A stretch of 64,000 nucleotides of DNA, from the IMG/VR virus record IMGVR_UViG_3300042465_005116, positions 1 to 64,000 of that record. One strand, written 5' to 3'. The notes beneath the pieces are model-generated. The model saw nothing but the letters and a program-made list of their open reading frames with translations. It was not told the origin of the DNA and ran no database searches. This DNA is from a virus. Lineage: Duplodnaviria; Caudoviricetes. Below are positions 1 through 64,000 of this stretch, piece by piece; position 1 is the stretch's first letter, and every line of letters starts with the position of its first letter. Made by a program: the position numbers and the translations under genes.

Positions 1-235
1 CTGTTCCTGCTTCTCTTAGATAGTTTTGTACTGCGTACCCTGTATAGTATGTTCCATCAGGTGTACCGAATATTTCTTCAAATTCTGATTGTGTATTTAC
101 GATAGTTGGTAAGAATGCTGGTCCTTTACTAAAAGGTCCTACTATTGCTGCTCCAATTTCTCCGATACCCTGTGATAAAAATGATAAATCATTCTCTCTT
201 GTGAATACACCAGGTGATACAATTTTTTCTGCCAT
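1..235 (-). CDS. gp18: Tail sheath protein, N-terminal part (runs off the left edge)
   Basis: Not in the ORF track. Manual translation from the ATG at 235 gives MAEKIVSPGVFTRENDLSFLSQGIGEIGAAIVGPFSKGPAFLPTIVNTQSEFEEIFG, the typical sheath N-terminus (SPGV.TRE.D; G...KGP...P). AGGAG lies 8 nt upstream. Confidence 0.9.
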   Translation of the reverse strand, partial: MAEKIVSPGVFTRENDLSFLSQGIGEIGAAIVGPFSKGPAFLPTIVNTQSEFEEIFGTPDGTYYTGYAVQNYLREAGT

Positions 236-273
236 TTTATTTACTCCTATTAAGTTTGTGTAATGATACACAT

Positions 274-281
274 ATAAGTAT
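274..281 (-). promoter_or_regulatory. Putative late promoter motif ATAYTTAT upstream of tail sheath
   Basis: ATACTTAT on the minus strand, 38 nt before the ATG. The same motif recurs upstream of ~15 genes. Confidence 0.55.
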
Positions 282-327
282 TAGATACTTTTTCTAAAAT
301 ATTATTTTATATATGCGTAACGTAGTA

Positions 328-597
328 TTATTCTGCGATTGGTGTGAATTCTCCCGTTGTAGGGTTGTAATCACCATCTCCGTATTTTTCATTTAATCCT
401 TTAAATAAGGTTTCTTCCGTTATAACTAAATCCGAATGTTGTTTAGTTAATTCTGCTTCTCTTTCTTCTAATTCTGACAATCTTCTTCTTTTTTCAATAT
501 GAATTTGTCCTAATTCAGTAAAAACAGCCCCAACATCAATTCGTAATTTGTTAATTTGTGCGACTTCGTCTTCCGTAAACTTAATTTTTTCTGCCAT
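328..597 (-). CDS. Small acidic coiled-coil phage protein
   Basis: 89 aa; helical Glu-rich body ending in YGDGDYNPTTGEF. Function unknown. Confidence 0.7.
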   Translation of the reverse strand: MAEKIKFTEDEVAQINKLRIDVGAVFTELGQIHIEKRRRLSELEEREAELTKQHSDLVITEETLFKGLNEKYGDGDYNPTTGEFTPIAE

Positions 598-631
598 TTT
601 GATATATTTTGTTTATTAATTAGTTATATAT

Positions 632-666
632 ATAAATATATAGATTTTCACCAAACGATAAAAAAA
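632..666 (-). promoter_or_regulatory. Bipartite putative late promoter (TTTTTTTATCGTTTGGT-N10-ATATTTAT)
   Basis: ATATTTAT at 632-639 plus a 17-mer at 650-666 that is identical to, and equally spaced as, the one at 63586-63602. Confidence 0.55.
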
Positions 667-1944
667 TTATCTAACAAATGAATAAGCAGATGTCCAAGCA
701 CCTTTAAGACCTTGGTCAATTGCTCTAACTCTAGCATACCACGTACCTGCAGTTAATAGGGTATTAACTTCAATAGTTGTAGTACTCCATTCCGTATTAT
801 CTACTATATTTGTAGCAAATGTATTTCCAGATGATATTTGTATATCATATGCAGTAATACCAGCTGTTCCAACTGCAGTAGGTGCTACCCAACTTAAACT
901 TGGAGATGCATATGCTAATGAGGTTGGTGCACCAGGAGCTCCTAAATCCGTAAATGCGTTACCACCTTTATTATGGGTAATATATCCATTTACTAAATAG
1001 GTATCTTCTGCTTCCACATCTAATGATACGATTTCAGATGTTTCTTCATCAATTGTTATTGATGTTATATCTATTTCTTGTGTATTACCATTTTCAAATT
1101 TAATTAATTTATCATTAAGATTTAAATTAAACATTTGTTTAAATCTATATAAATTATCAGTAGAATCTTTAACTAATAATGGATGTTCTGATGTAGCAGT
1201 GATTTCACCATTATTAACATTGTAATATTTACCAGTAAATGAATATATTACATTCACAACTGTTACTTCTTTTTCAGTTTTATTTAATTCAGATGTAGAC
1301 CAATCATAGAATGTGCCATCTGAATCGATTGATAATCCACTTAAAGAAAATCCTTTTAATTTATCACCTTCTTCAATTTGGCCAACTTCCTTAATAGAAC
1401 CATCAGCCATTGTTATTGGTGAATCAGATGTTAAACATAATGCAACGGAGTTACCATCATAAGAATCTACGGAATAAACCGTCTTATCTCTAGAAGTATT
1501 ATACCCAGTTGCGTGTGTATTATATCCATCTGCAAATATTGCTCTAATAGTATGAGTTTGAATTGTTTGTAGTACAGTCTGTGCACCTACCCCTTGTGGG
1601 TTCATTGATGATATACTAAAACTAGCGGTTGTACCACTATTTGTTCCTAATGTTATGAATGACCCAGCAGGAACACTCCATGTGAAGTTTGCTGCTCTAC
1701 TACTAATTCTATCAAAATTTGCACCAGCACCACTAAACCCTAATGTATAAGTTTCACTTGTAGATTCAACTCCGTATGTATAACCAGTTACTGAACCTAC
1801 CGAATCAATTGCAAATGATGACATTGAAATAGGACCGGTTGAATTTCCCTTTGCTGCTGATAATGCTCTTGGTCCTGCTGCAACACCTGTTGCTGCACCT
1901 AATGAATTTAAACTTTTGGTTTGTCCTGATGTTAATGTTGCCAT
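667..1944 (-). CDS. Putative virion protein with a Hint (intein-like) domain and a C-terminal FN3-like domain
   Basis: Hint signature C1 (CLTSDSPI), TSEHP and terminal HN spans 970-1437. The C-terminal ~100 aa (APGAPTSL...SWVAP...YDIQIS...WYARVRA) is fibronectin-III-like. Confidence 0.8.
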   Translation of the reverse strand: MATLTSGQTKSLNSLGAATGVAAGPRALSAAKGNSTGPISMSSFAIDSVGSVTGYTYGVESTSETYTLGFSGAGANFDRISSRAANFTWSVPAGSFITLGTNSGTTASFSISSMNPQGVGAQTVLQTIQTHTIRAIFADGYNTHATGYNTSRDKTVYSVDSYDGNSVALCLTSDSPITMADGSIKEVGQIEEGDKLKGFSLSGLSIDSDGTFYDWSTSELNKTEKEVTVVNVIYSFTGKYYNVNNGEITATSEHPLLVKDSTDNLYRFKQMFNLNLNDKLIKFENGNTQEIDITSITIDEETSEIVSLDVEAEDTYLVNGYITHNKGGNAFTDLGAPGAPTSLAYASPSLSWVAPTAVGTAGITAYDIQISSGNTFATNIVDNTEWSTTTIEVNTLLTAGTWYARVRAIDQGLKGAWTSAYSFVR

Positions 1945-1955
1945 TTATGTGTTTC

Positions 1956-2954
1956 CTATTTATTATAAATATCTAATAATGAATCAATCCACTTATTCTT
2001 ATCTGTATATTTTTTAATCATATAATTTTTTATAATATTAAACCAATATAATTTTTCAGAATAAGATAATGTAGTAATCTTTGTATAAATATCAAAAAAT
2101 TCAGTTTTAGACGATGCTCGGTATGGATATTCTAAATCTTTACACCAACTCGAATGTAGTATTGGTAATTTACCTTTATCAACCGCTTCAAATATTGAAT
2201 ATCCAAAGGGTTCTGATATAAACGCAGAGTGTGATATACCCCAATCCATATCATAAAATGTATCTTTAAAATCTGGAGTATAATGATATAATTTTGATTT
2301 TGAAATATCTACTTTTACCCCATTTTTCCAAAGTACATTAAATTCTTGAGAGTTAGTAAAAATAAGACTAGGAATTTTATCTAAATAGTGTGGATTTTTT
2401 CTACCTTCACTTCTTGCTGCAAATCCTAACCTATTAGATTCGGATAGTGGTAAATTCCATTTAAATTCGTAAAAATTTGGTATATTAGTATTTTTATAAA
2501 GTATTTCGTATAATCCTACCCATATATTAGTTTCACACCAATCAGTAACCTCTTGTTCCCATTCTGAACTCATATAAGGATGATGTCCTATTGGTAAATC
2601 ACTTCCAAATTGAGATTTTAGGATGTGGTCTATTGAATTGTGTAATATATTTGAATGGATTTTATCTTTATTATCTACGATTGGTTTCATTGGAGTATAA
2701 TGTCCATGTAGGATATTAATTCTTCGTGCACCTTTACATAGTTCTTCAAATTTTTGAATATCTTCACCATGCCAGTAAGTTTCTATTGGGAATTCGTAAT
2801 CTTCGTGTCCTTTGGGTTTGTTTCTATGAATTAGTAGAATTGGTTTAATATCTAATTTAGGTGCTATTAATTCTATCCAAAGATTTACCCAAATATCAGA
2901 ACCTGCATTGACCCACGGTCCACCACCTGTGGTATAATAAACATCGTAAACCAT
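1956..2954 (-). CDS. GT-B-fold (GT4-like) glycosyltransferase
   Basis: C-terminal SEPFGYSIFEAVDKGKLPIL resembles the GT4 E-x-F-G-x4-E-A donor-binding motif. Paralogous to the ORF at 63624-64000. Confidence 0.6.
   Translation of the reverse strand: MVYDVYYTTGGGPWVNAGSDIWVNLWIELIAPKLDIKPILLIHRNKPKGHEDYEFPIETYWHGEDIQKFEELCKGARRINILHGHYTPMKPIVDNKDKIHSNILHNSIDHILKSQFGSDLPIGHHPYMSSEWEQEVTDWCETNIWVGLYEILYKNTNIPNFYEFKWNLPLSESNRLGFAARSEGRKNPHYLDKIPSLIFTNSQEFNVLWKNGVKVDISKSKLYHYTPDFKDTFYDMDWGISHSAFISEPFGYSIFEAVDKGKLPILHSSWCKDLEYPYRASSKTEFFDIYTKITTLSYSEKLYWFNIIKNYMIKKYTDKNKWIDSLLDIYNK
1965..1972 (-). promoter_or_regulatory. Putative late promoter motif
   Basis: ATATTTAT 20 nt before the Hint-protein ATG, inside the 3' end of the upstream gene. 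Confidence 0.4.
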
Positions 2955-2959
2955 TTATA

Positions 2960-4834
2960 TTATTTTTTAATTATAATTAGTCCAGAAAATAATCCAGCAA
3001 AAGTTATAGTTAACGCATTAACTGAGGTTGATTCTATAATTGAGGGAACTTCTTGTCTTTTATTAGTAGTATTCCATGCTTGAACTATTGGATATTCTTC
3101 ACCCAAACTATGAGTGATTGAATAGGTTGAATTACCACTAACTGTTTCCTTATAGGTTGTTAATGCAGTTATTTGTGAAGACCCACTCACCAACCCACTT
3201 GGCGTTCCTGCTAAGTTATTCCAAGATGTAGAACCACTTACTATATGTCCACCTTTAGCAACTACTGCGTATCCACTTTGAGCGGATGATAATACTATTG
3301 TTGCAGTATTATTATTAGTAAGTGTTACCGATGATGGTATTATTTGTGAATCATTTGTTCCGTATACTGAAACTAATACATTTTTAGTATTAAAATTATG
3401 GGTTACCTCAATAGTTGATTGGGTATCAAACGAAGATGTGATTGTTGCAACTTCTGCAATTTCAGTTACTACGTTTGTAATACCACTACCATCCCCAACA
3501 AAGAACGATGCAGTGATTGCACCATTTCCTAAATTAATTGATTGACTTACTAATGATGAAATGATTTGGGTAGAAGATGATACAATGTTGCTTCCACCTA
3601 ATATTTGTATCGACCCGGATATTAATGTTGGTAATGAACTAATTTCACTAAAAGTAATTTGAGATGACCCTGATACAATATTATCACCACTAGCAAGTAG
3701 TATTTTAGATTCAGACCCACTTACTCCGCTTTTCCAATAATCATTAGTCGAATCCCATAATAGAGAACCACTAATAATAGAAGCACCGGTTGAATCTTTA
3801 ACTAATAAACCACCATTTGCTACACCACTACCATTCAATTCAATAATATTATCACCTAATTGAATTGTAGTTGAGTTTACGGAGGTGGTTGTTCCTCTAA
3901 CGGTCAAATCACCTAAAACAATTACATTCGAACCTGTCAACTCTAACGCAGTTTTAAGAGAGGATGTATATGTGTTTAAAGATGCAGTTGATTCTTGTAT
4001 TCTATCTAACTCACTATCAATTGAAGCAGTATATGTTGCAAGGGTTGAGTTCTTAGTATCTTGTGATTGTGTATACGAATTTAATGAACTCAATATACTA
4101 ACTATCTGAGATGAACCACTTACTAATCCGCTTGGTTTATTTGTATGATTTGTATAATCTAAATAATATGAACCGGATTCGCCATTTAATTTATTTGAAT
4201 CATCTGCAGAACCACTAACAATGTGGCCACCTTTAGCAACTACTGCATAACCACTTTGAGCGGAAGTTAATACTATTGTTGCAGTATTTAAATCCGTAAG
4301 AGTTACTGATGATGGGATTATTTGTGCATAATTAGAATCGTATACTGAAATGATTACATTTCGTGAATTAAAATTATGACTAACTGATATGTTTGAGGAA
4401 TTAAAGAAAGCGTAATTAACAGTTGCTACTTGAGAGATATCGGATGCGGGTAGATTTGTTAATCCACTACCATCTCCTCCAAATGAACCAGTGAAAGAAC
4501 CACTAATAGTTCCTTCACCTAATGTATTTAAATATCTTGAATCTAATGAGGATGTTAATTGAGATGAACCGGAAACCATTCCAGTCCCACCGAAAGTTAT
4601 TTGAGAACCATTTCCTATGAAATTTGAAGCCGTTATAGCACCACCGATATTAATTGAACCAGAAATTAGGGCATCAGTAACAACTATTGATTGTATGGAA
4701 GGGACTCCGTTATCTTTTTCAAAATACAACTTACCATCGTAAGTGTTTATCGCCAACTCTCCTAACTCAAGAGTGTCGGTTGTAGGTGATTTTCCCTGAA
4801 CTGCCGTTCTTTTTAGCTTTAATACTTGTGCCAT
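2960..4834 (-). CDS. Tail fibre-like structural protein
   Basis: N-terminal LKLKRT...P....LELGELAINTYDGKL (Mtd-N-like attachment motif), many SGSSQ repeats and duplicated HNFN...QIIPSSVTL modules. Confidence 0.75.
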   Translation of the reverse strand: MAQVLKLKRTAVQGKSPTTDTLELGELAINTYDGKLYFEKDNGVPSIQSIVVTDALISGSINIGGAITASNFIGNGSQITFGGTGMVSGSSQLTSSLDSRYLNTLGEGTISGSFTGSFGGDGSGLTNLPASDISQVATVNYAFFNSSNISVSHNFNSRNVIISVYDSNYAQIIPSSVTLTDLNTATIVLTSAQSGYAVVAKGGHIVSGSADDSNKLNGESGSYYLDYTNHTNKPSGLVSGSSQIVSILSSLNSYTQSQDTKNSTLATYTASIDSELDRIQESTASLNTYTSSLKTALELTGSNVIVLGDLTVRGTTTSVNSTTIQLGDNIIELNGSGVANGGLLVKDSTGASIISGSLLWDSTNDYWKSGVSGSESKILLASGDNIVSGSSQITFSEISSLPTLISGSIQILGGSNIVSSSTQIISSLVSQSINLGNGAITASFFVGDGSGITNVVTEIAEVATITSSFDTQSTIEVTHNFNTKNVLVSVYGTNDSQIIPSSVTLTNNNTATIVLSSAQSGYAVVAKGGHIVSGSTSWNNLAGTPSGLVSGSSQITALTTYKETVSGNSTYSITHSLGEEYPIVQAWNTTNKRQEVPSIIESTSVNALTITFAGLFSGLIIIKK

Positions 4835-4917
4835 ATGTATGACTTAATAATTTCATTATATAATTATTTAACTAGAAACTCCTTATATAAGAAGTTTTGA
4901 ACTATAACCCGTGTGGG

Positions 4918-6528
4918 TTATAGTCCAGTTTCTAATTTATTAATTTTGTTTGATAAATCTTCGATTTGCTTTTGTTGTTCTTTTATACCTTCGATTAATA
5001 GAGCAACTAATTTGTCATATTTAACCGCTTTATATCCATTATCACGAGTTACAACTAACTGTGGTAATACTTCTTCAATTTCTTGTGCGATTACACCGAC
5101 ATCGTTTCCTTCAAATCCATGTATATCTTTATTTTCTGCTTTCCAATCGTATGTGTTACCACTAATCATTTTGATTTTTTCGATTGGAGATTGAATTGTT
5201 GTAATATTTTCTTTGAAACGAATATCTGAAGCAGAGAATGCTGTAATATCACCCGTTGCAGTTATTGCTCCGTTAATTGTTAAACCTGCGAAAGTTGGGG
5301 ATGATGAAGTTAAAACTGCTTGGTTTAATACTGAACCATATCCTGTTGTAGATGATAGAGTTACTTGAGATGAACCACTAACCACACCAGTTGGTAAAAT
5401 TGCAGTGACACTACCTGCGGTTACTGTTCCTATTGTTGTAATAGAATCATCACCACTATATGTTCCACCCGCAACAGCTGCCAATGTAGCGTTATATGCT
5501 TGAACATCTGAACCGATTGCTACTCCTAAGTTAGTTCTAGCAGTACCTGTATTTGTTAAATCTGATAAATTTGATGACTTTGATAATTTACCATCTACTA
5601 AAGTATTTAAAGTAGAATCACCACTTGCAAGTGATGCAGAAATTTCTAATAAAGTATCAAACGCTGCACTAGCACCACCGATTAAATCAGTTAATTCTTG
5701 TTGAACGTATGCAGTAGTAGCAATTTGAGTTGAATTTGTATTTACTGCAGCAGTTGGTGCTATTGGAGTACCTGTAAATTCAGGAGAAGTAAACATTGTT
5801 GCTTTACTTTCATTTGTTACGTTTCCTAAACTAACATGAGTAGCAGTTACACCACTAACAGTTCCAGTAAATGTAGGAGAAGTAAACATTGTTGCTTTAC
5901 TTTCATTTGTTACGTTTCCTAATGATAAGAAAGTTTTAACATTTGAAGCCGAACCACTTACTACTGCTAATGAATTGTTATATGCTAAAACATTTTCATC
6001 AAAATTAGTAATCGAATCTGCGTTTACTTGTGAACTACCACTAACAACGCCAGTTGGTAATGTTGAAGTAAGTTGTGCAGAACCAGAGATTACACCGGTT
6101 GGTAACAATTCAGTTACTTGAGTAGAACCACTTACAATTCCAGCTGGGATTGAAGAGATACTAGCATAAGTTATTTGAGATGACCCACTAACCAATCCTC
6201 TACCCTTTGTTTCATAAGATGAAGTTGCAGAGTTTAAGTTTGAAAGTTGTGTATCAACTGATGCGGTATAAACTGCAAGAGTTGAGTTCTTAGTTTCTAA
6301 CGATGATGTATACGATTCAATTAAATCTAATCTAGCATCTTGAGAGCCAGTATCAATATTTAATTGTTGAATTTTAGTTTCTAATGATGCAGAAAAAGTC
6401 TTAGGGTCTCCCAAACCTGCAACTGAACCACTAAACGAACCACTATATATACCATTATCTGGTAAGGTGAATGTTGCACCATTTGCAAAGGTTAGTGAAC
6501 CTGAAATTATGGGACTATGTATTATCAT
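4918..6528 (-). CDS. Tail fibre protein with C-terminal intramolecular chaperone (peptidase S74-like)
   Basis: SDIRFKENI...GVIAQEIEEVLPQLV...YKAVKYDKLVALLIEGIKE is the S74 chaperone signature. Confidence 0.85.
   Translation of the reverse strand: MIIHSPIISGSLTFANGATFTLPDNGIYSGSFSGSVAGLGDPKTFSASLETKIQQLNIDTGSQDARLDLIESYTSSLETKNSTLAVYTASVDTQLSNLNSATSSYETKGRGLVSGSSQITYASISSIPAGIVSGSTQVTELLPTGVISGSAQLTSTLPTGVVSGSSQVNADSITNFDENVLAYNNSLAVVSGSASNVKTFLSLGNVTNESKATMFTSPTFTGTVSGVTATHVSLGNVTNESKATMFTSPEFTGTPIAPTAAVNTNSTQIATTAYVQQELTDLIGGASAAFDTLLEISASLASGDSTLNTLVDGKLSKSSNLSDLTNTGTARTNLGVAIGSDVQAYNATLAAVAGGTYSGDDSITTIGTVTAGSVTAILPTGVVSGSSQVTLSSTTGYGSVLNQAVLTSSSPTFAGLTINGAITATGDITAFSASDIRFKENITTIQSPIEKIKMISGNTYDWKAENKDIHGFEGNDVGVIAQEIEEVLPQLVVTRDNGYKAVKYDKLVALLIEGIKEQQKQIEDLSNKINKLETGL
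5782..5922. repeat. Two exact 48-bp direct repeats, 93-bp period (LGNVTNESKATMFTSP)
   Basis: 5782-5829 is identical to 5875-5922. Confidence 0.9.
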
Positions 6529-6559
6529 CGCTTTTGATTTTTTTTTATTTTATTTACTA

Positions 6560-6567
6560 ATAAATAT
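6560..6567 (-). promoter_or_regulatory. Putative late promoter motif
   Basis: ATATTTAT 31 nt before the ATG at 6528. Confidence 0.5.
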
Positions 6568-6574
6568 ATTTTTT

Positions 6575-7219
6575 TTAAATTGAACCGCCATCTATACTAG
6601 ATATTGTTGTTGCATTTGCTGTTCCTGTCACATCTCCGCTCAATGTTATTTGAGCCGAACCACTAAATAAACCAAGTACATTTACTTGATTTGTTACTGA
6701 AGCATCAAAACCTATAATTTTACTCGAATCAATCGAACCACTAAGAATATGACCACCTTTTGCTACAACTACATAACCACTTCTAGCGGATTCGAATGTA
6801 ATTGTTATAGTATTATCGTCAGTATGTCTTAATGTTGATGGGATTATTTGATATCCTTCTGCATCAAACACTTGTGCTATTGCATTGGGAGTATTCAAAT
6901 TATGGTTAACTACCCAACTTGATGAAGCAGTAAAAGAACGTTGAACTGTTGCTGCTTGTGCAACTGTTATATTTTCTAACCCACTACCATCACCTTTAAA
7001 AAATGATGCGGTAATTGAACCTGTTATATTAAGGTTACCAGCAATGGCAGTTGAAGTATTAGTTGTTACTAATGATTCTATCGAATCTACTGAACCTGAC
7101 TTTCTAAAAAATACCTTACCATCGGTAACGTTCATTGCTATTTCACCATATTGTAGTGAACCAGTTTCAGGTATTGCTCCAGCGGTCGTTGACCTTTTGA
7201 ATTTAATAATTTGTGCCAT
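6575..7219 (-). CDS. Short tail fibre-like / fibre-associated protein
   Basis: Mtd-N-like start (IIKFKRS...P...LQYGEIAMNVTDGKV) and the same VNHNL...QIIPSTL...GYVVVAKGGHI module as 2960-4834. Confidence 0.7.
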   Translation of the reverse strand: MAQIIKFKRSTTAGAIPETGSLQYGEIAMNVTDGKVFFRKSGSVDSIESLVTTNTSTAIAGNLNITGSITASFFKGDGSGLENITVAQAATVQRSFTASSSWVVNHNLNTPNAIAQVFDAEGYQIIPSTLRHTDDNTITITFESARSGYVVVAKGGHILSGSIDSSKIIGFDASVTNQVNVLGLFSGSAQITLSGDVTGTANATTISSIDGGSI

Positions 7220-10200
7220 TAATTTTCTATTTTGGTTTTTAAATATTCCACTTGTTTGGTTAATTCCTTAATACCTTCAATTAAAACGGATACTAATTTA
7301 TCATATTTAACTGCTTTGTAACCATTTTCTCTTGTTTGTACTAATTCTGGGAATACTTCTTCAATTTCTTGAGCGATTACTCCGTAATCTTTACCACTAT
7401 AAATAGATTGCAACTCATCATTCCATTCAAACTCACAGCCATTAATTTTAGAAATCTTTTCTAATGGGGATTCGATTGGTTTGATATTATTTTTTAATCT
7501 AATATCTGATGATGCAAAAGCAACAATATCACCACCTGCATTGATACCACCACTTACCCCTATACCACCTGTTACGATAAATGCACCAGTTGTTTTATCA
7601 GTCGATGCGGTAGCATTTGAAATGGTAATTGCATTTGTTGTAGATGCACCGGTATCAGTTATTTGTTGTAATGTTCTTGTTACTTGTGATGAACCTGAAA
7701 TTACTCCATCAACATCTAATTTAGCTTTAACGTTTGAATCAAAGTTTGTAATTGAATCAGCATCTACTTGAGATGAACCTGAAACTACTCCGCTTGGTAA
7801 CAATAATATAATTTGTGAACTTCCACTAACTACTCCCGAAGGTAGTGTTGCGGTAAGTTGCGATGAACCCGATATTACTCCGTTTGTAGCGTTTATTACT
7901 CCATTAAATGAAGTTGCAATTACATCACCTATTGTTGTAAGTGAACCTGTTATTTGAACTGAACCTGTAAATTCATGTGTATCATTTCCAAAATCACCAA
8001 ACCTATTAGAGCCACTACTGAATATAACCGATGCAGTTTCACTAATTGTTGTTAAATTAACAATAGTTAAATCCGTAATAGTTGTTCCACTTAATTGAGA
8101 TGAACCAGAAATTATTCCGGCTGGGATTGATGAAATATCTGCGTATATTATTTGAGAACTACCACTAACAATTCCTGCTGGAATAGAACTAATGTTTGCA
8201 TATGTTATTTGAGAACTTCCACTTACCAACCCACTTCCACCAAATATTTGAGAACTTCCACTAACAATTCCTCTACCATTTGTTTCGTAAGATGAAGTTG
8301 CACTATTTAAATTTGATATATGAGAATCAATCGAAGCTGTATAAATAGCAAGAGTTGAATTCTTTGTATCTTGTGAAGATGTATATGAATTTAATGAGGT
8401 TAATGGAATTAATCTAGCATCAACACCATTTGTGAAATGTGTAGAACCAGTATTTAATGTAAGAGTTACATCACCTGATAATCCTCCTCCACCTAAACCA
8501 TCACCTGCACTTACCGATAAAATGTCTGCAACAGCTGCTGCAGCTAAAAGTTCTTCGGTTCTCCAATCTATATATTTTTTTGTTGCTCCTGCAGTGAGTA
8601 AATGATTATTTGTATAATTAATACTTCCACTTACTAATACTACATCAACCGATGATGTTACATTATAAAATGCGGCTGAACCTAATGATACTAACGGATT
8701 TGCACCCAATAAAGTAGCAAAAGATGCCGATGGTGCATATCTTAAATCATATGAACCAGTCAATTGTTGTGAACCACTAACTACACCAGTTGGTAATAAT
8801 GATGGTATCTGTGAAGAACCACTAACTATGCCCGCCGGAATTGATGATAATGATGTGTATACTACTTGAGATGAACCACTTACTACTCCATTTGTTGCGT
8901 TGATTTCGCCGATGATTGAACCAGTAAATCCTGCTGATGCACTTACTGCACCTGTTACATTTAACGAAGAACCAACAAATACACCATTTACACCAACAAT
9001 AGAAACTGTTTGTGCACTATCATCTATTTTTAAGTAATTGGTATCGTCACCAAAGTAGTTGAAATCTGTATTACCTTTAAAGTGAATATCATTACCCGAA
9101 GGTGCAGCAGTATTATAAATTTGAAAATATCTTGCATCATTAACATCAGGTTGTAAAAATATATTTCCAATACCTTTAATTTCATTAGTTACTATTAAAG
9201 AAGAACTTATTATTTGCTCACCTTTAAATGTATTTGAACCGGTTGTTGCAAATGAACCAGTTAAATTTTGTAATGTTAAATTCTTAGTATCTAAACTTGA
9301 TGTATAATTTCCTAAAGTTAAGTTCTTAGTATCTTGTGAAGATGTGTAAGAATTTAATGATGAAGTTGATTCGTGTATTCTAGCTAAATCTAAATCAATT
9401 GAAGCAGTATAATTTCCTAAAGTTGAATTCTTAGTATCTTGTGAAGATGTGTATGAATTTAATGATTTTATTCTATCATCAACTGATTGTGAATATGTTG
9501 AAAAATTAGTTACATCATTTAAATTTATTTGAATTGATGATGATATAACACCTTCTACATTTAATCTTGTTTTAATACCACTTACATAATTTGTAGTTGA
9601 TGTTAAATCAATCTGTGATGAACCAGAAACTACACTATCACCTTCAGCTAAAAGTATTTTAGATTCAGCACCTAATTTACCACTTTTCCAATAATCATTA
9701 ACCGAATCCCAAAGTAAAGAACCTGATATCGTTGATACTGCAGTTGGGTCTTTAACTAATAAACCACCATTTGCTGCTCCCGTACCATTTAATTCGATAA
9801 TGTTATCACCTAATTGAATTGTATTTGAATCTAATGTAGTTTGTGTTCCTTTAACAACTAAGTTTCCTAAAATTGTTACAGATGAACCAGTTAATTCAAT
9901 TGCATTTTTTAATGATTGAGTATATGATAAAACTGATGCGGTTACATTTAATAATGTTTCCCATTTAGTATCAATTGAAGCAGTATAAATTGCTAAAGTT
10001 GAATTCTTAATTGATTGAGACCATAAAGTATCATCAACCGAACTACTTTTTAGTTCTAAATTATTTAATCTACCATTAACACTTTCAGTATAAATTCCAA
10101 GTGTTGAATTCTTAGTATCTTGTGATTGCGTATAAGAATTTAATGAAGCCGTTGCTGATAAAATCGATGAGGTTACATTTAATAATGTTTCCCATTTCGT

Positions 10201-11106
10201 ATCAATCGAACCAGTATAAATTGCAAGAGTACTATTTTTAGTATCTTGTGATTGTGTATAAGAATTTAATGATGATGTTGCAGATAAAATTGATGCGGTT
10301 ACATTTAATAATGTTTCCCATTTAGTATCAATTGAAGCCGTATAATTTGCAAGAGTACTATTTTTAGTATCTTGTGATTGCGTATAAGAATTTAATGAAG
10401 CAGTTGCAGATAAAATTGATGCGGTTACATTTAATAATGTTTCCCATTTAGTATCAATTGAAGCCGTATAAAGTTCTAAACTTGCAGTATAATTTCCTAA
10501 AGTTGAATTTTTAGTATCTTGTGAAGATGTGTAAGAATTTAGTGATGCGGTTGCTGATAAAATCGATGAGGTTACATTTAATAATGTTTCCCATTTAGTA
10601 TCAATTGAACCAGTATAATTTGCTAAAGTTAAATTTTTATCATTAATACTTCCAGTATAAGTTGCAAATGATGTATTGGATGATGATAAAATACCACTTC
10701 CTGGTACGGATATATTATCTATTGATGCAGAAACTGCATATAAATTTTTCCATTTACGAGTATCACTACCTAAATCGTATTGATTTGATGCAGAAGGTAT
10801 TAATGAACCACTCACTTGTGCAGTAACGATTATATTATCACTACCACTATCACCTAAATAAATATTTCCACTTAATCTTACATCTCTTGCGGTTAAATCA
10901 CCACTTAAAAGGATATTAGAAGCAGAAATATCACCAACTAAATTTATGTTACCATATGCGGGTGCACCTAATGGTAATAATGTATATGTACTTGAACCAC
11001 TTCCAAATTGGATTGAACCCGAACTTTGATGTAAATATAATTCACTCTCATCTAATGATGGAGATGCATTAGATGTACCTCTTCGTAATTGTAATATTGC
11101 AGCCAT
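7219..11106 (-). CDS. Long tail fibre protein with coiled-coil repeats and a C-terminal S74-like chaperone
   Basis: 1295 aa; SDIRLKNNI...GVIAQEIEE...YKAVKYDKLV at the C-terminus; 42-aa repeats. Confidence 0.85.
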   Translation of the reverse strand: MAAILQLRRGTSNASPSLDESELYLHQSSGSIQFGSGSSTYTLLPLGAPAYGNINLVGDISASNILLSGDLTARDVRLSGNIYLGDSGSDNIIVTAQVSGSLIPSASNQYDLGSDTRKWKNLYAVSASIDNISVPGSGILSSSNTSFATYTGSINDKNLTLANYTGSIDTKWETLLNVTSSILSATASLNSYTSSQDTKNSTLGNYTASLELYTASIDTKWETLLNVTASILSATASLNSYTQSQDTKNSTLANYTASIDTKWETLLNVTASILSATSSLNSYTQSQDTKNSTLAIYTGSIDTKWETLLNVTSSILSATASLNSYTQSQDTKNSTLGIYTESVNGRLNNLELKSSSVDDTLWSQSIKNSTLAIYTASIDTKWETLLNVTASVLSYTQSLKNAIELTGSSVTILGNLVVKGTQTTLDSNTIQLGDNIIELNGTGAANGGLLVKDPTAVSTISGSLLWDSVNDYWKSGKLGAESKILLAEGDSVVSGSSQIDLTSTTNYVSGIKTRLNVEGVISSSIQINLNDVTNFSTYSQSVDDRIKSLNSYTSSQDTKNSTLGNYTASIDLDLARIHESTSSLNSYTSSQDTKNLTLGNYTSSLDTKNLTLQNLTGSFATTGSNTFKGEQIISSSLIVTNEIKGIGNIFLQPDVNDARYFQIYNTAAPSGNDIHFKGNTDFNYFGDDTNYLKIDDSAQTVSIVGVNGVFVGSSLNVTGAVSASAGFTGSIIGEINATNGVVSGSSQVVYTSLSSIPAGIVSGSSQIPSLLPTGVVSGSQQLTGSYDLRYAPSASFATLLGANPLVSLGSAAFYNVTSSVDVVLVSGSINYTNNHLLTAGATKKYIDWRTEELLAAAAVADILSVSAGDGLGGGGLSGDVTLTLNTGSTHFTNGVDARLIPLTSLNSYTSSQDTKNSTLAIYTASIDSHISNLNSATSSYETNGRGIVSGSSQIFGGSGLVSGSSQITYANISSIPAGIVSGSSQIIYADISSIPAGIISGSSQLSGTTITDLTIVNLTTISETASVIFSSGSNRFGDFGNDTHEFTGSVQITGSLTTIGDVIATSFNGVINATNGVISGSSQLTATLPSGVVSGSSQIILLLPSGVVSGSSQVDADSITNFDSNVKAKLDVDGVISGSSQVTRTLQQITDTGASTTNAITISNATASTDKTTGAFIVTGGIGVSGGINAGGDIVAFASSDIRLKNNIKPIESPLEKISKINGCEFEWNDELQSIYSGKDYGVIAQEIEEVFPELVQTRENGYKAVKYDKLVSVLIEGIKELTKQVEYLKTKIEN
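9950..10640. repeat. Five copies of a 126-bp/42-aa unit core (YTASIDTKWETLLNVTASILSATASLNSYTQSQDTKNSTLA)
   Basis: The Trp-codon anchor 'ccca' occurs at 9960, 10191, 10317, 10443 and 10590 (spacings 231, 126, 126, 147). Confidence 0.9.
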
Positions 11107-11133
11107 TAATTGAAATTTCCTATTTTATTTCCT

Positions 11134-11141
11134 ATAAATAT
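11134..11141 (-). promoter_or_regulatory. Putative late promoter motif
   Basis: ATATTTAT 27 nt before the ATG at 11106. A second copy, ATACTTAT, is at 11189-11196. Confidence 0.5.
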
Positions 11142-11212
11142 AGATATTTAATAAAATGTAAGTAAGATATAATAGTTATACCACCTATATAAGTATTGAA
11201 AAATAAAAAGAT

Positions 11213-11244
11213 AAAAAAAATCCCCCACTATTGTGAGGGATTTT
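11213..11244 (-). terminator. Rho-independent terminator after the 1005-aa fibre gene
   Basis: Minus strand reads AAAATCCCTCAC-AATA-GTGGGGGATTTT followed by a T-run. Confidence 0.8.
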
Positions 11245-11264
11245 GATTTTTTATTTATTCCGTA

Positions 11265-14200
11265 TTAGAAAGTTCCACCATCTAATTCGTTTGAAGCAAT
11301 GAATGATGAACCATTCCATTGAATCAAATCACCAGCGTTTGATGGAGTTACTGAGATTAACTTTTTAGAACCATTCGATACTACGAATGAGTTAGCAGTT
11401 AATCCGGTAATTACCAAATCAGTTCCAATAGTTACTTTAACAGCATCATCAGAAATTTGAGAATTTACAAATAATCCACTTGCTCCTACTACTTGAACCG
11501 AACCTGATGTTGGAGTTGCACTGAATCTAGCAAGTTCTTTTTCAGAACCTAACGCTCCAGCTTTCCAATAATCAGATGTAGAATCCCAAAGTAAAGAACC
11601 AGATGCAGTGTTTGGATTGGTAACATCTTTTACTAATAAACCACCATTTGCTGCTCCACTTCCGTTCAATTCGATGATGTTATCACCAATTTGTACGGTC
11701 GTTGAATCAACTGTTGTAGTTGTACCTTGAACATATAAGTTACCAGCGATTGTTACTGAATCTGCGGTTGAGTTACCTAAGAAAACATCACCATTTGCAG
11801 TAAATGAACCAGAAACCGTTACGTTATCAGGTAAACCGATAGTTACTGTCCCACCTGAACCTAAAGTTACTGAACCACCTGTGATTTCAATTTCATTAGC
11901 TGTTCCTTGTACGGTCAATGAAGTATTACCTTCTACTGCAGTACCAGATGTTGAACCATAATCCACTTTTAATGAATTATCACCACCATCTAAAGAAAGA
12001 CCAGTTCCAGCAACATCAGCGTTTAAAGTTGCTGCGGTTACACCATTTGCTTTAATTGCAACGTTACCAGAAGTTACATCAAAGTTAGTAGATGAGAATG
12101 AAGCAACACCTTTTGCAGATGTACTTGCATTATCAGCTGTAATTGTAATTGTATTACCGGTTACTGCTGCAGAGATTGAATTTGAACCCGTTACTAATAA
12201 CGCTTCAGTTTTCAAATTAAGAGTATCATTACCAGTAGAACCACTAAATGCTAATGTACTTGCAATACCTGTTAAGTTACTACCATCTCCTGAGAATGTT
12301 CCAAAATGTGAACCACTAAATGAACCACTTGCAGATACATTTGTTAATGTTGCAAGATTGATTGTAGTTGAATCCAATTGAGAAGAACCAGAAACGATTC
12401 CTGCAGGGATTGAAGATATATTTGCGTATGTAATTTGAGATGAACCCGAAACTACTGTTTCTGCATCTAATTTAGCTTTAACATTTTCATCAAAATTAGT
12501 AATTGAATCTGCATTTACTTGTGCAGAACTACTAAATAATCCACTTCCGCCTAATATTTGAGATGAACCAGAAACTATACCATTTGTAGCGTTAATTGCT
12601 CCGTATACGTTAGTTGCGTAAACATTAGCAAATAATCTAGTATCAGAACCTAAACTACGAACATTAGAACCAGAAGGTATAATATCTGAAGTTAAATCTG
12701 CTGCGAATGATACTGTATCAGTTGTAGCATCACCAATTGTGATATTACCACCTAAAGTTAAGTTACCATCAATTTTAGCGTTTCCTGTGATATTCAAAGA
12801 TGAACCTGAAATACCAGCAAGATTCACATTTGAACCTGATAAGTTTGCAACTACTTGTGCTGAACCACTTACAATTCCACCTGGTTTACCATTAAGGTTT
12901 TCCCATGTAGCTGCTGCGGTTGATGCACTGATTGCTGTTGCTACTGAACTACTATAATCAGTAAATCCAGTTGTTGATGAAATTGTAATTTGAGATGAAC
13001 CCGAAACTACTGAATCGCCACCTGCTAAAAGAATTTTAATTTCAGAATCTTTAACTCCAGCCTTCCAGTAATCATTTGTAGTATCCCACAATAGAGAACC
13101 AGTTGCAGTGTTTGGTGCGGTTGCATCTTTTACATATAAACCACCATTTGCTGCTGCCGAACCATTCAATTCGATAATATTATCACCGATTTGAACCGTT
13201 GTAGAATCAACAATAGTTTGTGTTCCTGCTACTGTAAAGTTACCAGGAATAGTTACATTACCACTAAATGTTACATCTGCACCACTTGCAGTAAATGCTG
13301 CTCTTAATGATGAAGTGTATGAATTGATAGCAGAAAGACTAGTATCAACTGATGCAGTATAAGTTGCTAAAGTTGAATCTTTACTTTCTTGAGAACTACT
13401 AAATGTATTTAATGCACTTAATATACCAACTACTTGAGATGAACCTGAAACTACTCCATCAGCATCTAATTTAGCTTTAACATTTTCATCAAAATTAGTA
13501 ATTGAATCCGCATCTACTTGTGAAGAACCAGAAACGGTCCCCGTTGGTAATAATGGAATGATACCTGCTGAACCTGAAATTACTCCATCAGCATCTAATT
13601 TAGATTTAACGTTTGAATCAAAGTTAGTAATCGAATCTGCATCAATTTGAGATGAACCCGATACTAATGTTGGTAATGAACTAATTTCACTAAAAGTTAC
13701 TTGAGAAGAACCACTAACAATTCCCGCTGGAATTGAAGAGATACTTACATAAGATATTTGTGAAGAACCCGATACTGTACCGGTTGGTAATAATGGGATG
13801 ATACCAGCTGAACCTGAAATTACACCGTCAGCATCTAATTTAGCTTTAACGTTTTCATCAAAGTTAGTGATTGAATCCGCATCTACTTGTGCAGAACTTG
13901 AAATAGTTCCAGTCGGTAATAAAGCAGCAACTTGACCAGAACCTGAAACGATTCCTGTTCCGCCAGTATTTGCTGTTGCTTTTACCTCAACATTACCACC
14001 TTTATTAACGATGAATAATTTTTCAGTTGATGTGTTATAAAATGGAATACCATCTATTGAGGTATCATATGTTGCTCCTGTTAAATCAGGTGTTGCAGTT
14101 CCTTGTAAAATTTTATTTGCGGGAGTTACTGTTGAACCATCAATACCTACGAATAAGATTGAGTTACCATTAGTTGCTGTGATTCCTGCTGAACCCGTTA

Positions 14201-14282
14201 CAACTAATAATTCACCTGCTCTTTTTGTAGCACTTGATACGGATTCTAACGAACCCCTCCTATGTTTAATTATTTGTGCCAT
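11265..14282 (-). CDS. Long tail fibre-like protein
   Basis: MAQIIKHRRG start, repeated QVDADSITNFDENVKAKLDADGV and SGSSQ units, and two copies of the QIGDNIIELNG...LLWD module. Confidence 0.75.
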   Translation of the reverse strand: MAQIIKHRRGSLESVSSATKRAGELLVVTGSAGITATNGNSILFVGIDGSTVTPANKILQGTATPDLTGATYDTSIDGIPFYNTSTEKLFIVNKGGNVEVKATANTGGTGIVSGSGQVAALLPTGTISSSAQVDADSITNFDENVKAKLDADGVISGSAGIIPLLPTGTVSGSSQISYVSISSIPAGIVSGSSQVTFSEISSLPTLVSGSSQIDADSITNFDSNVKSKLDADGVISGSAGIIPLLPTGTVSGSSQVDADSITNFDENVKAKLDADGVVSGSSQVVGILSALNTFSSSQESKDSTLATYTASVDTSLSAINSYTSSLRAAFTASGADVTFSGNVTIPGNFTVAGTQTIVDSTTVQIGDNIIELNGSAAANGGLYVKDATAPNTATGSLLWDTTNDYWKAGVKDSEIKILLAGGDSVVSGSSQITISSTTGFTDYSSSVATAISASTAAATWENLNGKPGGIVSGSAQVVANLSGSNVNLAGISGSSLNITGNAKIDGNLTLGGNITIGDATTDTVSFAADLTSDIIPSGSNVRSLGSDTRLFANVYATNVYGAINATNGIVSGSSQILGGSGLFSSSAQVNADSITNFDENVKAKLDAETVVSGSSQITYANISSIPAGIVSGSSQLDSTTINLATLTNVSASGSFSGSHFGTFSGDGSNLTGIASTLAFSGSTGNDTLNLKTEALLVTGSNSISAAVTGNTITITADNASTSAKGVASFSSTNFDVTSGNVAIKANGVTAATLNADVAGTGLSLDGGDNSLKVDYGSTSGTAVEGNTSLTVQGTANEIEITGGSVTLGSGGTVTIGLPDNVTVSGSFTANGDVFLGNSTADSVTIAGNLYVQGTTTTVDSTTVQIGDNIIELNGSGAANGGLLVKDVTNPNTASGSLLWDSTSDYWKAGALGSEKELARFSATPTSGSVQVVGASGLFVNSQISDDAVKVTIGTDLVITGLTANSFVVSNGSKKLISVTPSNAGDLIQWNGSSFIASNELDGGTF

Positions 14283-14382
14283 TGTTTTCCTTCTTTGTTT
14301 TTTTAATTTAAATGATAACCTTTATTTTTTTGGTTGTAAGGACATATGCCTAAATAATAAAACACTATGTAGTGTTATGAAT

Positions 14383-14390
14383 ATAAGTAT
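14383..14390 (-). promoter_or_regulatory. Putative late promoter motif followed by a small hairpin
   Basis: ATACTTAT, with the inverted repeat AACACTA-TG-TAGTGTT at 14361-14376 just downstream on the minus strand. Confidence 0.45.
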
Positions 14391-14408
14391 GAAGATATTT
14401 TAGATTTA

Positions 14409-14966
14409 TTATATTTTACCGCAATCAATTGTAAAAGAACCTGAAGAAATTACAGATTCTACTCCACTTTGAAAATGTAAAGAGCCAGTATCTAATGAAA
14501 ATGATATTGTAGTTCCAGATACTGAGCCGGTTAATCCATTAGATGCTTCGTATGTGTTACCACCACCAAAAGTGTAAGTGTTCCAAGTAATAGAATCACT
14601 AAACGTATTCGAGAAATCTGCGTATGTTACATCAGCCTGATATAATGTGTTGGTATCTACAACATAAACGATTTGACCATCTGTAAAATAATTTGCATAA
14701 ACAGCGGTTAAATCTGCATAAGTTGGGTAGATTTGAAATGCCCCTCTATTACTTAATAGGACTTCCTCCCAACCATTAACATTCGCTACATTTGAGGTAT
14801 CTTTTAATACCCATATAGTGTTTGTATCGCGTTGATAGACAAGTAAACCTTCATATATGTTTGCGGCGGATAATGCATAACGTGCCGATTGGTCTGCTAA
14901 ACTAAATCTAGCATCGACTGGGTCACTATTCGTTATATTAAATCCACCAGGTAATATGATTGCCAT
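14409..14966 (-). CDS. Putative virion/fibre-associated protein
   Basis: 185 aa; N-terminal PGGFNITNSDPVDAR...YEGLLVY motif; lies among fibre genes. Confidence 0.6.
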   Translation of the reverse strand: MAIILPGGFNITNSDPVDARFSLADQSARYALSAANIYEGLLVYQRDTNTIWVLKDTSNVANVNGWEEVLLSNRGAFQIYPTYADLTAVYANYFTDGQIVYVVDTNTLYQADVTYADFSNTFSDSITWNTYTFGGGNTYEASNGLTGSVSGTTISFSLDTGSLHFQSGVESVISSGSFTIDCGKI

Positions 14967-14986
14967 TTTGTATCTTTTCTATTTTA

Positions 14987-17596
14987 TTACGTTAATATAT
15001 ATGTTATACTACTTCCTGCACCACCTGCTTGTAAAGTAGTTGTTTTGTAAACTTTGTATTGACCAACTGTTGTCACTGCAAATGAACCTAATACTCCAAA
15101 TCCGCTTGTAGTAATGTTTGATAAATTCGATAGTGAACTATTGAATACTATATAATGGTATTTATCACCAGTCCAACTTATTGTTACACTTTGACCACTT
15201 GCAGTAGTTGTTCCTTTCACAATCGTTCCTATTGCACCACCCAATGTAGTATCCCACAATGCTAAGGTTTCCAATTCTCCTGCCGTAAATGATGTTGCTG
15301 CACTTGCACCATGTCTTAAACTTATAATCTTACTATAAGTATTAGTAGTAGTCGATGTTGTTGTTAAATCAGGACTATTATCACCTGAAGGAGATTCGTA
15401 GTTTGCAGTTGCGGTTATACTAATCGAAGTAGAACCGGTTGCAGAACCCGTTACATAATAAGGTGATGCCACATTGGTTGTTACACTTGTCAAATTCCAA
15501 CTATTAGAAGGATTTGCCGAAGATGATGTAAATGTTATACTACCAGTTGCTCCCTGTTCAATTTGATTTGAACTATATCCTAACTGAACCGATGGAGTTG
15601 AACTCAATGTCGGATTAGCAGGATTTGATTTAGATAAAGTTCCCGTTGTTGTAGTTGAGGTTTTATATAATGAACCATCTAATGGTGAACTTGCTGTATA
15701 TTGTAAAGTATAGGTATGTGAACCTGATGTTGTTGTACTATATGTTAAAGATGTTCCGCTACCAACTTGTGTTAATAGAGTTGCCCCTTCATATAAAGAT
15801 GCACTTACTATTGTATATCCTTGATTATTCCAAGTTCCATTAACTGAATACGCATCGGTTACTCTATTGAATCGATTTGTTTCAAATCCACTTAGAGATG
15901 CTGCTACTGATGTTGGTGCGGTTGGTGTTCCAAAAATAAATTTAAGAACTCCGTTTGTAAATGTTACTGCGGTATTATTATCAAAATCTGCAACTTCTAT
16001 TCCTGTCAATTGCTCAACACTATTAGTTACATAGTTAATGTAACCACTACTTTGAGATAATGATTCTAATGTAGTTGCTATTGATGAACTAAATGTGGTT
16101 AAATCAGCATCAGTTGCAAATACGCCATCTAATGATGATGTTATTTGGTCAGAACTACTTACAATACCATTTGGAAGATTACTTAAATCAGTAAATGAAA
16201 TTTGAGATGAACCAGATACTATTCCATCACTTCCAGCCAATAATATATTTTGTTCACTATCTTTAGGGCCGGCAATCCATCTATCATTAATGGAATCCCA
16301 AAGTAAAGAACCAGATATTTCATTTGGACTATCTGCATCTTTAACTAATAAACCACCATGTTGTAAACCCCTACCATTTAGTTCGATAATATTATCACCT
16401 AACTGAATTGTTGTTGAGTTAATTGTGGTAGTTGTTCCCTTAACTGTTAAGTTACCATTAATTGTTACATTCGTACCACTTGCAGTAATTGCTGCATTAA
16501 GTGATTGGGTAAATGAGTTAAATGAACTCGATAAAAGGAATCCTGCTCTTTGAATTTGAGTAGAACCACTTATTGTACCAGAAGGAACACCTGATGATGC
16601 TAATGAATCTACATCTGCTCTAAGTCCTACAATTGATGCAGTCATTAGAGATGATGATATTGCTAATTCTGCTACTGATTGACTTGTAGCGTAACTTCCA
16701 CTTACAAATCCTAATGCAGATATTTGTGCTGATGAACTTATTAAATCTGATGGTAGAATTACGTTTTGAACACTACCACTTAGGGTATATCTTGAATCAA
16801 ATGAACCCGTTAGTTGTGATGAACCACTAATAGTACCACTTGGTACTGAATCTGATGAACTGACAAATCCTAACGCTGTAATTTGTGCAGAAGAACTGAT
16901 TGTTCCTGTCGGTATAGTTGCTCCACCACCAAAACTACCTGTTTGAGAACCTAAAGTTGCAAACTTAGTATCAATTGATGAGGTGAATGTATTTAATGCA
17001 TATATATCAGTTGAAGAACTGACAAATCCCAATGAAGTTATTTGTGCAGAACCACTAATAGTTCCGGTAGGTACTGAAGCAGATGAACTAACAAATCCTA
17101 ATGCGGTAATTTGTGAACTACCACTTATAATACCATTCGGTACGTTTATAAGTTGAGTATAATCATCCGTACCACCTCCTCCACCCCCTACTACATATCC
17201 TAACGCACTGATTTGTGCAGATGAACTAATAATTCCTCTACCCTTTGTTTCGTAAGATGAAGTTGCTTGGGTTAAGTTTGAAAGTTGTGAATTAACCGAT
17301 GCAGTATAAGTAGCAAGGGTTAAATCCTTAGTATTTTGTGAACCACTAAAAGTATTTAAATCCGTTAAGATACCAACGATTTGAGATGAACCACTAACTA
17401 ATGTTGGTGCGTTAACAATACTACCAAAATTGATATTAGTTAATCCTGCACCATTACCCGTAAAGGTATTGGCCCTTATATTACCAGATGCGGTTATACT
17501 CGTAGCAACTAAAGACCCACTTACTGTGAATATTCCTTCAATTACTGAAGCGGTTACAACCCCCTGTATTTGTTTACTTTTAATAAGTGTAGCCAT
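14987..17596 (-). CDS. Tail fibre-like protein with C-terminal beta-rich (Ig-like) domains
   Basis: Tandem GTISGSAQITALGFVSSS repeats, a shared QLGDNIIELNG module and a Thr-rich C-terminus. Confidence 0.7.
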   Translation of the reverse strand: MATLIKSKQIQGVVTASVIEGIFTVSGSLVATSITASGNIRANTFTGNGAGLTNINFGSIVNAPTLVSGSSQIVGILTDLNTFSGSQNTKDLTLATYTASVNSQLSNLTQATSSYETKGRGIISSSAQISALGYVVGGGGGGTDDYTQLINVPNGIISGSSQITALGFVSSSASVPTGTISGSAQITSLGFVSSSTDIYALNTFTSSIDTKFATLGSQTGSFGGGATIPTGTISSSAQITALGFVSSSDSVPSGTISGSSQLTGSFDSRYTLSGSVQNVILPSDLISSSAQISALGFVSGSYATSQSVAELAISSSLMTASIVGLRADVDSLASSGVPSGTISGSTQIQRAGFLLSSSFNSFTQSLNAAITASGTNVTINGNLTVKGTTTTINSTTIQLGDNIIELNGRGLQHGGLLVKDADSPNEISGSLLWDSINDRWIAGPKDSEQNILLAGSDGIVSGSSQISFTDLSNLPNGIVSSSDQITSSLDGVFATDADLTTFSSSIATTLESLSQSSGYINYVTNSVEQLTGIEVADFDNNTAVTFTNGVLKFIFGTPTAPTSVAASLSGFETNRFNRVTDAYSVNGTWNNQGYTIVSASLYEGATLLTQVGSGTSLTYSTTTSGSHTYTLQYTASSPLDGSLYKTSTTTTGTLSKSNPANPTLSSTPSVQLGYSSNQIEQGATGSITFTSSSANPSNSWNLTSVTTNVASPYYVTGSATGSTSISITATANYESPSGDNSPDLTTTSTTTNTYSKIISLRHGASAATSFTAGELETLALWDTTLGGAIGTIVKGTTTASGQSVTISWTGDKYHYIVFNSSLSNLSNITTSGFGVLGSFAVTTVGQYKVYKTTTLQAGGAGSSITYILT

Positions 17597-17601
17597 AATT
17601 C

Positions 17602-17988
17602 TTAAATATCCACTAGTTTTCCTTTAACCATAAATTCACTTATAAGAATCTCACTTGGAGTATAAGCTATTGCTTGATTAAATGTTATTATTATATTATT
17701 ACCACTGGTTGTAACATCATATGAAGTTGGTTCTTGTAATATACCTTGTAGATATACATCTACATAATCTTTGGTATTATTAAATTTTAATTCTTCAAAT
17801 TCAAATTTTTTATTAGTTAAAGTTAATGTAAATAGTGTATCAGTAAGTTCATCTAACTCCATATCATCAGTACCACCTATTAATTGGTATGAACGTCTAA
17901 ATGTATCATCAAATACTTCATATATTAATTCCTTTACACGAGTTCTATCGTTAAAAGGAATTTTTTTTATTTTTGGTGCTACTTTCAT
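17602..17988 (-). CDS. Hypothetical structural protein
   Basis: 128 aa; DVYLQGILQ...YDV....NNIIITFN resembles the beta module at the C-terminus of the tail-terminator-like protein. Confidence 0.6.
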   Translation of the reverse strand: MKVAPKIKKIPFNDRTRVKELIYEVFDDTFRRSYQLIGGTDDMELDELTDTLFTLTLTNKKFEFEELKFNNTKDYVDVYLQGILQEPTSYDVTTSGNNIIITFNQAIAYTPSEILISEFMVKGKLVDI

Positions 17989-18317
17989 AGTATTTCAAAA
18001 TCTCCCTTCATTACAATATTATCGTTTGTAGTAATATCATATGCGTTTACAAAATTAGCTTTTTTAAATTTAACTAAAATATCTGCATTATACCCTTCCA
18101 TCACATAATCTTTTTCGGATATGTATTGCCCGTTAATAAATATATCAAAACGTGCGTGTTCGCTTCGTAAAGGTCTAAGAAAGGATTCTAAATCTTTAAG
18201 TTTAGTATTTTTTGCACCCCATACCCAATATAGTGGGTGATTCATATCCATTGGTATCAATGAATACTCATTTTGGTCTTCAATTTGTTTTAATATTTTA
18301 TTTAAATCATATATCAT
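17985..18317 (-). CDS. Hypothetical structural protein
   Basis: 110 aa; FDIFINGQYI module; overlaps both neighbours (ATGA coupling). Confidence 0.6.
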   Translation of the reverse strand: MIYDLNKILKQIEDQNEYSLIPMDMNHPLYWVWGAKNTKLKDLESFLRPLRSEHARFDIFINGQYISEKDYVMEGYNADILVKFKKANFVNAYDITTNDNIVMKGDFEIL

Positions 18318-19459
18318 AATTCAATAAATTTTCCAGTTACTGCTATTTCATCAGTAGTTTCTATTGGGTATCCTAATTCATCCTCATTTGGATTTTCTAT
18401 AATTTCTGCACCACCAAAAACAAATTGAATTTCATTTGTAGTAGCATCATATGAATAAGTGTATTTTCTAAATGGGATTAATACTCCATTTATATAAACC
18501 TTAAACCATTCTCCTGCAGCAACATATGTATTTCTCAATTCTGGCGGGCATATAGGTAGTTTTACATTGGTTAACTTAATAGTAGATGAGTTGATAAAGA
18601 TTGGTGCAAATGAACTTCCCAATACACCACCTTGTGCCCCTCTAATAGTAATAAAATCAATTAGGTCTGAATATTCATTATACATTTGTTGTCTTGTATA
18701 ATTTACATTACCACCAGATAAATCAGTTTCTATACCCCATACTACTTTTTTAGGAGATAATGATTTTTTAGTAGTCGGTTGATTATCAAATTTTTCAGGT
18801 AGTAAATACGCATTGACTGTCATTGTAAATGTAGTTCTTACAATTCTTTGTGCACCATCCCCTACTTCCTGTTGATTCTCGAACGAATCTATTTTTGTAC
18901 GAAATTTAAAACCAGATTGGTCTCCCCAATATTCATCCGTTGCATATTGAAATGCTTCAACAATTTTATTCATATGCTCAGTAAAATCTGTCCATATAAT
19001 AACATCATATGTTACACTAACATAATCCGGCATTGTTATATTGTATTGTTCGACTGGTCTTTTAGTATCGGTCATCAAACTAAACTTATCATACTTATGT
19101 TTTTTAGAATACATAGATATGGTAGGATATGATACATGACGATTCATTGTATTAGCCAATGATTCATCTCTCGCAATTGAATTTCTTTTAAAGACAATTA
19201 TTGGTGTTTGAACTTGGCCATTTTTATCTCTTAAAAAGCCATCTCTTCTTATAGCTTTCCATCTTTCTGGATTACCATATATTACAGGTACTTTTATTGA
19301 TTCACCTAAGATTTCTAAACTAGGAACGACAGTATCTACCATATGTTCAGCAATTGCTAAATCAACATCATATAACTTAACTCCTTTGAACTGATTTTTA
19401 GGTTCAGTTTTAAGTTGTTCTGCTCTATTTAGTGGTTTTTTTAGTGGGTCTACTGCCAT
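18314..19459 (-). CDS. Tail terminator / sheath stabiliser (T4 gp15-like)
   Basis: KVPVIYGNPERW, MPDYVSVTYDVIIWT and RIVRTTFTMTVNAYL patterns; position after the neck genes. Confidence 0.6.
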   Translation of the reverse strand: MAVDPLKKPLNRAEQLKTEPKNQFKGVKLYDVDLAIAEHMVDTVVPSLEILGESIKVPVIYGNPERWKAIRRDGFLRDKNGQVQTPIIVFKRNSIARDESLANTMNRHVSYPTISMYSKKHKYDKFSLMTDTKRPVEQYNITMPDYVSVTYDVIIWTDFTEHMNKIVEAFQYATDEYWGDQSGFKFRTKIDSFENQQEVGDGAQRIVRTTFTMTVNAYLLPEKFDNQPTTKKSLSPKKVVWGIETDLSGGNVNYTRQQMYNEYSDLIDFITIRGAQGGVLGSSFAPIFINSSTIKLTNVKLPICPPELRNTYVAAGEWFKVYINGVLIPFRKYTYSYDATTNEIQFVFGGAEIIENPNEDELGYPIETTDEIAVTGKFIEL

Positions 19460-20013
19460 TAGTATGTTCTCTCCTCAATTTGAACTTGTGAACGTTTTAC
19501 CATCATACCAGTAGCAACAAGTTGCATACTTGCATCTGAGAATGTGTTTGTAGATTGGTCATATATTTTTGATGAACCACCTATTAACATAGTATCCATA
19601 ACATTATTTATTTCATAGTAAAATTCATCAAACAAAATAATGTCTCCAATTTCAGGATATCCATATTGTGTATTTTGTATTGCATCTGCCGGTATTTCGT
19701 TACCATTGATATCTCGTACCTTTGGTATCTCATGTGTTCTTAATCTTTCTTTATTAAAACGGAATTCTACATTTTGTTGTGTATCCGGTCCAAATTCATC
19801 ATAATTTGAAGTAGTATTCTCCCTATCAACAATACACATTAAATTAGCAGGTGCATGGTATATTTTACCCAATGATTCACCATATAAATTAGTTTTTGAT
19901 TCACCAACTGATATTTTGAATAGAGTAACAGTCGTTTCCACTACATAATCTACCACTTCTTCAGCGATAGTTTTTATGAATTCCAAATCTCTACTATGAA
20001 AAAACTTTGGCAT
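19459..20013 (-). CDS. Head closure / neck protein (T4 gp14-like)
   Basis: NLYGES.GK.Y...PEIGDIILFDEFYYEI pattern; lies between gp13-like and gp15-like genes. Confidence 0.6.
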   Translation of the reverse strand: MPKFFHSRDLEFIKTIAEEVVDYVVETTVTLFKISVGESKTNLYGESLGKIYHAPANLMCIVDRENTTSNYDEFGPDTQQNVEFRFNKERLRTHEIPKVRDINGNEIPADAIQNTQYGYPEIGDIILFDEFYYEINNVMDTMLIGGSSKIYDQSTNTFSDASMQLVATGMMVKRSQVQIEERTY

Positions 20014-20019
20014 ATGTTA

Positions 20020-21171
20020 TTATCCTATGTATATTGCTAATGGAACTGATTTAATTATTTTTTGTTGTTGTTCAACCATATTGGATTCATTTTCCATTCT
20101 GGTCTTTTTACTAACCTCTTCTAAGTTTTCTCTCAATTGAGTTACTAATGATTCCTTTTCAGTTTGTGCTTCTGCTCTTAGTGCTGCACCATCCAATGAA
20201 ACATCAGAACCAGGAATTGGTATAGTAGAATATTTTTCTCTAATTGCACCTAATAATTCTTTAGCAAGTGCAAGTGTGTATTTTCTAATCCATTGTTTAC
20301 CAACATCATTAATTTTTGAGTAATCTTGAAACTGATATCCAACATTTGAATAATCACTTACAACATTTGGTGTTATTATAGTATTTCCTTCTCTGAAATC
20401 CTTTTTTACCATATACTCAAACCATAATCTTTCGGTTTTAGTTGGTATTGGGAATATTTGTATTTTATTATTGACAATATTAAAACTAAATGCGGATTTA
20501 CGGAATTGGTCATTGAATTCAATTGCTTGAATTCTTAACATATCCTCATACATTGGCATTAGAATAAATTGTGCTGCGGGTGAGAACGAACCAAACCCAA
20601 ATTCATCAATTAAGTTTAATGTACCTTGTCCAGAAACTGAATAAGGGTCAAAGAAACGAGAGATTGCAGGAGTGGCTTCGTAAAATACTTTAGTTATATC
20701 AAGTCTTTCACCACTTTCATTTACATCACCCCATAATTCTTGTAAATCATAACTTTGAGTACCTGCCGATGCAAGGATACTTCCTCTTTTAATATCTATT
20801 CTACCACCAACATTTGCTTGAGTACCATAACCTTCGGCAATAGTAATTACATTGTTTAATTCACTTCCTAATACTGATTTGTTGGTAAAATTTGAACTTG
20901 TGGGTTGACCTTCAAGGGCACCCATATTGTTTCGTATGTTAAATTGATTAACTTGTGCAGAATATTCACTTACTGCCTCTTCAAACACCGCAAAGAAACT
21001 ACTTGATATCAATTCTACATCTACAATTGGATAACCCAACCTTTGTGCACACCACGATGCAACTTTAGGGGCATCTAATTGAAAGTTTGAATCATTATCA
21101 TATAATCCGAATGGGGTAGATGAACCAGTAACGAAAGTTGCCGTACCTGTCCATACTCTTGATTGCGACAT
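20020..21171 (-). CDS. Neck / head-tail adaptor (T4 gp13-like)
   Basis: LGYPIVDVEL, WIRKYTLALAKELLGAIREKY and LDGAALRAEA motifs. True start is probably MSQSRVW at 21171 (AAGGAG 7 nt upstream), not 21219. Confidence 0.75.
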   Translation of the reverse strand: MSQSRVWTGTATFVTGSSTPFGLYDNDSNFQLDAPKVASWCAQRLGYPIVDVELISSSFFAVFEEAVSEYSAQVNQFNIRNNMGALEGQPTSSNFTNKSVLGSELNNVITIAEGYGTQANVGGRIDIKRGSILASAGTQSYDLQELWGDVNESGERLDITKVFYEATPAISRFFDPYSVSGQGTLNLIDEFGFGSFSPAAQFILMPMYEDMLRIQAIEFNDQFRKSAFSFNIVNNKIQIFPIPTKTERLWFEYMVKKDFREGNTIITPNVVSDYSNVGYQFQDYSKINDVGKQWIRKYTLALAKELLGAIREKYSTIPIPGSDVSLDGAALRAEAQTEKESLVTQLRENLEEVSKKTRMENESNMVEQQQKIIKSVPLAIYIG

Positions 21172-21201
21172 ATTTATTCTCCTTAATACATTTATTCTTA
21201 T

Positions 21202-21209
21202 ATAAATAT
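21202..21209 (-). promoter_or_regulatory. Putative late promoter motif for the neck-tail operon
   Basis: ATATTTAT 30 nt before the ATG at 21171, just after a terminator. Confidence 0.55.
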
Positions 21210-21217
21210 AAAATAAC

Positions 21218-21248
21218 AAAAAAGGGAGTGAATAAATCCACTCCCTTT
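21218..21248 (-). terminator. Rho-independent terminator
   Basis: Minus strand reads AAAGGGAGTGG-ATTTA-TTCACTCCCTTT then TTTGTT. Confidence 0.8.
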
Positions 21249-21270
21249 CAAATCTTATGTTTTATATCTA

Positions 21271-21642
21271 TTATCCTAAGTTAATTAGTTTATATTTTGT
21301 TGAGTATAATAGTTTAGCAATATTATCTAATTCATTCTGAATCCAACTTACCTTTAATTTATCTTGCTGTCTTTCATTTTCTAAAAATTTAATAAGTTTA
21401 TCAAAATATGCGATTATGTTTTCTTTTGATGAATCAGTATCTATTCCGTTTACTTGTTTATAAGTTATCAAACCATATTTACCTTGATATGCTTCAATTA
21501 AACCATCCAATAGGGGTATAAGTTCTGTATAATAGGTTTGTAATGCTAAATGTAAAGCAAGAGAACCTGGCCCTTTAACTCCTGTGTGGAATTGATGTGC
21601 TTGTGTTCTACTATGAAAAAAAATTGAAGCTAATTGTTCCAT
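21271..21642 (-). CDS. Ferritin-like four-helix protein (DUF5856-like)
   Basis: SRTQAHQFH...HLALQTYY...DGLIEAYQGKYG...DNIAKLLYSTKYKL. Likely start is MEQLAS at 21642. Confidence 0.65.
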   Translation of the reverse strand: MEQLASIFFHSRTQAHQFHTGVKGPGSLALHLALQTYYTELIPLLDGLIEAYQGKYGLITYKQVNGIDTDSSKENIIAYFDKLIKFLENERQQDKLKVSWIQNELDNIAKLLYSTKYKLINLG

Positions 21643-21661
21643 ATAATATATCTCTTTGATA

Positions 21662-21669
21662 ATAAGTAT
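21662..21669 (-). promoter_or_regulatory. Putative late promoter motif
   Basis: ATACTTAT 19 nt before the ATG at 21642. Confidence 0.5.
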
Positions 21670-21689
21670 ATACAAAGGTTAATTTAAAT

Positions 21690-21714
21690 AAAAAAAAGGG
21701 AGAAATCTCCCTTT
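21690..21714 (-). terminator. Rho-independent terminator closing the early-gene island
   Basis: Minus strand reads AAAGGGAGA-TT-TCTCCCTTT followed by a T-run. Confidence 0.8.
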
Positions 21715-21745
21715 AACAAATGAACAAACAAACAAAACTAATATC

Positions 21746-22012
21746 TTAATATTCAATCATTGAGACCGGTACGTTGTATGAAGCAAACCCACCTTTTACT
21801 CTCAAATTGGCTTTAGTTCGGTTGATTTTAACAACCTCTAACTCTCTACCCATTAATTTGGGGTGATTTACTTTAACCGTCATACCTACTTGCAATGACA
21901 ATTTCTTTTCTAACGATTCTATGGTACGTTTTTGTTTAATCAGTTCAATAACCATTTGGTTAACGTTACGCAATTCTGCTACTGATAATTTTGATAATTC
22001 TGAATAATTCAT
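21746..22012 (-). CDS. Small hypothetical protein (KOW/SH3-like C-terminus), probable early gene
   Basis: LQVGMTVKV...EVVKINRTKANL pattern; A-rich start context. Confidence 0.65.
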   Translation of the reverse strand: MNYSELSKLSVAELRNVNQMVIELIKQKRTIESLEKKLSLQVGMTVKVNHPKLMGRELEVVKINRTKANLRVKGGFASYNVPVSMIEY

Positions 22013-22035
22013 GTCTTTTATGTTTTAAATTTTAA

Positions 22036-22248
22036 TTAATCTATTTCGCCAAATACTCTAATCCATTCCTCATTGGTAATTCCCGTCATAAGGAACTCTC
22101 TTTCGTCCATTGTTAAGTTTGGAACGATGTTTTGTATCAATTCTTTTGAATTGTAACGATTCTCTACTCTTAATAACTCATCTTGAGTAACATTGATATT
22201 CAATGTATGTTCAATACCGGTTAAACTGCTGATTTTTGTAATATTCAT
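22036..22248 (-). CDS. Small hypothetical protein, probable early gene
   Basis: 70 aa; LIQNIVPNLTMDEREFLMTGIT..EW. Confidence 0.65.
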   Translation of the reverse strand: MNITKISSLTGIEHTLNINVTQDELLRVENRYNSKELIQNIVPNLTMDEREFLMTGITNEEWIRVFGEID

Positions 22249-22265
22249 ATTTTATATTTTAAGGG

Positions 22266-22508
22266 TTACCAACACAACATATCTCCTGCCTTATCCCAAC
22301 TTCTAGCACCACTTTCGGTTGCTTTGTGAAGTGAGTTGTAATTCACATCTAAATTAGAATTACCAAATTGACGTTTAAGTTCTGATTTAAACTCTTTAAG
22401 GTTCTTAGCCCAAATATCGTTGAACCCACCACTTACCCAATTGAATTGGTATCGGTACTCACCTTTTGAATTTTTTAACAATCTTTCATACTTTGCTCTA
22501 TGTTTCAT
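22266..22508 (-). CDS. Small hypothetical protein, probable early gene
   Basis: 80 aa; first gene after promoter repeat copy 2. Confidence 0.65.
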   Translation of the reverse strand: MKHRAKYERLLKNSKGEYRYQFNWVSGGFNDIWAKNLKEFKSELKRQFGNSNLDVNYNSLHKATESGARSWDKAGDMLCW

Positions 22509-22529
22509 ACTTTTATATTTTATAGTTTA

Positions 22530-22587
22530 TTATCTCTTAATCTTATAAAGCTAATCTACAACTTTTTTTCCACATTTCCAAATATTT
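22530..22587 (-). promoter_or_regulatory. Bacteroidota sigma70-like promoter, repeat copy 2
   Basis: TTTG (22579-82), 20 nt, TAGATTAG (22551-58), versus the consensus TTTG / TAnnTTTG. Part of a ~58-bp near-repeat of 23172-23230. Confidence 0.65.
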
Positions 22588-22599
22588 TAGGACTTATTT

Positions 22600-22908
22600 T
22601 TATAAATAAGTTGGACCATAATGTGACCATTTAGCAGTTCCATCAAATATGTTTCCTCTACTATGTTTAGCCGGGGCTCTCCAACTGGCGGGTTTCATTA
22701 AATCACCTTTCTTAACGGGGACACCCATATGAAATCCATCAAACATCGAAACGAACGCCCATACGTGGGTTGAATCCATAATTTTCATAAATTTAGAACC
22801 CTTTTTAATCTTTAATGGGGTATAATCACTATAATAATCACCTGATTCGTGTCTTTTTTTACGGTCTGCATCGACCTTTGCTAACCAAATTTCAAATTGT
22901 GTTTTCAT
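22600..22908 (-). CDS. Small hypothetical phage protein, probable early gene
   Basis: 102 aa; GDLMKPASWRAPAKHSRGNI motif. Confidence 0.7.
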   Translation of the reverse strand: MKTQFEIWLAKVDADRKKRHESGDYYSDYTPLKIKKGSKFMKIMDSTHVWAFVSMFDGFHMGVPVKKGDLMKPASWRAPAKHSRGNIFDGTAKWSHYGPTYL

Positions 22909-22920
22909 ATATCTTATATT

Positions 22921-23151
22921 TTATTTTAACCATAAATTGTAAACATAATCATACTTTACATTCAAAGTCTCTGCAAGTTTCTCAAACAACCTCTCTCTCA
23001 CTATACTATCAGTAACACCAATGTATCGGTAAACATCCTCACCAACAATCAGTTTATTTAATAGGCCGGGAAACGTTGGGGTTTCATTCAATTCTAATCC
23101 CAAATCATCGGTTGGGAAGTTCTCTACATAATACTCTTTAATTGTGCTCAT
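22921..23151 (-). CDS. Small hypothetical protein, probable early gene
   Basis: 76 aa; first gene after promoter repeat copy 1. Confidence 0.65.
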   Translation of the reverse strand: MSTIKEYYVENFPTDDLGLELNETPTFPGLLNKLIVGEDVYRYIGVTDSIVRERLFEKLAETLNVKYDYVYNLWLK

Positions 23152-23171
23152 ATCTTTTATATTTTATTTGT

Positions 23172-23230
23172 TTATCTCCTAATCTTATAAAGCTAAACTA
23201 CACATTATTTTCCACAATTCCAAATTATTT
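23172..23230 (-). promoter_or_regulatory. Bacteroidota sigma70-like promoter, repeat copy 1
   Basis: TTTG (23221-24), 20 nt, TAGTTTAG (23193-200). Confidence 0.65.
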
Positions 23231-23262
23231 CCCATTTATTTTCACTTTTTTTGTAAAATTTT

Positions 23263-23310
23263 TCATTGATTATCAATGAGTTATAAAAGGTTGACTATCA
23301 ATAAGTTATG
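23263..23310. repeat. 17-bp palindrome within two 20-bp imperfect direct repeats
   Basis: TCATTGAT-T-ATCAATGA at 23263-23279; TTGATTATCAATGAGTTATA (23266) versus TTGACTATCAATAAGTTATG (23291), 17/20 identical. Confidence 0.8.
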
Positions 23311-23314
23311 GGCA

Positions 23315-23347
23315 TAAAAAAAGGGAGAATATTTCTATTCCCCCTTC
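23315..23347 (-). terminator. Rho-independent terminator after the major capsid gene
   Basis: Minus strand reads GGGGGAATA-GAAA-TATTCTCCC-TTTTTTT (GNRA loop). Confidence 0.85.
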
Positions 23348-23382
23348 TTTATTATCGAATCGTTAGTTTGATTCAGTTAAGA

Positions 23383-25023
23383 CTAGATTGAAGCCAAATC
23401 TTTAACATAAATCTTACCATAGAATTCTGGACGGACCATCTTCTTAGCGTAACGAGTCATAACACCACGACGAGGCGTGAAGTTAGATGGGTCGTACACT
23501 AATGGAGTCATAATCAATGGTACATATGGAGCATAAACCGCACCAGTCTCAAGGAAGTTACTTCCTTTGAATCCTAATAAGATTTCGTTAGAAGTCATAT
23601 AAGGGTTCTTGTAAACTGTGTAACGAGATGCCAAAGAACCTACTTGAGATACACCAGCTGCGAAAGATGTAGCATCTTTATCCGCGTTAACTGAGAAACC
23701 AGGAATTGATTCTAAGATAGTACAAACATCTGGAGATGCAACGATGAAGTTAGCACCACCACGAAGAGTTAATTGATGAATCTTGTTAGAAACTTTGTTC
23801 AATTTAACACCTAATGTTTGGAACCATGTATTTTTTTGGTAAGCCAATGAATTGTTACCTGCTGACCAACTACCATCTTGAGAGTTAAACTCTTCACCAA
23901 TTGTTGCTGACCAATATTCAGTTGTTAACGCGTTAGACTTTAACATATCTAAGATTTCTAAGTCAATCTCTAAAGAGATATACTCAGATAACATAGAAGT
24001 TAATTCAGCCTCAGCATCGATTGAATGGTATGCATTCAAATCTTGTGCCAATTCCGGTGTCCATACTGCTTTCAACTTACGAGTCTTAGCAACGATTGCC
24101 TCAGAACGTAATTCTAAGTCAACTTCAGGAATACCTAAATCAGATGCTGGTTCAGAGATACCACCTGCTTGTGTACCATCTTCGAAATCACCACGTGTGT
24201 TTGAAGTTGGAGCTTTTGAATACTGAACTTCTAAAGATTTTACAGCACTTGCAGATGTTACTTTACCATAGAATACGATATTTGAACCTGAAATTCTTGT
24301 TTGACCAGGATAGTATAAATCAGCTGCTGAAAAAGCAGGTGATTGAACTGCAAATGAACGTACTGCTTCTACATCTAAACTTGGTAATTCTGATGTTGCA
24401 GTAACGAATCTTTTAAGAGTACCAGCTGCTACTGAAGCAGATAAAGCTGCATCGTATCCAACTTCTTGCCAGTTTGCAGAACCAGTTGTTACAGCAGATG
24501 CTGCAATTGATTCACTAACATTGTTAACTGTGTATCCGTAACGTCCTTCACCATAAAGACCGTTTACAGCTGATTTAGTTCTACCATATTCAGAATCAAA
24601 TGTTGAAGTACCATTACCACCGAAAAGTGATTTACCTGCGTTAGCAGCATTGAATGCTGGGTTACCATTTACACTTGTTCCGTATTTGAAATCTAGATAG
24701 AATATAAGACCTGAAGGTAAGTTCATTGGTTGAACTGAAACGAATTCTTTCGCTGCAATTTCACCAAAGATTCTTCTTACTAATGGTAAAGCTACGCCAG
24801 ACCATTCTTCAGAACCTGCTGAAGTACCAGTTGCGGTAGCTTCATCCAATAATTGTTTCGCTTGGTTCTCTAATAGAACTGCGATTTGAGATTGCTCTCT
24901 TTCTTTTAAACCTTCTAAAAGACCAGTTGCTTCCCATTTGCTTTTCAATTGACGTGTTTCAGCCAACATTACCGCTTGTGGGTTCTTGCCTTCCATAAGT
25001 TTAGATAAATTAAAATTTGCCAT
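23383..25023 (-). CDS. gp23: Major capsid protein (T4 gp23-like)
   Basis: VQPMNLPSGLIFYL, IVAKTRKLKAVWTPELAQDLNAYH, YAPYVPL and PRRGVMTRYA motifs. Confidence 0.97.
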   Translation of the reverse strand: MANFNLSKLMEGKNPQAVMLAETRQLKSKWEATGLLEGLKEREQSQIAVLLENQAKQLLDEATATGTSAGSEEWSGVALPLVRRIFGEIAAKEFVSVQPMNLPSGLIFYLDFKYGTSVNGNPAFNAANAGKSLFGGNGTSTFDSEYGRTKSAVNGLYGEGRYGYTVNNVSESIAASAVTTGSANWQEVGYDAALSASVAAGTLKRFVTATSELPSLDVEAVRSFAVQSPAFSAADLYYPGQTRISGSNIVFYGKVTSASAVKSLEVQYSKAPTSNTRGDFEDGTQAGGISEPASDLGIPEVDLELRSEAIVAKTRKLKAVWTPELAQDLNAYHSIDAEAELTSMLSEYISLEIDLEILDMLKSNALTTEYWSATIGEEFNSQDGSWSAGNNSLAYQKNTWFQTLGVKLNKVSNKIHQLTLRGGANFIVASPDVCTILESIPGFSVNADKDATSFAAGVSQVGSLASRYTVYKNPYMTSNEILLGFKGSNFLETGAVYAPYVPLIMTPLVYDPSNFTPRRGVMTRYAKKMVRPEFYGKIYVKDLASI

Positions 25024-25057
25024 TTTATTTTTTCTCCTTTGGGGTTGTTTTTTTTGT

Positions 25058-26173
25058 TTATTTAATATTTGCTAATTTCTTGAAACGTTCTGCCATAGAA
25101 TTGCTTTCTGCTATAATTGTTTTTGGAGCAGTTGAAGCAACTTTTTTCGATGCGAATGATTCATTCATTTTAGTTTGTTGTTTTACCTTCTTAGCAGTTC
25201 CACCAATTTTCATTGATTCAGCTAATGTAGAGAAAACTAATTTTACTTCTCTAACGTTTTGAGTTCTATCTAAAGTTTCAACAACTTTATGTTTTTGCTC
25301 ATTAGTTAAATCGTAAGAACGGAATAATTTGTTAGTATACAATAATTTTGCATTTAACAAGTTTACTTCGTTGATTGTAGATTTCAAAGATTTGATAACT
25401 TTGTATGCTTCTTCTAAATCAGCTTGTAATTCAGCTTTTTCTTCATCAGCACCTTCTTTCATTTCCTCTTCTTCACCTTCCATTTTTTCGTCATCACCAT
25501 AACCCATTTCACGTAAGATTTCGTCTAAGTCGATTTCTTCGTCTTCTTCGGATACTGGTTCTGCTTTTTCGTCACCTTCTGCAAAAGCTTCTGGTTTTTC
25601 TTCCTCTTCAACATACTCAGGTTTTTCAGATTCGAATTTTGCTTCGCCTTTTTCATCACCTTCTTCTGTCATTGGGTCGTTTTTACCATCTAACTCTTGT
25701 TCTAGTTCTCTGATAATTTCTTCTAAATCGAAATCATCTTCATCCATAGGTTCTGCTTTTTCTTCTTCAGCGATTGCGCCAGTTGGGTCGTCGTTAACAC
25801 CATCACCATTTTCATCTTCATCAGATTCTGCGATTGTGTTGTTTTCGTCTTCTTTACCTGGTTCTGCTGTTTCTTTGTCAGTATCACCTAATTCTGTGTG
25901 TGCATCAGTTGAGATACCCTGTGGGTCTTTGTTCTCAACATCGCCAAATTTTGTGCTGTCTGCATCCGATGTGTCATCTGCACCATACTCTTCAGTTACA
26001 TCTGCTGTCTCATCTTCTTCACCTTCCATTTCGGCTGTGATTTTCTTAGATAAGATAGATTGTAAACGTGGAGTAAAAGCTTCCTCTAATGCGATTTTAG
26101 CATTAGCGATTGCAGTTTCACGTACGGCTTTAGCATCAGCAATTGCATCTTTCAACAATTTTGAATTTGCCAT
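25058..26173 (-). CDS. Prohead core / scaffolding protein
   Basis: Very acidic centre and coiled-coil C-terminus (EVNLLNAKLLYTNKLF; MAERFKKLANIK); directly upstream of the MCP. Confidence 0.85.
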   Translation of the reverse strand: MANSKLLKDAIADAKAVRETAIANAKIALEEAFTPRLQSILSKKITAEMEGEEDETADVTEEYGADDTSDADSTKFGDVENKDPQGISTDAHTELGDTDKETAEPGKEDENNTIAESDEDENGDGVNDDPTGAIAEEEKAEPMDEDDFDLEEIIRELEQELDGKNDPMTEEGDEKGEAKFESEKPEYVEEEEKPEAFAEGDEKAEPVSEEDEEIDLDEILREMGYGDDEKMEGEEEEMKEGADEEKAELQADLEEAYKVIKSLKSTINEVNLLNAKLLYTNKLFRSYDLTNEQKHKVVETLDRTQNVREVKLVFSTLAESMKIGGTAKKVKQQTKMNESFASKKVASTAPKTIIAESNSMAERFKKLANIK

Positions 26174-26320
26174 TTGTTTTCTTCCTTTACTTTTTTTTCT
26201 GAAAATATTGAGTGATTTTCAATCGAATTGATTAAGTTAGTTGTTCGGTGACCTCACATAAGGGTGGGTATTCATTAACCAACGGGATAAAATTAAACCT
26301 ACATTGAGTAGGTTATTATA
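26174..26320 (-). other. Structured ~150-nt 5' leader of the scaffold-capsid operon
   Basis: Stems AACCTAC/GTAGGTT, GTTGGTT/AACTAAC, TCAAT/ATTGA and TGAAAAT/ATTTTCA found by eye. Confidence 0.4.
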
Positions 26321-26323
26321 GAA

Positions 26324-26348
26324 ATAAATATATAAATGTTTACGAAAC
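26324..26348 (-). promoter_or_regulatory. Putative late promoter for scaffold-MCP (GTTTCGT-N10-ATATTTAT)
   Basis: ATATTTAT at 26324-26331, with an upstream element at the same N10 offset as at 632 and 63568. Confidence 0.55.
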
Positions 26349-26371
26349 CGCAAAATTTATGTAAAATATTT

Positions 26372-26674
26372 TTAATCTCTTGAGGTGTCTTTATCTGATT
26401 GAGGTGTTTTTTTACTAACTTTCTTTTTCTTTTTAGTAAAAAACCTAATCGTTCTATCACCATCTGCAATCTTACTGAGAGCAACTCTTTTTTGCTCTTC
26501 TCTGATTGCCTTTTGTTTTTGTAATCTTCTTTTTGTAGTAGGTTTAACGTATTCCTTTCTTTCTCTTAGTTCTAAGAGGTGTCCAGATTCCATAACCTTT
26601 TTTTTGAATTTTTTTAAAGCCTTTGCAATGTCTCCATTACGAACTTCGACTGTAATCCTTGCTAATCCGCTCAT
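26372..26674 (-). CDS. rpsU: Phage-encoded ribosomal protein bS21 with a basic C-terminal extension
   Basis: ITVEVRNGDIAKALKKFKKKV...LELRERKEYVKPTTKRR is the bS21 signature. Location in the head module matches described bS21 phages. Confidence 0.92.
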   Translation of the reverse strand: MSGLARITVEVRNGDIAKALKKFKKKVMESGHLLELRERKEYVKPTTKRRLQKQKAIREEQKRVALSKIADGDRTIRFFTKKKKKVSKKTPQSDKDTSRD

Positions 26675-26711
26675 TAATTGTATTTAAATTGTGTTTGTAA
26701 CTTATTTGGTA

Positions 26712-26719
26712 ATAAATAT
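26712..26719 (-). promoter_or_regulatory. Putative late promoter motif upstream of bS21
   Basis: ATATTTAT 37 nt before the bS21 ATG. Confidence 0.55.
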
Positions 26720-26731
26720 GTCTTTTATAAA

Positions 26732-28291
26732 TTATTTGCTTAAAAGGAACAATGCTTCTTCAGCTTCTTGTTGATTTTTAATCTTTGGGTCTTTATACAT
26801 ATCTACTTTATATCCTCTTAACGCATTTGATAAGAATATCATATACTTAGGATGTCCTAATTTTTCTTCTAATGTAGAAAGTGAATCATAGAATGATTGT
26901 TCATTTCCTTTATTCATTTTTTCTGCTGCTTTGAATTCTTCTTTATGTTTATCAATATATGATGCAGTTGAATCTTTATATCCATATGCTGCTTCTTTAT
27001 TTATTTTTTTACCTGCAGCCACTGCATCTTTATATGCATCCGAATTTTTATGTGCCGGTGCTTCGCCTCTAGCTTTTTTAGCTCGGATATTTGCCCAAAG
27101 ACCAGGTTTTTCTTCTTTTATAGATTCTTTGAATAGATTTGTAATTATTCCACCTGAAACGTAATCAGGTAACATTTTTTCTAAATCTTTATGGGATACT
27201 TTACCCATTTTTTCAACTTTATCTGCGAAAGCCTTAGTTGATTGATTTTTTCTCATTTTATTTGCAATGAGTTTTGCATCAACTTTTTTATCAGAAACTT
27301 CTTCGTTTACGGATTCTGTTTCTAATTCATTTGCAGGTACTTCAATTGAATAGTATTGGCCAATATCTACGATATAAAATGGAGAACCGGGTGTTTTACC
27401 ATCAAAACGAACAATTTTACCAGATTTACCGCCACGAAGTTTTACTTTTGTTCCTGGTTTTAAAATTGGTTTTGCTTCTTCGTTTACTTTACCACAATCA
27501 ACACAATTAGTTTTAGATTCTTCTAATGGCCATTGTTTCAACCACTTTAACCACTCTTTAGTATTCCAATCGTTTCTTTGTCTTGCATCTACTTTCCAGT
27601 ATTTTGCAAATACATCTTTTAATTCTGATTTGTAATTAGCAAAACCGGGTATTTTAGATGTAATGTTTACAAATTCATTTGCACTAGCGTAATGTTCCAT
27701 TGAGTTAGATAACATATCTACTAATGCTAACATTGCTTTATCATTACCTAACGCTTCGTTTACTGATTCATTCTTTGGAACACAATTAGGAACTTGAGCA
27801 CCACCTTTACCTGGTTTCATTCCTATCATCTCATATCCTTTCCAACATGGGTCTTTCTCCCCACCTTGTAATTTACCATCTTCTCTCAATCCCAAACGTT
27901 CTCTCATTTGTTCTTCAGAAATTTCACCAATTTTATAGTAACGAGATAGGATATGTCCCATATCTTCGTATAATCCATGTAATCTTTGGTCTAAGTTCTT
28001 TGCTTCTATTGCAACTTGGTCGAATGATTTACCTAATTTGGTTAATTCATTCATATTACGTTTAACAGTATGTGCATCAAACCAATCATCTGCTTCGTTT
28101 ACCGCCAATTCTCTAGCTGCATCGGTAATGCCACCTAAAGTTTCTGCTATCTCAGTAATATCTGATTTTCTATCCATCATTTCTTGATACTTGTTGTATG
28201 TAGAAACGATTTCTAAGAAATGTTTTTTTACTTCGTTAGAAAATCTTTTTGGTTCTTCACCTTCTTTAACTATCTTTGATAAACGTATCAT
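26732..28291 (-). CDS. Modular head-associated protein (putative cleavable polyprotein)
   Basis: MIRLSKIVKE leader; domains separated by ESVNEA, KVNEE, ESVNEE, ESIKEE and INKEA; includes CWKGY..VPNCVP, KOW-like and GLWANIRAK modules. Confidence 0.75.
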   Translation of the reverse strand: MIRLSKIVKEGEEPKRFSNEVKKHFLEIVSTYNKYQEMMDRKSDITEIAETLGGITDAARELAVNEADDWFDAHTVKRNMNELTKLGKSFDQVAIEAKNLDQRLHGLYEDMGHILSRYYKIGEISEEQMRERLGLREDGKLQGGEKDPCWKGYEMIGMKPGKGGAQVPNCVPKNESVNEALGNDKAMLALVDMLSNSMEHYASANEFVNITSKIPGFANYKSELKDVFAKYWKVDARQRNDWNTKEWLKWLKQWPLEESKTNCVDCGKVNEEAKPILKPGTKVKLRGGKSGKIVRFDGKTPGSPFYIVDIGQYYSIEVPANELETESVNEEVSDKKVDAKLIANKMRKNQSTKAFADKVEKMGKVSHKDLEKMLPDYVSGGIITNLFKESIKEEKPGLWANIRAKKARGEAPAHKNSDAYKDAVAAGKKINKEAAYGYKDSTASYIDKHKEEFKAAEKMNKGNEQSFYDSLSTLEEKLGHPKYMIFLSNALRGYKVDMYKDPKIKNQQEAEEALFLLSK

Positions 28292-28301
28292 TTATTATCT
28301 C

Positions 28302-29573
28302 CTATTTTACTAATTTTGCTAATTTTATTGATTCTGATTTAAATGGATTAAATAATCCTCTATTATTTACTTCCTTTTCAGTAGATGGTGCAACTTTTGC
28401 ATTTTGTTGGTGTTTGTTCTTTATTGGATTATATTTTTCCAATTCATCAACATTAACATTACCATCTGCATCGGTCTTAACCTCACCCGATTTATCATCA
28501 CCCATTCTTACAATACCAACTGTCTTAGTTCTTTTGTTATAAACTAAATCATCTTTTTTGAATTTACCTTCCTTTACCATTTTAGTTAAAGAAATTCTAC
28601 CTTCATTCTTTTTAACTGGCTCATATCCCCTGTCAACTTTATCTTTTTTCTTAGCATCAGAGTCTTGTACACCCGGTTCATTTGGTTCATTATCATCAAA
28701 ATCTATTGTATCCTTTTCAGCAGGAGTTCCCATTTGTTTACCATACATAGATGTAACATGATGTTGATTAAAATCTTGTTCTGCTTCACTATCTTCAGTA
28801 TTAGAAAGACCTGTATTAAAATGTTTAGGTTCGTCTTCATTAACCATTTTGGTCAAAGAAATTCTACCTTCATTCTTCATATATGGTTTATTATCAAATA
28901 CTGATTGAATTAAATCCGCTTCTTTATGAAATCCATTCATCCTTAATGTAAATGCTATACCATCTGCTGCATCGACTCCGTCCCATCCTGATGCTTGTGA
29001 TACATCCGTACCATAATCATCAATCTCACCAGTTCCGTTCATATAAACCGAACCATCTGCCGAATTCTTACGAATATCATCCATTTTCTCTTTATACTTA
29101 GGGTCTTTGATTGATGGGTATTCAGGTTTCTTTGCAAACTCAGGTTTCCCTTCAATTGCTGCCACTAATTCTCTTGCTTCACTATGGAAGTTTGAATCAG
29201 TTAGTGCAGAAACTGCTGCTTGAAACATTGCTTCTTTATATTTTTCATTACCCAACTTTTGTGGAGTAATTCCTGATTTCTCAGCTAATTTCTTAGCATC
29301 TTTATTTACTTTTGGATTACCTGGTCTTTTCTTTTTAGGTTCTGATGTTGGTGTATCAGCTTTAGGTTCTTCTGCAGGAGTATTAAATATATTTGCAGTT
29401 GGTGTAGATGCCTTTTTAGAAGTATCACCCCCTTTACCATCTGCTTTTGAGTGAGTTCCTGCTTTGATTGCAGAATCTCTACTATCCTTTGATTTGAACA
29501 CCGATGTTTTACCGGTCTTCTTATTAGTAGCAGTAAACGTTTCTTCGTTAAGTAAATTATTTAATTTAATCAT
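28302..29573 (-). CDS. Modular head-associated protein (putative cleavable polyprotein)
   Basis: MIKLNNLLNE leader; internal NEGRISLTKMV(N/K)E twice; ends ESIKLAKLVK. Confidence 0.75.
   Translation of the reverse strand: MIKLNNLLNEETFTATNKKTGKTSVFKSKDSRDSAIKAGTHSKADGKGGDTSKKASTPTANIFNTPAEEPKADTPTSEPKKKRPGNPKVNKDAKKLAEKSGITPQKLGNEKYKEAMFQAAVSALTDSNFHSEARELVAAIEGKPEFAKKPEYPSIKDPKYKEKMDDIRKNSADGSVYMNGTGEIDDYGTDVSQASGWDGVDAADGIAFTLRMNGFHKEADLIQSVFDNKPYMKNEGRISLTKMVNEDEPKHFNTGLSNTEDSEAEQDFNQHHVTSMYGKQMGTPAEKDTIDFDDNEPNEPGVQDSDAKKKDKVDRGYEPVKKNEGRISLTKMVKEGKFKKDDLVYNKRTKTVGIVRMGDDKSGEVKTDADGNVNVDELEKYNPIKNKHQQNAKVAPSTEKEVNNRGLFNPFKSESIKLAKLVK
28576..28877. repeat. Two 35-bp direct repeats encoding KNEGRISLTKMV
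   Basis: 28576-28610 versus 28843-28877, 2 mismatches. Confidence 0.9.
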
Positions 29574-29592
29574 TAGTTGATGTTCCTATATT

Positions 29593-30033
29593 TTAAAATC
29601 CTATTGAGACCGTTTTGTTGTCAAATTCTATCCAACGTATTTTTAGTGAAATTAATAATTTCAAATCACTAACATCCATTCTCCAATTTTTTTCTGCCAT
29701 TTCAATATCAGCGATATTACCATGAATACCATCCCAAATTGTAATAACTTTACCATTAAAGAATTTTAAGAATTGTTGTACTTGTTTTTGTTTAGCAGCA
29801 TCTAATTCTTTTAATTCAATTTCCGATGCTTCTTTAATTACCCTTTTAGTTTCAGTTAATACAGTTTTATGTGTATAAAGGTCTAACTTACCATCGGCTT
29901 TAATCTTAACCTCATAGTTAGTCTTACGAATATCGTTATGACCACCCTTAAAAGGTGTATCACCAACTTCTTTCTTAATACTACCCATTTCTATTTTGTT
30001 ATCTCTTAGATAATCTTGTATTGAAAATGCCAT
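29593..30033 (-). CDS. Hypothetical head-region protein
   Basis: 146 aa; internal VLTE/VIKEA possible cleavage site; AGGA upstream. Confidence 0.65.
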   Translation of the reverse strand: MAFSIQDYLRDNKIEMGSIKKEVGDTPFKGGHNDIRKTNYEVKIKADGKLDLYTHKTVLTETKRVIKEASEIELKELDAAKQKQVQQFLKFFNGKVITIWDGIHGNIADIEMAEKNWRMDVSDLKLLISLKIRWIEFDNKTVSIGF

Positions 30034-30043
30034 ATTGTATCCT

Positions 30044-30643
30044 TTATGCTAATTCAGTAATGATTTCTCTCATAAGGTCTTGTGCCTTACAATACTCACC
30101 ACAAACTATAGCTTGTTCTTTTAATTGTCTATTTACTGATTCGTTCATCGTAACCGGTGTCATAAATGCACCATGTGTAGATGGGTTAGAAACAAAATCC
30201 CAACCAATCAGTTCAAAATCATCACCCACTTTTACTTTACCTTCGCCAATGTTAACTACCGAACCCATACCACGAGAGGAAATACCCAAAAGGATACCTG
30301 CTCTTAATAATTCTTTTAAGATGTTACCGGATGGAGTTGGTAAAATTTCTACTGTCCCACAAAGGTCATCACCTTCCCAATGAATTTCTTTTACGTTATG
30401 TGAAACATTCTTTAAATTGATAATACCAGAATCTGGGTGGTCTAATTCCCCTAATGCACGTCTTTCTTTAATAAGAACTTCGTATTTCTTTGCTTCACGC
30501 ATTAGGATTTCTTTAGGGTATATACGACCATTTTGGTTTTCTGCAACCGCTCTTTGAAGAATACCTTTAACTAAGGTTCTACCACTTGAATCTTCATTCA
30601 ATTTTCCTTCAAATAATGTTGTTTCTATTAATAAATTTTTCAT
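30044..30643 (-). CDS. gp21: Prohead core protease (T4 gp21-like, peptidase S77/U9 type)
   Basis: NQNGRIYP, ALGELDHP (catalytic His), LGISSRGMGS (catalytic Ser) and WDFVSNPS. Start MKNLLIE at 30643 overlaps the upstream TAA (TAATG). Confidence 0.95.
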   Translation of the reverse strand: MKNLLIETTLFEGKLNEDSSGRTLVKGILQRAVAENQNGRIYPKEILMREAKKYEVLIKERRALGELDHPDSGIINLKNVSHNVKEIHWEGDDLCGTVEILPTPSGNILKELLRAGILLGISSRGMGSVVNIGEGKVKVGDDFELIGWDFVSNPSTHGAFMTPVTMNESVNRQLKEQAIVCGEYCKAQDLMREIITELA

Positions 30644-30819
30644 TATGCTCCCCAAGTTTTTCTCTTTTTAAAGAGGTCAAAAAATATTGCAGATACTTCT
30701 CTACGAATGATATCACGAATAAGTTTTTCATCCTCAGTTGTGATTTCTTCTTTGACGATACCCCATTTTACTTTGGTTATCTCTTCGTTAATGATATCTA
30801 ACAATCTTTTTCGTGTCAT
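30643..30819 (-). CDS. Small 58-aa head-region protein missed by the ORF track
   Basis: MTRKRLLDIINEEITKVKWGIVKEEITTEDEKLIRDIIRREVSAIFFDLFKKRKTWGA*. Fills the gap exactly, and its stop overlaps the protease ATG. Confidence 0.75.
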   Translation of the reverse strand: MTRKRLLDIINEEITKVKWGIVKEEITTEDEKLIRDIIRREVSAIFFDLFKKRKTWGA

Positions 30820-30821
30820 TG

Positions 30822-31280
30822 TTATTTTTTCTTTACTGATTCTACTATATGTAGAACAAAATCACCATTACCATTTGATTTTACTACTTTATATTCCTTT
30901 TTCTTACCACCGGAATTAATAGTAATTTTTTCACCCACTTTAAGTGCGTTTTTATCACCAGTTTTTAATATAGCAGGTCCATCGTAATCTTCGTTTACTT
31001 TTTTACCAGCTCTTAAATCTGCTAAATCATCACTACCGATATCACCATCTTTATCAACATCTAATTTCTTTTGACCGCCCACTAATTCTTCATTCTTCTC
31101 GCCCTTACCATTCCATGCTGCATCAATTTTATCAAAGAATGCTTTCTTTTCTTCATCTGACATAGATGGAATTGATTTTCCAGCTTTATCTAATGCTTTT
31201 TGAAAGAATTCCTGATATTCATTTTCTTCAGTCATTACTCCTTTGATGATTTCTTTTAATCTTGTACGTGATATTTTCAT
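30822..31280 (-). CDS. Modular head-associated protein
   Basis: MKISRTRLKEIIKGVMTEE leader; GGQKKLDVDKDGDIGSDDL (EF-hand-like) and a KOW-like module separated by KNEE/VNED. Confidence 0.7.
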   Translation of the reverse strand: MKISRTRLKEIIKGVMTEENEYQEFFQKALDKAGKSIPSMSDEEKKAFFDKIDAAWNGKGEKNEELVGGQKKLDVDKDGDIGSDDLADLRAGKKVNEDYDGPAILKTGDKNALKVGEKITINSGGKKKEYKVVKSNGNGDFVLHIVESVKKK

Positions 31281-32779
31281 TATTTTTCTATCTCCTGTAT
31301 TGTTTTCGCTATGTTGATTAATCGTTCCTTTATCTTATAAATATGTCCGTGCGTTCTTTTCCAAAATGTATCGGAACTCAATTCATTCATAGTCTTAATT
31401 TGATTATACCAACGGAAAAAAGTTTCAACCTCTTTTAATTGATATTTTAATTCTCTCAAACCAGTCGCTAACTTCTTATTAGCATGCATTGATTCATCAT
31501 TTTTTAATTCTAACCAACGATTTACCGGTCTTTGAATTCGTTTTCCCTCTGATAAACTCTCATCCATATGTTCCAAACCATATTTCATAATAGTTTTATC
31601 ATCTAACATCTTACCATTAAGAGTAAACATACGTTTACCTTTATAATAAACTGACCAATTACCTTGTGGGGTTGCATCGACAGTGATATTCTTTAAATCC
31701 TTTATACTTCTATCATTAACTTGAATAGCATCTAAGAATTTTTCTGCTTTAGGGTCTAATGCTTCGTTTACTGATTCATTTGTTGATACAAATAATCTTA
31801 CTGAAAGAATTACATCTTTATCTATATTTAAACTTCTTACTTTATTTTTTTCTAAATCGTAAGCCGGATTGATTGTATTTGCTCTTGCAATTACACCATC
31901 TTTAATAAAATGTGGCTGTAATCCAGAGTAGTTATCATCTCTAAACATAAAAACATCTTTAGGAGAATCCTTAGATATTTTAATTATTTTCTTTAAACCT
32001 TCTTTACCAATAAAGCATCCACCTTCACATTTACTTCCACCATAAGTTTTACCTTTTTGTAATGATGCTTCGTTTACTGATTCAAATAATGCTCTGTCTC
32101 CACTAATATCCTGTTTATCAAAATATGCTATTTTCTTTTTACCTTTTTCTATTTGATATACCTTCCATCCTTTGTTGGTTGGTTCAATTAGTTCTATCTC
32201 AATATTTGGATTATGTTTATGAGTAAGTTTATCTCCTGATTTATTTGCTTCGTTTACTGATTCTTTTAGTTTACTTACATAATCTGCTACAACATCATTA
32301 ACTGTCTTTTGTATCAATTGTAAGTATTTTGGGTCATCTTCGGTTCGTACTCTTACAGCGGTTTTACCCTGTTGTGTTAATTTTAATGCTACCTTTCCAT
32401 TAGCATGTGTTAAATTATAATGCCTAACATCTAATGTATAGTTTTTAAGTTTTTCTGCCATTTTTAAACCAACAGATACATCTGCATGACCTAATTTTTG
32501 TTGTGGTAAACTCGATGCGGGGGTTGTACTAATAATATAATCCGGTGATTTGAATTTTGCTTCATTTACCGATTCATCAATATTATTAATATCATTATTT
32601 ACTAATGTATAACCGAATTGTGTTGCAGTTTTTTTTCTTTTTTTATCAGAATTTTTACCAGAAAAGGCATGAGGAGTATCATAGCCATCAACATTACCTG
32701 TCACATTGGCTTCATCTAATTCATCTTCGACTTCCTTAATAAGTTCGTCTATAAAAGATTTAATATTTTTTTCTGACAT
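31280..32779 (-). CDS. Modular head-associated protein with four ESVNEA-delimited inserts
   Basis: ESVNEA at 32559, 32247, 32067 and 31761, plus ESLSEG near 31550. Confidence 0.8.
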   Translation of the reverse strand: MSEKNIKSFIDELIKEVEDELDEANVTGNVDGYDTPHAFSGKNSDKKRKKTATQFGYTLVNNDINNIDESVNEAKFKSPDYIISTTPASSLPQQKLGHADVSVGLKMAEKLKNYTLDVRHYNLTHANGKVALKLTQQGKTAVRVRTEDDPKYLQLIQKTVNDVVADYVSKLKESVNEANKSGDKLTHKHNPNIEIELIEPTNKGWKVYQIEKGKKKIAYFDKQDISGDRALFESVNEASLQKGKTYGGSKCEGGCFIGKEGLKKIIKISKDSPKDVFMFRDDNYSGLQPHFIKDGVIARANTINPAYDLEKNKVRSLNIDKDVILSVRLFVSTNESVNEALDPKAEKFLDAIQVNDRSIKDLKNITVDATPQGNWSVYYKGKRMFTLNGKMLDDKTIMKYGLEHMDESLSEGKRIQRPVNRWLELKNDESMHANKKLATGLRELKYQLKEVETFFRWYNQIKTMNELSSDTFWKRTHGHIYKIKERLINIAKTIQEIEK

Positions 32780-33629
32780 TGGTTATTTCCTTTATTAATT
32801 CATATGATAGCATCAACGCTGAAACCTGTTCATCCGTAATTTTTTTTCCTATCTTTTGTGTTTTTAAAACATTGATAGTTTCTTTTAATTTAATTTTTGT
32901 GATTTTATCATTAACTTCGGAATGTAATTTGTGAAGTTCAGTTACTACTTTCTTTAATTGTGAATCGTAGTATTCACCGAATTTAGATGTATTATTAACA
33001 TTATTAATAAATTCTCTTAAAAGACCTTTTTGGTCGTCGTTTAAGTTAGTGTATTTACTATTAAATGTTTCAACTAGTATTTTATATGTCAACAATCTCA
33101 AATCCTTTTCTTGATTCTTATATGTTTCCATTAATTTATCTTCAATCTTCTTAATAGATGTTTGGGTTGTAGATACGTGTTCTACTAATGTAATCTTAGC
33201 ATCAAATACATCCTTAACATTAGTTACATCTTGTATCTTTGCTTCAAAAATCTTATGAACCGATGCTAATACTCTATAATTAGAAACAGGAGAAGCAACA
33301 AATTCTTCAATATCGAAATTTTCTTTAATAGCTTTTACTAAGTTATACTTTTCTCTTAATAATTTAGTTTCATCTAATTTAGTACGAGTTTCGATAATAG
33401 CATCAATAAATTTTTCTGCTTTACTTTCTGAATTATATTTTTCAGTTGTAAGTAAATTGAATAAACGCAATTCCTTTGCTAATTCGGTTTTACCACCAAA
33501 AAATTCTTGTACTATTTTTTTAGCCTTCTCAACTGGAGCATTATTTAAAATCTCCAATGTGATTTGACGAGTTAAGAGTTCAAATAAAAACCCTGTATTT
33601 TTAAATTTCGAATGTTTAATTTTTTTCAT
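32760..33629 (-). CDS. Hypothetical head-assembly protein downstream of portal
   Basis: 289-aa helical protein (KHSKFKNTGFLFELLTRQIT) located between portal and protease. Confidence 0.7.
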   Translation of the reverse strand: MKKIKHSKFKNTGFLFELLTRQITLEILNNAPVEKAKKIVQEFFGGKTELAKELRLFNLLTTEKYNSESKAEKFIDAIIETRTKLDETKLLREKYNLVKAIKENFDIEEFVASPVSNYRVLASVHKIFEAKIQDVTNVKDVFDAKITLVEHVSTTQTSIKKIEDKLMETYKNQEKDLRLLTYKILVETFNSKYTNLNDDQKGLLREFINNVNNTSKFGEYYDSQLKKVVTELHKLHSEVNDKITKIKLKETINVLKTQKIGKKITDEQVSALMLSYELIKEITNVRKKY

Positions 33630-33671
33630 TGTATTTTAAATCCTTATTTTGATAGACTCAAATTTCTATAT

Positions 33672-33679
33672 ATAAATAT
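33672..33679 (-). promoter_or_regulatory. Putative late promoter motif
   Basis: ATATTTAT 42 nt before the ATG at 33629. Confidence 0.5.
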
Positions 33680-33697
33680 AAAAAATTCTAAGTTAGA

Positions 33698-35428
33698 TTA
33701 ATTTTCCGTATCATCGATAATATTAGTTTCATCTAACATATCTTTAGTTTCGTGTAAATATTTCTTTTTTGATGAAATCCCATTGATGTAATTCATTGCT
33801 TTTGTTTCAGATGTTCTACTTCTCTTTGAAGTTCTCTCATCATCACCTAATGGGTCTCTTCCATAAGGATGTTTGTCTTTACCATAAGTATTACCTTCGC
33901 GGGGTCTACCACCTTTATCCTTCAATTCTGTTTTAAGATTTTCTAAACTTTCTTCAACATCATTTTGTTTTGGAGGGTTTGCAGGGTCATTACCATCGTT
34001 TTCTATTGAGTTATAACGGAATGTATCTTTTAAATCCTCAACCACTTTACCTCTTTGTTCAGTTTGTTCTGTTTCTGATAATTTAAATATATTTTCATAT
34101 ATCCAATCTTTAGATAACATCTTTAAACTTTGCATATCAGTTGCTAAACGGATTTTCTCACTCCATAAGTTTACTTTCTCTTGTTCGTAGATTGTAGATG
34201 GGTTAACTAATCCAATTTCAAAATTAGTCATTTCAGAATCTTGAATACCATTACCATATAAGTGGATAACTGCTATTTTAGATAATTCTGAAGTAATTGT
34301 TCGTTGGATTCTTTCGATTGTTCTTGCAAAACGTACATCTTCTGCTGCTAGGGTTGCTTTACCATTTACATTTTCATCATATCCCAAATATGCTTTAGGA
34401 ATTTTTAATGCTGCAAATAATTTAGCTTTTAAGTAATCAATATCTTCAATTGAAGCGTATTCTAATCCTGCTAAGTTTTCAATAGCAGTTCCACTATCAC
34501 CACCTCTTACTGGTAGATAAAAATCTTCCGTAAGGTTTTGCATATTATACTTTAAATTGTAATCACCACTTGTCTTATCTAAGAATGGAACTTTTTTCAT
34601 CTTATTGATAATCTTTTGCATGTAGTTATCAACTTCCGTTGGTGGAATATTACCAATATCAATTTTGAACACTCTTTTTTCAGGTGCTCTCATAATACGA
34701 TGGATTAACATAGCATCTTCCATTAGGGATAATTGTTTCCACAACCTTCTACCATTCTCAATCATTGATTTACCATAAGGTAACCAGTTTGTATCTGATA
34801 ATAAACGGAAATGTGCCATTTCAAAATTATCATACTCTACTTTACCGATTGGGTCTTCTTGTACTTTGAATTTAACAAGTGAAGTATTCTCAGGGTCATG
34901 TCCTTCTATTCTTTCAGTATTGTATTGTGAGTGTGGAGTAACGTTTACTATACCTTTACCTTCAGCAATCTCAAGTCCTAAAAAGAAATCACCATATTTA
35001 CACATATTACGTGTCCACGGCCATAAGTTAAATTCAACATTAAGAATATCATAGAAAAGGTTTTCTAATAATTCTTGTACTCTTTGATTATCTGAACGTA
35101 TTGTTAAAATATCACCAAATTCATTTTTAAGTGTAGATTCATCAGCGTAAATATCTAATGCAGATGCTATAATTGGGTCTTGGTCCATTGCATCAAAATC
35201 TCTAAATACTTCTCTACGAACTTGAGCGTATGCCATTGATTGTGCACCACCCGCTTGTTCATAAAAAGATTTTTGTATTTTTGTGTATCTATCTTTTAGT
35301 GAAGATAGATTTGTTTGTTGTTTTTCATCCGCATCAAAAACTTTTCGTTTTCCACTAGCATCGACAGTAACTATCGCCTTTGTTGAGAAAAGTTTTTTTA
35401 ACCGATTGAAAAATGTAGTATCTGCCAT
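33698..35428 (-). CDS. gp20: Portal protein (T4 gp20-like)
   Basis: LMEDAMLIHRIMRAPEKRVFKIDIGNIP, EDFYLPVRGG, LFAALKIPKAYL and EDVRFARTIERIQ. Confidence 0.97.
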   Translation of the reverse strand: MADTTFFNRLKKLFSTKAIVTVDASGKRKVFDADEKQQTNLSSLKDRYTKIQKSFYEQAGGAQSMAYAQVRREVFRDFDAMDQDPIIASALDIYADESTLKNEFGDILTIRSDNQRVQELLENLFYDILNVEFNLWPWTRNMCKYGDFFLGLEIAEGKGIVNVTPHSQYNTERIEGHDPENTSLVKFKVQEDPIGKVEYDNFEMAHFRLLSDTNWLPYGKSMIENGRRLWKQLSLMEDAMLIHRIMRAPEKRVFKIDIGNIPPTEVDNYMQKIINKMKKVPFLDKTSGDYNLKYNMQNLTEDFYLPVRGGDSGTAIENLAGLEYASIEDIDYLKAKLFAALKIPKAYLGYDENVNGKATLAAEDVRFARTIERIQRTITSELSKIAVIHLYGNGIQDSEMTNFEIGLVNPSTIYEQEKVNLWSEKIRLATDMQSLKMLSKDWIYENIFKLSETEQTEQRGKVVEDLKDTFRYNSIENDGNDPANPPKQNDVEESLENLKTELKDKGGRPREGNTYGKDKHPYGRDPLGDDERTSKRSRTSETKAMNYINGISSKKKYLHETKDMLDETNIIDDTEN

Positions 35429-35483
35429 ATTTTATTTTTTATATTAAAATTATATTATTTAATAGTGCATCTTATTATACACT

Positions 35484-35491
35484 ATAAATAT
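35484..35491 (-). promoter_or_regulatory. Putative late promoter motif
   Basis: ATATTTAT 55 nt before the portal ATG. Confidence 0.5.
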
Positions 35492-35501
35492 GTTGAATTT
35501 T

Positions 35502-37085
35502 TTATTTAATCAACCAAGTCAAATCTTCGTCTTGATTACCCACTCTCATTGACCACGGATTATCATCCATTGAACTACCACCATAGAAACCAGATTCTTG
35601 TATTTGTTGTTGAATTCCACCTAATGATTTGATAGTTAAATCAATTCCTTCCTGTCTTAATCTCAATGCGGTATCTCTAACCCATAGAGCAATCGATAAC
35701 GCCATCACTAAGTCATCATTGTATCCCCTCATTGCTTCTGCACGATTGTTGTTCCATATAAAGGTAAAAAGCTCCTCTATCAACCTATTAGAACGTATGG
35801 TGATAGATTTCTCTCTGAAGTAATCATCCAACTTTGAAATAATTAGAGGTCTTGTCTTAGATGTGGTTGAAAATCCTGCAACCATACCTCTTTCTTCCGC
35901 CCTAAACTTATTATGCATCTGATGTTCTACATCTACATACTTTAAATCCTTACTCATATAGAATAAGTTTTTATATCCTCTATCAATTACTTGCTGGATA
36001 ACTGCCCAACCAATATTTGCGTTCTCTATTACTAAAAGTGCTTCGTTATAATCAGTTGCTAAGGAAACTAAGAAATTTCCAAAATCTTTTGTATCTAATT
36101 TTCCTTTGTATTCTGCTACTTGTACCGAATTAACAATATCAATCACTTGTGCGGCGGAGTAATCCGTAGAATCTCCACGTGCAACGTCCGCAACAACCAT
36201 ATATGATTTTTGATAATCGGGATATTCCCATTTCCAAAGATTTCCATCAAAGCCAGTTTTTTCTAATGGTTCTTGTACAAAAGATTCTTTATAAAACATT
36301 AGAAGTTGTGGGTCTATGACACTATCACCGGATGATACGAAATCGCAATCACATTCCTGTGCTGCACCCTTTGCTCCCAAAAGTACTTGTTGTTCATCTC
36401 TCCATTCTTGATTTCTTTCGGGGTGAACCGTCCAATGTAAACGGACTGTATTGAATCCATTAGTTCCATCCTCTGCACCAACCCAAGTCCTATGAAAGAA
36501 ATTACCCACACCATTAGGAGTAGAAAGAATAATTGCATTACCACCCGTTGATAGAGTAGATTGTGCAGATATCCAAATTTCTTCAATGTTATCAATGAAT
36601 GCTGCCTCATCAAATACTAATAGGGATAGTGCTTCAGAACGACCAGCATCACCTGCTGCAGAAGTTGCTTTTGCCTGTGAACCATTTGAGTATCGTAATG
36701 AAAGTTTATTATCTTCAACTGTTGTTTGTTTTAACCAACTAGGTAAATATTGATTCATTACCCTAATTTTAGTAATAAGGTTTTTAGCAACTTCTTGTTT
36801 AGTTGCAATTACCAATACGTTAAAATCTTGATTAAATAACATTTTCCACAATGCAAATCCCGCAGTTAAGGTAGATATACCAGTTTGACGAGATTTTAGA
36901 ATGATGTTATATCGATGGTCTTTGAATTGTGTTAGTGTATTTTCTTGAAATGGATATAAATGAAATGGTATTTTACCGCGGACAGGGTGCTGAATCATAC
37001 AATACTTTTTCATAAAGTATATAGGGTCACCAGCACATCGTTGGTATTCTAATTTTATTATATCTTTTAATGAAGCACCTGCCAT
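35502..37085 (-). CDS. gp17: Terminase large subunit (T4 gp17-like)
   Basis: Walker A LKSRQTGIST, Walker B LLVFDEAAF, STPNG, nuclease motifs VVADVARG and YNDDLVMA. Confidence 0.96.
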   Translation of the reverse strand: MAGASLKDIIKLEYQRCAGDPIYFMKKYCMIQHPVRGKIPFHLYPFQENTLTQFKDHRYNIILKSRQTGISTLTAGFALWKMLFNQDFNVLVIATKQEVAKNLITKIRVMNQYLPSWLKQTTVEDNKLSLRYSNGSQAKATSAAGDAGRSEALSLLVFDEAAFIDNIEEIWISAQSTLSTGGNAIILSTPNGVGNFFHRTWVGAEDGTNGFNTVRLHWTVHPERNQEWRDEQQVLLGAKGAAQECDCDFVSSGDSVIDPQLLMFYKESFVQEPLEKTGFDGNLWKWEYPDYQKSYMVVADVARGDSTDYSAAQVIDIVNSVQVAEYKGKLDTKDFGNFLVSLATDYNEALLVIENANIGWAVIQQVIDRGYKNLFYMSKDLKYVDVEHQMHNKFRAEERGMVAGFSTTSKTRPLIISKLDDYFREKSITIRSNRLIEELFTFIWNNNRAEAMRGYNDDLVMALSIALWVRDTALRLRQEGIDLTIKSLGGIQQQIQESGFYGGSSMDDNPWSMRVGNQDEDLTWLIK

Positions 37086-37097
37086 TATTGTTTTGTA

Positions 37098-37757
37098 TTA
37101 AACGTAATGTTCACAATTATGTTCTTTTAAAATTTCGAACGCTTTATTACGGAATTCTTCTATTTTTTGTAATTCTTCCTTACCATTTGTAATAATTTCC
37201 ATTATTTCAGCACGAGTATCTTCTACTGAATTTGGTAATTCCCATTTTTCCGTAGTTCCATCCTCATTAACATATTCGTAATAAGGTTTCACATCATCAT
37301 GTGCTTGTTGGAGTTCTTCTAATTTTATTTTACCATCGATTATCATACGAGTGTATATTTTATAATCCTCGTATTGTTCCCATACTCCGGCAACTCGTAC
37401 ATTATGTTCTCTTTCCGCTAAACAATTGATACAATATCCAGTTTTTTTAATAACTTTCTTATGATTACTATTAATCTTTATTGTAGTACAATCTGGGTTA
37501 GAGCATCTTTCTAATTCTGCTATATATTTTCTGATTTCATCAAATGCTTCAGAGTTTTTAGAAGTTTTCATTGTGAATCCTTCTTTTTTCTCATATCTAT
37601 GATGTTCATCTTCCCAAACATCACCAACCTTTCGTTCTACGTTAGCGGTTTCCCATCCAACTGTGGTGTTTTTAGCATATTCACCACCGGTCATAACCAT
37701 ATCCACCAACTTCCTACGAGTTGGATGCATAAACTTTTTATTAAATTCCTTTGCCAT
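37098..37757 (-). CDS. Hypothetical protein with two CxxC-like pairs (possible Zn finger)
   Basis: CSNPDC...CINC; directly upstream of TerL. A small-terminase role is not demonstrable from the sequence. Confidence 0.6.
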   Translation of the reverse strand: MAKEFNKKFMHPTRRKLVDMVMTGGEYAKNTTVGWETANVERKVGDVWEDEHHRYEKKEGFTMKTSKNSEAFDEIRKYIAELERCSNPDCTTIKINSNHKKVIKKTGYCINCLAEREHNVRVAGVWEQYEDYKIYTRMIIDGKIKLEELQQAHDDVKPYYEYVNEDGTTEKWELPNSVEDTRAEIMEIITNGKEELQKIEEFRNKAFEILKEHNCEHYV

Positions 37758-37790
37758 TATTATATATTAGGTTTTTATTTTAATATATAT

Positions 37791-37798
37791 ATAAGTAT
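37791..37798 (-). promoter_or_regulatory. Putative late promoter motif
   Basis: ATACTTAT 33 nt before the ATG at 37757. Confidence 0.5.
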
Positions 37799-37810
37799 AT
37801 ATAAAATAAA

Positions 37811-40800
37811 TTATGCGTAAAAAATACCCAATAATTGATTCAGAGAGGCGAATGCTCCTGTTAATTTGAATGTCTGTCCGTTATATACAAATACAATTCC
37901 TTCGATTGGTACGATTCTTTTAGCACCACCAATTGCATTTAATCTTTTAAGTTCTAATTTTAGTTTATCTATCTTCTTAGGGTCTCCACTTGCCTGAACA
38001 TCCTTTATAGTTTGTTCTAAACGTTTCTTCATATCCCTTAGAGCGGAATCTGGATTAACTGTTAATACCGATGCGGTAAATTCTAATACATCTGCCCCAA
38101 CTCCTAAGAAAATATCTTCAAATTTCATTAAGTTATCTTTTGAAATACCCTTATGGTCTTCTTTATCTATCTTAGTAGCCCATGCAAGAGTTTTTTCATC
38201 CTTAATTGAATTCTTATCAATACGAAATCCCTTTTCGTTAAACGCCCATCTCTTAACTAACCCCATTTTAGTGGCGTTATCTAATGTAGTTGGTGTTTTC
38301 TTATCTACAAAGTTCTCCCACCATGCTTGATGGTAATCGGCAACACCTGCAGTATCTCCTAATCCAAATTCTTTTTGTAATTTAGATATCATAGTAAGAT
38401 ACTTACCTTTCTTAGATGATAGGTCTTGTGATTTTGGTAACTTTAATACCGGTGGCCCTTGTAGTGTATACTTTGATTGAACATCTGCGTTTACTTGTTT
38501 AAGCATTCCACCCAATACTCTACCTGCTTCTGCCGATTCCCCTATTGCATCACCATTCTCATCGTACTCCATTGTTCCGTGAAATACTAATAATGGTTGT
38601 CCGTAAGGAATGACGTTGACTGAGGTAGGATATATCACCTCTATGTTCATAAAACACGAACCATTCTTAAATACCTTATCTTTTTGTGATTGGGATAATG
38701 ATTTTATAGCATTAGATAGGTCTTTCATCGCAAAATTGTAGGCATCAGTTAATTCACCTCTACCCGCAAACTTATCTGCTACTCCGTTGATATCTAACGC
38801 CCCTGCACCTTTGTTTTTCAAATGTGATTTGTTTCTTGCTGCTACTAATCTACCATCTATCCAACTAATTGCTAATGCTTGACCATCGGTTTTCTCTCTA
38901 GCAAATTCTAAGTTACCATCCAATGCACGATTTACAATATCTTTAAGTTGACCAAATGTTAAATTGATTTCAGTATCAAACGGATGATTCATATGTCCAT
39001 ATGCACCACCTTCCATTATTAGGGATTCATTTATTGATTCCGTATTTAAAGATAATAAATCCCAATCTAATTCTTTACTATCAAAATCAATGCCATTACT
39101 ATAAACATCTTTTACTATTACACCTACTTGTTTCATTTGGTTTGCTAAATCCTTAACAACATTTGGTTTCATATTAATAAGACTTACCGAACCTGCACCA
39201 TTATATTCATACCCACTTCCCTCATATTTACGGAAACCTCTTACACTAGTACTATATGATTCTACTTTTTTTATACGATTCTTTTTAAAAATAGCATTTA
39301 TTTCTTTTTTTACAATATTTCTTTCAGCTTCATTTATAGATTCAGTTGTGAATACAGGAGTAGATGATTTGAAATCAGCTTTTCTCATTACCGTCTTAGC
39401 AATCAATCTATTAGCCACTTTAATAAATGCTATATTGATATTTGATACTCTATCTTTAACTACAAACTCTTTATATTGTTTTAGGAACTCTAAAAATTTC
39501 TTTTTGTTTCTAGCCAATCTTTTGAATAATCCTGTTAATTCTGCAGGAGATATTTCTTTACCATTTCGCGGGTCGTTTAACCTTTGAAAGAAATGGTCAG
39601 TTTCTTTTCCTAAATCAACATCAGTTGGATTCATTTGTGAATCGGCATATTTTTCAACCGCATCCATATCGGTTTTTGCCATTTCAACTTTAACTTTTTC
39701 TCTTAATACTGCACTTTGAGATGAATAAAAGTATCTATCAATTAATTTATTTTCTAATTTTTTAAATCCAATATTTTTATGACAATTATGGAATGGATTT
39801 TGTTGTTTCACCAAAAGTATTTGATGTGTTATCTCGTGTAATATTGCCCTTTCTATATCAGTAACCTTACTCAAATCAAAAGTAATATATTCTGGTATAA
39901 ATGTTTTAGTATCAAATGTAGTTGCAGCACCTGCACGACCAACTGAACCAAATTTAATTGCGATGGGTTTTATCTTTAAATCTTTACAAATTTCTTTGTA
40001 GTAATTTACAACACTTTCTTTTTTAACTTCGGTTAATGGTTCGTTAGGTATATCATCAACTTGTACCGCTATTTCCTCTAAATCATCTTGACCTGAATCT
40101 TTTACTTTAAAATTAGCTTTTTTATTATCGTATTTTCTCGAATGTGTTCTTGCCCAATCTGCGTAATTATTAACTGTTCCATCATAGTAATAATTTTCTT
40201 TAATATCACCCTTTTCATCTTTGTTAGAATTAAATGATTCTATTGCAGAAGCCATTACTTCATTTGGTATTTTTGCACTTTCTAATTTCTTACTTATAAT
40301 AGCTATGAATTTTAACATATCTGCATCTGATTCTTCCTCTCCTGCAAATAGTGCTGCTTTACCTGCACCTATTGCTATAGTTTCAACAACTATATGAGGA
40401 ATAAATTCCACCATTAAGTGTTTACCAAAAGCAGCAGCTCCATGTGCCAAACCACCACCAGCCGCACCAAATGTTGCTGCTAATGCAACTTTTTTAGCTA
40501 CACTAATTAAAGCCTTTTTTTCAGAATCAGAAACTTTACCACCACTAAAAAAGTTTTTAACACCACTACCGGCTTCTTTAAACAAATGAACTTCATGTTT
40601 AGCACCATGTTTAATTGCTTCTAATGCACCTTTAGCTTTGTCTTTAACTGCTTCTCCAAAACTTCTTCGTTCTGGTGATTCTCCCTTGTGTACTTTTTGT
40701 ATGAAAAATTGTTTTTCGTCTATACTCCAATTCTTTACACCATCTTTAATTTTTTGAAGAGCCATTGGAGCATTTTTATTTATATCTACCTTTGGAGTAT

Positions 40801-42763
40801 CTCGTGGTGTTTCTTCTTCATCATAGTTAAATTCACCATCGTAATCTAGTATCTTTACAGGTAATTTTTTACCATATGCAGTAAATGACATTAAACGAGT
40901 ATTTCCTGCTAATAAATGCAATTTACCATTCTTATCTCTTAATACTAATGGTGGAGGAACATCACTACCACCTTCAATACCTTTTTCTAATCTATCCCAA
41001 TCTTTACCATATTCATCTGCAAGTTCTTTACCTCTTGCTTTCATCGAATCTTTGCCACCCTCTTCACTTGCCGAAAGAATATCACCAACATCAGTATTAC
41101 TCATGTTTTGTAGTTCTTCAGATGAGATATAAACAGGTTTAGCATCTTTCATTTTTTGAATCATTTCTGATTCATCTTTAAATGCGTTTGGTGCAACTTT
41201 CTTAGTTACATCATTTTCAAAATATTCACCCGTTTCACCTTTATATTCTTCATCACTATAATCTCTGATGGTGGTTACTTTTGCTCTATCATCATCTAAA
41301 ATTTCCCAACCATCTTTTCCACTTGTCCAATCTTCAGCCGGTTCTTTTGTAGGTTCTTGTTTTGGTTCTTCTTTAGGTTGTTTAACACTTTTATCGTGTT
41401 TAAACATATCCGCCCCTTGTACTGCTTGACCAGTTGGTTTAGCTTCACCACCCTTATCATCTCCCCCAATAGGACTATATTTTCCACTATCATCTTTTTT
41501 AAATAGTGGTGCACCTTCTACATCTTTTTTACTTTTTTCTTTGTATTTACCATACCCAACGTGCACGTATTTATCATCTTCGCCATCACTTTCAAATAGT
41601 GAATCTAATAAATCAGAATAATCAGATATTAATTCTGAAATAGAATCTTTTTGTTTTACTTTCTTTTTCAATCGTTTTTCCACCTTTTCAATTTTTTCAA
41701 TATCTTGAGTTACATCAACATCATCGAAACCAAATGGATATGTAGTTGGTTTATTCAAACTTCTAGCGTTGTTTTTTGATTTGATTTTAAATGTTATTTG
41801 GTTTTCATCATCTGCTGCGTAAATTGCATCTGCTTTAGGGAAATCAGTTTGAGTATAACCACCCCTAACAAACCACTCATCACTACTATTAACACCATCA
41901 TCTCCACCCAATACTCTTGCTTTACCTTTTGGTAGGTATCCACCATCTGGTTGTGAATCTTCTCCACCAGAAACTGTTGCTGCTTCTTTAAAAATATTTT
42001 GTTTTGGTATTATTCTAAATGTAGCTACTTTTTTACCATTAATGGTTGGCATTCCATGTTCATCTTTGCCAATTGATTTAACTACTGTTTTTTTATTTTT
42101 AAATTTACCCATTAAAATAGTATCGCCTATTTCAACATCTAATTTAATTTCTTCTTTTATAGATTCACTCAATTTATCCAATTTAAGTGTAATCAATTTA
42201 AATATTTTTTCATCAAACTTTGGATATGCTTTTAAAAATCCTGCTTTCCTTTGTTCTTCATCGCCCTTGCTTAACCAATTTCGTACATTAGTACCGGATA
42301 TTGGGTTTGATTGTGAGGGGGAAACGTATACATAACCTTTATCTTTATATCCTTGTTCTATCTTACCTTTATATTTCTCAAAATACTTTCCACCCAATCT
42401 CATCTCATCTTTTTCACCAACAACACTTATATAACCAGTTGTAGTTTCATCAAAGTTTTTTAAGATTTCAGTTGGTGCATAAGGATTCTTAATCTCAACT
42501 ATTTTGTTTGATGGAATACCAAACATTTTAGTCATGATTATTTTCTTTTCCTTAAAATTAAATGGAGATTGTCTATTATCGGTTTTATTAGATGTTCCAA
42601 TAAACACTTTATCCTTACCAAACTTTTTACAAAGATTTTGATAAGTTGCGTAGTGACCCTTATGAAAAGGCTGGAATCTGCCTGAATATACTACAACAAA
42701 GTTGCGTAATTCAGTTTCTTCTAATAAAATTTGATTGACAAGATATTGACTTAGTTCATTCAT
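37811..42763 (-). CDS. 1650-aa multi-domain protein: HxGH nucleotidyltransferase + ParB/Srx-like + HEXXH metalloprotease-like + ligase-superfamily nucleotidyltransferase
   Basis: SGRFQPFHKGH; VPPPLVL...LAGNTR; ILHEITH (39824-39838); EKTDGQ (38879-38896)...IEV...EGIVF...FKL. ES(I)(N/K)E linkers lie between domains. Confidence 0.75.
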   Translation of the reverse strand: MNELSQYLVNQILLEETELRNFVVVYSGRFQPFHKGHYATYQNLCKKFGKDKVFIGTSNKTDNRQSPFNFKEKKIIMTKMFGIPSNKIVEIKNPYAPTEILKNFDETTTGYISVVGEKDEMRLGGKYFEKYKGKIEQGYKDKGYVYVSPSQSNPISGTNVRNWLSKGDEEQRKAGFLKAYPKFDEKIFKLITLKLDKLSESIKEEIKLDVEIGDTILMGKFKNKKTVVKSIGKDEHGMPTINGKKVATFRIIPKQNIFKEAATVSGGEDSQPDGGYLPKGKARVLGGDDGVNSSDEWFVRGGYTQTDFPKADAIYAADDENQITFKIKSKNNARSLNKPTTYPFGFDDVDVTQDIEKIEKVEKRLKKKVKQKDSISELISDYSDLLDSLFESDGEDDKYVHVGYGKYKEKSKKDVEGAPLFKKDDSGKYSPIGGDDKGGEAKPTGQAVQGADMFKHDKSVKQPKEEPKQEPTKEPAEDWTSGKDGWEILDDDRAKVTTIRDYSDEEYKGETGEYFENDVTKKVAPNAFKDESEMIQKMKDAKPVYISSEELQNMSNTDVGDILSASEEGGKDSMKARGKELADEYGKDWDRLEKGIEGGSDVPPPLVLRDKNGKLHLLAGNTRLMSFTAYGKKLPVKILDYDGEFNYDEEETPRDTPKVDINKNAPMALQKIKDGVKNWSIDEKQFFIQKVHKGESPERRSFGEAVKDKAKGALEAIKHGAKHEVHLFKEAGSGVKNFFSGGKVSDSEKKALISVAKKVALAATFGAAGGGLAHGAAAFGKHLMVEFIPHIVVETIAIGAGKAALFAGEEESDADMLKFIAIISKKLESAKIPNEVMASAIESFNSNKDEKGDIKENYYYDGTVNNYADWARTHSRKYDNKKANFKVKDSGQDDLEEIAVQVDDIPNEPLTEVKKESVVNYYKEICKDLKIKPIAIKFGSVGRAGAATTFDTKTFIPEYITFDLSKVTDIERAILHEITHQILLVKQQNPFHNCHKNIGFKKLENKLIDRYFYSSQSAVLREKVKVEMAKTDMDAVEKYADSQMNPTDVDLGKETDHFFQRLNDPRNGKEISPAELTGLFKRLARNKKKFLEFLKQYKEFVVKDRVSNINIAFIKVANRLIAKTVMRKADFKSSTPVFTTESINEAERNIVKKEINAIFKKNRIKKVESYSTSVRGFRKYEGSGYEYNGAGSVSLINMKPNVVKDLANQMKQVGVIVKDVYSNGIDFDSKELDWDLLSLNTESINESLIMEGGAYGHMNHPFDTEINLTFGQLKDIVNRALDGNLEFAREKTDGQALAISWIDGRLVAARNKSHLKNKGAGALDINGVADKFAGRGELTDAYNFAMKDLSNAIKSLSQSQKDKVFKNGSCFMNIEVIYPTSVNVIPYGQPLLVFHGTMEYDENGDAIGESAEAGRVLGGMLKQVNADVQSKYTLQGPPVLKLPKSQDLSSKKGKYLTMISKLQKEFGLGDTAGVADYHQAWWENFVDKKTPTTLDNATKMGLVKRWAFNEKGFRIDKNSIKDEKTLAWATKIDKEDHKGISKDNLMKFEDIFLGVGADVLEFTASVLTVNPDSALRDMKKRLEQTIKDVQASGDPKKIDKLKLELKRLNAIGGAKRIVPIEGIVFVYNGQTFKLTGAFASLNQLLGIFYA

Positions 42764-42785
42764 TTGTGTAGTACTCTATTAGTGT

Positions 42786-42793
42786 ATAAATAT
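42786..42793 (-). promoter_or_regulatory. Putative late promoter motif
   Basis: ATATTTAT 22 nt before the ATG at 42763. Confidence 0.5.
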
Positions 42794-42807
42794 GAATGAG
42801 TTAAGAA

Positions 42808-42927
42808 TTAGTGATTTTTATAAACGAATGGGTCTCTTTTACGGAGTTCTTCTAAACGTTTTTTATATTGTTTTTTTAATTTACGTTGTTTGAACCAATC
42901 TGTTATTTTTTTAATAAGCTTTTTCAT
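42808..42927 (-). CDS. Small 39-aa basic protein missed by the ORF track
   Basis: MKKLIKKITDWFKQRKLKKQYKKRLEELRKRDPFVYKNH*. The LxELxKRDPFxY ending is one I recall from other T4-like phage micro-ORFs. Confidence 0.65.
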   Translation of the reverse strand: MKKLIKKITDWFKQRKLKKQYKKRLEELRKRDPFVYKNH

Positions 42928-44320
42928 TAATAGTTTTTTTTAAGTTAATTATAAATTCACTTTCAATTTCATCTTTATTATTTGCGTATTCAAACAATAA
43001 ATTTCTATTATAAATAAGTATTTCAAAAATTGATTTATACCACTCATTTAATTCTTCAAAAGATAATGAATTTAATCTCATAATTTCGGCATATATGGAT
43101 TCCATACGTTCTGCATCATCTTTTATATTATCATACTCTTCATTTATAAATGGAGAAAATGTTTTAAATCCTAATTTTTTTAATTCAACAAGTGCACCTG
43201 ACTTATTAACCATTATAAATGGTTGTAAGTGTCCAATTGGTTTCCATGTCTTTTCGGAAAGATATAATCCGGTTTCATAAAAATTAGTTTCTGATAAAAT
43301 ATGAATATATGAATTTAAATAAGGTTCTTTATTTTCAAAATTAAATCCCCAAACTGATTCTATATCGTCATAATCAATTGTTTGTTTTTTTAGTTTAATT
43401 ATATTTTGAAATTCTTTATATGCACTTAATGCTAAATTACTAGTGTGTAAATGATGTGAAAAAAATGAAAGATTATTTTCTCTTTCAAACATATCAATAT
43501 CAAATGAAACTAAATTTTCTTTTATAAAATCAATACCTAATAATGAAAGTAATGTAATACGTTGTGGTCTTAATCGTCTATTCATAAATAAAAATTTATG
43601 TTTTCTAATAGAAAAATTAATATCACTTTCTTTTACAATAGTACTTGTATTATTAACGTGTTCCCAAAAATTATCCTTTACTCCATTAAAAATTTGTTGC
43701 ATTTCTAATGATTTCATTCTTAATGACCATCCCCAATAAATTACTTTCATTTTATCAGTAATATTATTTTCTAAACAAATTTTATTGTGCAGTTCCTCAA
43801 TATCAACACTAGAAATTGTGAATATAACTTTATTAGCGGGAATTTCATATTTTTTAAACAATTCGTATAAATACACTATTAAATGCTCTTCAAATACACC
43901 TTCAGTTGAAAAATTAATATGTAAATAAAAATTAGGTGTATTTTTTATTTCTGTTAATGCATGGGTTGATATAAAATCTATAAAATTCCATTCTGAAAAT
44001 TGAGTTTGTTTTCCTAAAAATTGTGAAAAACTTCCAAATGGTTCTACTAAATATACAAAACTTTTATTACTTTTTATTCTAATATCATAATACTCATTGA
44101 AGGATAATTTAGTATATAAGTTTGTATTTAAATTTAAATTTGCATTATAAACGGGTGGTTGTAAATAATTTTTAAAAAAATGTTCACTAACTGAACTATT
44201 TACTTCCCCACCTTCTTCAAAAAATTTGTAAGAATAAAAATAATTAAACGCGTTTGGAATCCAACCAGATGGGCCAAAGAAATCATAAACTGCGTGAAAA
44301 TTATCAATCGTATTATGCAT
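42911..44320 (-). CDS. Putative glycosyltransferase (GT10-like SEK/TEK motif), paralog 1
   Basis: FLFMNRRLRPQR...SYIHILSET...LSEKTWKPI...QPFI...LKKLGFKTF...EYD. Confidence 0.5.
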   Translation of the reverse strand: MHNTIDNFHAVYDFFGPSGWIPNAFNYFYSYKFFEEGGEVNSSVSEHFFKNYLQPPVYNANLNLNTNLYTKLSFNEYYDIRIKSNKSFVYLVEPFGSFSQFLGKQTQFSEWNFIDFISTHALTEIKNTPNFYLHINFSTEGVFEEHLIVYLYELFKKYEIPANKVIFTISSVDIEELHNKICLENNITDKMKVIYWGWSLRMKSLEMQQIFNGVKDNFWEHVNNTSTIVKESDINFSIRKHKFLFMNRRLRPQRITLLSLLGIDFIKENLVSFDIDMFERENNLSFFSHHLHTSNLALSAYKEFQNIIKLKKQTIDYDDIESVWGFNFENKEPYLNSYIHILSETNFYETGLYLSEKTWKPIGHLQPFIMVNKSGALVELKKLGFKTFSPFINEEYDNIKDDAERMESIYAEIMRLNSLSFEELNEWYKSIFEILIYNRNLLFEYANNKDEIESEFIINLKKTINEKAY

Positions 44321-44858
44321 AGTATAATTCAGGGTATTCTGCTAATACATGAATACCAATATTTTCGGTTGCGTATTTATATGATAATTCAACGTCTTGC
44401 CAAGTCTTTAAATCGTGAAATTCTATATTAGGACACATTGATTTAAATTCATCTATATAATTTCCTTTATGTTGATGACCAGGGTCTAATGGTTTATCAG
44501 AACCCTTACCTACTCTAATTAAAATATGAGGATTCCATTGACCATTTGACATTTTCTTAATTTTATCTAAATGATTTACCAATTGATTTGATGCACAAAT
44601 TAAAAAATCCCAACGAGGATAAAATGTAACAACTTTATGACCAGCCATAGCTAATCCTAAACTCATACCTAATTGAGTCTCTTCCATTACTGGAGTTTCT
44701 ATCATTTTTTCTTTTGGTAATCCCTCAATTGTTTTTGACATTGGATTTCCATAATAAACTATTTGTTGACCAATAAATATAGTTGATTCATCTTGCATAA
44801 TAGTTTTCATAGCAGTTGTCAATGCATCAACATATGGTGTAAATTGTGGTGTACTCAT
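44313..44858 (-). CDS. TPP-dependent enzyme beta-like subunit (PDH E1-beta / transketolase pyrimidine-binding domain only)
   Basis: IETPVMEETQLGMSLGLAMAG...RWDFLICASNQLVNHLDK...PLDPGHQH. Confidence 0.85.
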   Translation of the reverse strand: MSTPQFTPYVDALTTAMKTIMQDESTIFIGQQIVYYGNPMSKTIEGLPKEKMIETPVMEETQLGMSLGLAMAGHKVVTFYPRWDFLICASNQLVNHLDKIKKMSNGQWNPHILIRVGKGSDKPLDPGHQHKGNYIDEFKSMCPNIEFHDLKTWQDVELSYKYATENIGIHVLAEYPELYYA

Positions 44859-44866
44859 TTTTTAAT

Positions 44867-45592
44867 TTAATTTGGTTGCCAATTATCTTTTTTTAATTTT
44901 TTAATTATTGATTCTGCGACACATTTATGTCCTTTTAGATTAAGATGTATATCATTTTTTTGTAATCCTTGTGATACAAAATCAGATGCTATTGTTACAT
45001 TGTATTCATCTCTATGTAGAAAGTATTCAAATGAATTTTTTGTATCACCATCTATTTCTATATCAACATGTCTATCTTTAAAATATTTTTGATATAATGG
45101 ATGATTTGGAAATTCTTCATACCAACTAAGTGTTACAACTTTAACACCCTCCGATTCCCATTTAGTAATTTCATTATTTACAAATTCAATTTGCTGTTCT
45201 ATTGACATTACATCACCAGTCAACCAACCTTCCTTTGTACGAATTTTATTTACATAATCTCTATATTGTGATGTAAATTGATATATTATTAATCCCATTT
45301 TTGATATTGGTAGATTAACTGTTTCCTGTAAATAACCATTTACATAATCTTCTATATTTCTTACATTTGAACCACCATTTCCACTATTAGCAATATCCCA
45401 CATTTTGTATTCATTTGCTACGATTCTTAAAAATCTATTTTCATCTTTAAACTTAATGTGGTCTTCAGTTAGGGTGTAATCAAATCGATGATATTCTTTT
45501 AACGCTGGTAAATCTGGTAGATTACTATAAAAATATAATCCCTCACCCCACGTGAACGAACAACCGATACCCAATACACCCTTTGTATTCAT
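44867..45592 (-). CDS. Hypothetical protein, SGNH/GDSL-hydrolase-like
   Basis: GCSFTWG near the N-terminus, GNGGSN, and DIHLNLKGH near the C-terminus. Confidence 0.5.
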   Translation of the reverse strand: MNTKGVLGIGCSFTWGEGLYFYSNLPDLPALKEYHRFDYTLTEDHIKFKDENRFLRIVANEYKMWDIANSGNGGSNVRNIEDYVNGYLQETVNLPISKMGLIIYQFTSQYRDYVNKIRTKEGWLTGDVMSIEQQIEFVNNEITKWESEGVKVVTLSWYEEFPNHPLYQKYFKDRHVDIEIDGDTKNSFEYFLHRDEYNVTIASDFVSQGLQKNDIHLNLKGHKCVAESIIKKLKKDNWQPN

Positions 45593-46584
45593 TATGGTTT
45601 TGAATTTGGATTATATAAATGTTTATTTGCTTTATACCACTCAATGGTTTCTTTAAGAGCTTCTTTTAGATTTCTCTTTGGTTTCCATCCTAAATCATTA
45701 ATCTTTTTAGAAGATAATAATCGGATAGGAATCATTGGTGCCTTATTATTTACAAATTCAATTGGGTTAGTATTACCATCTAATTCTTTAATGGTTGCAA
45801 GTGTTTCATTTACTGTAAATCCTTCACCATAACATACATTAAAAATATCGTATGTATCATTATTCTCTGCTACAAAGATAAACCCATCTGCCATATCTTC
45901 AACGTGTAGTAAATCTCGTACTTCCGTTCCATCACCCCAAACTGGTATTGGATTTAAACCATCTGCTACTTTACGAATGTTTGCCGGAGTAACGTGACAC
46001 TTTTCAAAATCAAACTTATCATTTGGGCCGAATGCGTTTGAAGGTCTAACAATTAAACATTGCATTGGTTCGTGAATTTGGTTAGAAAAGAAATCACATA
46101 ACATTTCGCCATATCTTTTCATACCACCAACTGCTTTGTAAACTGGTAACATAGGAGTTGCGTGAATATTCATATCCTCAGTACAAAATTCAGTACCCAT
46201 ATCTGGATACGTTGTGTTTGATGAAATAAATAAAAATTTACGAACTTTGTTTTTCCAACTTTGCTCTAATAAATTTACATTCATCTCTACATTTGGAGTA
46301 ACGTGTAATAGTGGATTAAATTTAGTATCCAATGCGTTTGATGTGTTTGCTGCACAATGGAATACTACATCAACATCTTTACTGATTAACTGACAAAACT
46401 CTGCAGTTTGTAAATCACCTTTGATATGTTCTATTTCCGATGTTCCTTCAAAATCGTTTCTCAAATCTCTACTGAAAGAGGTTGAGCGAAGGTTTCGATA
46501 ACCCTTCTCATATAATAATCTTAATAAATGTGAACCTATAAATCCACTTGCACCCGTAACTAAAACTTTGTCTGTTTTTTTCAT
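45592..46584 (-). CDS. NAD-dependent epimerase/reductase, GDP-L-fucose synthase-like
   Basis: TGASGFIG, YxxxK-like (YKAVGGMK), RPSNAFGPNDKF...CHVTPA and WGDGTEVRDLLHV. Confidence 0.85.
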   Translation of the reverse strand: MKKTDKVLVTGASGFIGSHLLRLLYEKGYRNLRSTSFSRDLRNDFEGTSEIEHIKGDLQTAEFCQLISKDVDVVFHCAANTSNALDTKFNPLLHVTPNVEMNVNLLEQSWKNKVRKFLFISSNTTYPDMGTEFCTEDMNIHATPMLPVYKAVGGMKRYGEMLCDFFSNQIHEPMQCLIVRPSNAFGPNDKFDFEKCHVTPANIRKVADGLNPIPVWGDGTEVRDLLHVEDMADGFIFVAENNDTYDIFNVCYGEGFTVNETLATIKELDGNTNPIEFVNNKAPMIPIRLLSSKKINDLGWKPKRNLKEALKETIEWYKANKHLYNPNSKP

Positions 46585-46587
46585 AAC

Positions 46588-47553
46588 TTATTTTTTGTAT
46601 TCATTTAAATAATAATCAATTGTATGTCTTAATCCTGTCTTTAAGGATATTTTTTGTTTAATTCCAAATGATTCTGCTCTTTCAGTGCTCATTAATCTTT
46701 TCTCATCACCATTTGGTTTTGTTGGGTCCCAGTTTATTTCAACTTTTTCACCATACATCTCTTCGTATATTTCTACAAGAGTTTCTGCAAGTTGTTTAAT
46801 TGTTACACCTGTTCCACTACCTAAATTTATTGGTTGTGTTAATTTTTGTTCGTATGCCTGAATAATTCCATCAGCAACATCTCCTGCATAGATAAAATCT
46901 CTAATTGGAGAACCATCTCCCCAACATACTAATGGATGTTCTTTTTCACCAAATAAACGTTTGATTAGGGATGCAATGACGGTAGATTCTGGACTAAAGT
47001 TATCGTGTCTACCATAAATGTTTGCCGGTCTTACAATTGATACTTTATTCCAATCGTATGATACTGAATATACTTCTGCTTGAAGTTCTCCAAGTCTCTT
47101 AGCCCAACCTGCGTATTTATCCTTTTCTGATGGGAACGTTTTCCAAACATCATCTTCATAAAATACTTCCGCCGGTTGATATACTCCAACTGTCGATGTG
47201 TAAACATACCATTCTACATTTTCTAAACGTGCAGCTTCCATCATATTGGTATTAAACTGCAACATTGGTACGAAATAATCTGCGGGTTGTTCGGCTGCTC
47301 TTTTTGGAGAACCCTTTACGCCTGCAATGTGGAAAATTATATCCTGCCCTTCAACTACTCTTTTACAATTTTTGAATTCTCTCAAATCAGCTTTAATAAA
47401 CTGATAGTTATCTACATTGTATTTTTCTAATTGATTTTCGGGAGTATTAATATCCACTGCGGTTACAAATGCTCCTCTTTGAATACATTTGTCAACCATA
47501 TAATTACCAACTAAGCCGTTGGCACCTGTTATCAAAACCTTTTTACCATTCAT
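46588..47553 (-). CDS. NAD-dependent epimerase/reductase, GDP-L-fucose synthase-like
   Basis: TGANGLVG, YAGWAK, RPANIYGRHDNF and WGDGSPIRDFIY. Confidence 0.85.
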   Translation of the reverse strand: MNGKKVLITGANGLVGNYMVDKCIQRGAFVTAVDINTPENQLEKYNVDNYQFIKADLREFKNCKRVVEGQDIIFHIAGVKGSPKRAAEQPADYFVPMLQFNTNMMEAARLENVEWYVYTSTVGVYQPAEVFYEDDVWKTFPSEKDKYAGWAKRLGELQAEVYSVSYDWNKVSIVRPANIYGRHDNFSPESTVIASLIKRLFGEKEHPLVCWGDGSPIRDFIYAGDVADGIIQAYEQKLTQPINLGSGTGVTIKQLAETLVEIYEEMYGEKVEINWDPTKPNGDEKRLMSTERAESFGIKQKISLKTGLRHTIDYYLNEYKK

Positions 47554-48733
47554 TTTCTATTGAATTTAAAATTTTACTAAATTCATCTACTTCCCAAAAG
47601 GTTTGTAGATGTTTTTTATTATATATACATATATCTAAAACTGATTTATAGTTTTTTTCACACTCCTCTAATGACCACTCACTAATTTGGGTTATTAAAT
47701 CAAATATTTTTATTAATCGGTCTTCATTATCAATAATTGAATCATATTTTTCATCCCAAATAGAATCGAATGTTTTGAATCCTAATTCTTTTAATTTTTT
47801 TAAATAATTTGGCGATGATAAAACTATAAATGGTTGTAAACACATTATTGGTTTTAATATTTTTTCCGTAAAAAATATTTGACCATCAGTAAAACACGTT
47901 TCTGTTACAATATGAAAATATGAATCTAAATAATGTTGTTTAAAAAAAGTGTTTCCAACATGGAATCCTTGAATTGATTTTAATCTATTTTGGGTATCCA
48001 ACTCCATTGGTATCTTTGATGTTACCGATTCCTTATATTTTTCTAAATATTTTAATTTTTCAAAATTATTTTCATGCAAATTCATTAATAATGAAAACAA
48101 TGATTTTTTATATAAATTTTCTTTTTCAAAAAATAATGATAAATAGTATCTATGAGGGCGTTGTGAATTTCTATTTAAACATAAAAAATGTTTATTTCGA
48201 TGTGTAATATTACGCACTTCTTCAATGGTCGGTATATCTGATATATAATTTAAATCGTTTAATTCATTTGGATGGTAATTACACATCACAATAAAATGTA
48301 GAGTTGTAAATATTTTAAAATTAGTATTTGTATCTAAAAAATTTTGATTTGAATCCAATAAAATTAAATGAGTTTCATCTAATTCAAATCTATTCAATTC
48401 TTTTATTAAATTATCAAAAAAATCAGATACTATTTCTGTTGCCTCTGCAATTGAGGCCAATAAAATTTTAGTTTTGTTTTGTTTTATTGTTTCAATAAAT
48501 TCTATTGGTAAGGTATCTAATAATGTTTTACCATTTTTATCTTTTCTATAAAAATCTCGTAATGATTCTCTACATTCTAATAAAAATATATTTTTGGTAG
48601 ATGTTGTTTTGTAATTAAAACTTTTATCAAAATTTGGATTATTTATAATATAGTTATACATGCCGGATTGATGAAATAATTCACTTCCATTTGATTCATC
48701 ATTACCAAATACAAAATTTAACGTATTACTCAT
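47543..48733 (-). CDS. Putative glycosyltransferase (GT10-like), paralog 2
   Basis: FLCLNRNSQRPHR...SYFHIVTET...FTEKILKPIMCLQPFI...LKELGFKTF. Confidence 0.5.
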   Translation of the reverse strand: MSNTLNFVFGNDESNGSELFHQSGMYNYIINNPNFDKSFNYKTTSTKNIFLLECRESLRDFYRKDKNGKTLLDTLPIEFIETIKQNKTKILLASIAEATEIVSDFFDNLIKELNRFELDETHLILLDSNQNFLDTNTNFKIFTTLHFIVMCNYHPNELNDLNYISDIPTIEEVRNITHRNKHFLCLNRNSQRPHRYYLSLFFEKENLYKKSLFSLLMNLHENNFEKLKYLEKYKESVTSKIPMELDTQNRLKSIQGFHVGNTFFKQHYLDSYFHIVTETCFTDGQIFFTEKILKPIMCLQPFIVLSSPNYLKKLKELGFKTFDSIWDEKYDSIIDNEDRLIKIFDLITQISEWSLEECEKNYKSVLDICIYNKKHLQTFWEVDEFSKILNSIENEW

Positions 48734-49734
48734 TATTTTCTAATTATTTTTTTTATAGAATTTCTAACAAATTTATTTTCATGTTTAAAACTATCAAATA
48801 AAGATTCGTTTTGTATATATCTCTTTTGACACATTTTATCAAACATAGTATCACCTAATAATATTTGTTGATGTGATATTACTAAGTCTGAAATATTATC
48901 TTTGATATATTGCTTTATTCCATCTACTATTTTTTGTTTATTTTCAAAATCAGATTCAGTTATTTCCCAATCACTATTTACAAATTTACCATCTATTAAA
49001 TCAATATATGTCCCAACTTTATCCACAAAAACAGATTCAAAAAAGATTATATTATCTTTAAATTTTGATTCGTAAAATGGATATAATCCAATTGCATCTT
49101 TTATAGGTAAATTACCTTTATATGTAAAATACTTGCCTCTGAATTTATAACCATAAATTTTTTCTAAATAGTATTGAGTAGTTCCTTGATATCCACTATC
49201 TACCATTAAAATATTTTGTGCCGAACCAATTGTTGTATCAATATACTCTTTATATTCAATTTGAAGTTTTTTTGATTTTGTTATAATTAATTCAACCCAA
49301 TCACTTAAATCTGGCAATCCCTTTGTTGTATCAATCCATTGTTTTGGAACGTTTATTTTAATACCAAATCTATCAAATAATAAATCATTTATATCACCTT
49401 CATATCTGTGTAACTCAAACGATTTATATATTTCAATTTCAGTTGTAAACGATATCATTGATGCTAATTTACGAGAAGTTTTAAAATACACACTATTTGG
49501 CAATTTGTATTTATCTTTATAGGTTTCCCATATATTTTTTAAAAAATATCCTTCTCTGGAATTAAATAGAATTAAATCTGCTCCATCTAAATTATCAATT
49601 AACCATTTAAAATAATTGAATACCAATGGGCCAAAGAATATATATCCTAAATCAAATACTGATTTTGGATTTTTAGTATGTTCTTTATCTAAAAAATTAT
49701 AATCCATAAACTTTGAAACATGATATTCCAACAC
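48733..49734 (-). CDS. Hypothetical protein resembling HAD-like proteins of polysaccharide loci
   Basis: LGYIFFGP...LFNSREG...TSR...VDSGYQGTTQ pattern. Confidence 0.5.
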   Translation of the reverse strand: MLEYHVSKFMDYNFLDKEHTKNPKSVFDLGYIFFGPLVFNYFKWLIDNLDGADLILFNSREGYFLKNIWETYKDKYKLPNSVYFKTSRKLASMISFTTEIEIYKSFELHRYEGDINDLLFDRFGIKINVPKQWIDTTKGLPDLSDWVELIITKSKKLQIEYKEYIDTTIGSAQNILMVDSGYQGTTQYYLEKIYGYKFRGKYFTYKGNLPIKDAIGLYPFYESKFKDNIIFFESVFVDKVGTYIDLIDGKFVNSDWEITESDFENKQKIVDGIKQYIKDNISDLVISHQQILLGDTMFDKMCQKRYIQNESLFDSFKHENKFVRNSIKKIIRK

Positions 49735-50134
49735 TATTCCACATTTGTATTATTTCTTCATCATCATCATAAGCACAGAATACGTCTGATTTGATTATAG
49801 TTTCATATACTTTCTTTTTATACACCGATGCTTTTAAAAAATATGAACTACGATTTCGCATAATTAATTGGTCGTATTCTATTTCATATTTTTTTAACCA
49901 TTCTTCCGTAACGCTTTTAACTGATTCTGGTCTTCCTGTTAAAATAATAACTTCAAATCCATCTTTTTTATATTTTTTTGCCAAATCAATCATAGGATAT
50001 AATGGTTTATCATTTTTTATAAGTTCTACACTATGTGCAATATCCCAATTAATTTTTCCGTTTTCTTTTTTTGCTATAGCAAATCTTTCATTACTAATAC
50101 AAAGTGTATTATCTATATCAATTATTACTTTCAT
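49697..50134 (-). CDS. HAD-superfamily phosphatase (PNKP 3'-phosphatase-like)
   Basis: DIDNT, LTGRPE, K...K and YDDD motifs. Confidence 0.8.
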   Translation of the reverse strand: MKVIIDIDNTLCISNERFAIAKKENGKINWDIAHSVELIKNDKPLYPMIDLAKKYKKDGFEVIILTGRPESVKSVTEEWLKKYEIEYDQLIMRNRSSYFLKASVYKKKVYETIIKSDVFCAYDDDEEIIQMWNSVGISCFKVYGL

Positions 50135-51336
50135 AAATCTCTTACACCTTGTTTTTCATAACTAACTGGTACTTTAATTCCGGTGTTACATCCATTACAA
50201 TTATCACAAAATGTAATATATCCTAAATCAGTATAACCTAAATCAAATTTTAATAATTCTTCTTTTGAAATTGTCTTTATATCAACATAATCATTTTCAT
50301 TTAATGGGAATATTTTTGTTCTAACTGCTGATGTATTAAGATGACAATAATAAAACTTACCATCATTTAATCCTCTAAATGGGGCAGTACACGAATCAAA
50401 GTGTTTTATTAATTCATCAGTTGGTAATTTTTTAGAAACCCTTAAATCACCAAAATCATACCATTCAATTTCATTCCTAACATAATGATTAATATTATTA
50501 TTTTTATAAACATCTAAAACTTTTGTTATTTTACTTTTTATAAATTCTAATTTATCACTATAATCACTAACACTTAAAATAACATCATTATCCTTTAATA
50601 ACTGGATAATAGTATCTTTTGGTAAAATTGTACCATTTGTAGTGATTATTAGTTTATCAATTTTGGTTATATAGTTTTCTAATATGTGTTTGATTACATT
50701 TTCTATATTTGGATATAAAAATGGCTCTCCGCCAACTAAATGAAAAACACTTACATAATCTACAATCTTAAAATAGGAATCTATATCAGAAATTATCGTA
50801 TCTAACTCCATGTGAACCGGGAATTCGTAATGCGGCATGAACATATTACAATGTGAGCAGTTCAAACTACATTTTTCGGTTACTAATACATCTGATTGGA
50901 ATATATGAACTATATTTTTGTATTTAAAGGGCCAAATTGATGCAATATTCTTATACCAAGTCCATTTTACATCATTTTTTTCTAAAAATTCTTTGTATTT
51001 TTGTTTATACACATCAGTTGTTACAATAACTTGTGTATTTGGTGTAATTTCAAAATTATCTATGTGAATTAGTTCAATATTTTTTCTTTTTAGTTCAATA
51101 TTTTTAGATTGATGATAAAAAGAACTAATTTCGTTGATATTATTTAAGGTAGTTGTATTTTTTACATCGTGGTCAACGATATATTTAATTTTTAACACAT
51201 TTTCACCTAATAATAAATCAATAGTTCTAATAAATTGGATGCATTCTTTACTTGCACCAAATAAAACATATTCAGTATCTAAGTTCCAATCTGAAATGAA
51301 CTTATCAAAATTATGTAACTCATTATTATATAACAT
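50131..51336 (-). CDS. Radical SAM protein
   Basis: CSLNCSHC, GGEPFL and TTNGT; C-terminal Cys cluster (CTA..., CDNCNGC). Confidence 0.9.
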   Translation of the reverse strand: MLYNNELHNFDKFISDWNLDTEYVLFGASKECIQFIRTIDLLLGENVLKIKYIVDHDVKNTTTLNNINEISSFYHQSKNIELKRKNIELIHIDNFEITPNTQVIVTTDVYKQKYKEFLEKNDVKWTWYKNIASIWPFKYKNIVHIFQSDVLVTEKCSLNCSHCNMFMPHYEFPVHMELDTIISDIDSYFKIVDYVSVFHLVGGEPFLYPNIENVIKHILENYITKIDKLIITTNGTILPKDTIIQLLKDNDVILSVSDYSDKLEFIKSKITKVLDVYKNNNINHYVRNEIEWYDFGDLRVSKKLPTDELIKHFDSCTAPFRGLNDGKFYYCHLNTSAVRTKIFPLNENDYVDIKTISKEELLKFDLGYTDLGYITFCDNCNGCNTGIKVPVSYEKQGVRDL

Positions 51337-51340
51337 ATTG

Positions 51341-51979
51341 TTAAAATACTACCCATTTACCTGTTCCGTAATGCGGATATTTTGATTTATATTTATAATA
51401 GATTACATCTTCTGGTATTTCTCTTTGAATTTCTCCCCAAGTATGTGAGGTTGGGGTATTTGTAGATACTTCATTATCTTCAACTACAAAATAAAGGGGT
51501 AAATTATGATTTCTAGCGTATTTATGTACTTCATAAAAGATTCCTGTTTCAAAAGTCATATCACCAATGAAACACCATACCTTTTTATCTTCACCTTTTA
51601 GTTTTATTGATTCAGCTGCACCTAAAGCAATTGGTAAAATCCCAGTTACTATTGCTGATGAGTAAAAATTACACTTTTTATTTACAATTGTTATACTTCG
51701 ACCATCTAAAATCTCATCTTTTAACCAAGATTCATCAATCCCATGCAAAAGTGCATGATAATGAGACCTCCAAGTAGAAAATACCCAATCATCTACCCCC
51801 ACTTTTTTGAATATTTCTATTAATTCATCCTCGTTTCCATTTGATAAATGTATTGGGCCTCGAATATCTCCTGTTTCCCAATGTTTAATAATATCATCTT
51901 CAAATTGAATGAGTTGTTCTTTTGTAAGATTACCATCAATCCATCTATCTTCGTGATAATTTAAATTTTTAATTTCCAT
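51341..51979 (-). CDS. TPP-dependent enzyme alpha-like subunit (PDH E1-alpha-like, short)
   Basis: GPIHLSNGNE, STWRSHYHALLHG and the TPP motif GDMTFETG...EDN. Confidence 0.85.
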   Translation of the reverse strand: MEIKNLNYHEDRWIDGNLTKEQLIQFEDDIIKHWETGDIRGPIHLSNGNEDELIEIFKKVGVDDWVFSTWRSHYHALLHGIDESWLKDEILDGRSITIVNKKCNFYSSAIVTGILPIALGAAESIKLKGEDKKVWCFIGDMTFETGIFYEVHKYARNHNLPLYFVVEDNEVSTNTPTSHTWGEIQREIPEDVIYYKYKSKYPHYGTGKWVVF

Positions 51980-52553
51980 TTTTATCTCTATTTGAAAGTA
52001 TTGGTTGTGCTACGGGCCATTCAACATTAAATCGTTTATCGTTAAACACTATTGTTTTTTGTTTATTCTCATCGTTATATTCACCTTCATATGCCATTTT
52101 GTAAAAAAAGATAGAATTATCCTCCATCACATAATGACCATTAGCAAACATTGGTGGAATTAGAACTTGAGTACCAGTTTCCGGTGAAATTATAAAAGAT
52201 TCCCATTTACCATAAGTTGGTGAGTTTGGTCTAACATCCATTACAACCAAATATATACGACCATGCAGACAACTTACTAATTTCCAAGTCTTTTCATCAT
52301 AGTGCATTCCTCTCAATACACCTACTTTTGATTTTGAGAACCTATCGTGTTTAAATTCTAACCCATTGTTGCGTTCAGCGGCGGGCAACAAACGGTCATA
52401 ATACTCTGAGTGATAAGTTGTAGAGATTGAACCTCTATATTCGTAATACGTGGATGGTTGTACGATTTTTATCTCTGGTAATACCAATCCATTGTAATAG
52501 TGAAAATCATTCCACTCTCGTTCTTTGTAAAATATACTACGTCCTGTTGCCAT
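51969..52553 (-). CDS. rmlC: dTDP-4-dehydrorhamnose 3,5-epimerase-like (RmlC cupin)
   Basis: GVLRGMHY, KLVSCLHGRIYLVVMDVRPNSPTYGKW, IPPMFANGH and LSNRD. Confidence 0.9.
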   Translation of the reverse strand: MATGRSIFYKEREWNDFHYYNGLVLPEIKIVQPSTYYEYRGSISTTYHSEYYDRLLPAAERNNGLEFKHDRFSKSKVGVLRGMHYDEKTWKLVSCLHGRIYLVVMDVRPNSPTYGKWESFIISPETGTQVLIPPMFANGHYVMEDNSIFFYKMAYEGEYNDENKQKTIVFNDKRFNVEWPVAQPILSNRDKNGN

Positions 52554-53508
52554 AACTTAAAGGGAATCCATTTCTATATTTTGAAGATAAGTCTTGGATT
52601 AAAATTTTATATGTTTTTATTAATTCTACGATTCCATCATCTAAACTATATTGTGGAGTCCAACCTAATGCTTCTAATTTAGAATTAGAAACAATATAAT
52701 CTCTTTTATCGGGGTCTTCATAATAATCCGAATATGTGATTGCAAAATCGGGTACATATTCTTTGATTTTTTCTACTAATTGCTGTTTTGATAAATTAGC
52801 GTTTGAAAGGCCCACATTAAATACGTCTCCTTTTAATTTTTCATAATTTTCTATCATATACACAAATGTATTTGCAACATCTCTGATATGAATGTAGTTT
52901 CTTATGAAATTTTTCTCAAAAATGGTGATGTACTTATCAGTTAATGCTTTGTAAACAAATTCGTTAACAAGTAAGTCCATTCTCATTCGTGGTGATGAAC
53001 CAAAGACGGTGGCAAGTCTAATTGAAATACCACCATAGTTTAATACTTCTCTCTCAGCATTAACTTTGGTTACACCATAATGAGAAATGGGGTTTAGTGG
53101 ACTCTCTTCAGTACACTCACCATTCTCTCCTATCCCATACCCACTATTTGTGTTGGGGTATATAATCTTTTTATTAGTATTCTTTATTCTATCACATATA
53201 AACTTTACTTGAGTATAATTGACTGCAGTAGCAAGGTCTTTATCTCTATCACATGCAGGAAATCCTACGATTGCTGCCAGAGGAATTATTACATCTGCTT
53301 CATCTACATATTTTGAAAGTTTTTCCTGGTCTCTAACATCCCCATAAACAAATTCAAAATTCTTTCTCCAACTATAATGTATTAATGATGTTTGATTGTA
53401 CATTAAATTATCATAAACTGTAAGTTTAGTAACTCCACCATTATTAAATAGACGTTCAATTAAAACTGAACCTAAATAACCTGCACCACCTGTAATTAAA
53501 ATATTCAT
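52537..53508 (-). CDS. NAD-dependent epimerase/dehydratase (extended SDR)
   Basis: TGGAGYLGS, LAAIVG, YGVTK and RLATVFG. Confidence 0.9.
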   Translation of the reverse strand: MNILITGGAGYLGSVLIERLFNNGGVTKLTVYDNLMYNQTSLIHYSWRKNFEFVYGDVRDQEKLSKYVDEADVIIPLAAIVGFPACDRDKDLATAVNYTQVKFICDRIKNTNKKIIYPNTNSGYGIGENGECTEESPLNPISHYGVTKVNAEREVLNYGGISIRLATVFGSSPRMRMDLLVNEFVYKALTDKYITIFEKNFIRNYIHIRDVANTFVYMIENYEKLKGDVFNVGLSNANLSKQQLVEKIKEYVPDFAITYSDYYEDPDKRDYIVSNSKLEALGWTPQYSLDDGIVELIKTYKILIQDLSSKYRNGFPLSYGNRT

Positions 53509-54941
53509 ATTAAATCTTTATTTAAAGCTTTATAAATTGTGTTTCCTAAATATTCGGGTAATAAATAACTTTGATATATTTTTACTAAATTATTAAAATT
53601 ATGTTCTAATACTTCAAACATATCAAAATAAATTTCATGTATTTCATCAATATCTAATTTAGATATTTTTAAGATTTCATTGTATGCTAATTCGAATCGT
53701 TTGTTTGTATTTATTTCTAAATCATATGATTCATCAACCCATTTATCAAATGTTTTAAACCCCAACTCTTTTAATGATTTTAATGTATATGGATTACCAA
53801 ATATAATAAATGGTTGTAAATTTATTACGGGTCTTAATGTTTTTTCAGTTATAAATGTATAATCAGAATGACAAGATGTTTCACACACAATATTAAAATA
53901 TGAATTTAAAAAATGCTCTTTTGTACTAATTTGATTATCTGCTCTAGCACATACATCAGCATCATCGTGGTCTAATTTTAATGGGTATGATTCATCAACA
54001 AATTTTTTTAAAATTTCTCTATCCTCTTTTGAAAATTTTAAAGTTTCAAATTCTAAATTACTAATTGATTTTAAAACATTATCATATTCTGATAACGCAC
54101 GTGATTCATATAATGAAACTAATGATTCTTTTAAAATTCCATCATTATATAATTTAGAAATAACATATGGACGATGTAATCTATTTGAATTACGATTATA
54201 TGATAAAAATTTATATTTTCTTATATTGGAATATGAATTAAAAGCATCATCATTTTTAACAAAAGTTAATTCTTTATTTGTCATAGAATCCGGTCTACCA
54301 TATACACGTGGGTCAAACCCCATTAAGATATACCAGGGAAATGTTTCGACTGAAAATTCATATTTTTGTGAATCTTTTTTTATTTGAAAATTATTATTTA
54401 CAAAAAAAACATCTTCTTTTTTAAATCCGTTTTTACTAACAAACCCATTAAAAAGTTCAATAGTTTTATCTGTTATTTCATAAGAACCTTCTCTCCAATC
54501 CATAATAAGTAAAATACAATTTTTATTATTTTTAATTAAATTGATTGTTGCTGGAGCTAATTTAAAATTATCAAACCCAAATTGTCTATGAACTGATATA
54601 GTATCCGCTTCTAATATTACTACATTTAAAATATCATCTTTTAATTCGGTTTCATTTATTTGGTATGGTAATTTAAATTTTACTATTGGTATTCTGTGTG
54701 CTTCATTTGAAAATTTTGATTTATACTCTTTTAAATAATTTAAAAATGGAGTATCAACATATCGTAATTCATATTTTTCTTTTGGTCTTGTTGGACGAGT
54801 TAAATGAACATCAAAATCTTTTATTTTTTTTAAATTATTTAAAAAAATTTCAGGCAAATCTTGTTGAGCATATCCAGAAAAAAGATATCCATTTGGTGTT
54901 ATATATTCACTTATTATATTAATTTTAGAATATAAAGACAT
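53505..54941 (-). CDS. Putative glycosyltransferase (GT10-like), paralog 3
   Basis: FLSYNRNSNRLHR...SYFNIVCET...ITEKTLRPVINLQPFI...LKELGFKTFDKWVDESYD. Confidence 0.5.
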   Translation of the reverse strand: MSLYSKINIISEYITPNGYLFSGYAQQDLPEIFLNNLKKIKDFDVHLTRPTRPKEKYELRYVDTPFLNYLKEYKSKFSNEAHRIPIVKFKLPYQINETELKDDILNVVILEADTISVHRQFGFDNFKLAPATINLIKNNKNCILLIMDWREGSYEITDKTIELFNGFVSKNGFKKEDVFFVNNNFQIKKDSQKYEFSVETFPWYILMGFDPRVYGRPDSMTNKELTFVKNDDAFNSYSNIRKYKFLSYNRNSNRLHRPYVISKLYNDGILKESLVSLYESRALSEYDNVLKSISNLEFETLKFSKEDREILKKFVDESYPLKLDHDDADVCARADNQISTKEHFLNSYFNIVCETSCHSDYTFITEKTLRPVINLQPFIIFGNPYTLKSLKELGFKTFDKWVDESYDLEINTNKRFELAYNEILKISKLDIDEIHEIYFDMFEVLEHNFNNLVKIYQSYLLPEYLGNTIYKALNKDLI

Positions 54942-54943
54942 AC

Positions 54944-55726
54944 TTAAATTAGAGTAGAAGATTTTTTATTTATACTATTCATTAATTCAACTTCGTAATT
55001 TTTAAAAGTTTCAATATACCACTGTCTTCTATGTCTTAGGTGGTTACAATGACCAGATTTATCTGATATTGTTGAGTATGTGCTTGAAACTCCATCATAT
55101 TCAAACCAAGTGTTTTCATATTTTGCATCATGCATTATTTCATCAAAATATATTTCGTCTTCTAATACTATTTTTGGAATAAAATAATCAACTGCTTTTA
55201 AGTAATCAATACTACCTGCCCAAAACCCATTATGTGGTATTGAATTTTTGTGATGATATGCACATCCTATATAAGTGTTACACCAACTGTAATCAATAAG
55301 GTCACCTGTATATTTATTTGCTGATGACATCATTAATTCATCTAATTCATTGTAGAAACAAACTACAAATTCTTTGTTTACACTATCATGTGAAACAAAT
55401 ACCTTTAACCATTCTTGATTTTCAATTTTTTGTGGTACAAAGACGTGGTTAAATTTTGGTTCTGCATCCGGTGTTTCCTTTGTCCACCAATCAAATTTAA
55501 TATATCCATCTAATGTTATATACAACCCTAAATGTAATCCTGGTTTACCAATAATACAACATGCATTATTTTCACCTTCATCTTTTTTAATTGCTTCAAA
55601 ATTTGTTTTAAATTTAGTAAACAAAGTAAAATCTCCTTGTACCCAAGCAGCTGAATTCTTATCTTTTAATCCATGTTGGTTTTCTATACAAATTTCCCAC
55701 CAATCTTTATAATTTATTTCTATCAT
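54944..55726 (-). CDS. Hypothetical protein (possible LamG/ConA-like beta sandwich)
   Basis: YIGC...FWAGSIDYL...FEYDG..ISDKSGHCNH resembles a LamG C-terminus. Confidence 0.45.
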   Translation of the reverse strand: MIEINYKDWWEICIENQHGLKDKNSAAWVQGDFTLFTKFKTNFEAIKKDEGENNACCIIGKPGLHLGLYITLDGYIKFDWWTKETPDAEPKFNHVFVPQKIENQEWLKVFVSHDSVNKEFVVCFYNELDELMMSSANKYTGDLIDYSWCNTYIGCAYHHKNSIPHNGFWAGSIDYLKAVDYFIPKIVLEDEIYFDEIMHDAKYENTWFEYDGVSSTYSTISDKSGHCNHLRHRRQWYIETFKNYEVELMNSINKKSSTLI

Positions 55727-57138
55727 AATTTTGTGTTTTTACATATGTTCCAAAAATTTTCAAACTCAGGAAAGGTCTTTAAAAAATCAGTTCCTCTTCT
55801 CTTATCGTGGTTTGAAAAGAATTGATAAAAATTATATCTTCTCATATTTTTTAACCAATCTTCCTCATCAGATATATACCAATCATAAATTCTTTTTATT
55901 TTTGCAATTTCCATATCACCATAACCTGCTTCGGTTTTTGCTGCGTATGGAGTTGCTAAAAAATCCATTAATTTTGCTTGATTTAATATATCATTACCCC
56001 AATCATGTGAATCATCTGCCATTAAAGTTTTAACTGCTTGGTGTTGTGGGTGTCTTAAATAAGAACTATCTAATAATACGGCGTTTGGCCAATATCTATC
56101 AACACTCTTATGATTATATTTTATATCGTAGATATCAGTAATCAGTCCACCAAAATTTGGAACTGATAACGCGTTATAAGTTGTCATAAATGTGATATTT
56201 ACGCGAGGACATTTTAATAAAATTTTATTAACATTATCCATAAACTGATTATACACTAATCCGTTTCTAATATATTCCGCTTGTTCTCCCTTTGAATCGC
56301 ATGATGTAAATATTACAAAATCTTTTACCTTATCACCTTCCGTAATTCTATTTATTTTTTCTATAAATTTATCAATTAATTTATCAGGTACACCTAAGTT
56401 TGAATTGATTGCTAATGATAAATTTTTATTTGGATTTTTTTCATCAATTATATAATCTAATACCTTCCATGTATCTTTTGACATTAGAGGTTCACCACCA
56501 GTGATTCTAAAGGTATGTAAATCCCTATATAACTCAGGCCACCATTTCCAAAATGCTTCTACATATGGATTTTCTTGTGATAATGGTATTGGCATTTTAT
56601 CTTCTTGTCTAAGATATGCTAAATCATTAAAATTATCAGTAGTTGGATAACCACCATGCTCTTCGATTTCCTCCATCCATCTAGTTGAGAATTGAGGTGA
56701 ACAATATGAACATTTAAAATTACATGCGTTTGAAAAAGAAACTTCTGCGTACTTTGGATTATAATCTGCTTTCCAATCCAATGCTTTAATCTCATTCATA
56801 TGTGGATAAGACCAAGGTTCGCCTGATTTAAATATTCTATCTGAAAACTCCGTTGAATTATCTTCAACATTCCAACAATAATCACATTCACTTGGACGTT
56901 TTCCTTCTAACATTTCTTTTCTACGAATTTTTTTGAATCGCGTGTTGTGAAGTGCAGATGGGTTTCGTCTAATTTCTCTTTCAGGTATTGGGTGAGTACC
57001 CGGATGGTGACAAGAGTGAGTATGCCCTATTTGTAAGTGCATTGTTACTTGTGTCCACTTTGCTAAACACATACCACAACCGGTTTTACTTAATTCATTC
57101 TTAACTTTTAAAGAATGCTCGTGAAATTTATTTTCCAT
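55723..57138 (-). CDS. Radical SAM protein with an N-terminal Cys-rich (Twitch/SPASM-like) domain
   Basis: CNFKCSYC and GGEPL; N-terminal CLAKW..HSCHHP...CDYCW. Confidence 0.9.
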   Translation of the reverse strand: MENKFHEHSLKVKNELSKTGCGMCLAKWTQVTMHLQIGHTHSCHHPGTHPIPEREIRRNPSALHNTRFKKIRRKEMLEGKRPSECDYCWNVEDNSTEFSDRIFKSGEPWSYPHMNEIKALDWKADYNPKYAEVSFSNACNFKCSYCSPQFSTRWMEEIEEHGGYPTTDNFNDLAYLRQEDKMPIPLSQENPYVEAFWKWWPELYRDLHTFRITGGEPLMSKDTWKVLDYIIDEKNPNKNLSLAINSNLGVPDKLIDKFIEKINRITEGDKVKDFVIFTSCDSKGEQAEYIRNGLVYNQFMDNVNKILLKCPRVNITFMTTYNALSVPNFGGLITDIYDIKYNHKSVDRYWPNAVLLDSSYLRHPQHQAVKTLMADDSHDWGNDILNQAKLMDFLATPYAAKTEAGYGDMEIAKIKRIYDWYISDEEDWLKNMRRYNFYQFFSNHDKRRGTDFLKTFPEFENFWNICKNTKL

Positions 57139-57170
57139 AACTTAAAAATTCATTTATATACATATATATA

Positions 57171-58610
57171 TTAAAGTTTTACATTTATCAACTTTGCTTT
57201 CGGTGCTAAATTTTCAATATTAATTAACTCATATTTTAATTGAGCAATTCCATCTAATTTATAATCCCATTTACCTTGTTGCATCTGTAAAACGTATCTT
57301 TTTTCATTTCGTGCCGTAGTTTCTCCCTTTGCCCACTTATCTACTCCACCTACTTTAATTAAACCTTCATCTTGATGTGGTAAACATTTCAATCTACCAG
57401 CAATTCGATGTGGTATTATAGTATATGGTATTTTTATCTCCTCTATTTTGTTTTCACAATTATATGCTATACCATTATTATCATTACCACTTTTATCAGT
57501 TACAATTCCATCTTCAAAATCATAATGTAAAATTAAATCGGCATTAATAGGTATATTTGGTATTTGTTCTACTTCGCCTTTTGATAATGCTCTGTCCCAC
57601 ATTTTAACTTCTCCTATATCACCTTTGAACCACTTACTAACATCATCTGCTGCAACTGAAGTGGTTGTTCCTAAATAATAATCAACCATACCATAACGTT
57701 TTAACATTCCTGCAAATTGTTGTGGAGAATGAGTACCAGTTCCGTGTCTTGCATCAGATTCTTTTCCATTCATATAAAAATGAATATTATTATCATCAAC
57801 TACAAGTGTAACCCATGTCCATTGGTTTTCATATCGTTTCATCCATTGATATAAATGTTCTCTTTGGTTATTCCAAAGTTGTGCAGTGTATGCTCTACTA
57901 TTATTATAACTCAATCCGTAATCATAACCTGGTCTGCGTAGTATTGGATATTCACAAAATCTTCTTTCAGTATCACCTACTAACCAAATTGGAACTTTTT
58001 CCTCTTGTTGGTGTGCACGAACTAATATTGAAATTGTATGAGAACGTGATGTTAAATTTCTTAAACTTCTTGTTGTAGGAATATGAACATATGAACTTTT
58101 ACCATCAAACGATAAAAAATGTTTAGGGGTTGATGGGTAATTCATATATGAATTGTTTGCATATCCTTCTAATATACATCTCCAAAATAGGTCATCATCT
58201 TCCATACCCCAATCCCAATAATCGTTTGAATATCCGTTGGTGCGTTCCACTTGTTCCTTTGAAAAAATGACTGCTCCACCAAAATACTCTTCGTATTTCA
58301 ACTTGTAATCCATTTGAGAGATATTTGTAGCGATGTGTATTGGGTGTTTGTCTGGAAATGAGTAATCACATCCCTCTTCAGGTATCATATCAATATCATG
58401 CCAAACTATATAATCACACCCATCTTCAAATGCGTGTTTTGCTGCAACGTTTTTCATTGCACCCCTATTGAATAATTTATCATCAACTTGATGCCCAAAA
58501 TAAATACAATAATCAATACCTTGTTCTTCAAGATACTTTCCTACTGTTGGGATAAACTCTTTTAAATGAGATTCTCTATTTCTATAAGGTACACATACTC
58601 CTAATTTCAT
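57171..58610 (-). CDS. GT7 (beta-1,4-galactosyltransferase-like) with inserted LamG domain, paralog 1
   Basis: VPYRNR, HDID, YFGG and SNDYWDWGMEDDDL; LamG insert; resumes with H...N...DGIAQLKY. Confidence 0.85.
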   Translation of the reverse strand: MKLGVCVPYRNRESHLKEFIPTVGKYLEEQGIDYCIYFGHQVDDKLFNRGAMKNVAAKHAFEDGCDYIVWHDIDMIPEEGCDYSFPDKHPIHIATNISQMDYKLKYEEYFGGAVIFSKEQVERTNGYSNDYWDWGMEDDDLFWRCILEGYANNSYMNYPSTPKHFLSFDGKSSYVHIPTTRSLRNLTSRSHTISILVRAHQQEEKVPIWLVGDTERRFCEYPILRRPGYDYGLSYNNSRAYTAQLWNNQREHLYQWMKRYENQWTWVTLVVDDNNIHFYMNGKESDARHGTGTHSPQQFAGMLKRYGMVDYYLGTTTSVAADDVSKWFKGDIGEVKMWDRALSKGEVEQIPNIPINADLILHYDFEDGIVTDKSGNDNNGIAYNCENKIEEIKIPYTIIPHRIAGRLKCLPHQDEGLIKVGGVDKWAKGETTARNEKRYVLQMQQGKWDYKLDGIAQLKYELINIENLAPKAKLINVKL

Positions 58611-60073
58611 TATATATCTACTTTTATATGTGATACTGATGGTGAAATTACTTTATTTTCTAATTCAGTATATCGCAATGTATTTAATCCATCAATATGA
58701 TAATCCACAATACCAGTTCGTACTTTATTATAATATTTTAATTGATTTTTTCTAGTTTCATCGTGTACCCAACGATTACCAATTGAAGAATTTGATTTAT
58801 GTTTTAAAGATTTAAATTTACCATTTCTTCTATATGGTTTTGGTAAAAATGTATTAAATGATTGTGATAATTTTTCAATACTAACATTATTTAATTTAGC
58901 CTGATATTCTCCAACCAAATCTACACACTTTATATTATTTGATAATTCAGGTAGTAATTGAAAATATAAAAACTCTGATGATTTAAAGTTACCAAAATTT
59001 CTAATTTTTGGTTTTACTTTATTTTTACATATTTCTATGATTTCGTTTGGTTCTAATGCACTATCATACATTTCAACATTAGCTATATTACCATAAAAGA
59101 AATCTTTATTAGTATTCTTACCATTTGCTGCACCTATATAAATATTCTTACTTGATAAGTCTAATATTTCAGCATCCATTTTAACACTATCAATAAGATT
59201 ACCATCTAAATAAAAATATAACATATTAGTATCTTTAAATACCATAGTTAAGTGAACCCAACGTTCTCCTAATATTTCAGTTGTTATTGAGTATGGGTTT
59301 TTATTTTTATCAAACGTTTGACAGAAAAATCTACGAAACGAATTATAAAAAATACCAATATTATATCCCGGTATTGATATTATTGGATATTCATCGTAAT
59401 CTTTGTTTCGATTTATTTGCACGTCTACAGGTTTTACCATTACTGATAATGTAAAATCATTTGATAGATACGATGGTGTTTTTGCTTGTAATTCTATATA
59501 AGAATTATTACCATCAAATTTAAATGTTTCAAATATTTCAACATCACAATTATCTGAATCTTCAACATCCAATTCTAAATCAGATTCTAAACATCTTATT
59601 AATAAATCATCATCTTCAAATCCCCATCCTAAGTATTCGTTTGAATATCCATTTATTTTTTCAAAATCTGCTTTATTAAAAAGAGTAACTCCTCCAAAAT
59701 AATCAAAAAATGAAATTTCATAATCATTTTCTTGTAAATGAGTTGCTAGGTGTAGTGGTTTATCAGTATATGAATAATCTACGTTAATTGGTAACATATC
59801 TACATCGTGAAATACAAAATAATCACAATTATGATTGCATGCAATTTTATAACCTACATTTAATAGTTTACCACGATTAAATGGTTTGTCATCATTTTGT
59901 TCGATAACAAAAATTTGGTAGGTATAATTAGTCAGATATTTTTCCATATGTTTTAAAAACCTATTGAGTTGGGTTTCTCTATTACGATATGGAACAATAA
60001 CCGCTAGTTTATGCTGTTGGTGTATCACCTTCTGTTTCATTTGTTTCAATTTCTGGTTCGGTTCTTTCTGCAT
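58610..60073 (-). CDS. GT7 with inserted LamG domain, paralog 2
   Basis: VPYRNR, FNRGKLLNVG, FHDVD, SNEYLGWGFEDDDL, LamG insert and DGLNTLRY. Confidence 0.85.
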   Translation of the reverse strand: MQKEPNQKLKQMKQKVIHQQHKLAVIVPYRNRETQLNRFLKHMEKYLTNYTYQIFVIEQNDDKPFNRGKLLNVGYKIACNHNCDYFVFHDVDMLPINVDYSYTDKPLHLATHLQENDYEISFFDYFGGVTLFNKADFEKINGYSNEYLGWGFEDDDLLIRCLESDLELDVEDSDNCDVEIFETFKFDGNNSYIELQAKTPSYLSNDFTLSVMVKPVDVQINRNKDYDEYPIISIPGYNIGIFYNSFRRFFCQTFDKNKNPYSITTEILGERWVHLTMVFKDTNMLYFYLDGNLIDSVKMDAEILDLSSKNIYIGAANGKNTNKDFFYGNIANVEMYDSALEPNEIIEICKNKVKPKIRNFGNFKSSEFLYFQLLPELSNNIKCVDLVGEYQAKLNNVSIEKLSQSFNTFLPKPYRRNGKFKSLKHKSNSSIGNRWVHDETRKNQLKYYNKVRTGIVDYHIDGLNTLRYTELENKVISPSVSHIKVDI

Positions 60074-60305
60074 CTCTTGCCGGTCTATTTACTGAACCTA
60101 CTGTTTTAGCTTTTGCAATCATATAAAATTCATTTAAATACCATTCAATCCTTTCAGACCAAACATCTACTTCTAATGCATAAACCCAGTCGTTCATATC
60201 TTCCAATGTATCAGCAATACGTTCTAATGCTTTAGTACGTCTTTCTTCCAAATTTACGGATTCGCTTTTTGCCGTTTCGTTTCCTTTAATTAATTCCTTT
60301 GCCAT
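60009..60305 (-). CDS. Small acidic hypothetical protein
   Basis: 98 aa; overlaps the start of GT7 paralog 2. Confidence 0.6.
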   Translation of the reverse strand: MAKELIKGNETAKSESVNLEERRTKALERIADTLEDMNDWVYALEVDVWSERIEWYLNEFYMIAKAKTVGSVNRPARDAERTEPEIETNETEGDTPTA

Positions 60306-60330
60306 TTTTGTTTTGTTTTTTTTAAATTTA

Positions 60331-61818
60331 TTAAGTTACAATTCTTAGTAATGTATACCCATCTTTCATTTCTGAATTTAAGATTGTATATTTTATATTA
60401 GATAATCCTATTTTTTTAAAATCTATTTTATCAGTTAACGCCTCATTAAAAAATATATCTGCATTTTCCTCAACATCTGGGTCATATCTATAATATTTTT
60501 GTATAATATTATCATCTCCTACGTGTATTAGTGATTTATACGTTCCATCTAATCTAGTTGGTAAAGATATCTCATCTAATAGATTTATAGTTTCATTGAA
60601 TATTGAATATTTACCTTCTACCTTTACGTGATTTCCAGCTTTACCTTTGTCTAATTTAAGTTCTGCAATACCACTAACATTATATGCGGTATCAAATCTA
60701 AAAATATTAGTTGGTATCAATCCTTCAATACTAGCAAGTTTATCCAAATATGAAATACCATCATAATATAATTTTTTAAGTTGTTCATCCGTTAATGTAT
60801 CACTAAATGTAATTATATCTGCTAATTGGATTGCTGATTGTGAATCTGAAATTTTAATACATCTATCTGAATAATTAAAGGTTTCAAATTTACCTAATTT
60901 TTTTTCTTGTACTTTTTTATTGTTCAATACAAGTTTAATTTTATTATTAGGTTTATCATAAATTAAAACTGCGTTATTCCACTTATCTTTATTGTATTCA
61001 ATACAAACATCAAAATGGTGTTCGGTATTACTCCAAATTTGTCCATTTAAATATCGACTACCAACTTCATTTTCAGATAAAAATAATCCAGTATCTGGTC
61101 CATCAAATGCAAATAAGTTTATTTTATGCATTACCTCCGATATATCTTTAAACCATAATGATATTGTAAAAGATGAATCAGTAAATCCTTGCATTAAGGA
61201 ATTCTGTGGTCCGTATAATCGAGTTTCTTTTGGTAAATCAATTCCTTTGATTGTATGGGTTTTATTAATGTTTGATATCTCAACATTTTCAATTCTATAT
61301 GGTAACACATCCCACAAATCATAATATGAATATACTTGTTGTGCATCATAATATTGTTCTAAATATACTCCTGCTTTTTCCAATCGCATTAGTAAATCTA
61401 AATCTTCAAATCCATATCCCCAATACTCATTAGAGTATCCGTTAGCCATTTCAAAATCTTCCCTATTAATTAATACAACTCCGCCAAAATATTGTGGGTA
61501 AGGTAATTTATTATTGTGTGCTTCTACGTTTGTTGCAAGGTGAGTCGGAACTGCTGGATAATTATAATCACACGAATCATTTATCGGTAACATATCAATA
61601 TCATGAAAACAAAAATATGTGTATTCTTTTGGTATTTCGTTTATTACCGCGTTACATAACTTACCATAATTAAATGGTCTATCATCTGCTTGTTCTGCTA
61701 TAAAAATAGTATAATCAATTCCTTTATTTGCAAGGAATCTATTCATGTGTGGTATAAAGACATTTAAATGTGCTTGTCTATCACGATATGGTACTATGAT
61801 TGCTAATTTATCTATCAT
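60331..61818 (-). CDS. GT7 with inserted LamG-like domain, paralog 3
   Basis: VPYRDR, FHDID, YFGG, SNEYWGYGFEDLDL, insert and IGLSNIKY. Confidence 0.8.
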   Translation of the reverse strand: MIDKLAIIVPYRDRQAHLNVFIPHMNRFLANKGIDYTIFIAEQADDRPFNYGKLCNAVINEIPKEYTYFCFHDIDMLPINDSCDYNYPAVPTHLATNVEAHNNKLPYPQYFGGVVLINREDFEMANGYSNEYWGYGFEDLDLLMRLEKAGVYLEQYYDAQQVYSYYDLWDVLPYRIENVEISNINKTHTIKGIDLPKETRLYGPQNSLMQGFTDSSFTISLWFKDISEVMHKINLFAFDGPDTGLFLSENEVGSRYLNGQIWSNTEHHFDVCIEYNKDKWNNAVLIYDKPNNKIKLVLNNKKVQEKKLGKFETFNYSDRCIKISDSQSAIQLADIITFSDTLTDEQLKKLYYDGISYLDKLASIEGLIPTNIFRFDTAYNVSGIAELKLDKGKAGNHVKVEGKYSIFNETINLLDEISLPTRLDGTYKSLIHVGDDNIIQKYYRYDPDVEENADIFFNEALTDKIDFKKIGLSNIKYTILNSEMKDGYTLLRIVT

Positions 61819-62669
61819 ATTTTAATTATAATTCTAGTTAATCTATCCCATTTAATGTAATCAAAATGATTATTTGTATTCATCTTTTCAAACATAAATT
61901 TATCGTTATTTATATCAATTTTAAAATCATTCCATTGAATTGCGTTATACATTAATTCATATTCAGTTGAAAACGCGTATTCTTTTTTAATATCAGCAAC
62001 CGCCTTAATTCTATCTACACAAGTACTATCCCATTTGAAATGATGTACTTGTATTAATCCTTCACCATCTCCAATTGGGTAACGTTTTGGATGAGATTCT
62101 CCCCAACTATTTGTTCCATCCTCAAACTCAGCGTAATGTTGGCCGGATGATATTTTAATAAACCCTTTCATAATACAAACCTTATTTGGACAAGCCCCAC
62201 TCATTGGATATCTAAAAAATCCAGCAAGTGGGAATTGTGTCCAAATATTTGTATGTTCATTTATCTGAGGAAACTCTCCATTTTCTCCTATCCTGTCAAT
62301 AAACCCACCTGTAACAAATTCCCAATTATTTTCTTCACAATCAGAAATTAATTCTCTAATTGGTTTTGGATAAATGTGAAACTCATCGTCATCTGAAACT
62401 ACCCACCAATCATTGGGGTGTAATAATTTTGTTTCGTTATATAATTGTGTAACATATTCCCAATTAAATTTTTCTTTTATTTCTCGTCTAACAATTTTTG
62501 CTTTAGGAAATTCTTTTACAATCTCATAAACAATATCATATGTGCTAAACTCATCCCATTCATATACAACAACATATATTTCATCAACTAAATCATTATA
62601 GTGATTTAACATATGACGTAGAGTATTTGTTCTACTTCCTGTTACTGTAACTAATCTAATTTTTTGCAT
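61815..62669 (-). CDS. GT-A-fold (GT2-like) glycosyltransferase
   Basis: HMLNHY..LVDEI, WWVVSDDDEF (DxD) and HHFKW. Confidence 0.7.
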   Translation of the reverse strand: MQKIRLVTVTGSRTNTLRHMLNHYNDLVDEIYVVVYEWDEFSTYDIVYEIVKEFPKAKIVRREIKEKFNWEYVTQLYNETKLLHPNDWWVVSDDDEFHIYPKPIRELISDCEENNWEFVTGGFIDRIGENGEFPQINEHTNIWTQFPLAGFFRYPMSGACPNKVCIMKGFIKISSGQHYAEFEDGTNSWGESHPKRYPIGDGEGLIQVHHFKWDSTCVDRIKAVADIKKEYAFSTEYELMYNAIQWNDFKIDINNDKFMFEKMNTNNHFDYIKWDRLTRIIIKI

Positions 62670-63442
62670 CTCTGAATAAATGTTAACCCCGTAGAAGTTG
62701 GTTTGTTTCTTAATATCCCGTTATTAAAAAAATTAAATATTTCCCAATTGCCGGTTTCTTTTAATTCTTTTATTAATTTAGATGGGCCAGATGAAAACTC
62801 ATGAAAGTCATTTTTGGGTTTTACATCATCCGTAACAATTAATTCCTTTTCAAATGATACATCGGTATCGTGAATTGATATTATACCATAAGGTGAAAGA
62901 AGTTGTGAATATAATTCAAAATCATTTTTTACATCTTCATAGGAATGACCTGCATCTATATGTAGATAATCAATTTTAATATCTTCTTTAACAAAATAAT
63001 TATAAAATGCGTTTTCAGTAGTATCTATGATAAATCTACAAGGAAAATTAGTTCTAAAAAAAGAATTTTCAGATTCCCAATCGGTATGACCACCGATTCC
63101 ATTTGAAGCATCTACTAAAATTGTAGTACCACAATCACCCCACTCCATCATTTTATTTCCACTAAATATTTGTTGGTCGTGTAAATCAATTCTAGCTTGT
63201 GACATTAATCGCGGAATAAATCCACCACCACTCCCCAAGCATACACATGTTTTTGCTCTGAGGTATTGGATTGTTGCATAAATTAATAATCCATCCCCAA
63301 TATGTAAATCAGTAGCTCCATGTGACCATCGATATGCAACGGGTTGGTATTCAAAATATTCATCACCCTTAGTGTCTATTTTTTTAGTTCTATTATTGGT
63401 AAAAAAATCTTTTAAAATATTATAGTTGAGAATACTGCCCAT
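62651..63442 (-). CDS. Class I SAM-dependent methyltransferase
   Basis: CLGSGGG, IDYLHIDAGHSYEDVKNDF and ISIHD. Confidence 0.85.
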   Translation of the reverse strand: MGSILNYNILKDFFTNNRTKKIDTKGDEYFEYQPVAYRWSHGATDLHIGDGLLIYATIQYLRAKTCVCLGSGGGFIPRLMSQARIDLHDQQIFSGNKMMEWGDCGTTILVDASNGIGGHTDWESENSFFRTNFPCRFIIDTTENAFYNYFVKEDIKIDYLHIDAGHSYEDVKNDFELYSQLLSPYGIISIHDTDVSFEKELIVTDDVKPKNDFHEFSSGPSKLIKELKETGNWEIFNFFNNGILRNKPTSTGLTFIQRCKKLD

Positions 63443-63547
63443 ACATTGAATAATGTGAATAAAATGCTAGAAATATGCTATTAGCTTAATAGTAATATAA
63501 GTTAATTAAGATAGTATAAGTGATAGTGTAATAGCTTAGTAGCTTAT

Positions 63548-63559
63548 CCCCCTACCCCC
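63548..63559 (-). other. Intergenic GGGGG-TA-GGGGG tract
   Basis: CCCCCTACCCCC on the plus strand, in otherwise very AT-rich intergenic DNA. Confidence 0.85.
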
Positions 63560-63567
63560 TTTAGTAT

Positions 63568-63602
63568 ATAAATATATAAAAATATACCAAACGATAAAAA
63601 AA
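63568..63602 (-). promoter_or_regulatory. Bipartite putative late promoter (second copy)
   Basis: ATATTTAT at 63568-75 plus a 17-mer at 63586-63602 identical to 650-666. Confidence 0.55.
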
Positions 63603-63623
63603 CTGAAAAATAAATATTTGGAA

Positions 63624-64000
63624 TTATCCTAAAATTGCTGTACGGACTTTATCAATCCATACGTCTTTATTATCAAATTTTATCATATATTCTTTAAGAT
63701 TTTTGATGTTTGCAACCCTCTCTTCATGTGAATCTTTGAGGATTTGTTTAACACATTCATCAAATTCATTTTTGGTTGAAACCCTATATTTGTATTCAAC
63801 CTCCGGTGCCCAATCTTTATTTATTATTGGTAATTTACCATAATCTACTGCTTGAAATATTGAATATCCAAATGGTTCTTTAAAATACGCTGCGTGAAAT
63901 ATACCAAAATTTTTCAACATAAAAAAATGATGATGATTAACATCCCATTGAAAAACTTCCATTCCTTTTAATGAGTAGGTACTACTATCTTTAAGATTTT
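63624..64000 (-). CDS. GT4-like glycosyltransferase, C-terminal part (frame open to the right edge)
   Basis: KEPFGYSIFQAVDYGKLPII. The frame continues without a stop from 63962 to the window end. Paralog of 1956-2954. Confidence 0.65.
   Translation of the reverse strand, partial: NLKDSSTYSLKGMEVFQWDVNHHHFFMLKNFGIFHAAYFKEPFGYSIFQAVDYGKLPIINKDWAPEVEYKYRVSTKNEFDECVKQILKDSHEERVANIKNLKEYMIKFDNKDVWIDKVRTAILG

Follow-up and report, generated by a model that had tools for sequence, protein, structure and literature searches.

Head-region genes encoding strings of modules

The head gene region analysed here raises the question of why a T4-like phage should encode proteins built as chains of small unrelated modules, joined by a short peptide that is also repeated as DNA, and what such proteins would do in the head. 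The source is an uncultured lake-water T4-like phage, and the DNA analysed (hereafter the window) is the 64-kb stretch comprising positions 1 to 64,000 of the IMG/VR record IMGVR_UViG_3300042465_005116. The reading that we favour, with a rough probability of 0.7, is that these proteins are prohead-core (internal) proteins grown into cargo polyproteins, the modules of which are shuffled at the linker and cut by a gp21-type protease. The genes of the block are ordered portal, polyprotein genes, S77 protease, polyprotein genes, scaffold and capsid, an arrangement that mirrors T4 20-67-68-21-22-23 and makes the polyprotein genes syntenic with T4 genes 67 and 68. The genes central to the analysis are as follows:

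31280..32779, minus strand: 499-aa polyprotein (open reading frame; module split and families from relatives)
30822..31280, minus strand: 152-aa two-module protein (open reading frame; ortholog comparison)
30044..30655, minus strand: T4 gp21-type prohead serine protease, Peptidase_S77 (Pfam PF03420, E 8.8e-27; phrog_207, 1e-48)
28302..29573, minus strand: 423-aa protein (leader, internal leader-like copies and breakpoints)
26732..28291, minus strand: 519-aa polyprotein (open reading frame; module families; AlphaFold pLDDT dips)

Consistent with the original prediction, the head-region proteins are chains of small modules from unrelated families, two to eight in each protein; the modules are small (4-12 kDa), mostly basic and orphan. 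The 499-aa protein lacks a 10-residue leader and instead starts with a 23-residue helix (aa 1-23) ending LDE↓A (↓, junction or proposed cut), followed by an N anchor (24-73), variable modules at 74-177, 178-237 and 238-339, a further module (340-411) and a helical C anchor of 88 aa (412-499), with breakpoints at nt 216, 696, 1008-1020 and 1236-1248 of the gene. The 519-aa protein consists of the leader MIRLSKIVKE (aa 1-10), a helical N anchor (11-137), the Cys mini-module CWKGY..VPNCVP (138-179), a module at 180-271, an SH3/KOW-like barrel (272-330), a module at 331-393, the GLWANIRAK module (394-433) and an 86-aa C anchor (434-519). In the 152-aa protein, an 18-aa leader-like N-terminus precedes an anchor (aa 19-97) ending KKVNE and the 'DYDGPA' module (98-152), and the C-terminus is a decayed linker, ESVKKK-stop.

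The 423-aa protein carries the leader MIKLNNLLNE, two internal leader-like copies (NEGRISLTKMVNE↓ and NEGRISLTKMVKE↓) and a C-terminal ESIKLAKLVK-stop. Its gene contains a 57-nt direct repeat (28568-28624 and 28835-28891, 82% identical) and has breakpoints at 28833-28869, 28575-28610 and 28308-28334, and one metagenome contig skips 28575-28833; the protein is a member of the same shuffling set. The same linkers and the same shuffling behaviour are found in a neighbouring 1650-aa protein (37811-42763), in which a cytidylyltransferase-like domain was identified by a Pfam scan. A 104-aa module of this protein, flanked by ESINE linkers (39329-39343 and 39026-39040), is missing from four of five close relatives. 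The leader pattern (MIRLSKIVKE, MIKLNNLLNE and MKISRTRLKEIIKGVMTE), about 10 residues ending hydrophobic-x-Glu, is kept across orthologs.

The linker as peptide and as DNA

A six-frame scan of the window found ES[VIL][NK]E 10 times, always in frame and within three minus-strand head-region genes (26732-28291, 31280-32779 and 37811-42763), against a chance expectation of 0.12 on average and 3 at most (2000 residue shuffles of the window's 56 long open reading frames). The linkers referred to below are listed here:

32559..32575, minus strand: ESVNEA linker with two synonymous differences; breakpoint in all close relatives
32247..32263, minus strand: ESVNEA linker, exact 17-mer; joint 31759->32246 with 18 shared nt in metagenome run X17
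32067..32083, minus strand: ESVNEA linker, exact 17-mer; breakpoint of the L001/L005 indel
31761..31777, minus strand: ESVNEA linker, exact 17-mer; between modules 238-339 and 340-411 of the 499-aa protein
27753..27769, minus strand: ESVNEA linker, exact 17-mer; in the 519-aa gene
27300..27316, minus strand: ESVNEE linker, 2 mismatches to the 17-mer; in the 519-aa gene
27110..27127, minus strand: ESIKEE linker, 18-mer; identical to 42149-42166
42149..42166, minus strand: ESIKEE linker; in the 1650-aa multi-enzyme protein (37811-42763)

The repeats reported originally were all recovered: the 17-mer GCTTCGTTTACTGATTC is exact at 27753, 31761, 32067 and 32247 (0 expected in 100 shuffles), the ESIKEE 18-mer is exact at 27110 and 42149 (0 expected), and the linkers in 31280-32779 are spaced 306, 180 and 312 nt apart. 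Two additional copies of the 17-mer, each with two mismatches, lie at 27300 and 32559. The statement that each junction is ES(V/I)(N/K)E followed by A or E proved too narrow, as breakpoints also occur at GKVNE↓E, KINKE↓A, ESLSE↓G, LRE↓D and MV(N/K)E, and the junction of this type claimed for 30822-31280 is absent, the modules there joining at KKVNE↓D.

Conservation of the linker down to synonymous positions was borne out, its codons being far more uniform than synonymous usage predicts. The 15-mer GAATCAGTAAACGAA, present in 44 of the 122 distinct junction types, encodes 47% of 113 ESVNE sites versus the 3.1% expected from codon usage, 15 times the prediction, and AGY serine codons are missing from the linker versus 25% in the background. 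The uniform codons could be a by-product of frequent copying, not of selection for recombination. The 17-20 nt repeat family has six copies within 6 kb, so that short conserved DNA flanks cassettes on both sides; the element is coding and in frame, not of the intergenic promoter or attC type. A literature search for the peptide ESVNE returned nothing relevant, and literature searches turned up no virion proteome for this phage group. A 2A-like ribosome-skipping peptide was also considered and set aside, the linker having no resemblance to the 2A consensus.

Modules are exchanged at the linker

DNA and protein searches of cultured phages found no close relative. The nearest cultured phages, immuto and Mel-JY01, have a capsid identity of 52-53% and encode bare anchors only (73, 178 and 154 aa) from which ESVNE is absent. 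The comparison was therefore made with approximately 150 IMG/VR relatives and with independent lake metagenomes, and 104 distinct linker-bearing proteins of the relatives were split into 86 module families.

Across these relatives, the protein ends are constant and the interiors are variable. Over 20 kb, genomes sharing 92-97.5% identity remain collinear apart from the linker-bounded modules, where insertion, deletion, reordering and transfer between genes are seen, and genomes with 96% identity differ by about half a dozen module changes. With few low-complexity exceptions, the breaks fall within a few residues of ESVNE, ESIKE, ESINE, ESLSE, KVNE, INKE or MV(N/K)E. Between the window and L001 there is a clean indel of 492 nt, and its two flanks share a 16-nt overlap in the linker; the DYDGPA module of the 152-aa gene sits, at 97% nucleotide identity, inside the 519-aa-type gene of L002, where two neighbouring modules are also in swapped order; and modules M0, M10, M13, M16, M19, M27 and M28 are each found in different genes and positions. 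In independent lake metagenomes, joints sharing up to 14-18 nt were found at 31759->32246, 32083->32560, 30987->27477, 27311->30838 and 28575->28833. As had been anticipated, near-identical genomes thus differ in which modules they carry, in the order of the modules and in the genes that hold them, and the DNA breakpoints lie inside the linker; the outcome named as counting against the prediction, a fixed module order with synonymously diverged linkers, was not observed in the relatives.

These comparisons showed that the linker DNA (15-20 nt) is the place at which modules are inserted, deleted, reordered and transferred between genes. Because the exchanges always occur at the same codon phase, recombinants stay in frame and the putative cleavage site is kept on both sides of the module. 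The description of the array as integron-like holds as an analogy. Assembly chimeras were rejected as a source of the rearrangements, given that identical architectures recur in independent metagenomes (L002/L003/L004; L076/L079) and that the repeat is shorter than usual assembly k-mers, and tandem duplication of one domain was rejected because the modules are mutually unrelated.

Structure and function searches

AlphaFold models of two whole proteins were of low confidence (mean pLDDT 51.5 and 59.4) and were used for domain boundaries only; the pLDDT dips of the 519-aa protein, at 134-146, 174-186, 255-272, 326-331 and 394-417, coincide with the junctions. Among the domain labels originally assigned, only the SH3/Tudor/KOW-like barrel reappeared, at non-significant E-values (Tudor/chromo/KOW-like matches to the barrel of the 519-aa protein at E>0.02 only), and the other labels found no support. 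Foldseek returned nothing against the PDB at E<=0.001 and, against BFVD, a single uninformative match to an uncharacterised uncultured-phage protein (58% identity). The 519-, 499-, 423- and 152-aa proteins, the window module pieces and 20 module representatives contained no Pfam domain above threshold, no PHROG family was found for the 499-aa protein, and no module function was recognised by the Pfam, PHROG and module-piece scans. Language-model features in the ESM Atlas gave module 238-339 of the 499-aa protein a resemblance to the Cho_C/UvrC_M region (score 0.95, low recognition), which HMM searches did not support.

The head protease and the proposed processing

As predicted, a gp21-type protease is encoded in the middle of the block and has NESVN near its C-terminus. 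It aligns to the T4 gp21 structure 5jbl (E 1.2e-18) with the His (ELDHP) and Ser (ISSRG) in place, which we take to be the catalytic residues. The motif in its tail is placed as follows:

30131..30148, minus strand: protease tail site M-N-E↓S-V-N, proposed cut E↓S (FMTP(M/L)(N/Q)ES conserved; 5jbl alignment)

FMTP(M/L)(N/Q)ES is conserved in about 28 orthologs, the MNE↓S within it aligns with E-I-T-E↓S of T4 gp21, and the site shares 11 nt (TTTACTGATTC on the plus strand) with the linker. M-N-E↓S-V-N is a probable self-cleavage site. T4 gp21, which cuts after L/I-x-E, breaks gp22, gp67 and gp68 into several fragments, and in T4 a capsid targeting sequence (CTS) of 10 residues is enough for packaging (PMC9026906). 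The linker fits the gp21 rule (L/I-x-E↓), and we propose the S77 protease as the enzyme that cuts it; P1 may be either of the two Glu residues of the linker. The Glu-Ser conserved at P5-P4 of the linker has no counterpart in the T4 rule. The phage's proteome is rich in Lys/Asn/Glu, and hydrophobic-x-E, a short motif, is common in it.

The same modules occur in three contexts. M14 lies behind ESVNE↓A in the window and behind the leader MIKLKDLLNE↓ in L012 and L027, and M0 lies behind the leader MIKLKDIINE↓ in P0001 and, in P0005, is a free-standing 104-aa gene ending ...STNE-stop, seen on 21 contigs. Linker, leader and gene end thus appear to be interchangeable around the same modules. From this equivalence, the motif fit, the protease tail and the synteny, we infer by comparison that modules are cleaved, packaged and ejected. 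In the architecture shared by these genes, conserved anchors stand at both ends: an N-terminal one, in some cases preceded by a T4-like leader (about 10 residues, ending hydrophobic-x-Glu), and a C-terminal one of about 86 residues. The interval is filled by a variable series of modules, which are joined by ES(V/I)(N/K)E or by a hydrophobic-(N/K)-E site resembling it. Under the proposed scheme, leaders and anchors would bring the precursor into the scaffolding core, where the adjacent gp21-type serine protease would cut after the Glu of each linker and release the modules inside the head, as with the T4 internal proteins and gp67/gp68.

Alternative explanations

If the linkers were left uncut, the genes would encode stable beads-on-a-string head or core proteins, with ESVNE acting as an inter-domain connector or a binding motif (for example, for the scaffold) and as a recombination site. 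Virion-packaged multidomain proteins can indeed stay unprocessed, as exemplified by N4 vRNAP (PMC5512222), and the gp21 rule leaves the conserved Glu-Ser unexplained; however, separate module genes end at the proposed cut (starting at leader-E↓ and ending ...NE-stop), which is hard to explain if covalent linkage mattered, and the protease tail carries the motif, so we regard this explanation as unlikely. Cleavage by another enzyme, be it a putative HExxH metallopeptidase-like segment in the neighbouring 1650-aa polyvalent protein or a protease of the host, would shift processing to after injection or before packaging, a course already proposed for polyvalent-protein MPTase domains. Such an enzyme would suit the presence of the same linkers in the 1650-aa protein and the predicted role of embedded zincin-like peptidases in processing polyvalent proteins (PMC5512222), but the linker is consistent with the Glu specificity of S77 proteases, the conserved tail of the S77 protease has the motif at the position of ITE↓S in T4 gp21, and hydrophobic-x-E leaders replace linkers before the same modules, which is the T4 gp21/CTS pattern; we therefore give this alternative little weight.

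The linker might also be conserved mainly as a DNA or RNA element, such as a recombinase or homing enzyme target or an RNA processing or translation signal, with the peptide being secondary. The fifteenfold excess of the 15-mer and the missing AGY codons are what such an element would leave, whereas ESIKE (encoded by GAATCTATAAAAGAA), ESINE, KVNE, INKE and ESLSE keep the peptide pattern with different DNA and are breakpoints as well; moreover, the linker DNA is non-palindromic and no recombinase was seen adjoining the block. We consider this explanation very improbable. The cargo polyprotein reading allows a bolder extension, to which we assign somewhat less than even odds: the linker would be a dual-purpose element under selection, a protease site as a peptide and a fixed microhomology as DNA for the in-frame exchange of single modules between co-infecting phages, and the injected proteins of lake T4-like phages would form a cassette system at the protein level, its linkers being specific to each lineage.

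Relation to known systems

The system is related to known kinds, namely the T4 internal proteins, polyvalent proteins and linker-mediated modular shuffling. As with the T4 internal proteins (IPI, IPII, IPIII and Alt) and gp67/gp68, the gene neighbourhood includes an S77 protease, leaders about 10 residues long end in hydrophobic-x-Glu with candidate cuts after Glu, and the cargo is small, often basic, mutually unrelated and highly variable between related phages. None of the four proteins has Pfam or PHROG homology to IPI-III, Alt or gp67/gp68, so the relation is one of analogy and synteny. In addition, T4 has one leader per gene, whereas the cargo here is fused in frame by internal linkers, each a fixed pentapeptide with fixed DNA, and its processing and packaging are predicted by comparison.

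Polyvalent proteins (Iyer, Burroughs, Anand, de Souza and Aravind 2017; PMC5512222) likewise combine many unrelated domains in one polypeptide among virion genes; their architectures are very variable, and their predicted fate is packaging, delivery and proteolytic release. This description suits the neighbouring 1650-aa protein; the 519-, 499-, 423- and 152-aa proteins, in contrast, have neither the characteristic effector domains (ParB-like, MPTase, ART, nucleases) nor an embedded peptidase, and we propose that the head protease acts on them in trans, releasing the modules at a repeated site where recombination also takes place. The PeSL promoter/stem-loop cassettes and T-even IP-locus elements (PMC2839356) share the short conserved flanks and the insertion, deletion and replacement of cassettes between very close relatives, and their authors already compared those cassettes with integrons (PMC2839356). 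PeSLs are intergenic and regulatory and flank whole genes, whereas the element described here is coding, 15-20 nt long and in frame, so that domains and not genes are shuffled. In the giant phages phiKZ (gp175) and SPN3US (gp245), a diverged gp21 homologue likewise recognises a three-residue motif and cleaves many head proteins after Glu, some of them at more than one site, but those cuts remove and fragment the long propeptides of one mature protein (PMC10052503). Our literature searches found no description of an interchangeable-module array or of a DNA-fixed linker.

If cleavage and packaging do occur as proposed, the phage would have a natural means of filling its head with many different small proteins encoded by a single gene, with modules swapped singly and neither the reading frame nor the processing sites ever lost. 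It would explain how the injected protein set of large aquatic T4-like phages diversifies much faster than the backbone, and would make dozens of orphan module families candidate injected effectors against host defences; were the linker truly dual-purpose, the orphan modules would amount to a large unexplored reservoir of injected proteins for host takeover or anti-defence. The arrangement would also offer a ready leader-linker grammar for multi-cargo delivery in phage engineering and an in-frame, intragenic case for the theory of modular phage evolution via conserved linker sequences.

A candidate cleavage site in the capsid protein

The major capsid protein contains a related motif:

24838..24852, minus strand: invariant Q-L-L-D-E↓A (candidate cut E↓A) in the N-terminal region of the major capsid protein (ortholog conservation)

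LDE61↓A is a candidate propeptide cleavage site, and a second invariant site, LLE52, is equally possible; capsid residue 64 aligns to residue 15 of mature T4 gp23*, which places the site to within approximately 10 residues. The LDE↓A(T/N)xTG of the capsid protein recurs at residue 23 of the 499-aa protein.

An in-frame linker that is also a DNA repeat

A six-frame scan of the window for ES[VIL][NK]E found ten matches, all ten of which lie in frame in three genes:

26732-28291, minus strand, gene of the 519-aa protein
31280-32779, minus strand, gene of the 499-aa protein
37811-42763, minus strand, gene of the 1650-aa protein

By chance, a mean of 0.12 and a maximum of 3 matches were expected (residues shuffled within 56 long ORFs, 2000 trials). 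The original prediction had described the linker as an exact DNA repeat, and this was borne out: the 17-mer GCTTCGTTTACTGATTC is exact at four sites (27753, 31761, 32067 and 32247), two further copies (27300 and 32559) have two mismatches each, and the 18-mer encoding ESIKEE has exact copies at 27110 and 42149; shuffled sequence gave no 17-mer match in 100 shuffles. A repeat search grouped six 20-nt copies, spaced by 453, 4008, 306, 180 and 312 nt. The repeat and the linker are thereby confirmed as reported. The proposal that each junction is ES(V/I)(N/K)E followed by A or E was too narrow: some junctions are variants of it, namely MV(N/K)E, GKVNE|E, ESLSE|G and KINKE|A. It also failed for 30822-31280, where this junction had been claimed but is absent; the modules of the encoded 152-aa protein join at KKVNE|D, and its C-terminus is ESVKKK-stop.

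The window, with a G+C content of 31%, has on its minus strand a head module of T4 type, whose gene order corresponds to T4 20-67-68-21-22-23.

Genes of the head module, in order
Large terminase, minus strand, assigned by position
Portal, minus strand, assigned by position
32760-33629, minus strand, conserved 289-aa protein (MKKIKHSKFKNTGFLFELL...), adjoining the portal gene
499-, 152- and 58-aa proteins, minus strand
Peptidase_S77 prohead protease, minus strand (E 8.8e-27)
146-, 423- and 519-aa proteins, minus strand
26372-26674, minus strand, 100-aa ribosomal protein bS21, flanked by the genes of the 519-aa cargo protein and of the scaffold
Acidic scaffold-like protein, minus strand
Gp23-family capsid protein, minus strand (E 9e-77)

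Window DNA is present in many lake-water metagenomes, and the host probably belongs to the Bacteroidota. Among cultured phages, Flavobacterium phage vB_FspM_immuto and Microcystis phage Mel-JY01 come closest, with a capsid identity of 52-53%. In Mel-JY01 the bS21 gene occupies the same place as in the window. The 289-aa protein (32760-33629), free of linkers and unassigned to any family, is kept from the window phage to immuto and Mel-JY01.

Modules are shuffled at the linker

We collected relatives (about 150 loci from two IMG/VR scans), cut their linker-bearing ORFs after ES[VIL][NKDQ]E and clustered the resulting pieces, which sorted the modules of 104 distinct proteins into 86 families. 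The pentapeptide QGVAE does not occur in the collected loci. The ends of the polyproteins are constant: the 499-aa type has M2 or M8 as its N-terminal anchor and M3 (80-87 aa) as its C-terminal anchor, the 519-aa type has M7 plus the 86-aa C-terminal anchor M9, and M1 is kept throughout the 152-aa type. The interior modules vary phage by phage. Family M0 is common to the 499-aa and 519-aa types, and M13 and M16 are seen in both orders, in the 519-aa and 152-aa types. Homology blocks shared with relatives stop at linkers, at gene positions 216, 696, 1008-1020 and 1236-1248 of the 499-aa gene and 516, 972-984 and 1164-1176 of the 519-aa gene.

Five relatives are 92-97.5% identical to the window over ~20 kb, with collinear terminase, portal, protease, scaffold and capsid genes; their collinearity breaks only within the 1650-, 499-, 152-, 423- and 519-aa genes. 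Except for a few in parts of the 1650- and 423-aa proteins that are of low complexity or contain no motif, each of these breaks is only a few residues away from a hydrophobic-(N/K/S)-E site. Between the window and one relative (L001) there is a clean 492-nt indel, whose flanks share a 16-nt overlap in the linker. In another (L002), the DYDGPA module, C-terminal in the 152-aa gene of the window, lies inside a 519-aa-type gene at 97% nucleotide identity, followed by two modules in exchanged order at 95-99.5% identity. Contig joints from four other lake runs coincide with the same places: 18 nt fit both sides of the joint 31759->32246 and 14 nt both sides of 30987->27477, and further joints were found at 32083->32560, 27311->30838 and 28575->28833. 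The predicted variation of module content with breakpoints at the linker was thus found in relatives' loci, close-genome alignments and lake contigs alike; a fixed module order with diverged linkers, the result named beforehand as refuting, is the reverse of what the relatives show. We regard shuffling of modules at the linker as shown (probability about 0.95).

The 1650-aa protein (37811-42763) is part of the same shuffling system. It has a cytidylyltransferase-like N-terminus and one ESIKE and two ESINE linkers; four of five close relatives lack the 104 aa encoded between 39339 and 39028, and more breaks lie at 42159-42164. The protein fits the 'polyvalent protein' class.

Common descent or homogenisation of the linkers

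Of the 113 non-identical ESVNE sites, 47% are encoded by GAATCAGTAAACGAA, a share that codon usage in these loci would put at 3.1%. The codon AAC is found at 71% of sites (background 30%) and GTA at 92% (background 44%), and AGY serine codons are never used, against 25% in the background. Because this single 15-mer and its codons far exceed the codon-usage expectation, the linkers are of common descent or have been homogenised; they did not arise repeatedly under selection on the peptide alone. With each distinct pair of left and right families counted once, the 15-mer is present in 44 of 122 junctions, and the positions flanking it are unconserved. That the DNA identity itself is under selection is a tentative proposal, to which we give slightly less than even odds; the identity may instead be a by-product of copying.

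Origin of the polyproteins

Bare anchors are encoded by small genes of the two cultured phages:

Mel-JY01 (L157) 9461-9997, 178 aa
Mel-JY01 (L157) 10673-11137, 154 aa
immuto (L156) 10454-10675, 73 aa

The 499-aa protein corresponds in Mel-JY01 to the 178-aa protein, in which the N-terminal anchor NVTGNVDGYETPYAF is joined directly to a helical C-terminal part; the 519-aa N-terminal anchor corresponds there to a protein of its own, of 154 aa. The N-terminal anchor in immuto is a 73-aa protein. Since such anchors exist as small proteins in Mel-JY01 and immuto, both of which lack ESVNE, the polyproteins appear to derive from conserved core proteins by insertion of cargo in one lineage. The two phages represent natural 'empty vector' states and are possible experimental hosts.

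A second route, in which leader-cargo genes fuse and split, is suggested by the 423-aa protein (28302-29573, minus strand). It contains two internal copies, NEGRISLTKMVNE and NEGRISLTKMVKE, resembling the leader (the ~10-residue N-terminus ending in Glu), and it ends in ESIKLAKLVK-stop, made up of a linker and the remnant of a leader and immediately preceding the leader of the next gene, MIRLSKIVKE. The two copies form a 57-nt repeat (82% identical), and one lake metagenome contig exactly skips the segment between them.

Candidate cleavage by the head protease

In T4, gp21 cleaves after L/I-x-E and cuts gp22, gp67 and gp68 each into several fragments; packaging needs no more than a 10-residue N-terminal capsid targeting sequence, which gp21 removes, and the C-terminus of gp21 is itself processed; an Asp at P1 prevents cutting (PMC9026906). 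For the S77 protease of the window (30044-30655, minus strand), alignment to T4 gp21 (5jbl; E 1.2e-18) retains ELDHP and ISSRG and places the conserved tail, FMTP(M/L)(N/Q)E|S, opposite E-I-T-E|S of T4. The 519-aa and 423-aa proteins begin with MIRLSKIVKE and MIKLNNLLNE, and orthologs follow the pattern M-x-(K/R)-L-x-x-hydrophobic-hydrophobic-(N/K)-E. Module M14 is preceded by ESVNE|A in the window and by MIKLKDLLNE| in two relatives (L012 and L027), and its first residue is the same in both settings. M0 is preceded by MIKLKDIINE| in one protein (P0001) and forms a free-standing 104-aa gene, MKSLKE|AF...STNE-stop, on 21 contigs (P0005). In these sequences, gene end, leader and linker are interchangeable.

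The capsid protein carries an invariant QLLDE|ATATG near the T4 gp23 cut position, and its residue 64 pairs in the alignment with position 15 of mature gp23*; the capsid cut could equally well be at LLE52. The first helix of the 499-aa type is followed by LDE|A(N/T)xTG, resembling QLLDE|ATATG, and the model of the 519-aa protein has pLDDT minima at the junctions. Given the protease tail, the leaders, their interchangeability with linkers, the capsid site and the pLDDT minima, cutting of the linkers by the S77 protease is the best reading, and we consider it probable that the head protease cleaves the linkers and that the proteins are packaged.

Comparison with known systems

The T4 internal proteins and gp67/gp68 supply the working model, although the window proteins have no sequence homology to them. 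Polyvalent proteins are multi-domain and are predicted to be packaged and released by proteolysis (PMC5512222), whereas the three window proteins lack their typical domains and an embedded peptidase. PeSL cassettes and T-even IP loci shuffle via short conserved sequences and have already been likened to integrons (PMC2839356); those elements are intergenic and regulatory, whereas the window linker lies in frame within genes. Several Glu-specific cuts occur within one head protein of SPN3US (PMC10052503). In the searchable literature, we found no fixed in-frame linker serving as both candidate protease site and single-domain recombination point.

Module products

The modules are predicted to yield products of 4-12 kDa, most of them basic; the variable ones have a pI of 8.2-9.9. 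No Pfam family was matched by the window pieces or by 20 module representatives from relatives, and the PHROG families that were matched have no known function. A resemblance to Tudor/chromo/KOW-type barrels was seen for residues 275-325 of the 519-aa protein, but all these matches have E>0.02. M0, which is the most widespread module (window 31763-32068; CEGGC plus FMFRDDNYSGLQPHF), was matched by language-model features (ESM Atlas) to clusters annotated Cho_C/UvrC_M at 0.95 with low recognition, and HMM searches with M0 gave this annotation no backing. A ~25-residue Cys motif, PCWKGYEMIGMKKKGG.EVPNCVP (window 27755-27880), looks like a mobile mini-module. It was seen in 52 distinct contexts on very diverse viral contigs (loci L069-L155): behind a leader (MIKLQTLLNE|ESPCWKGY), in free 50-84-aa ORFs, as tandem copies and within 1300-1760-aa proteins.
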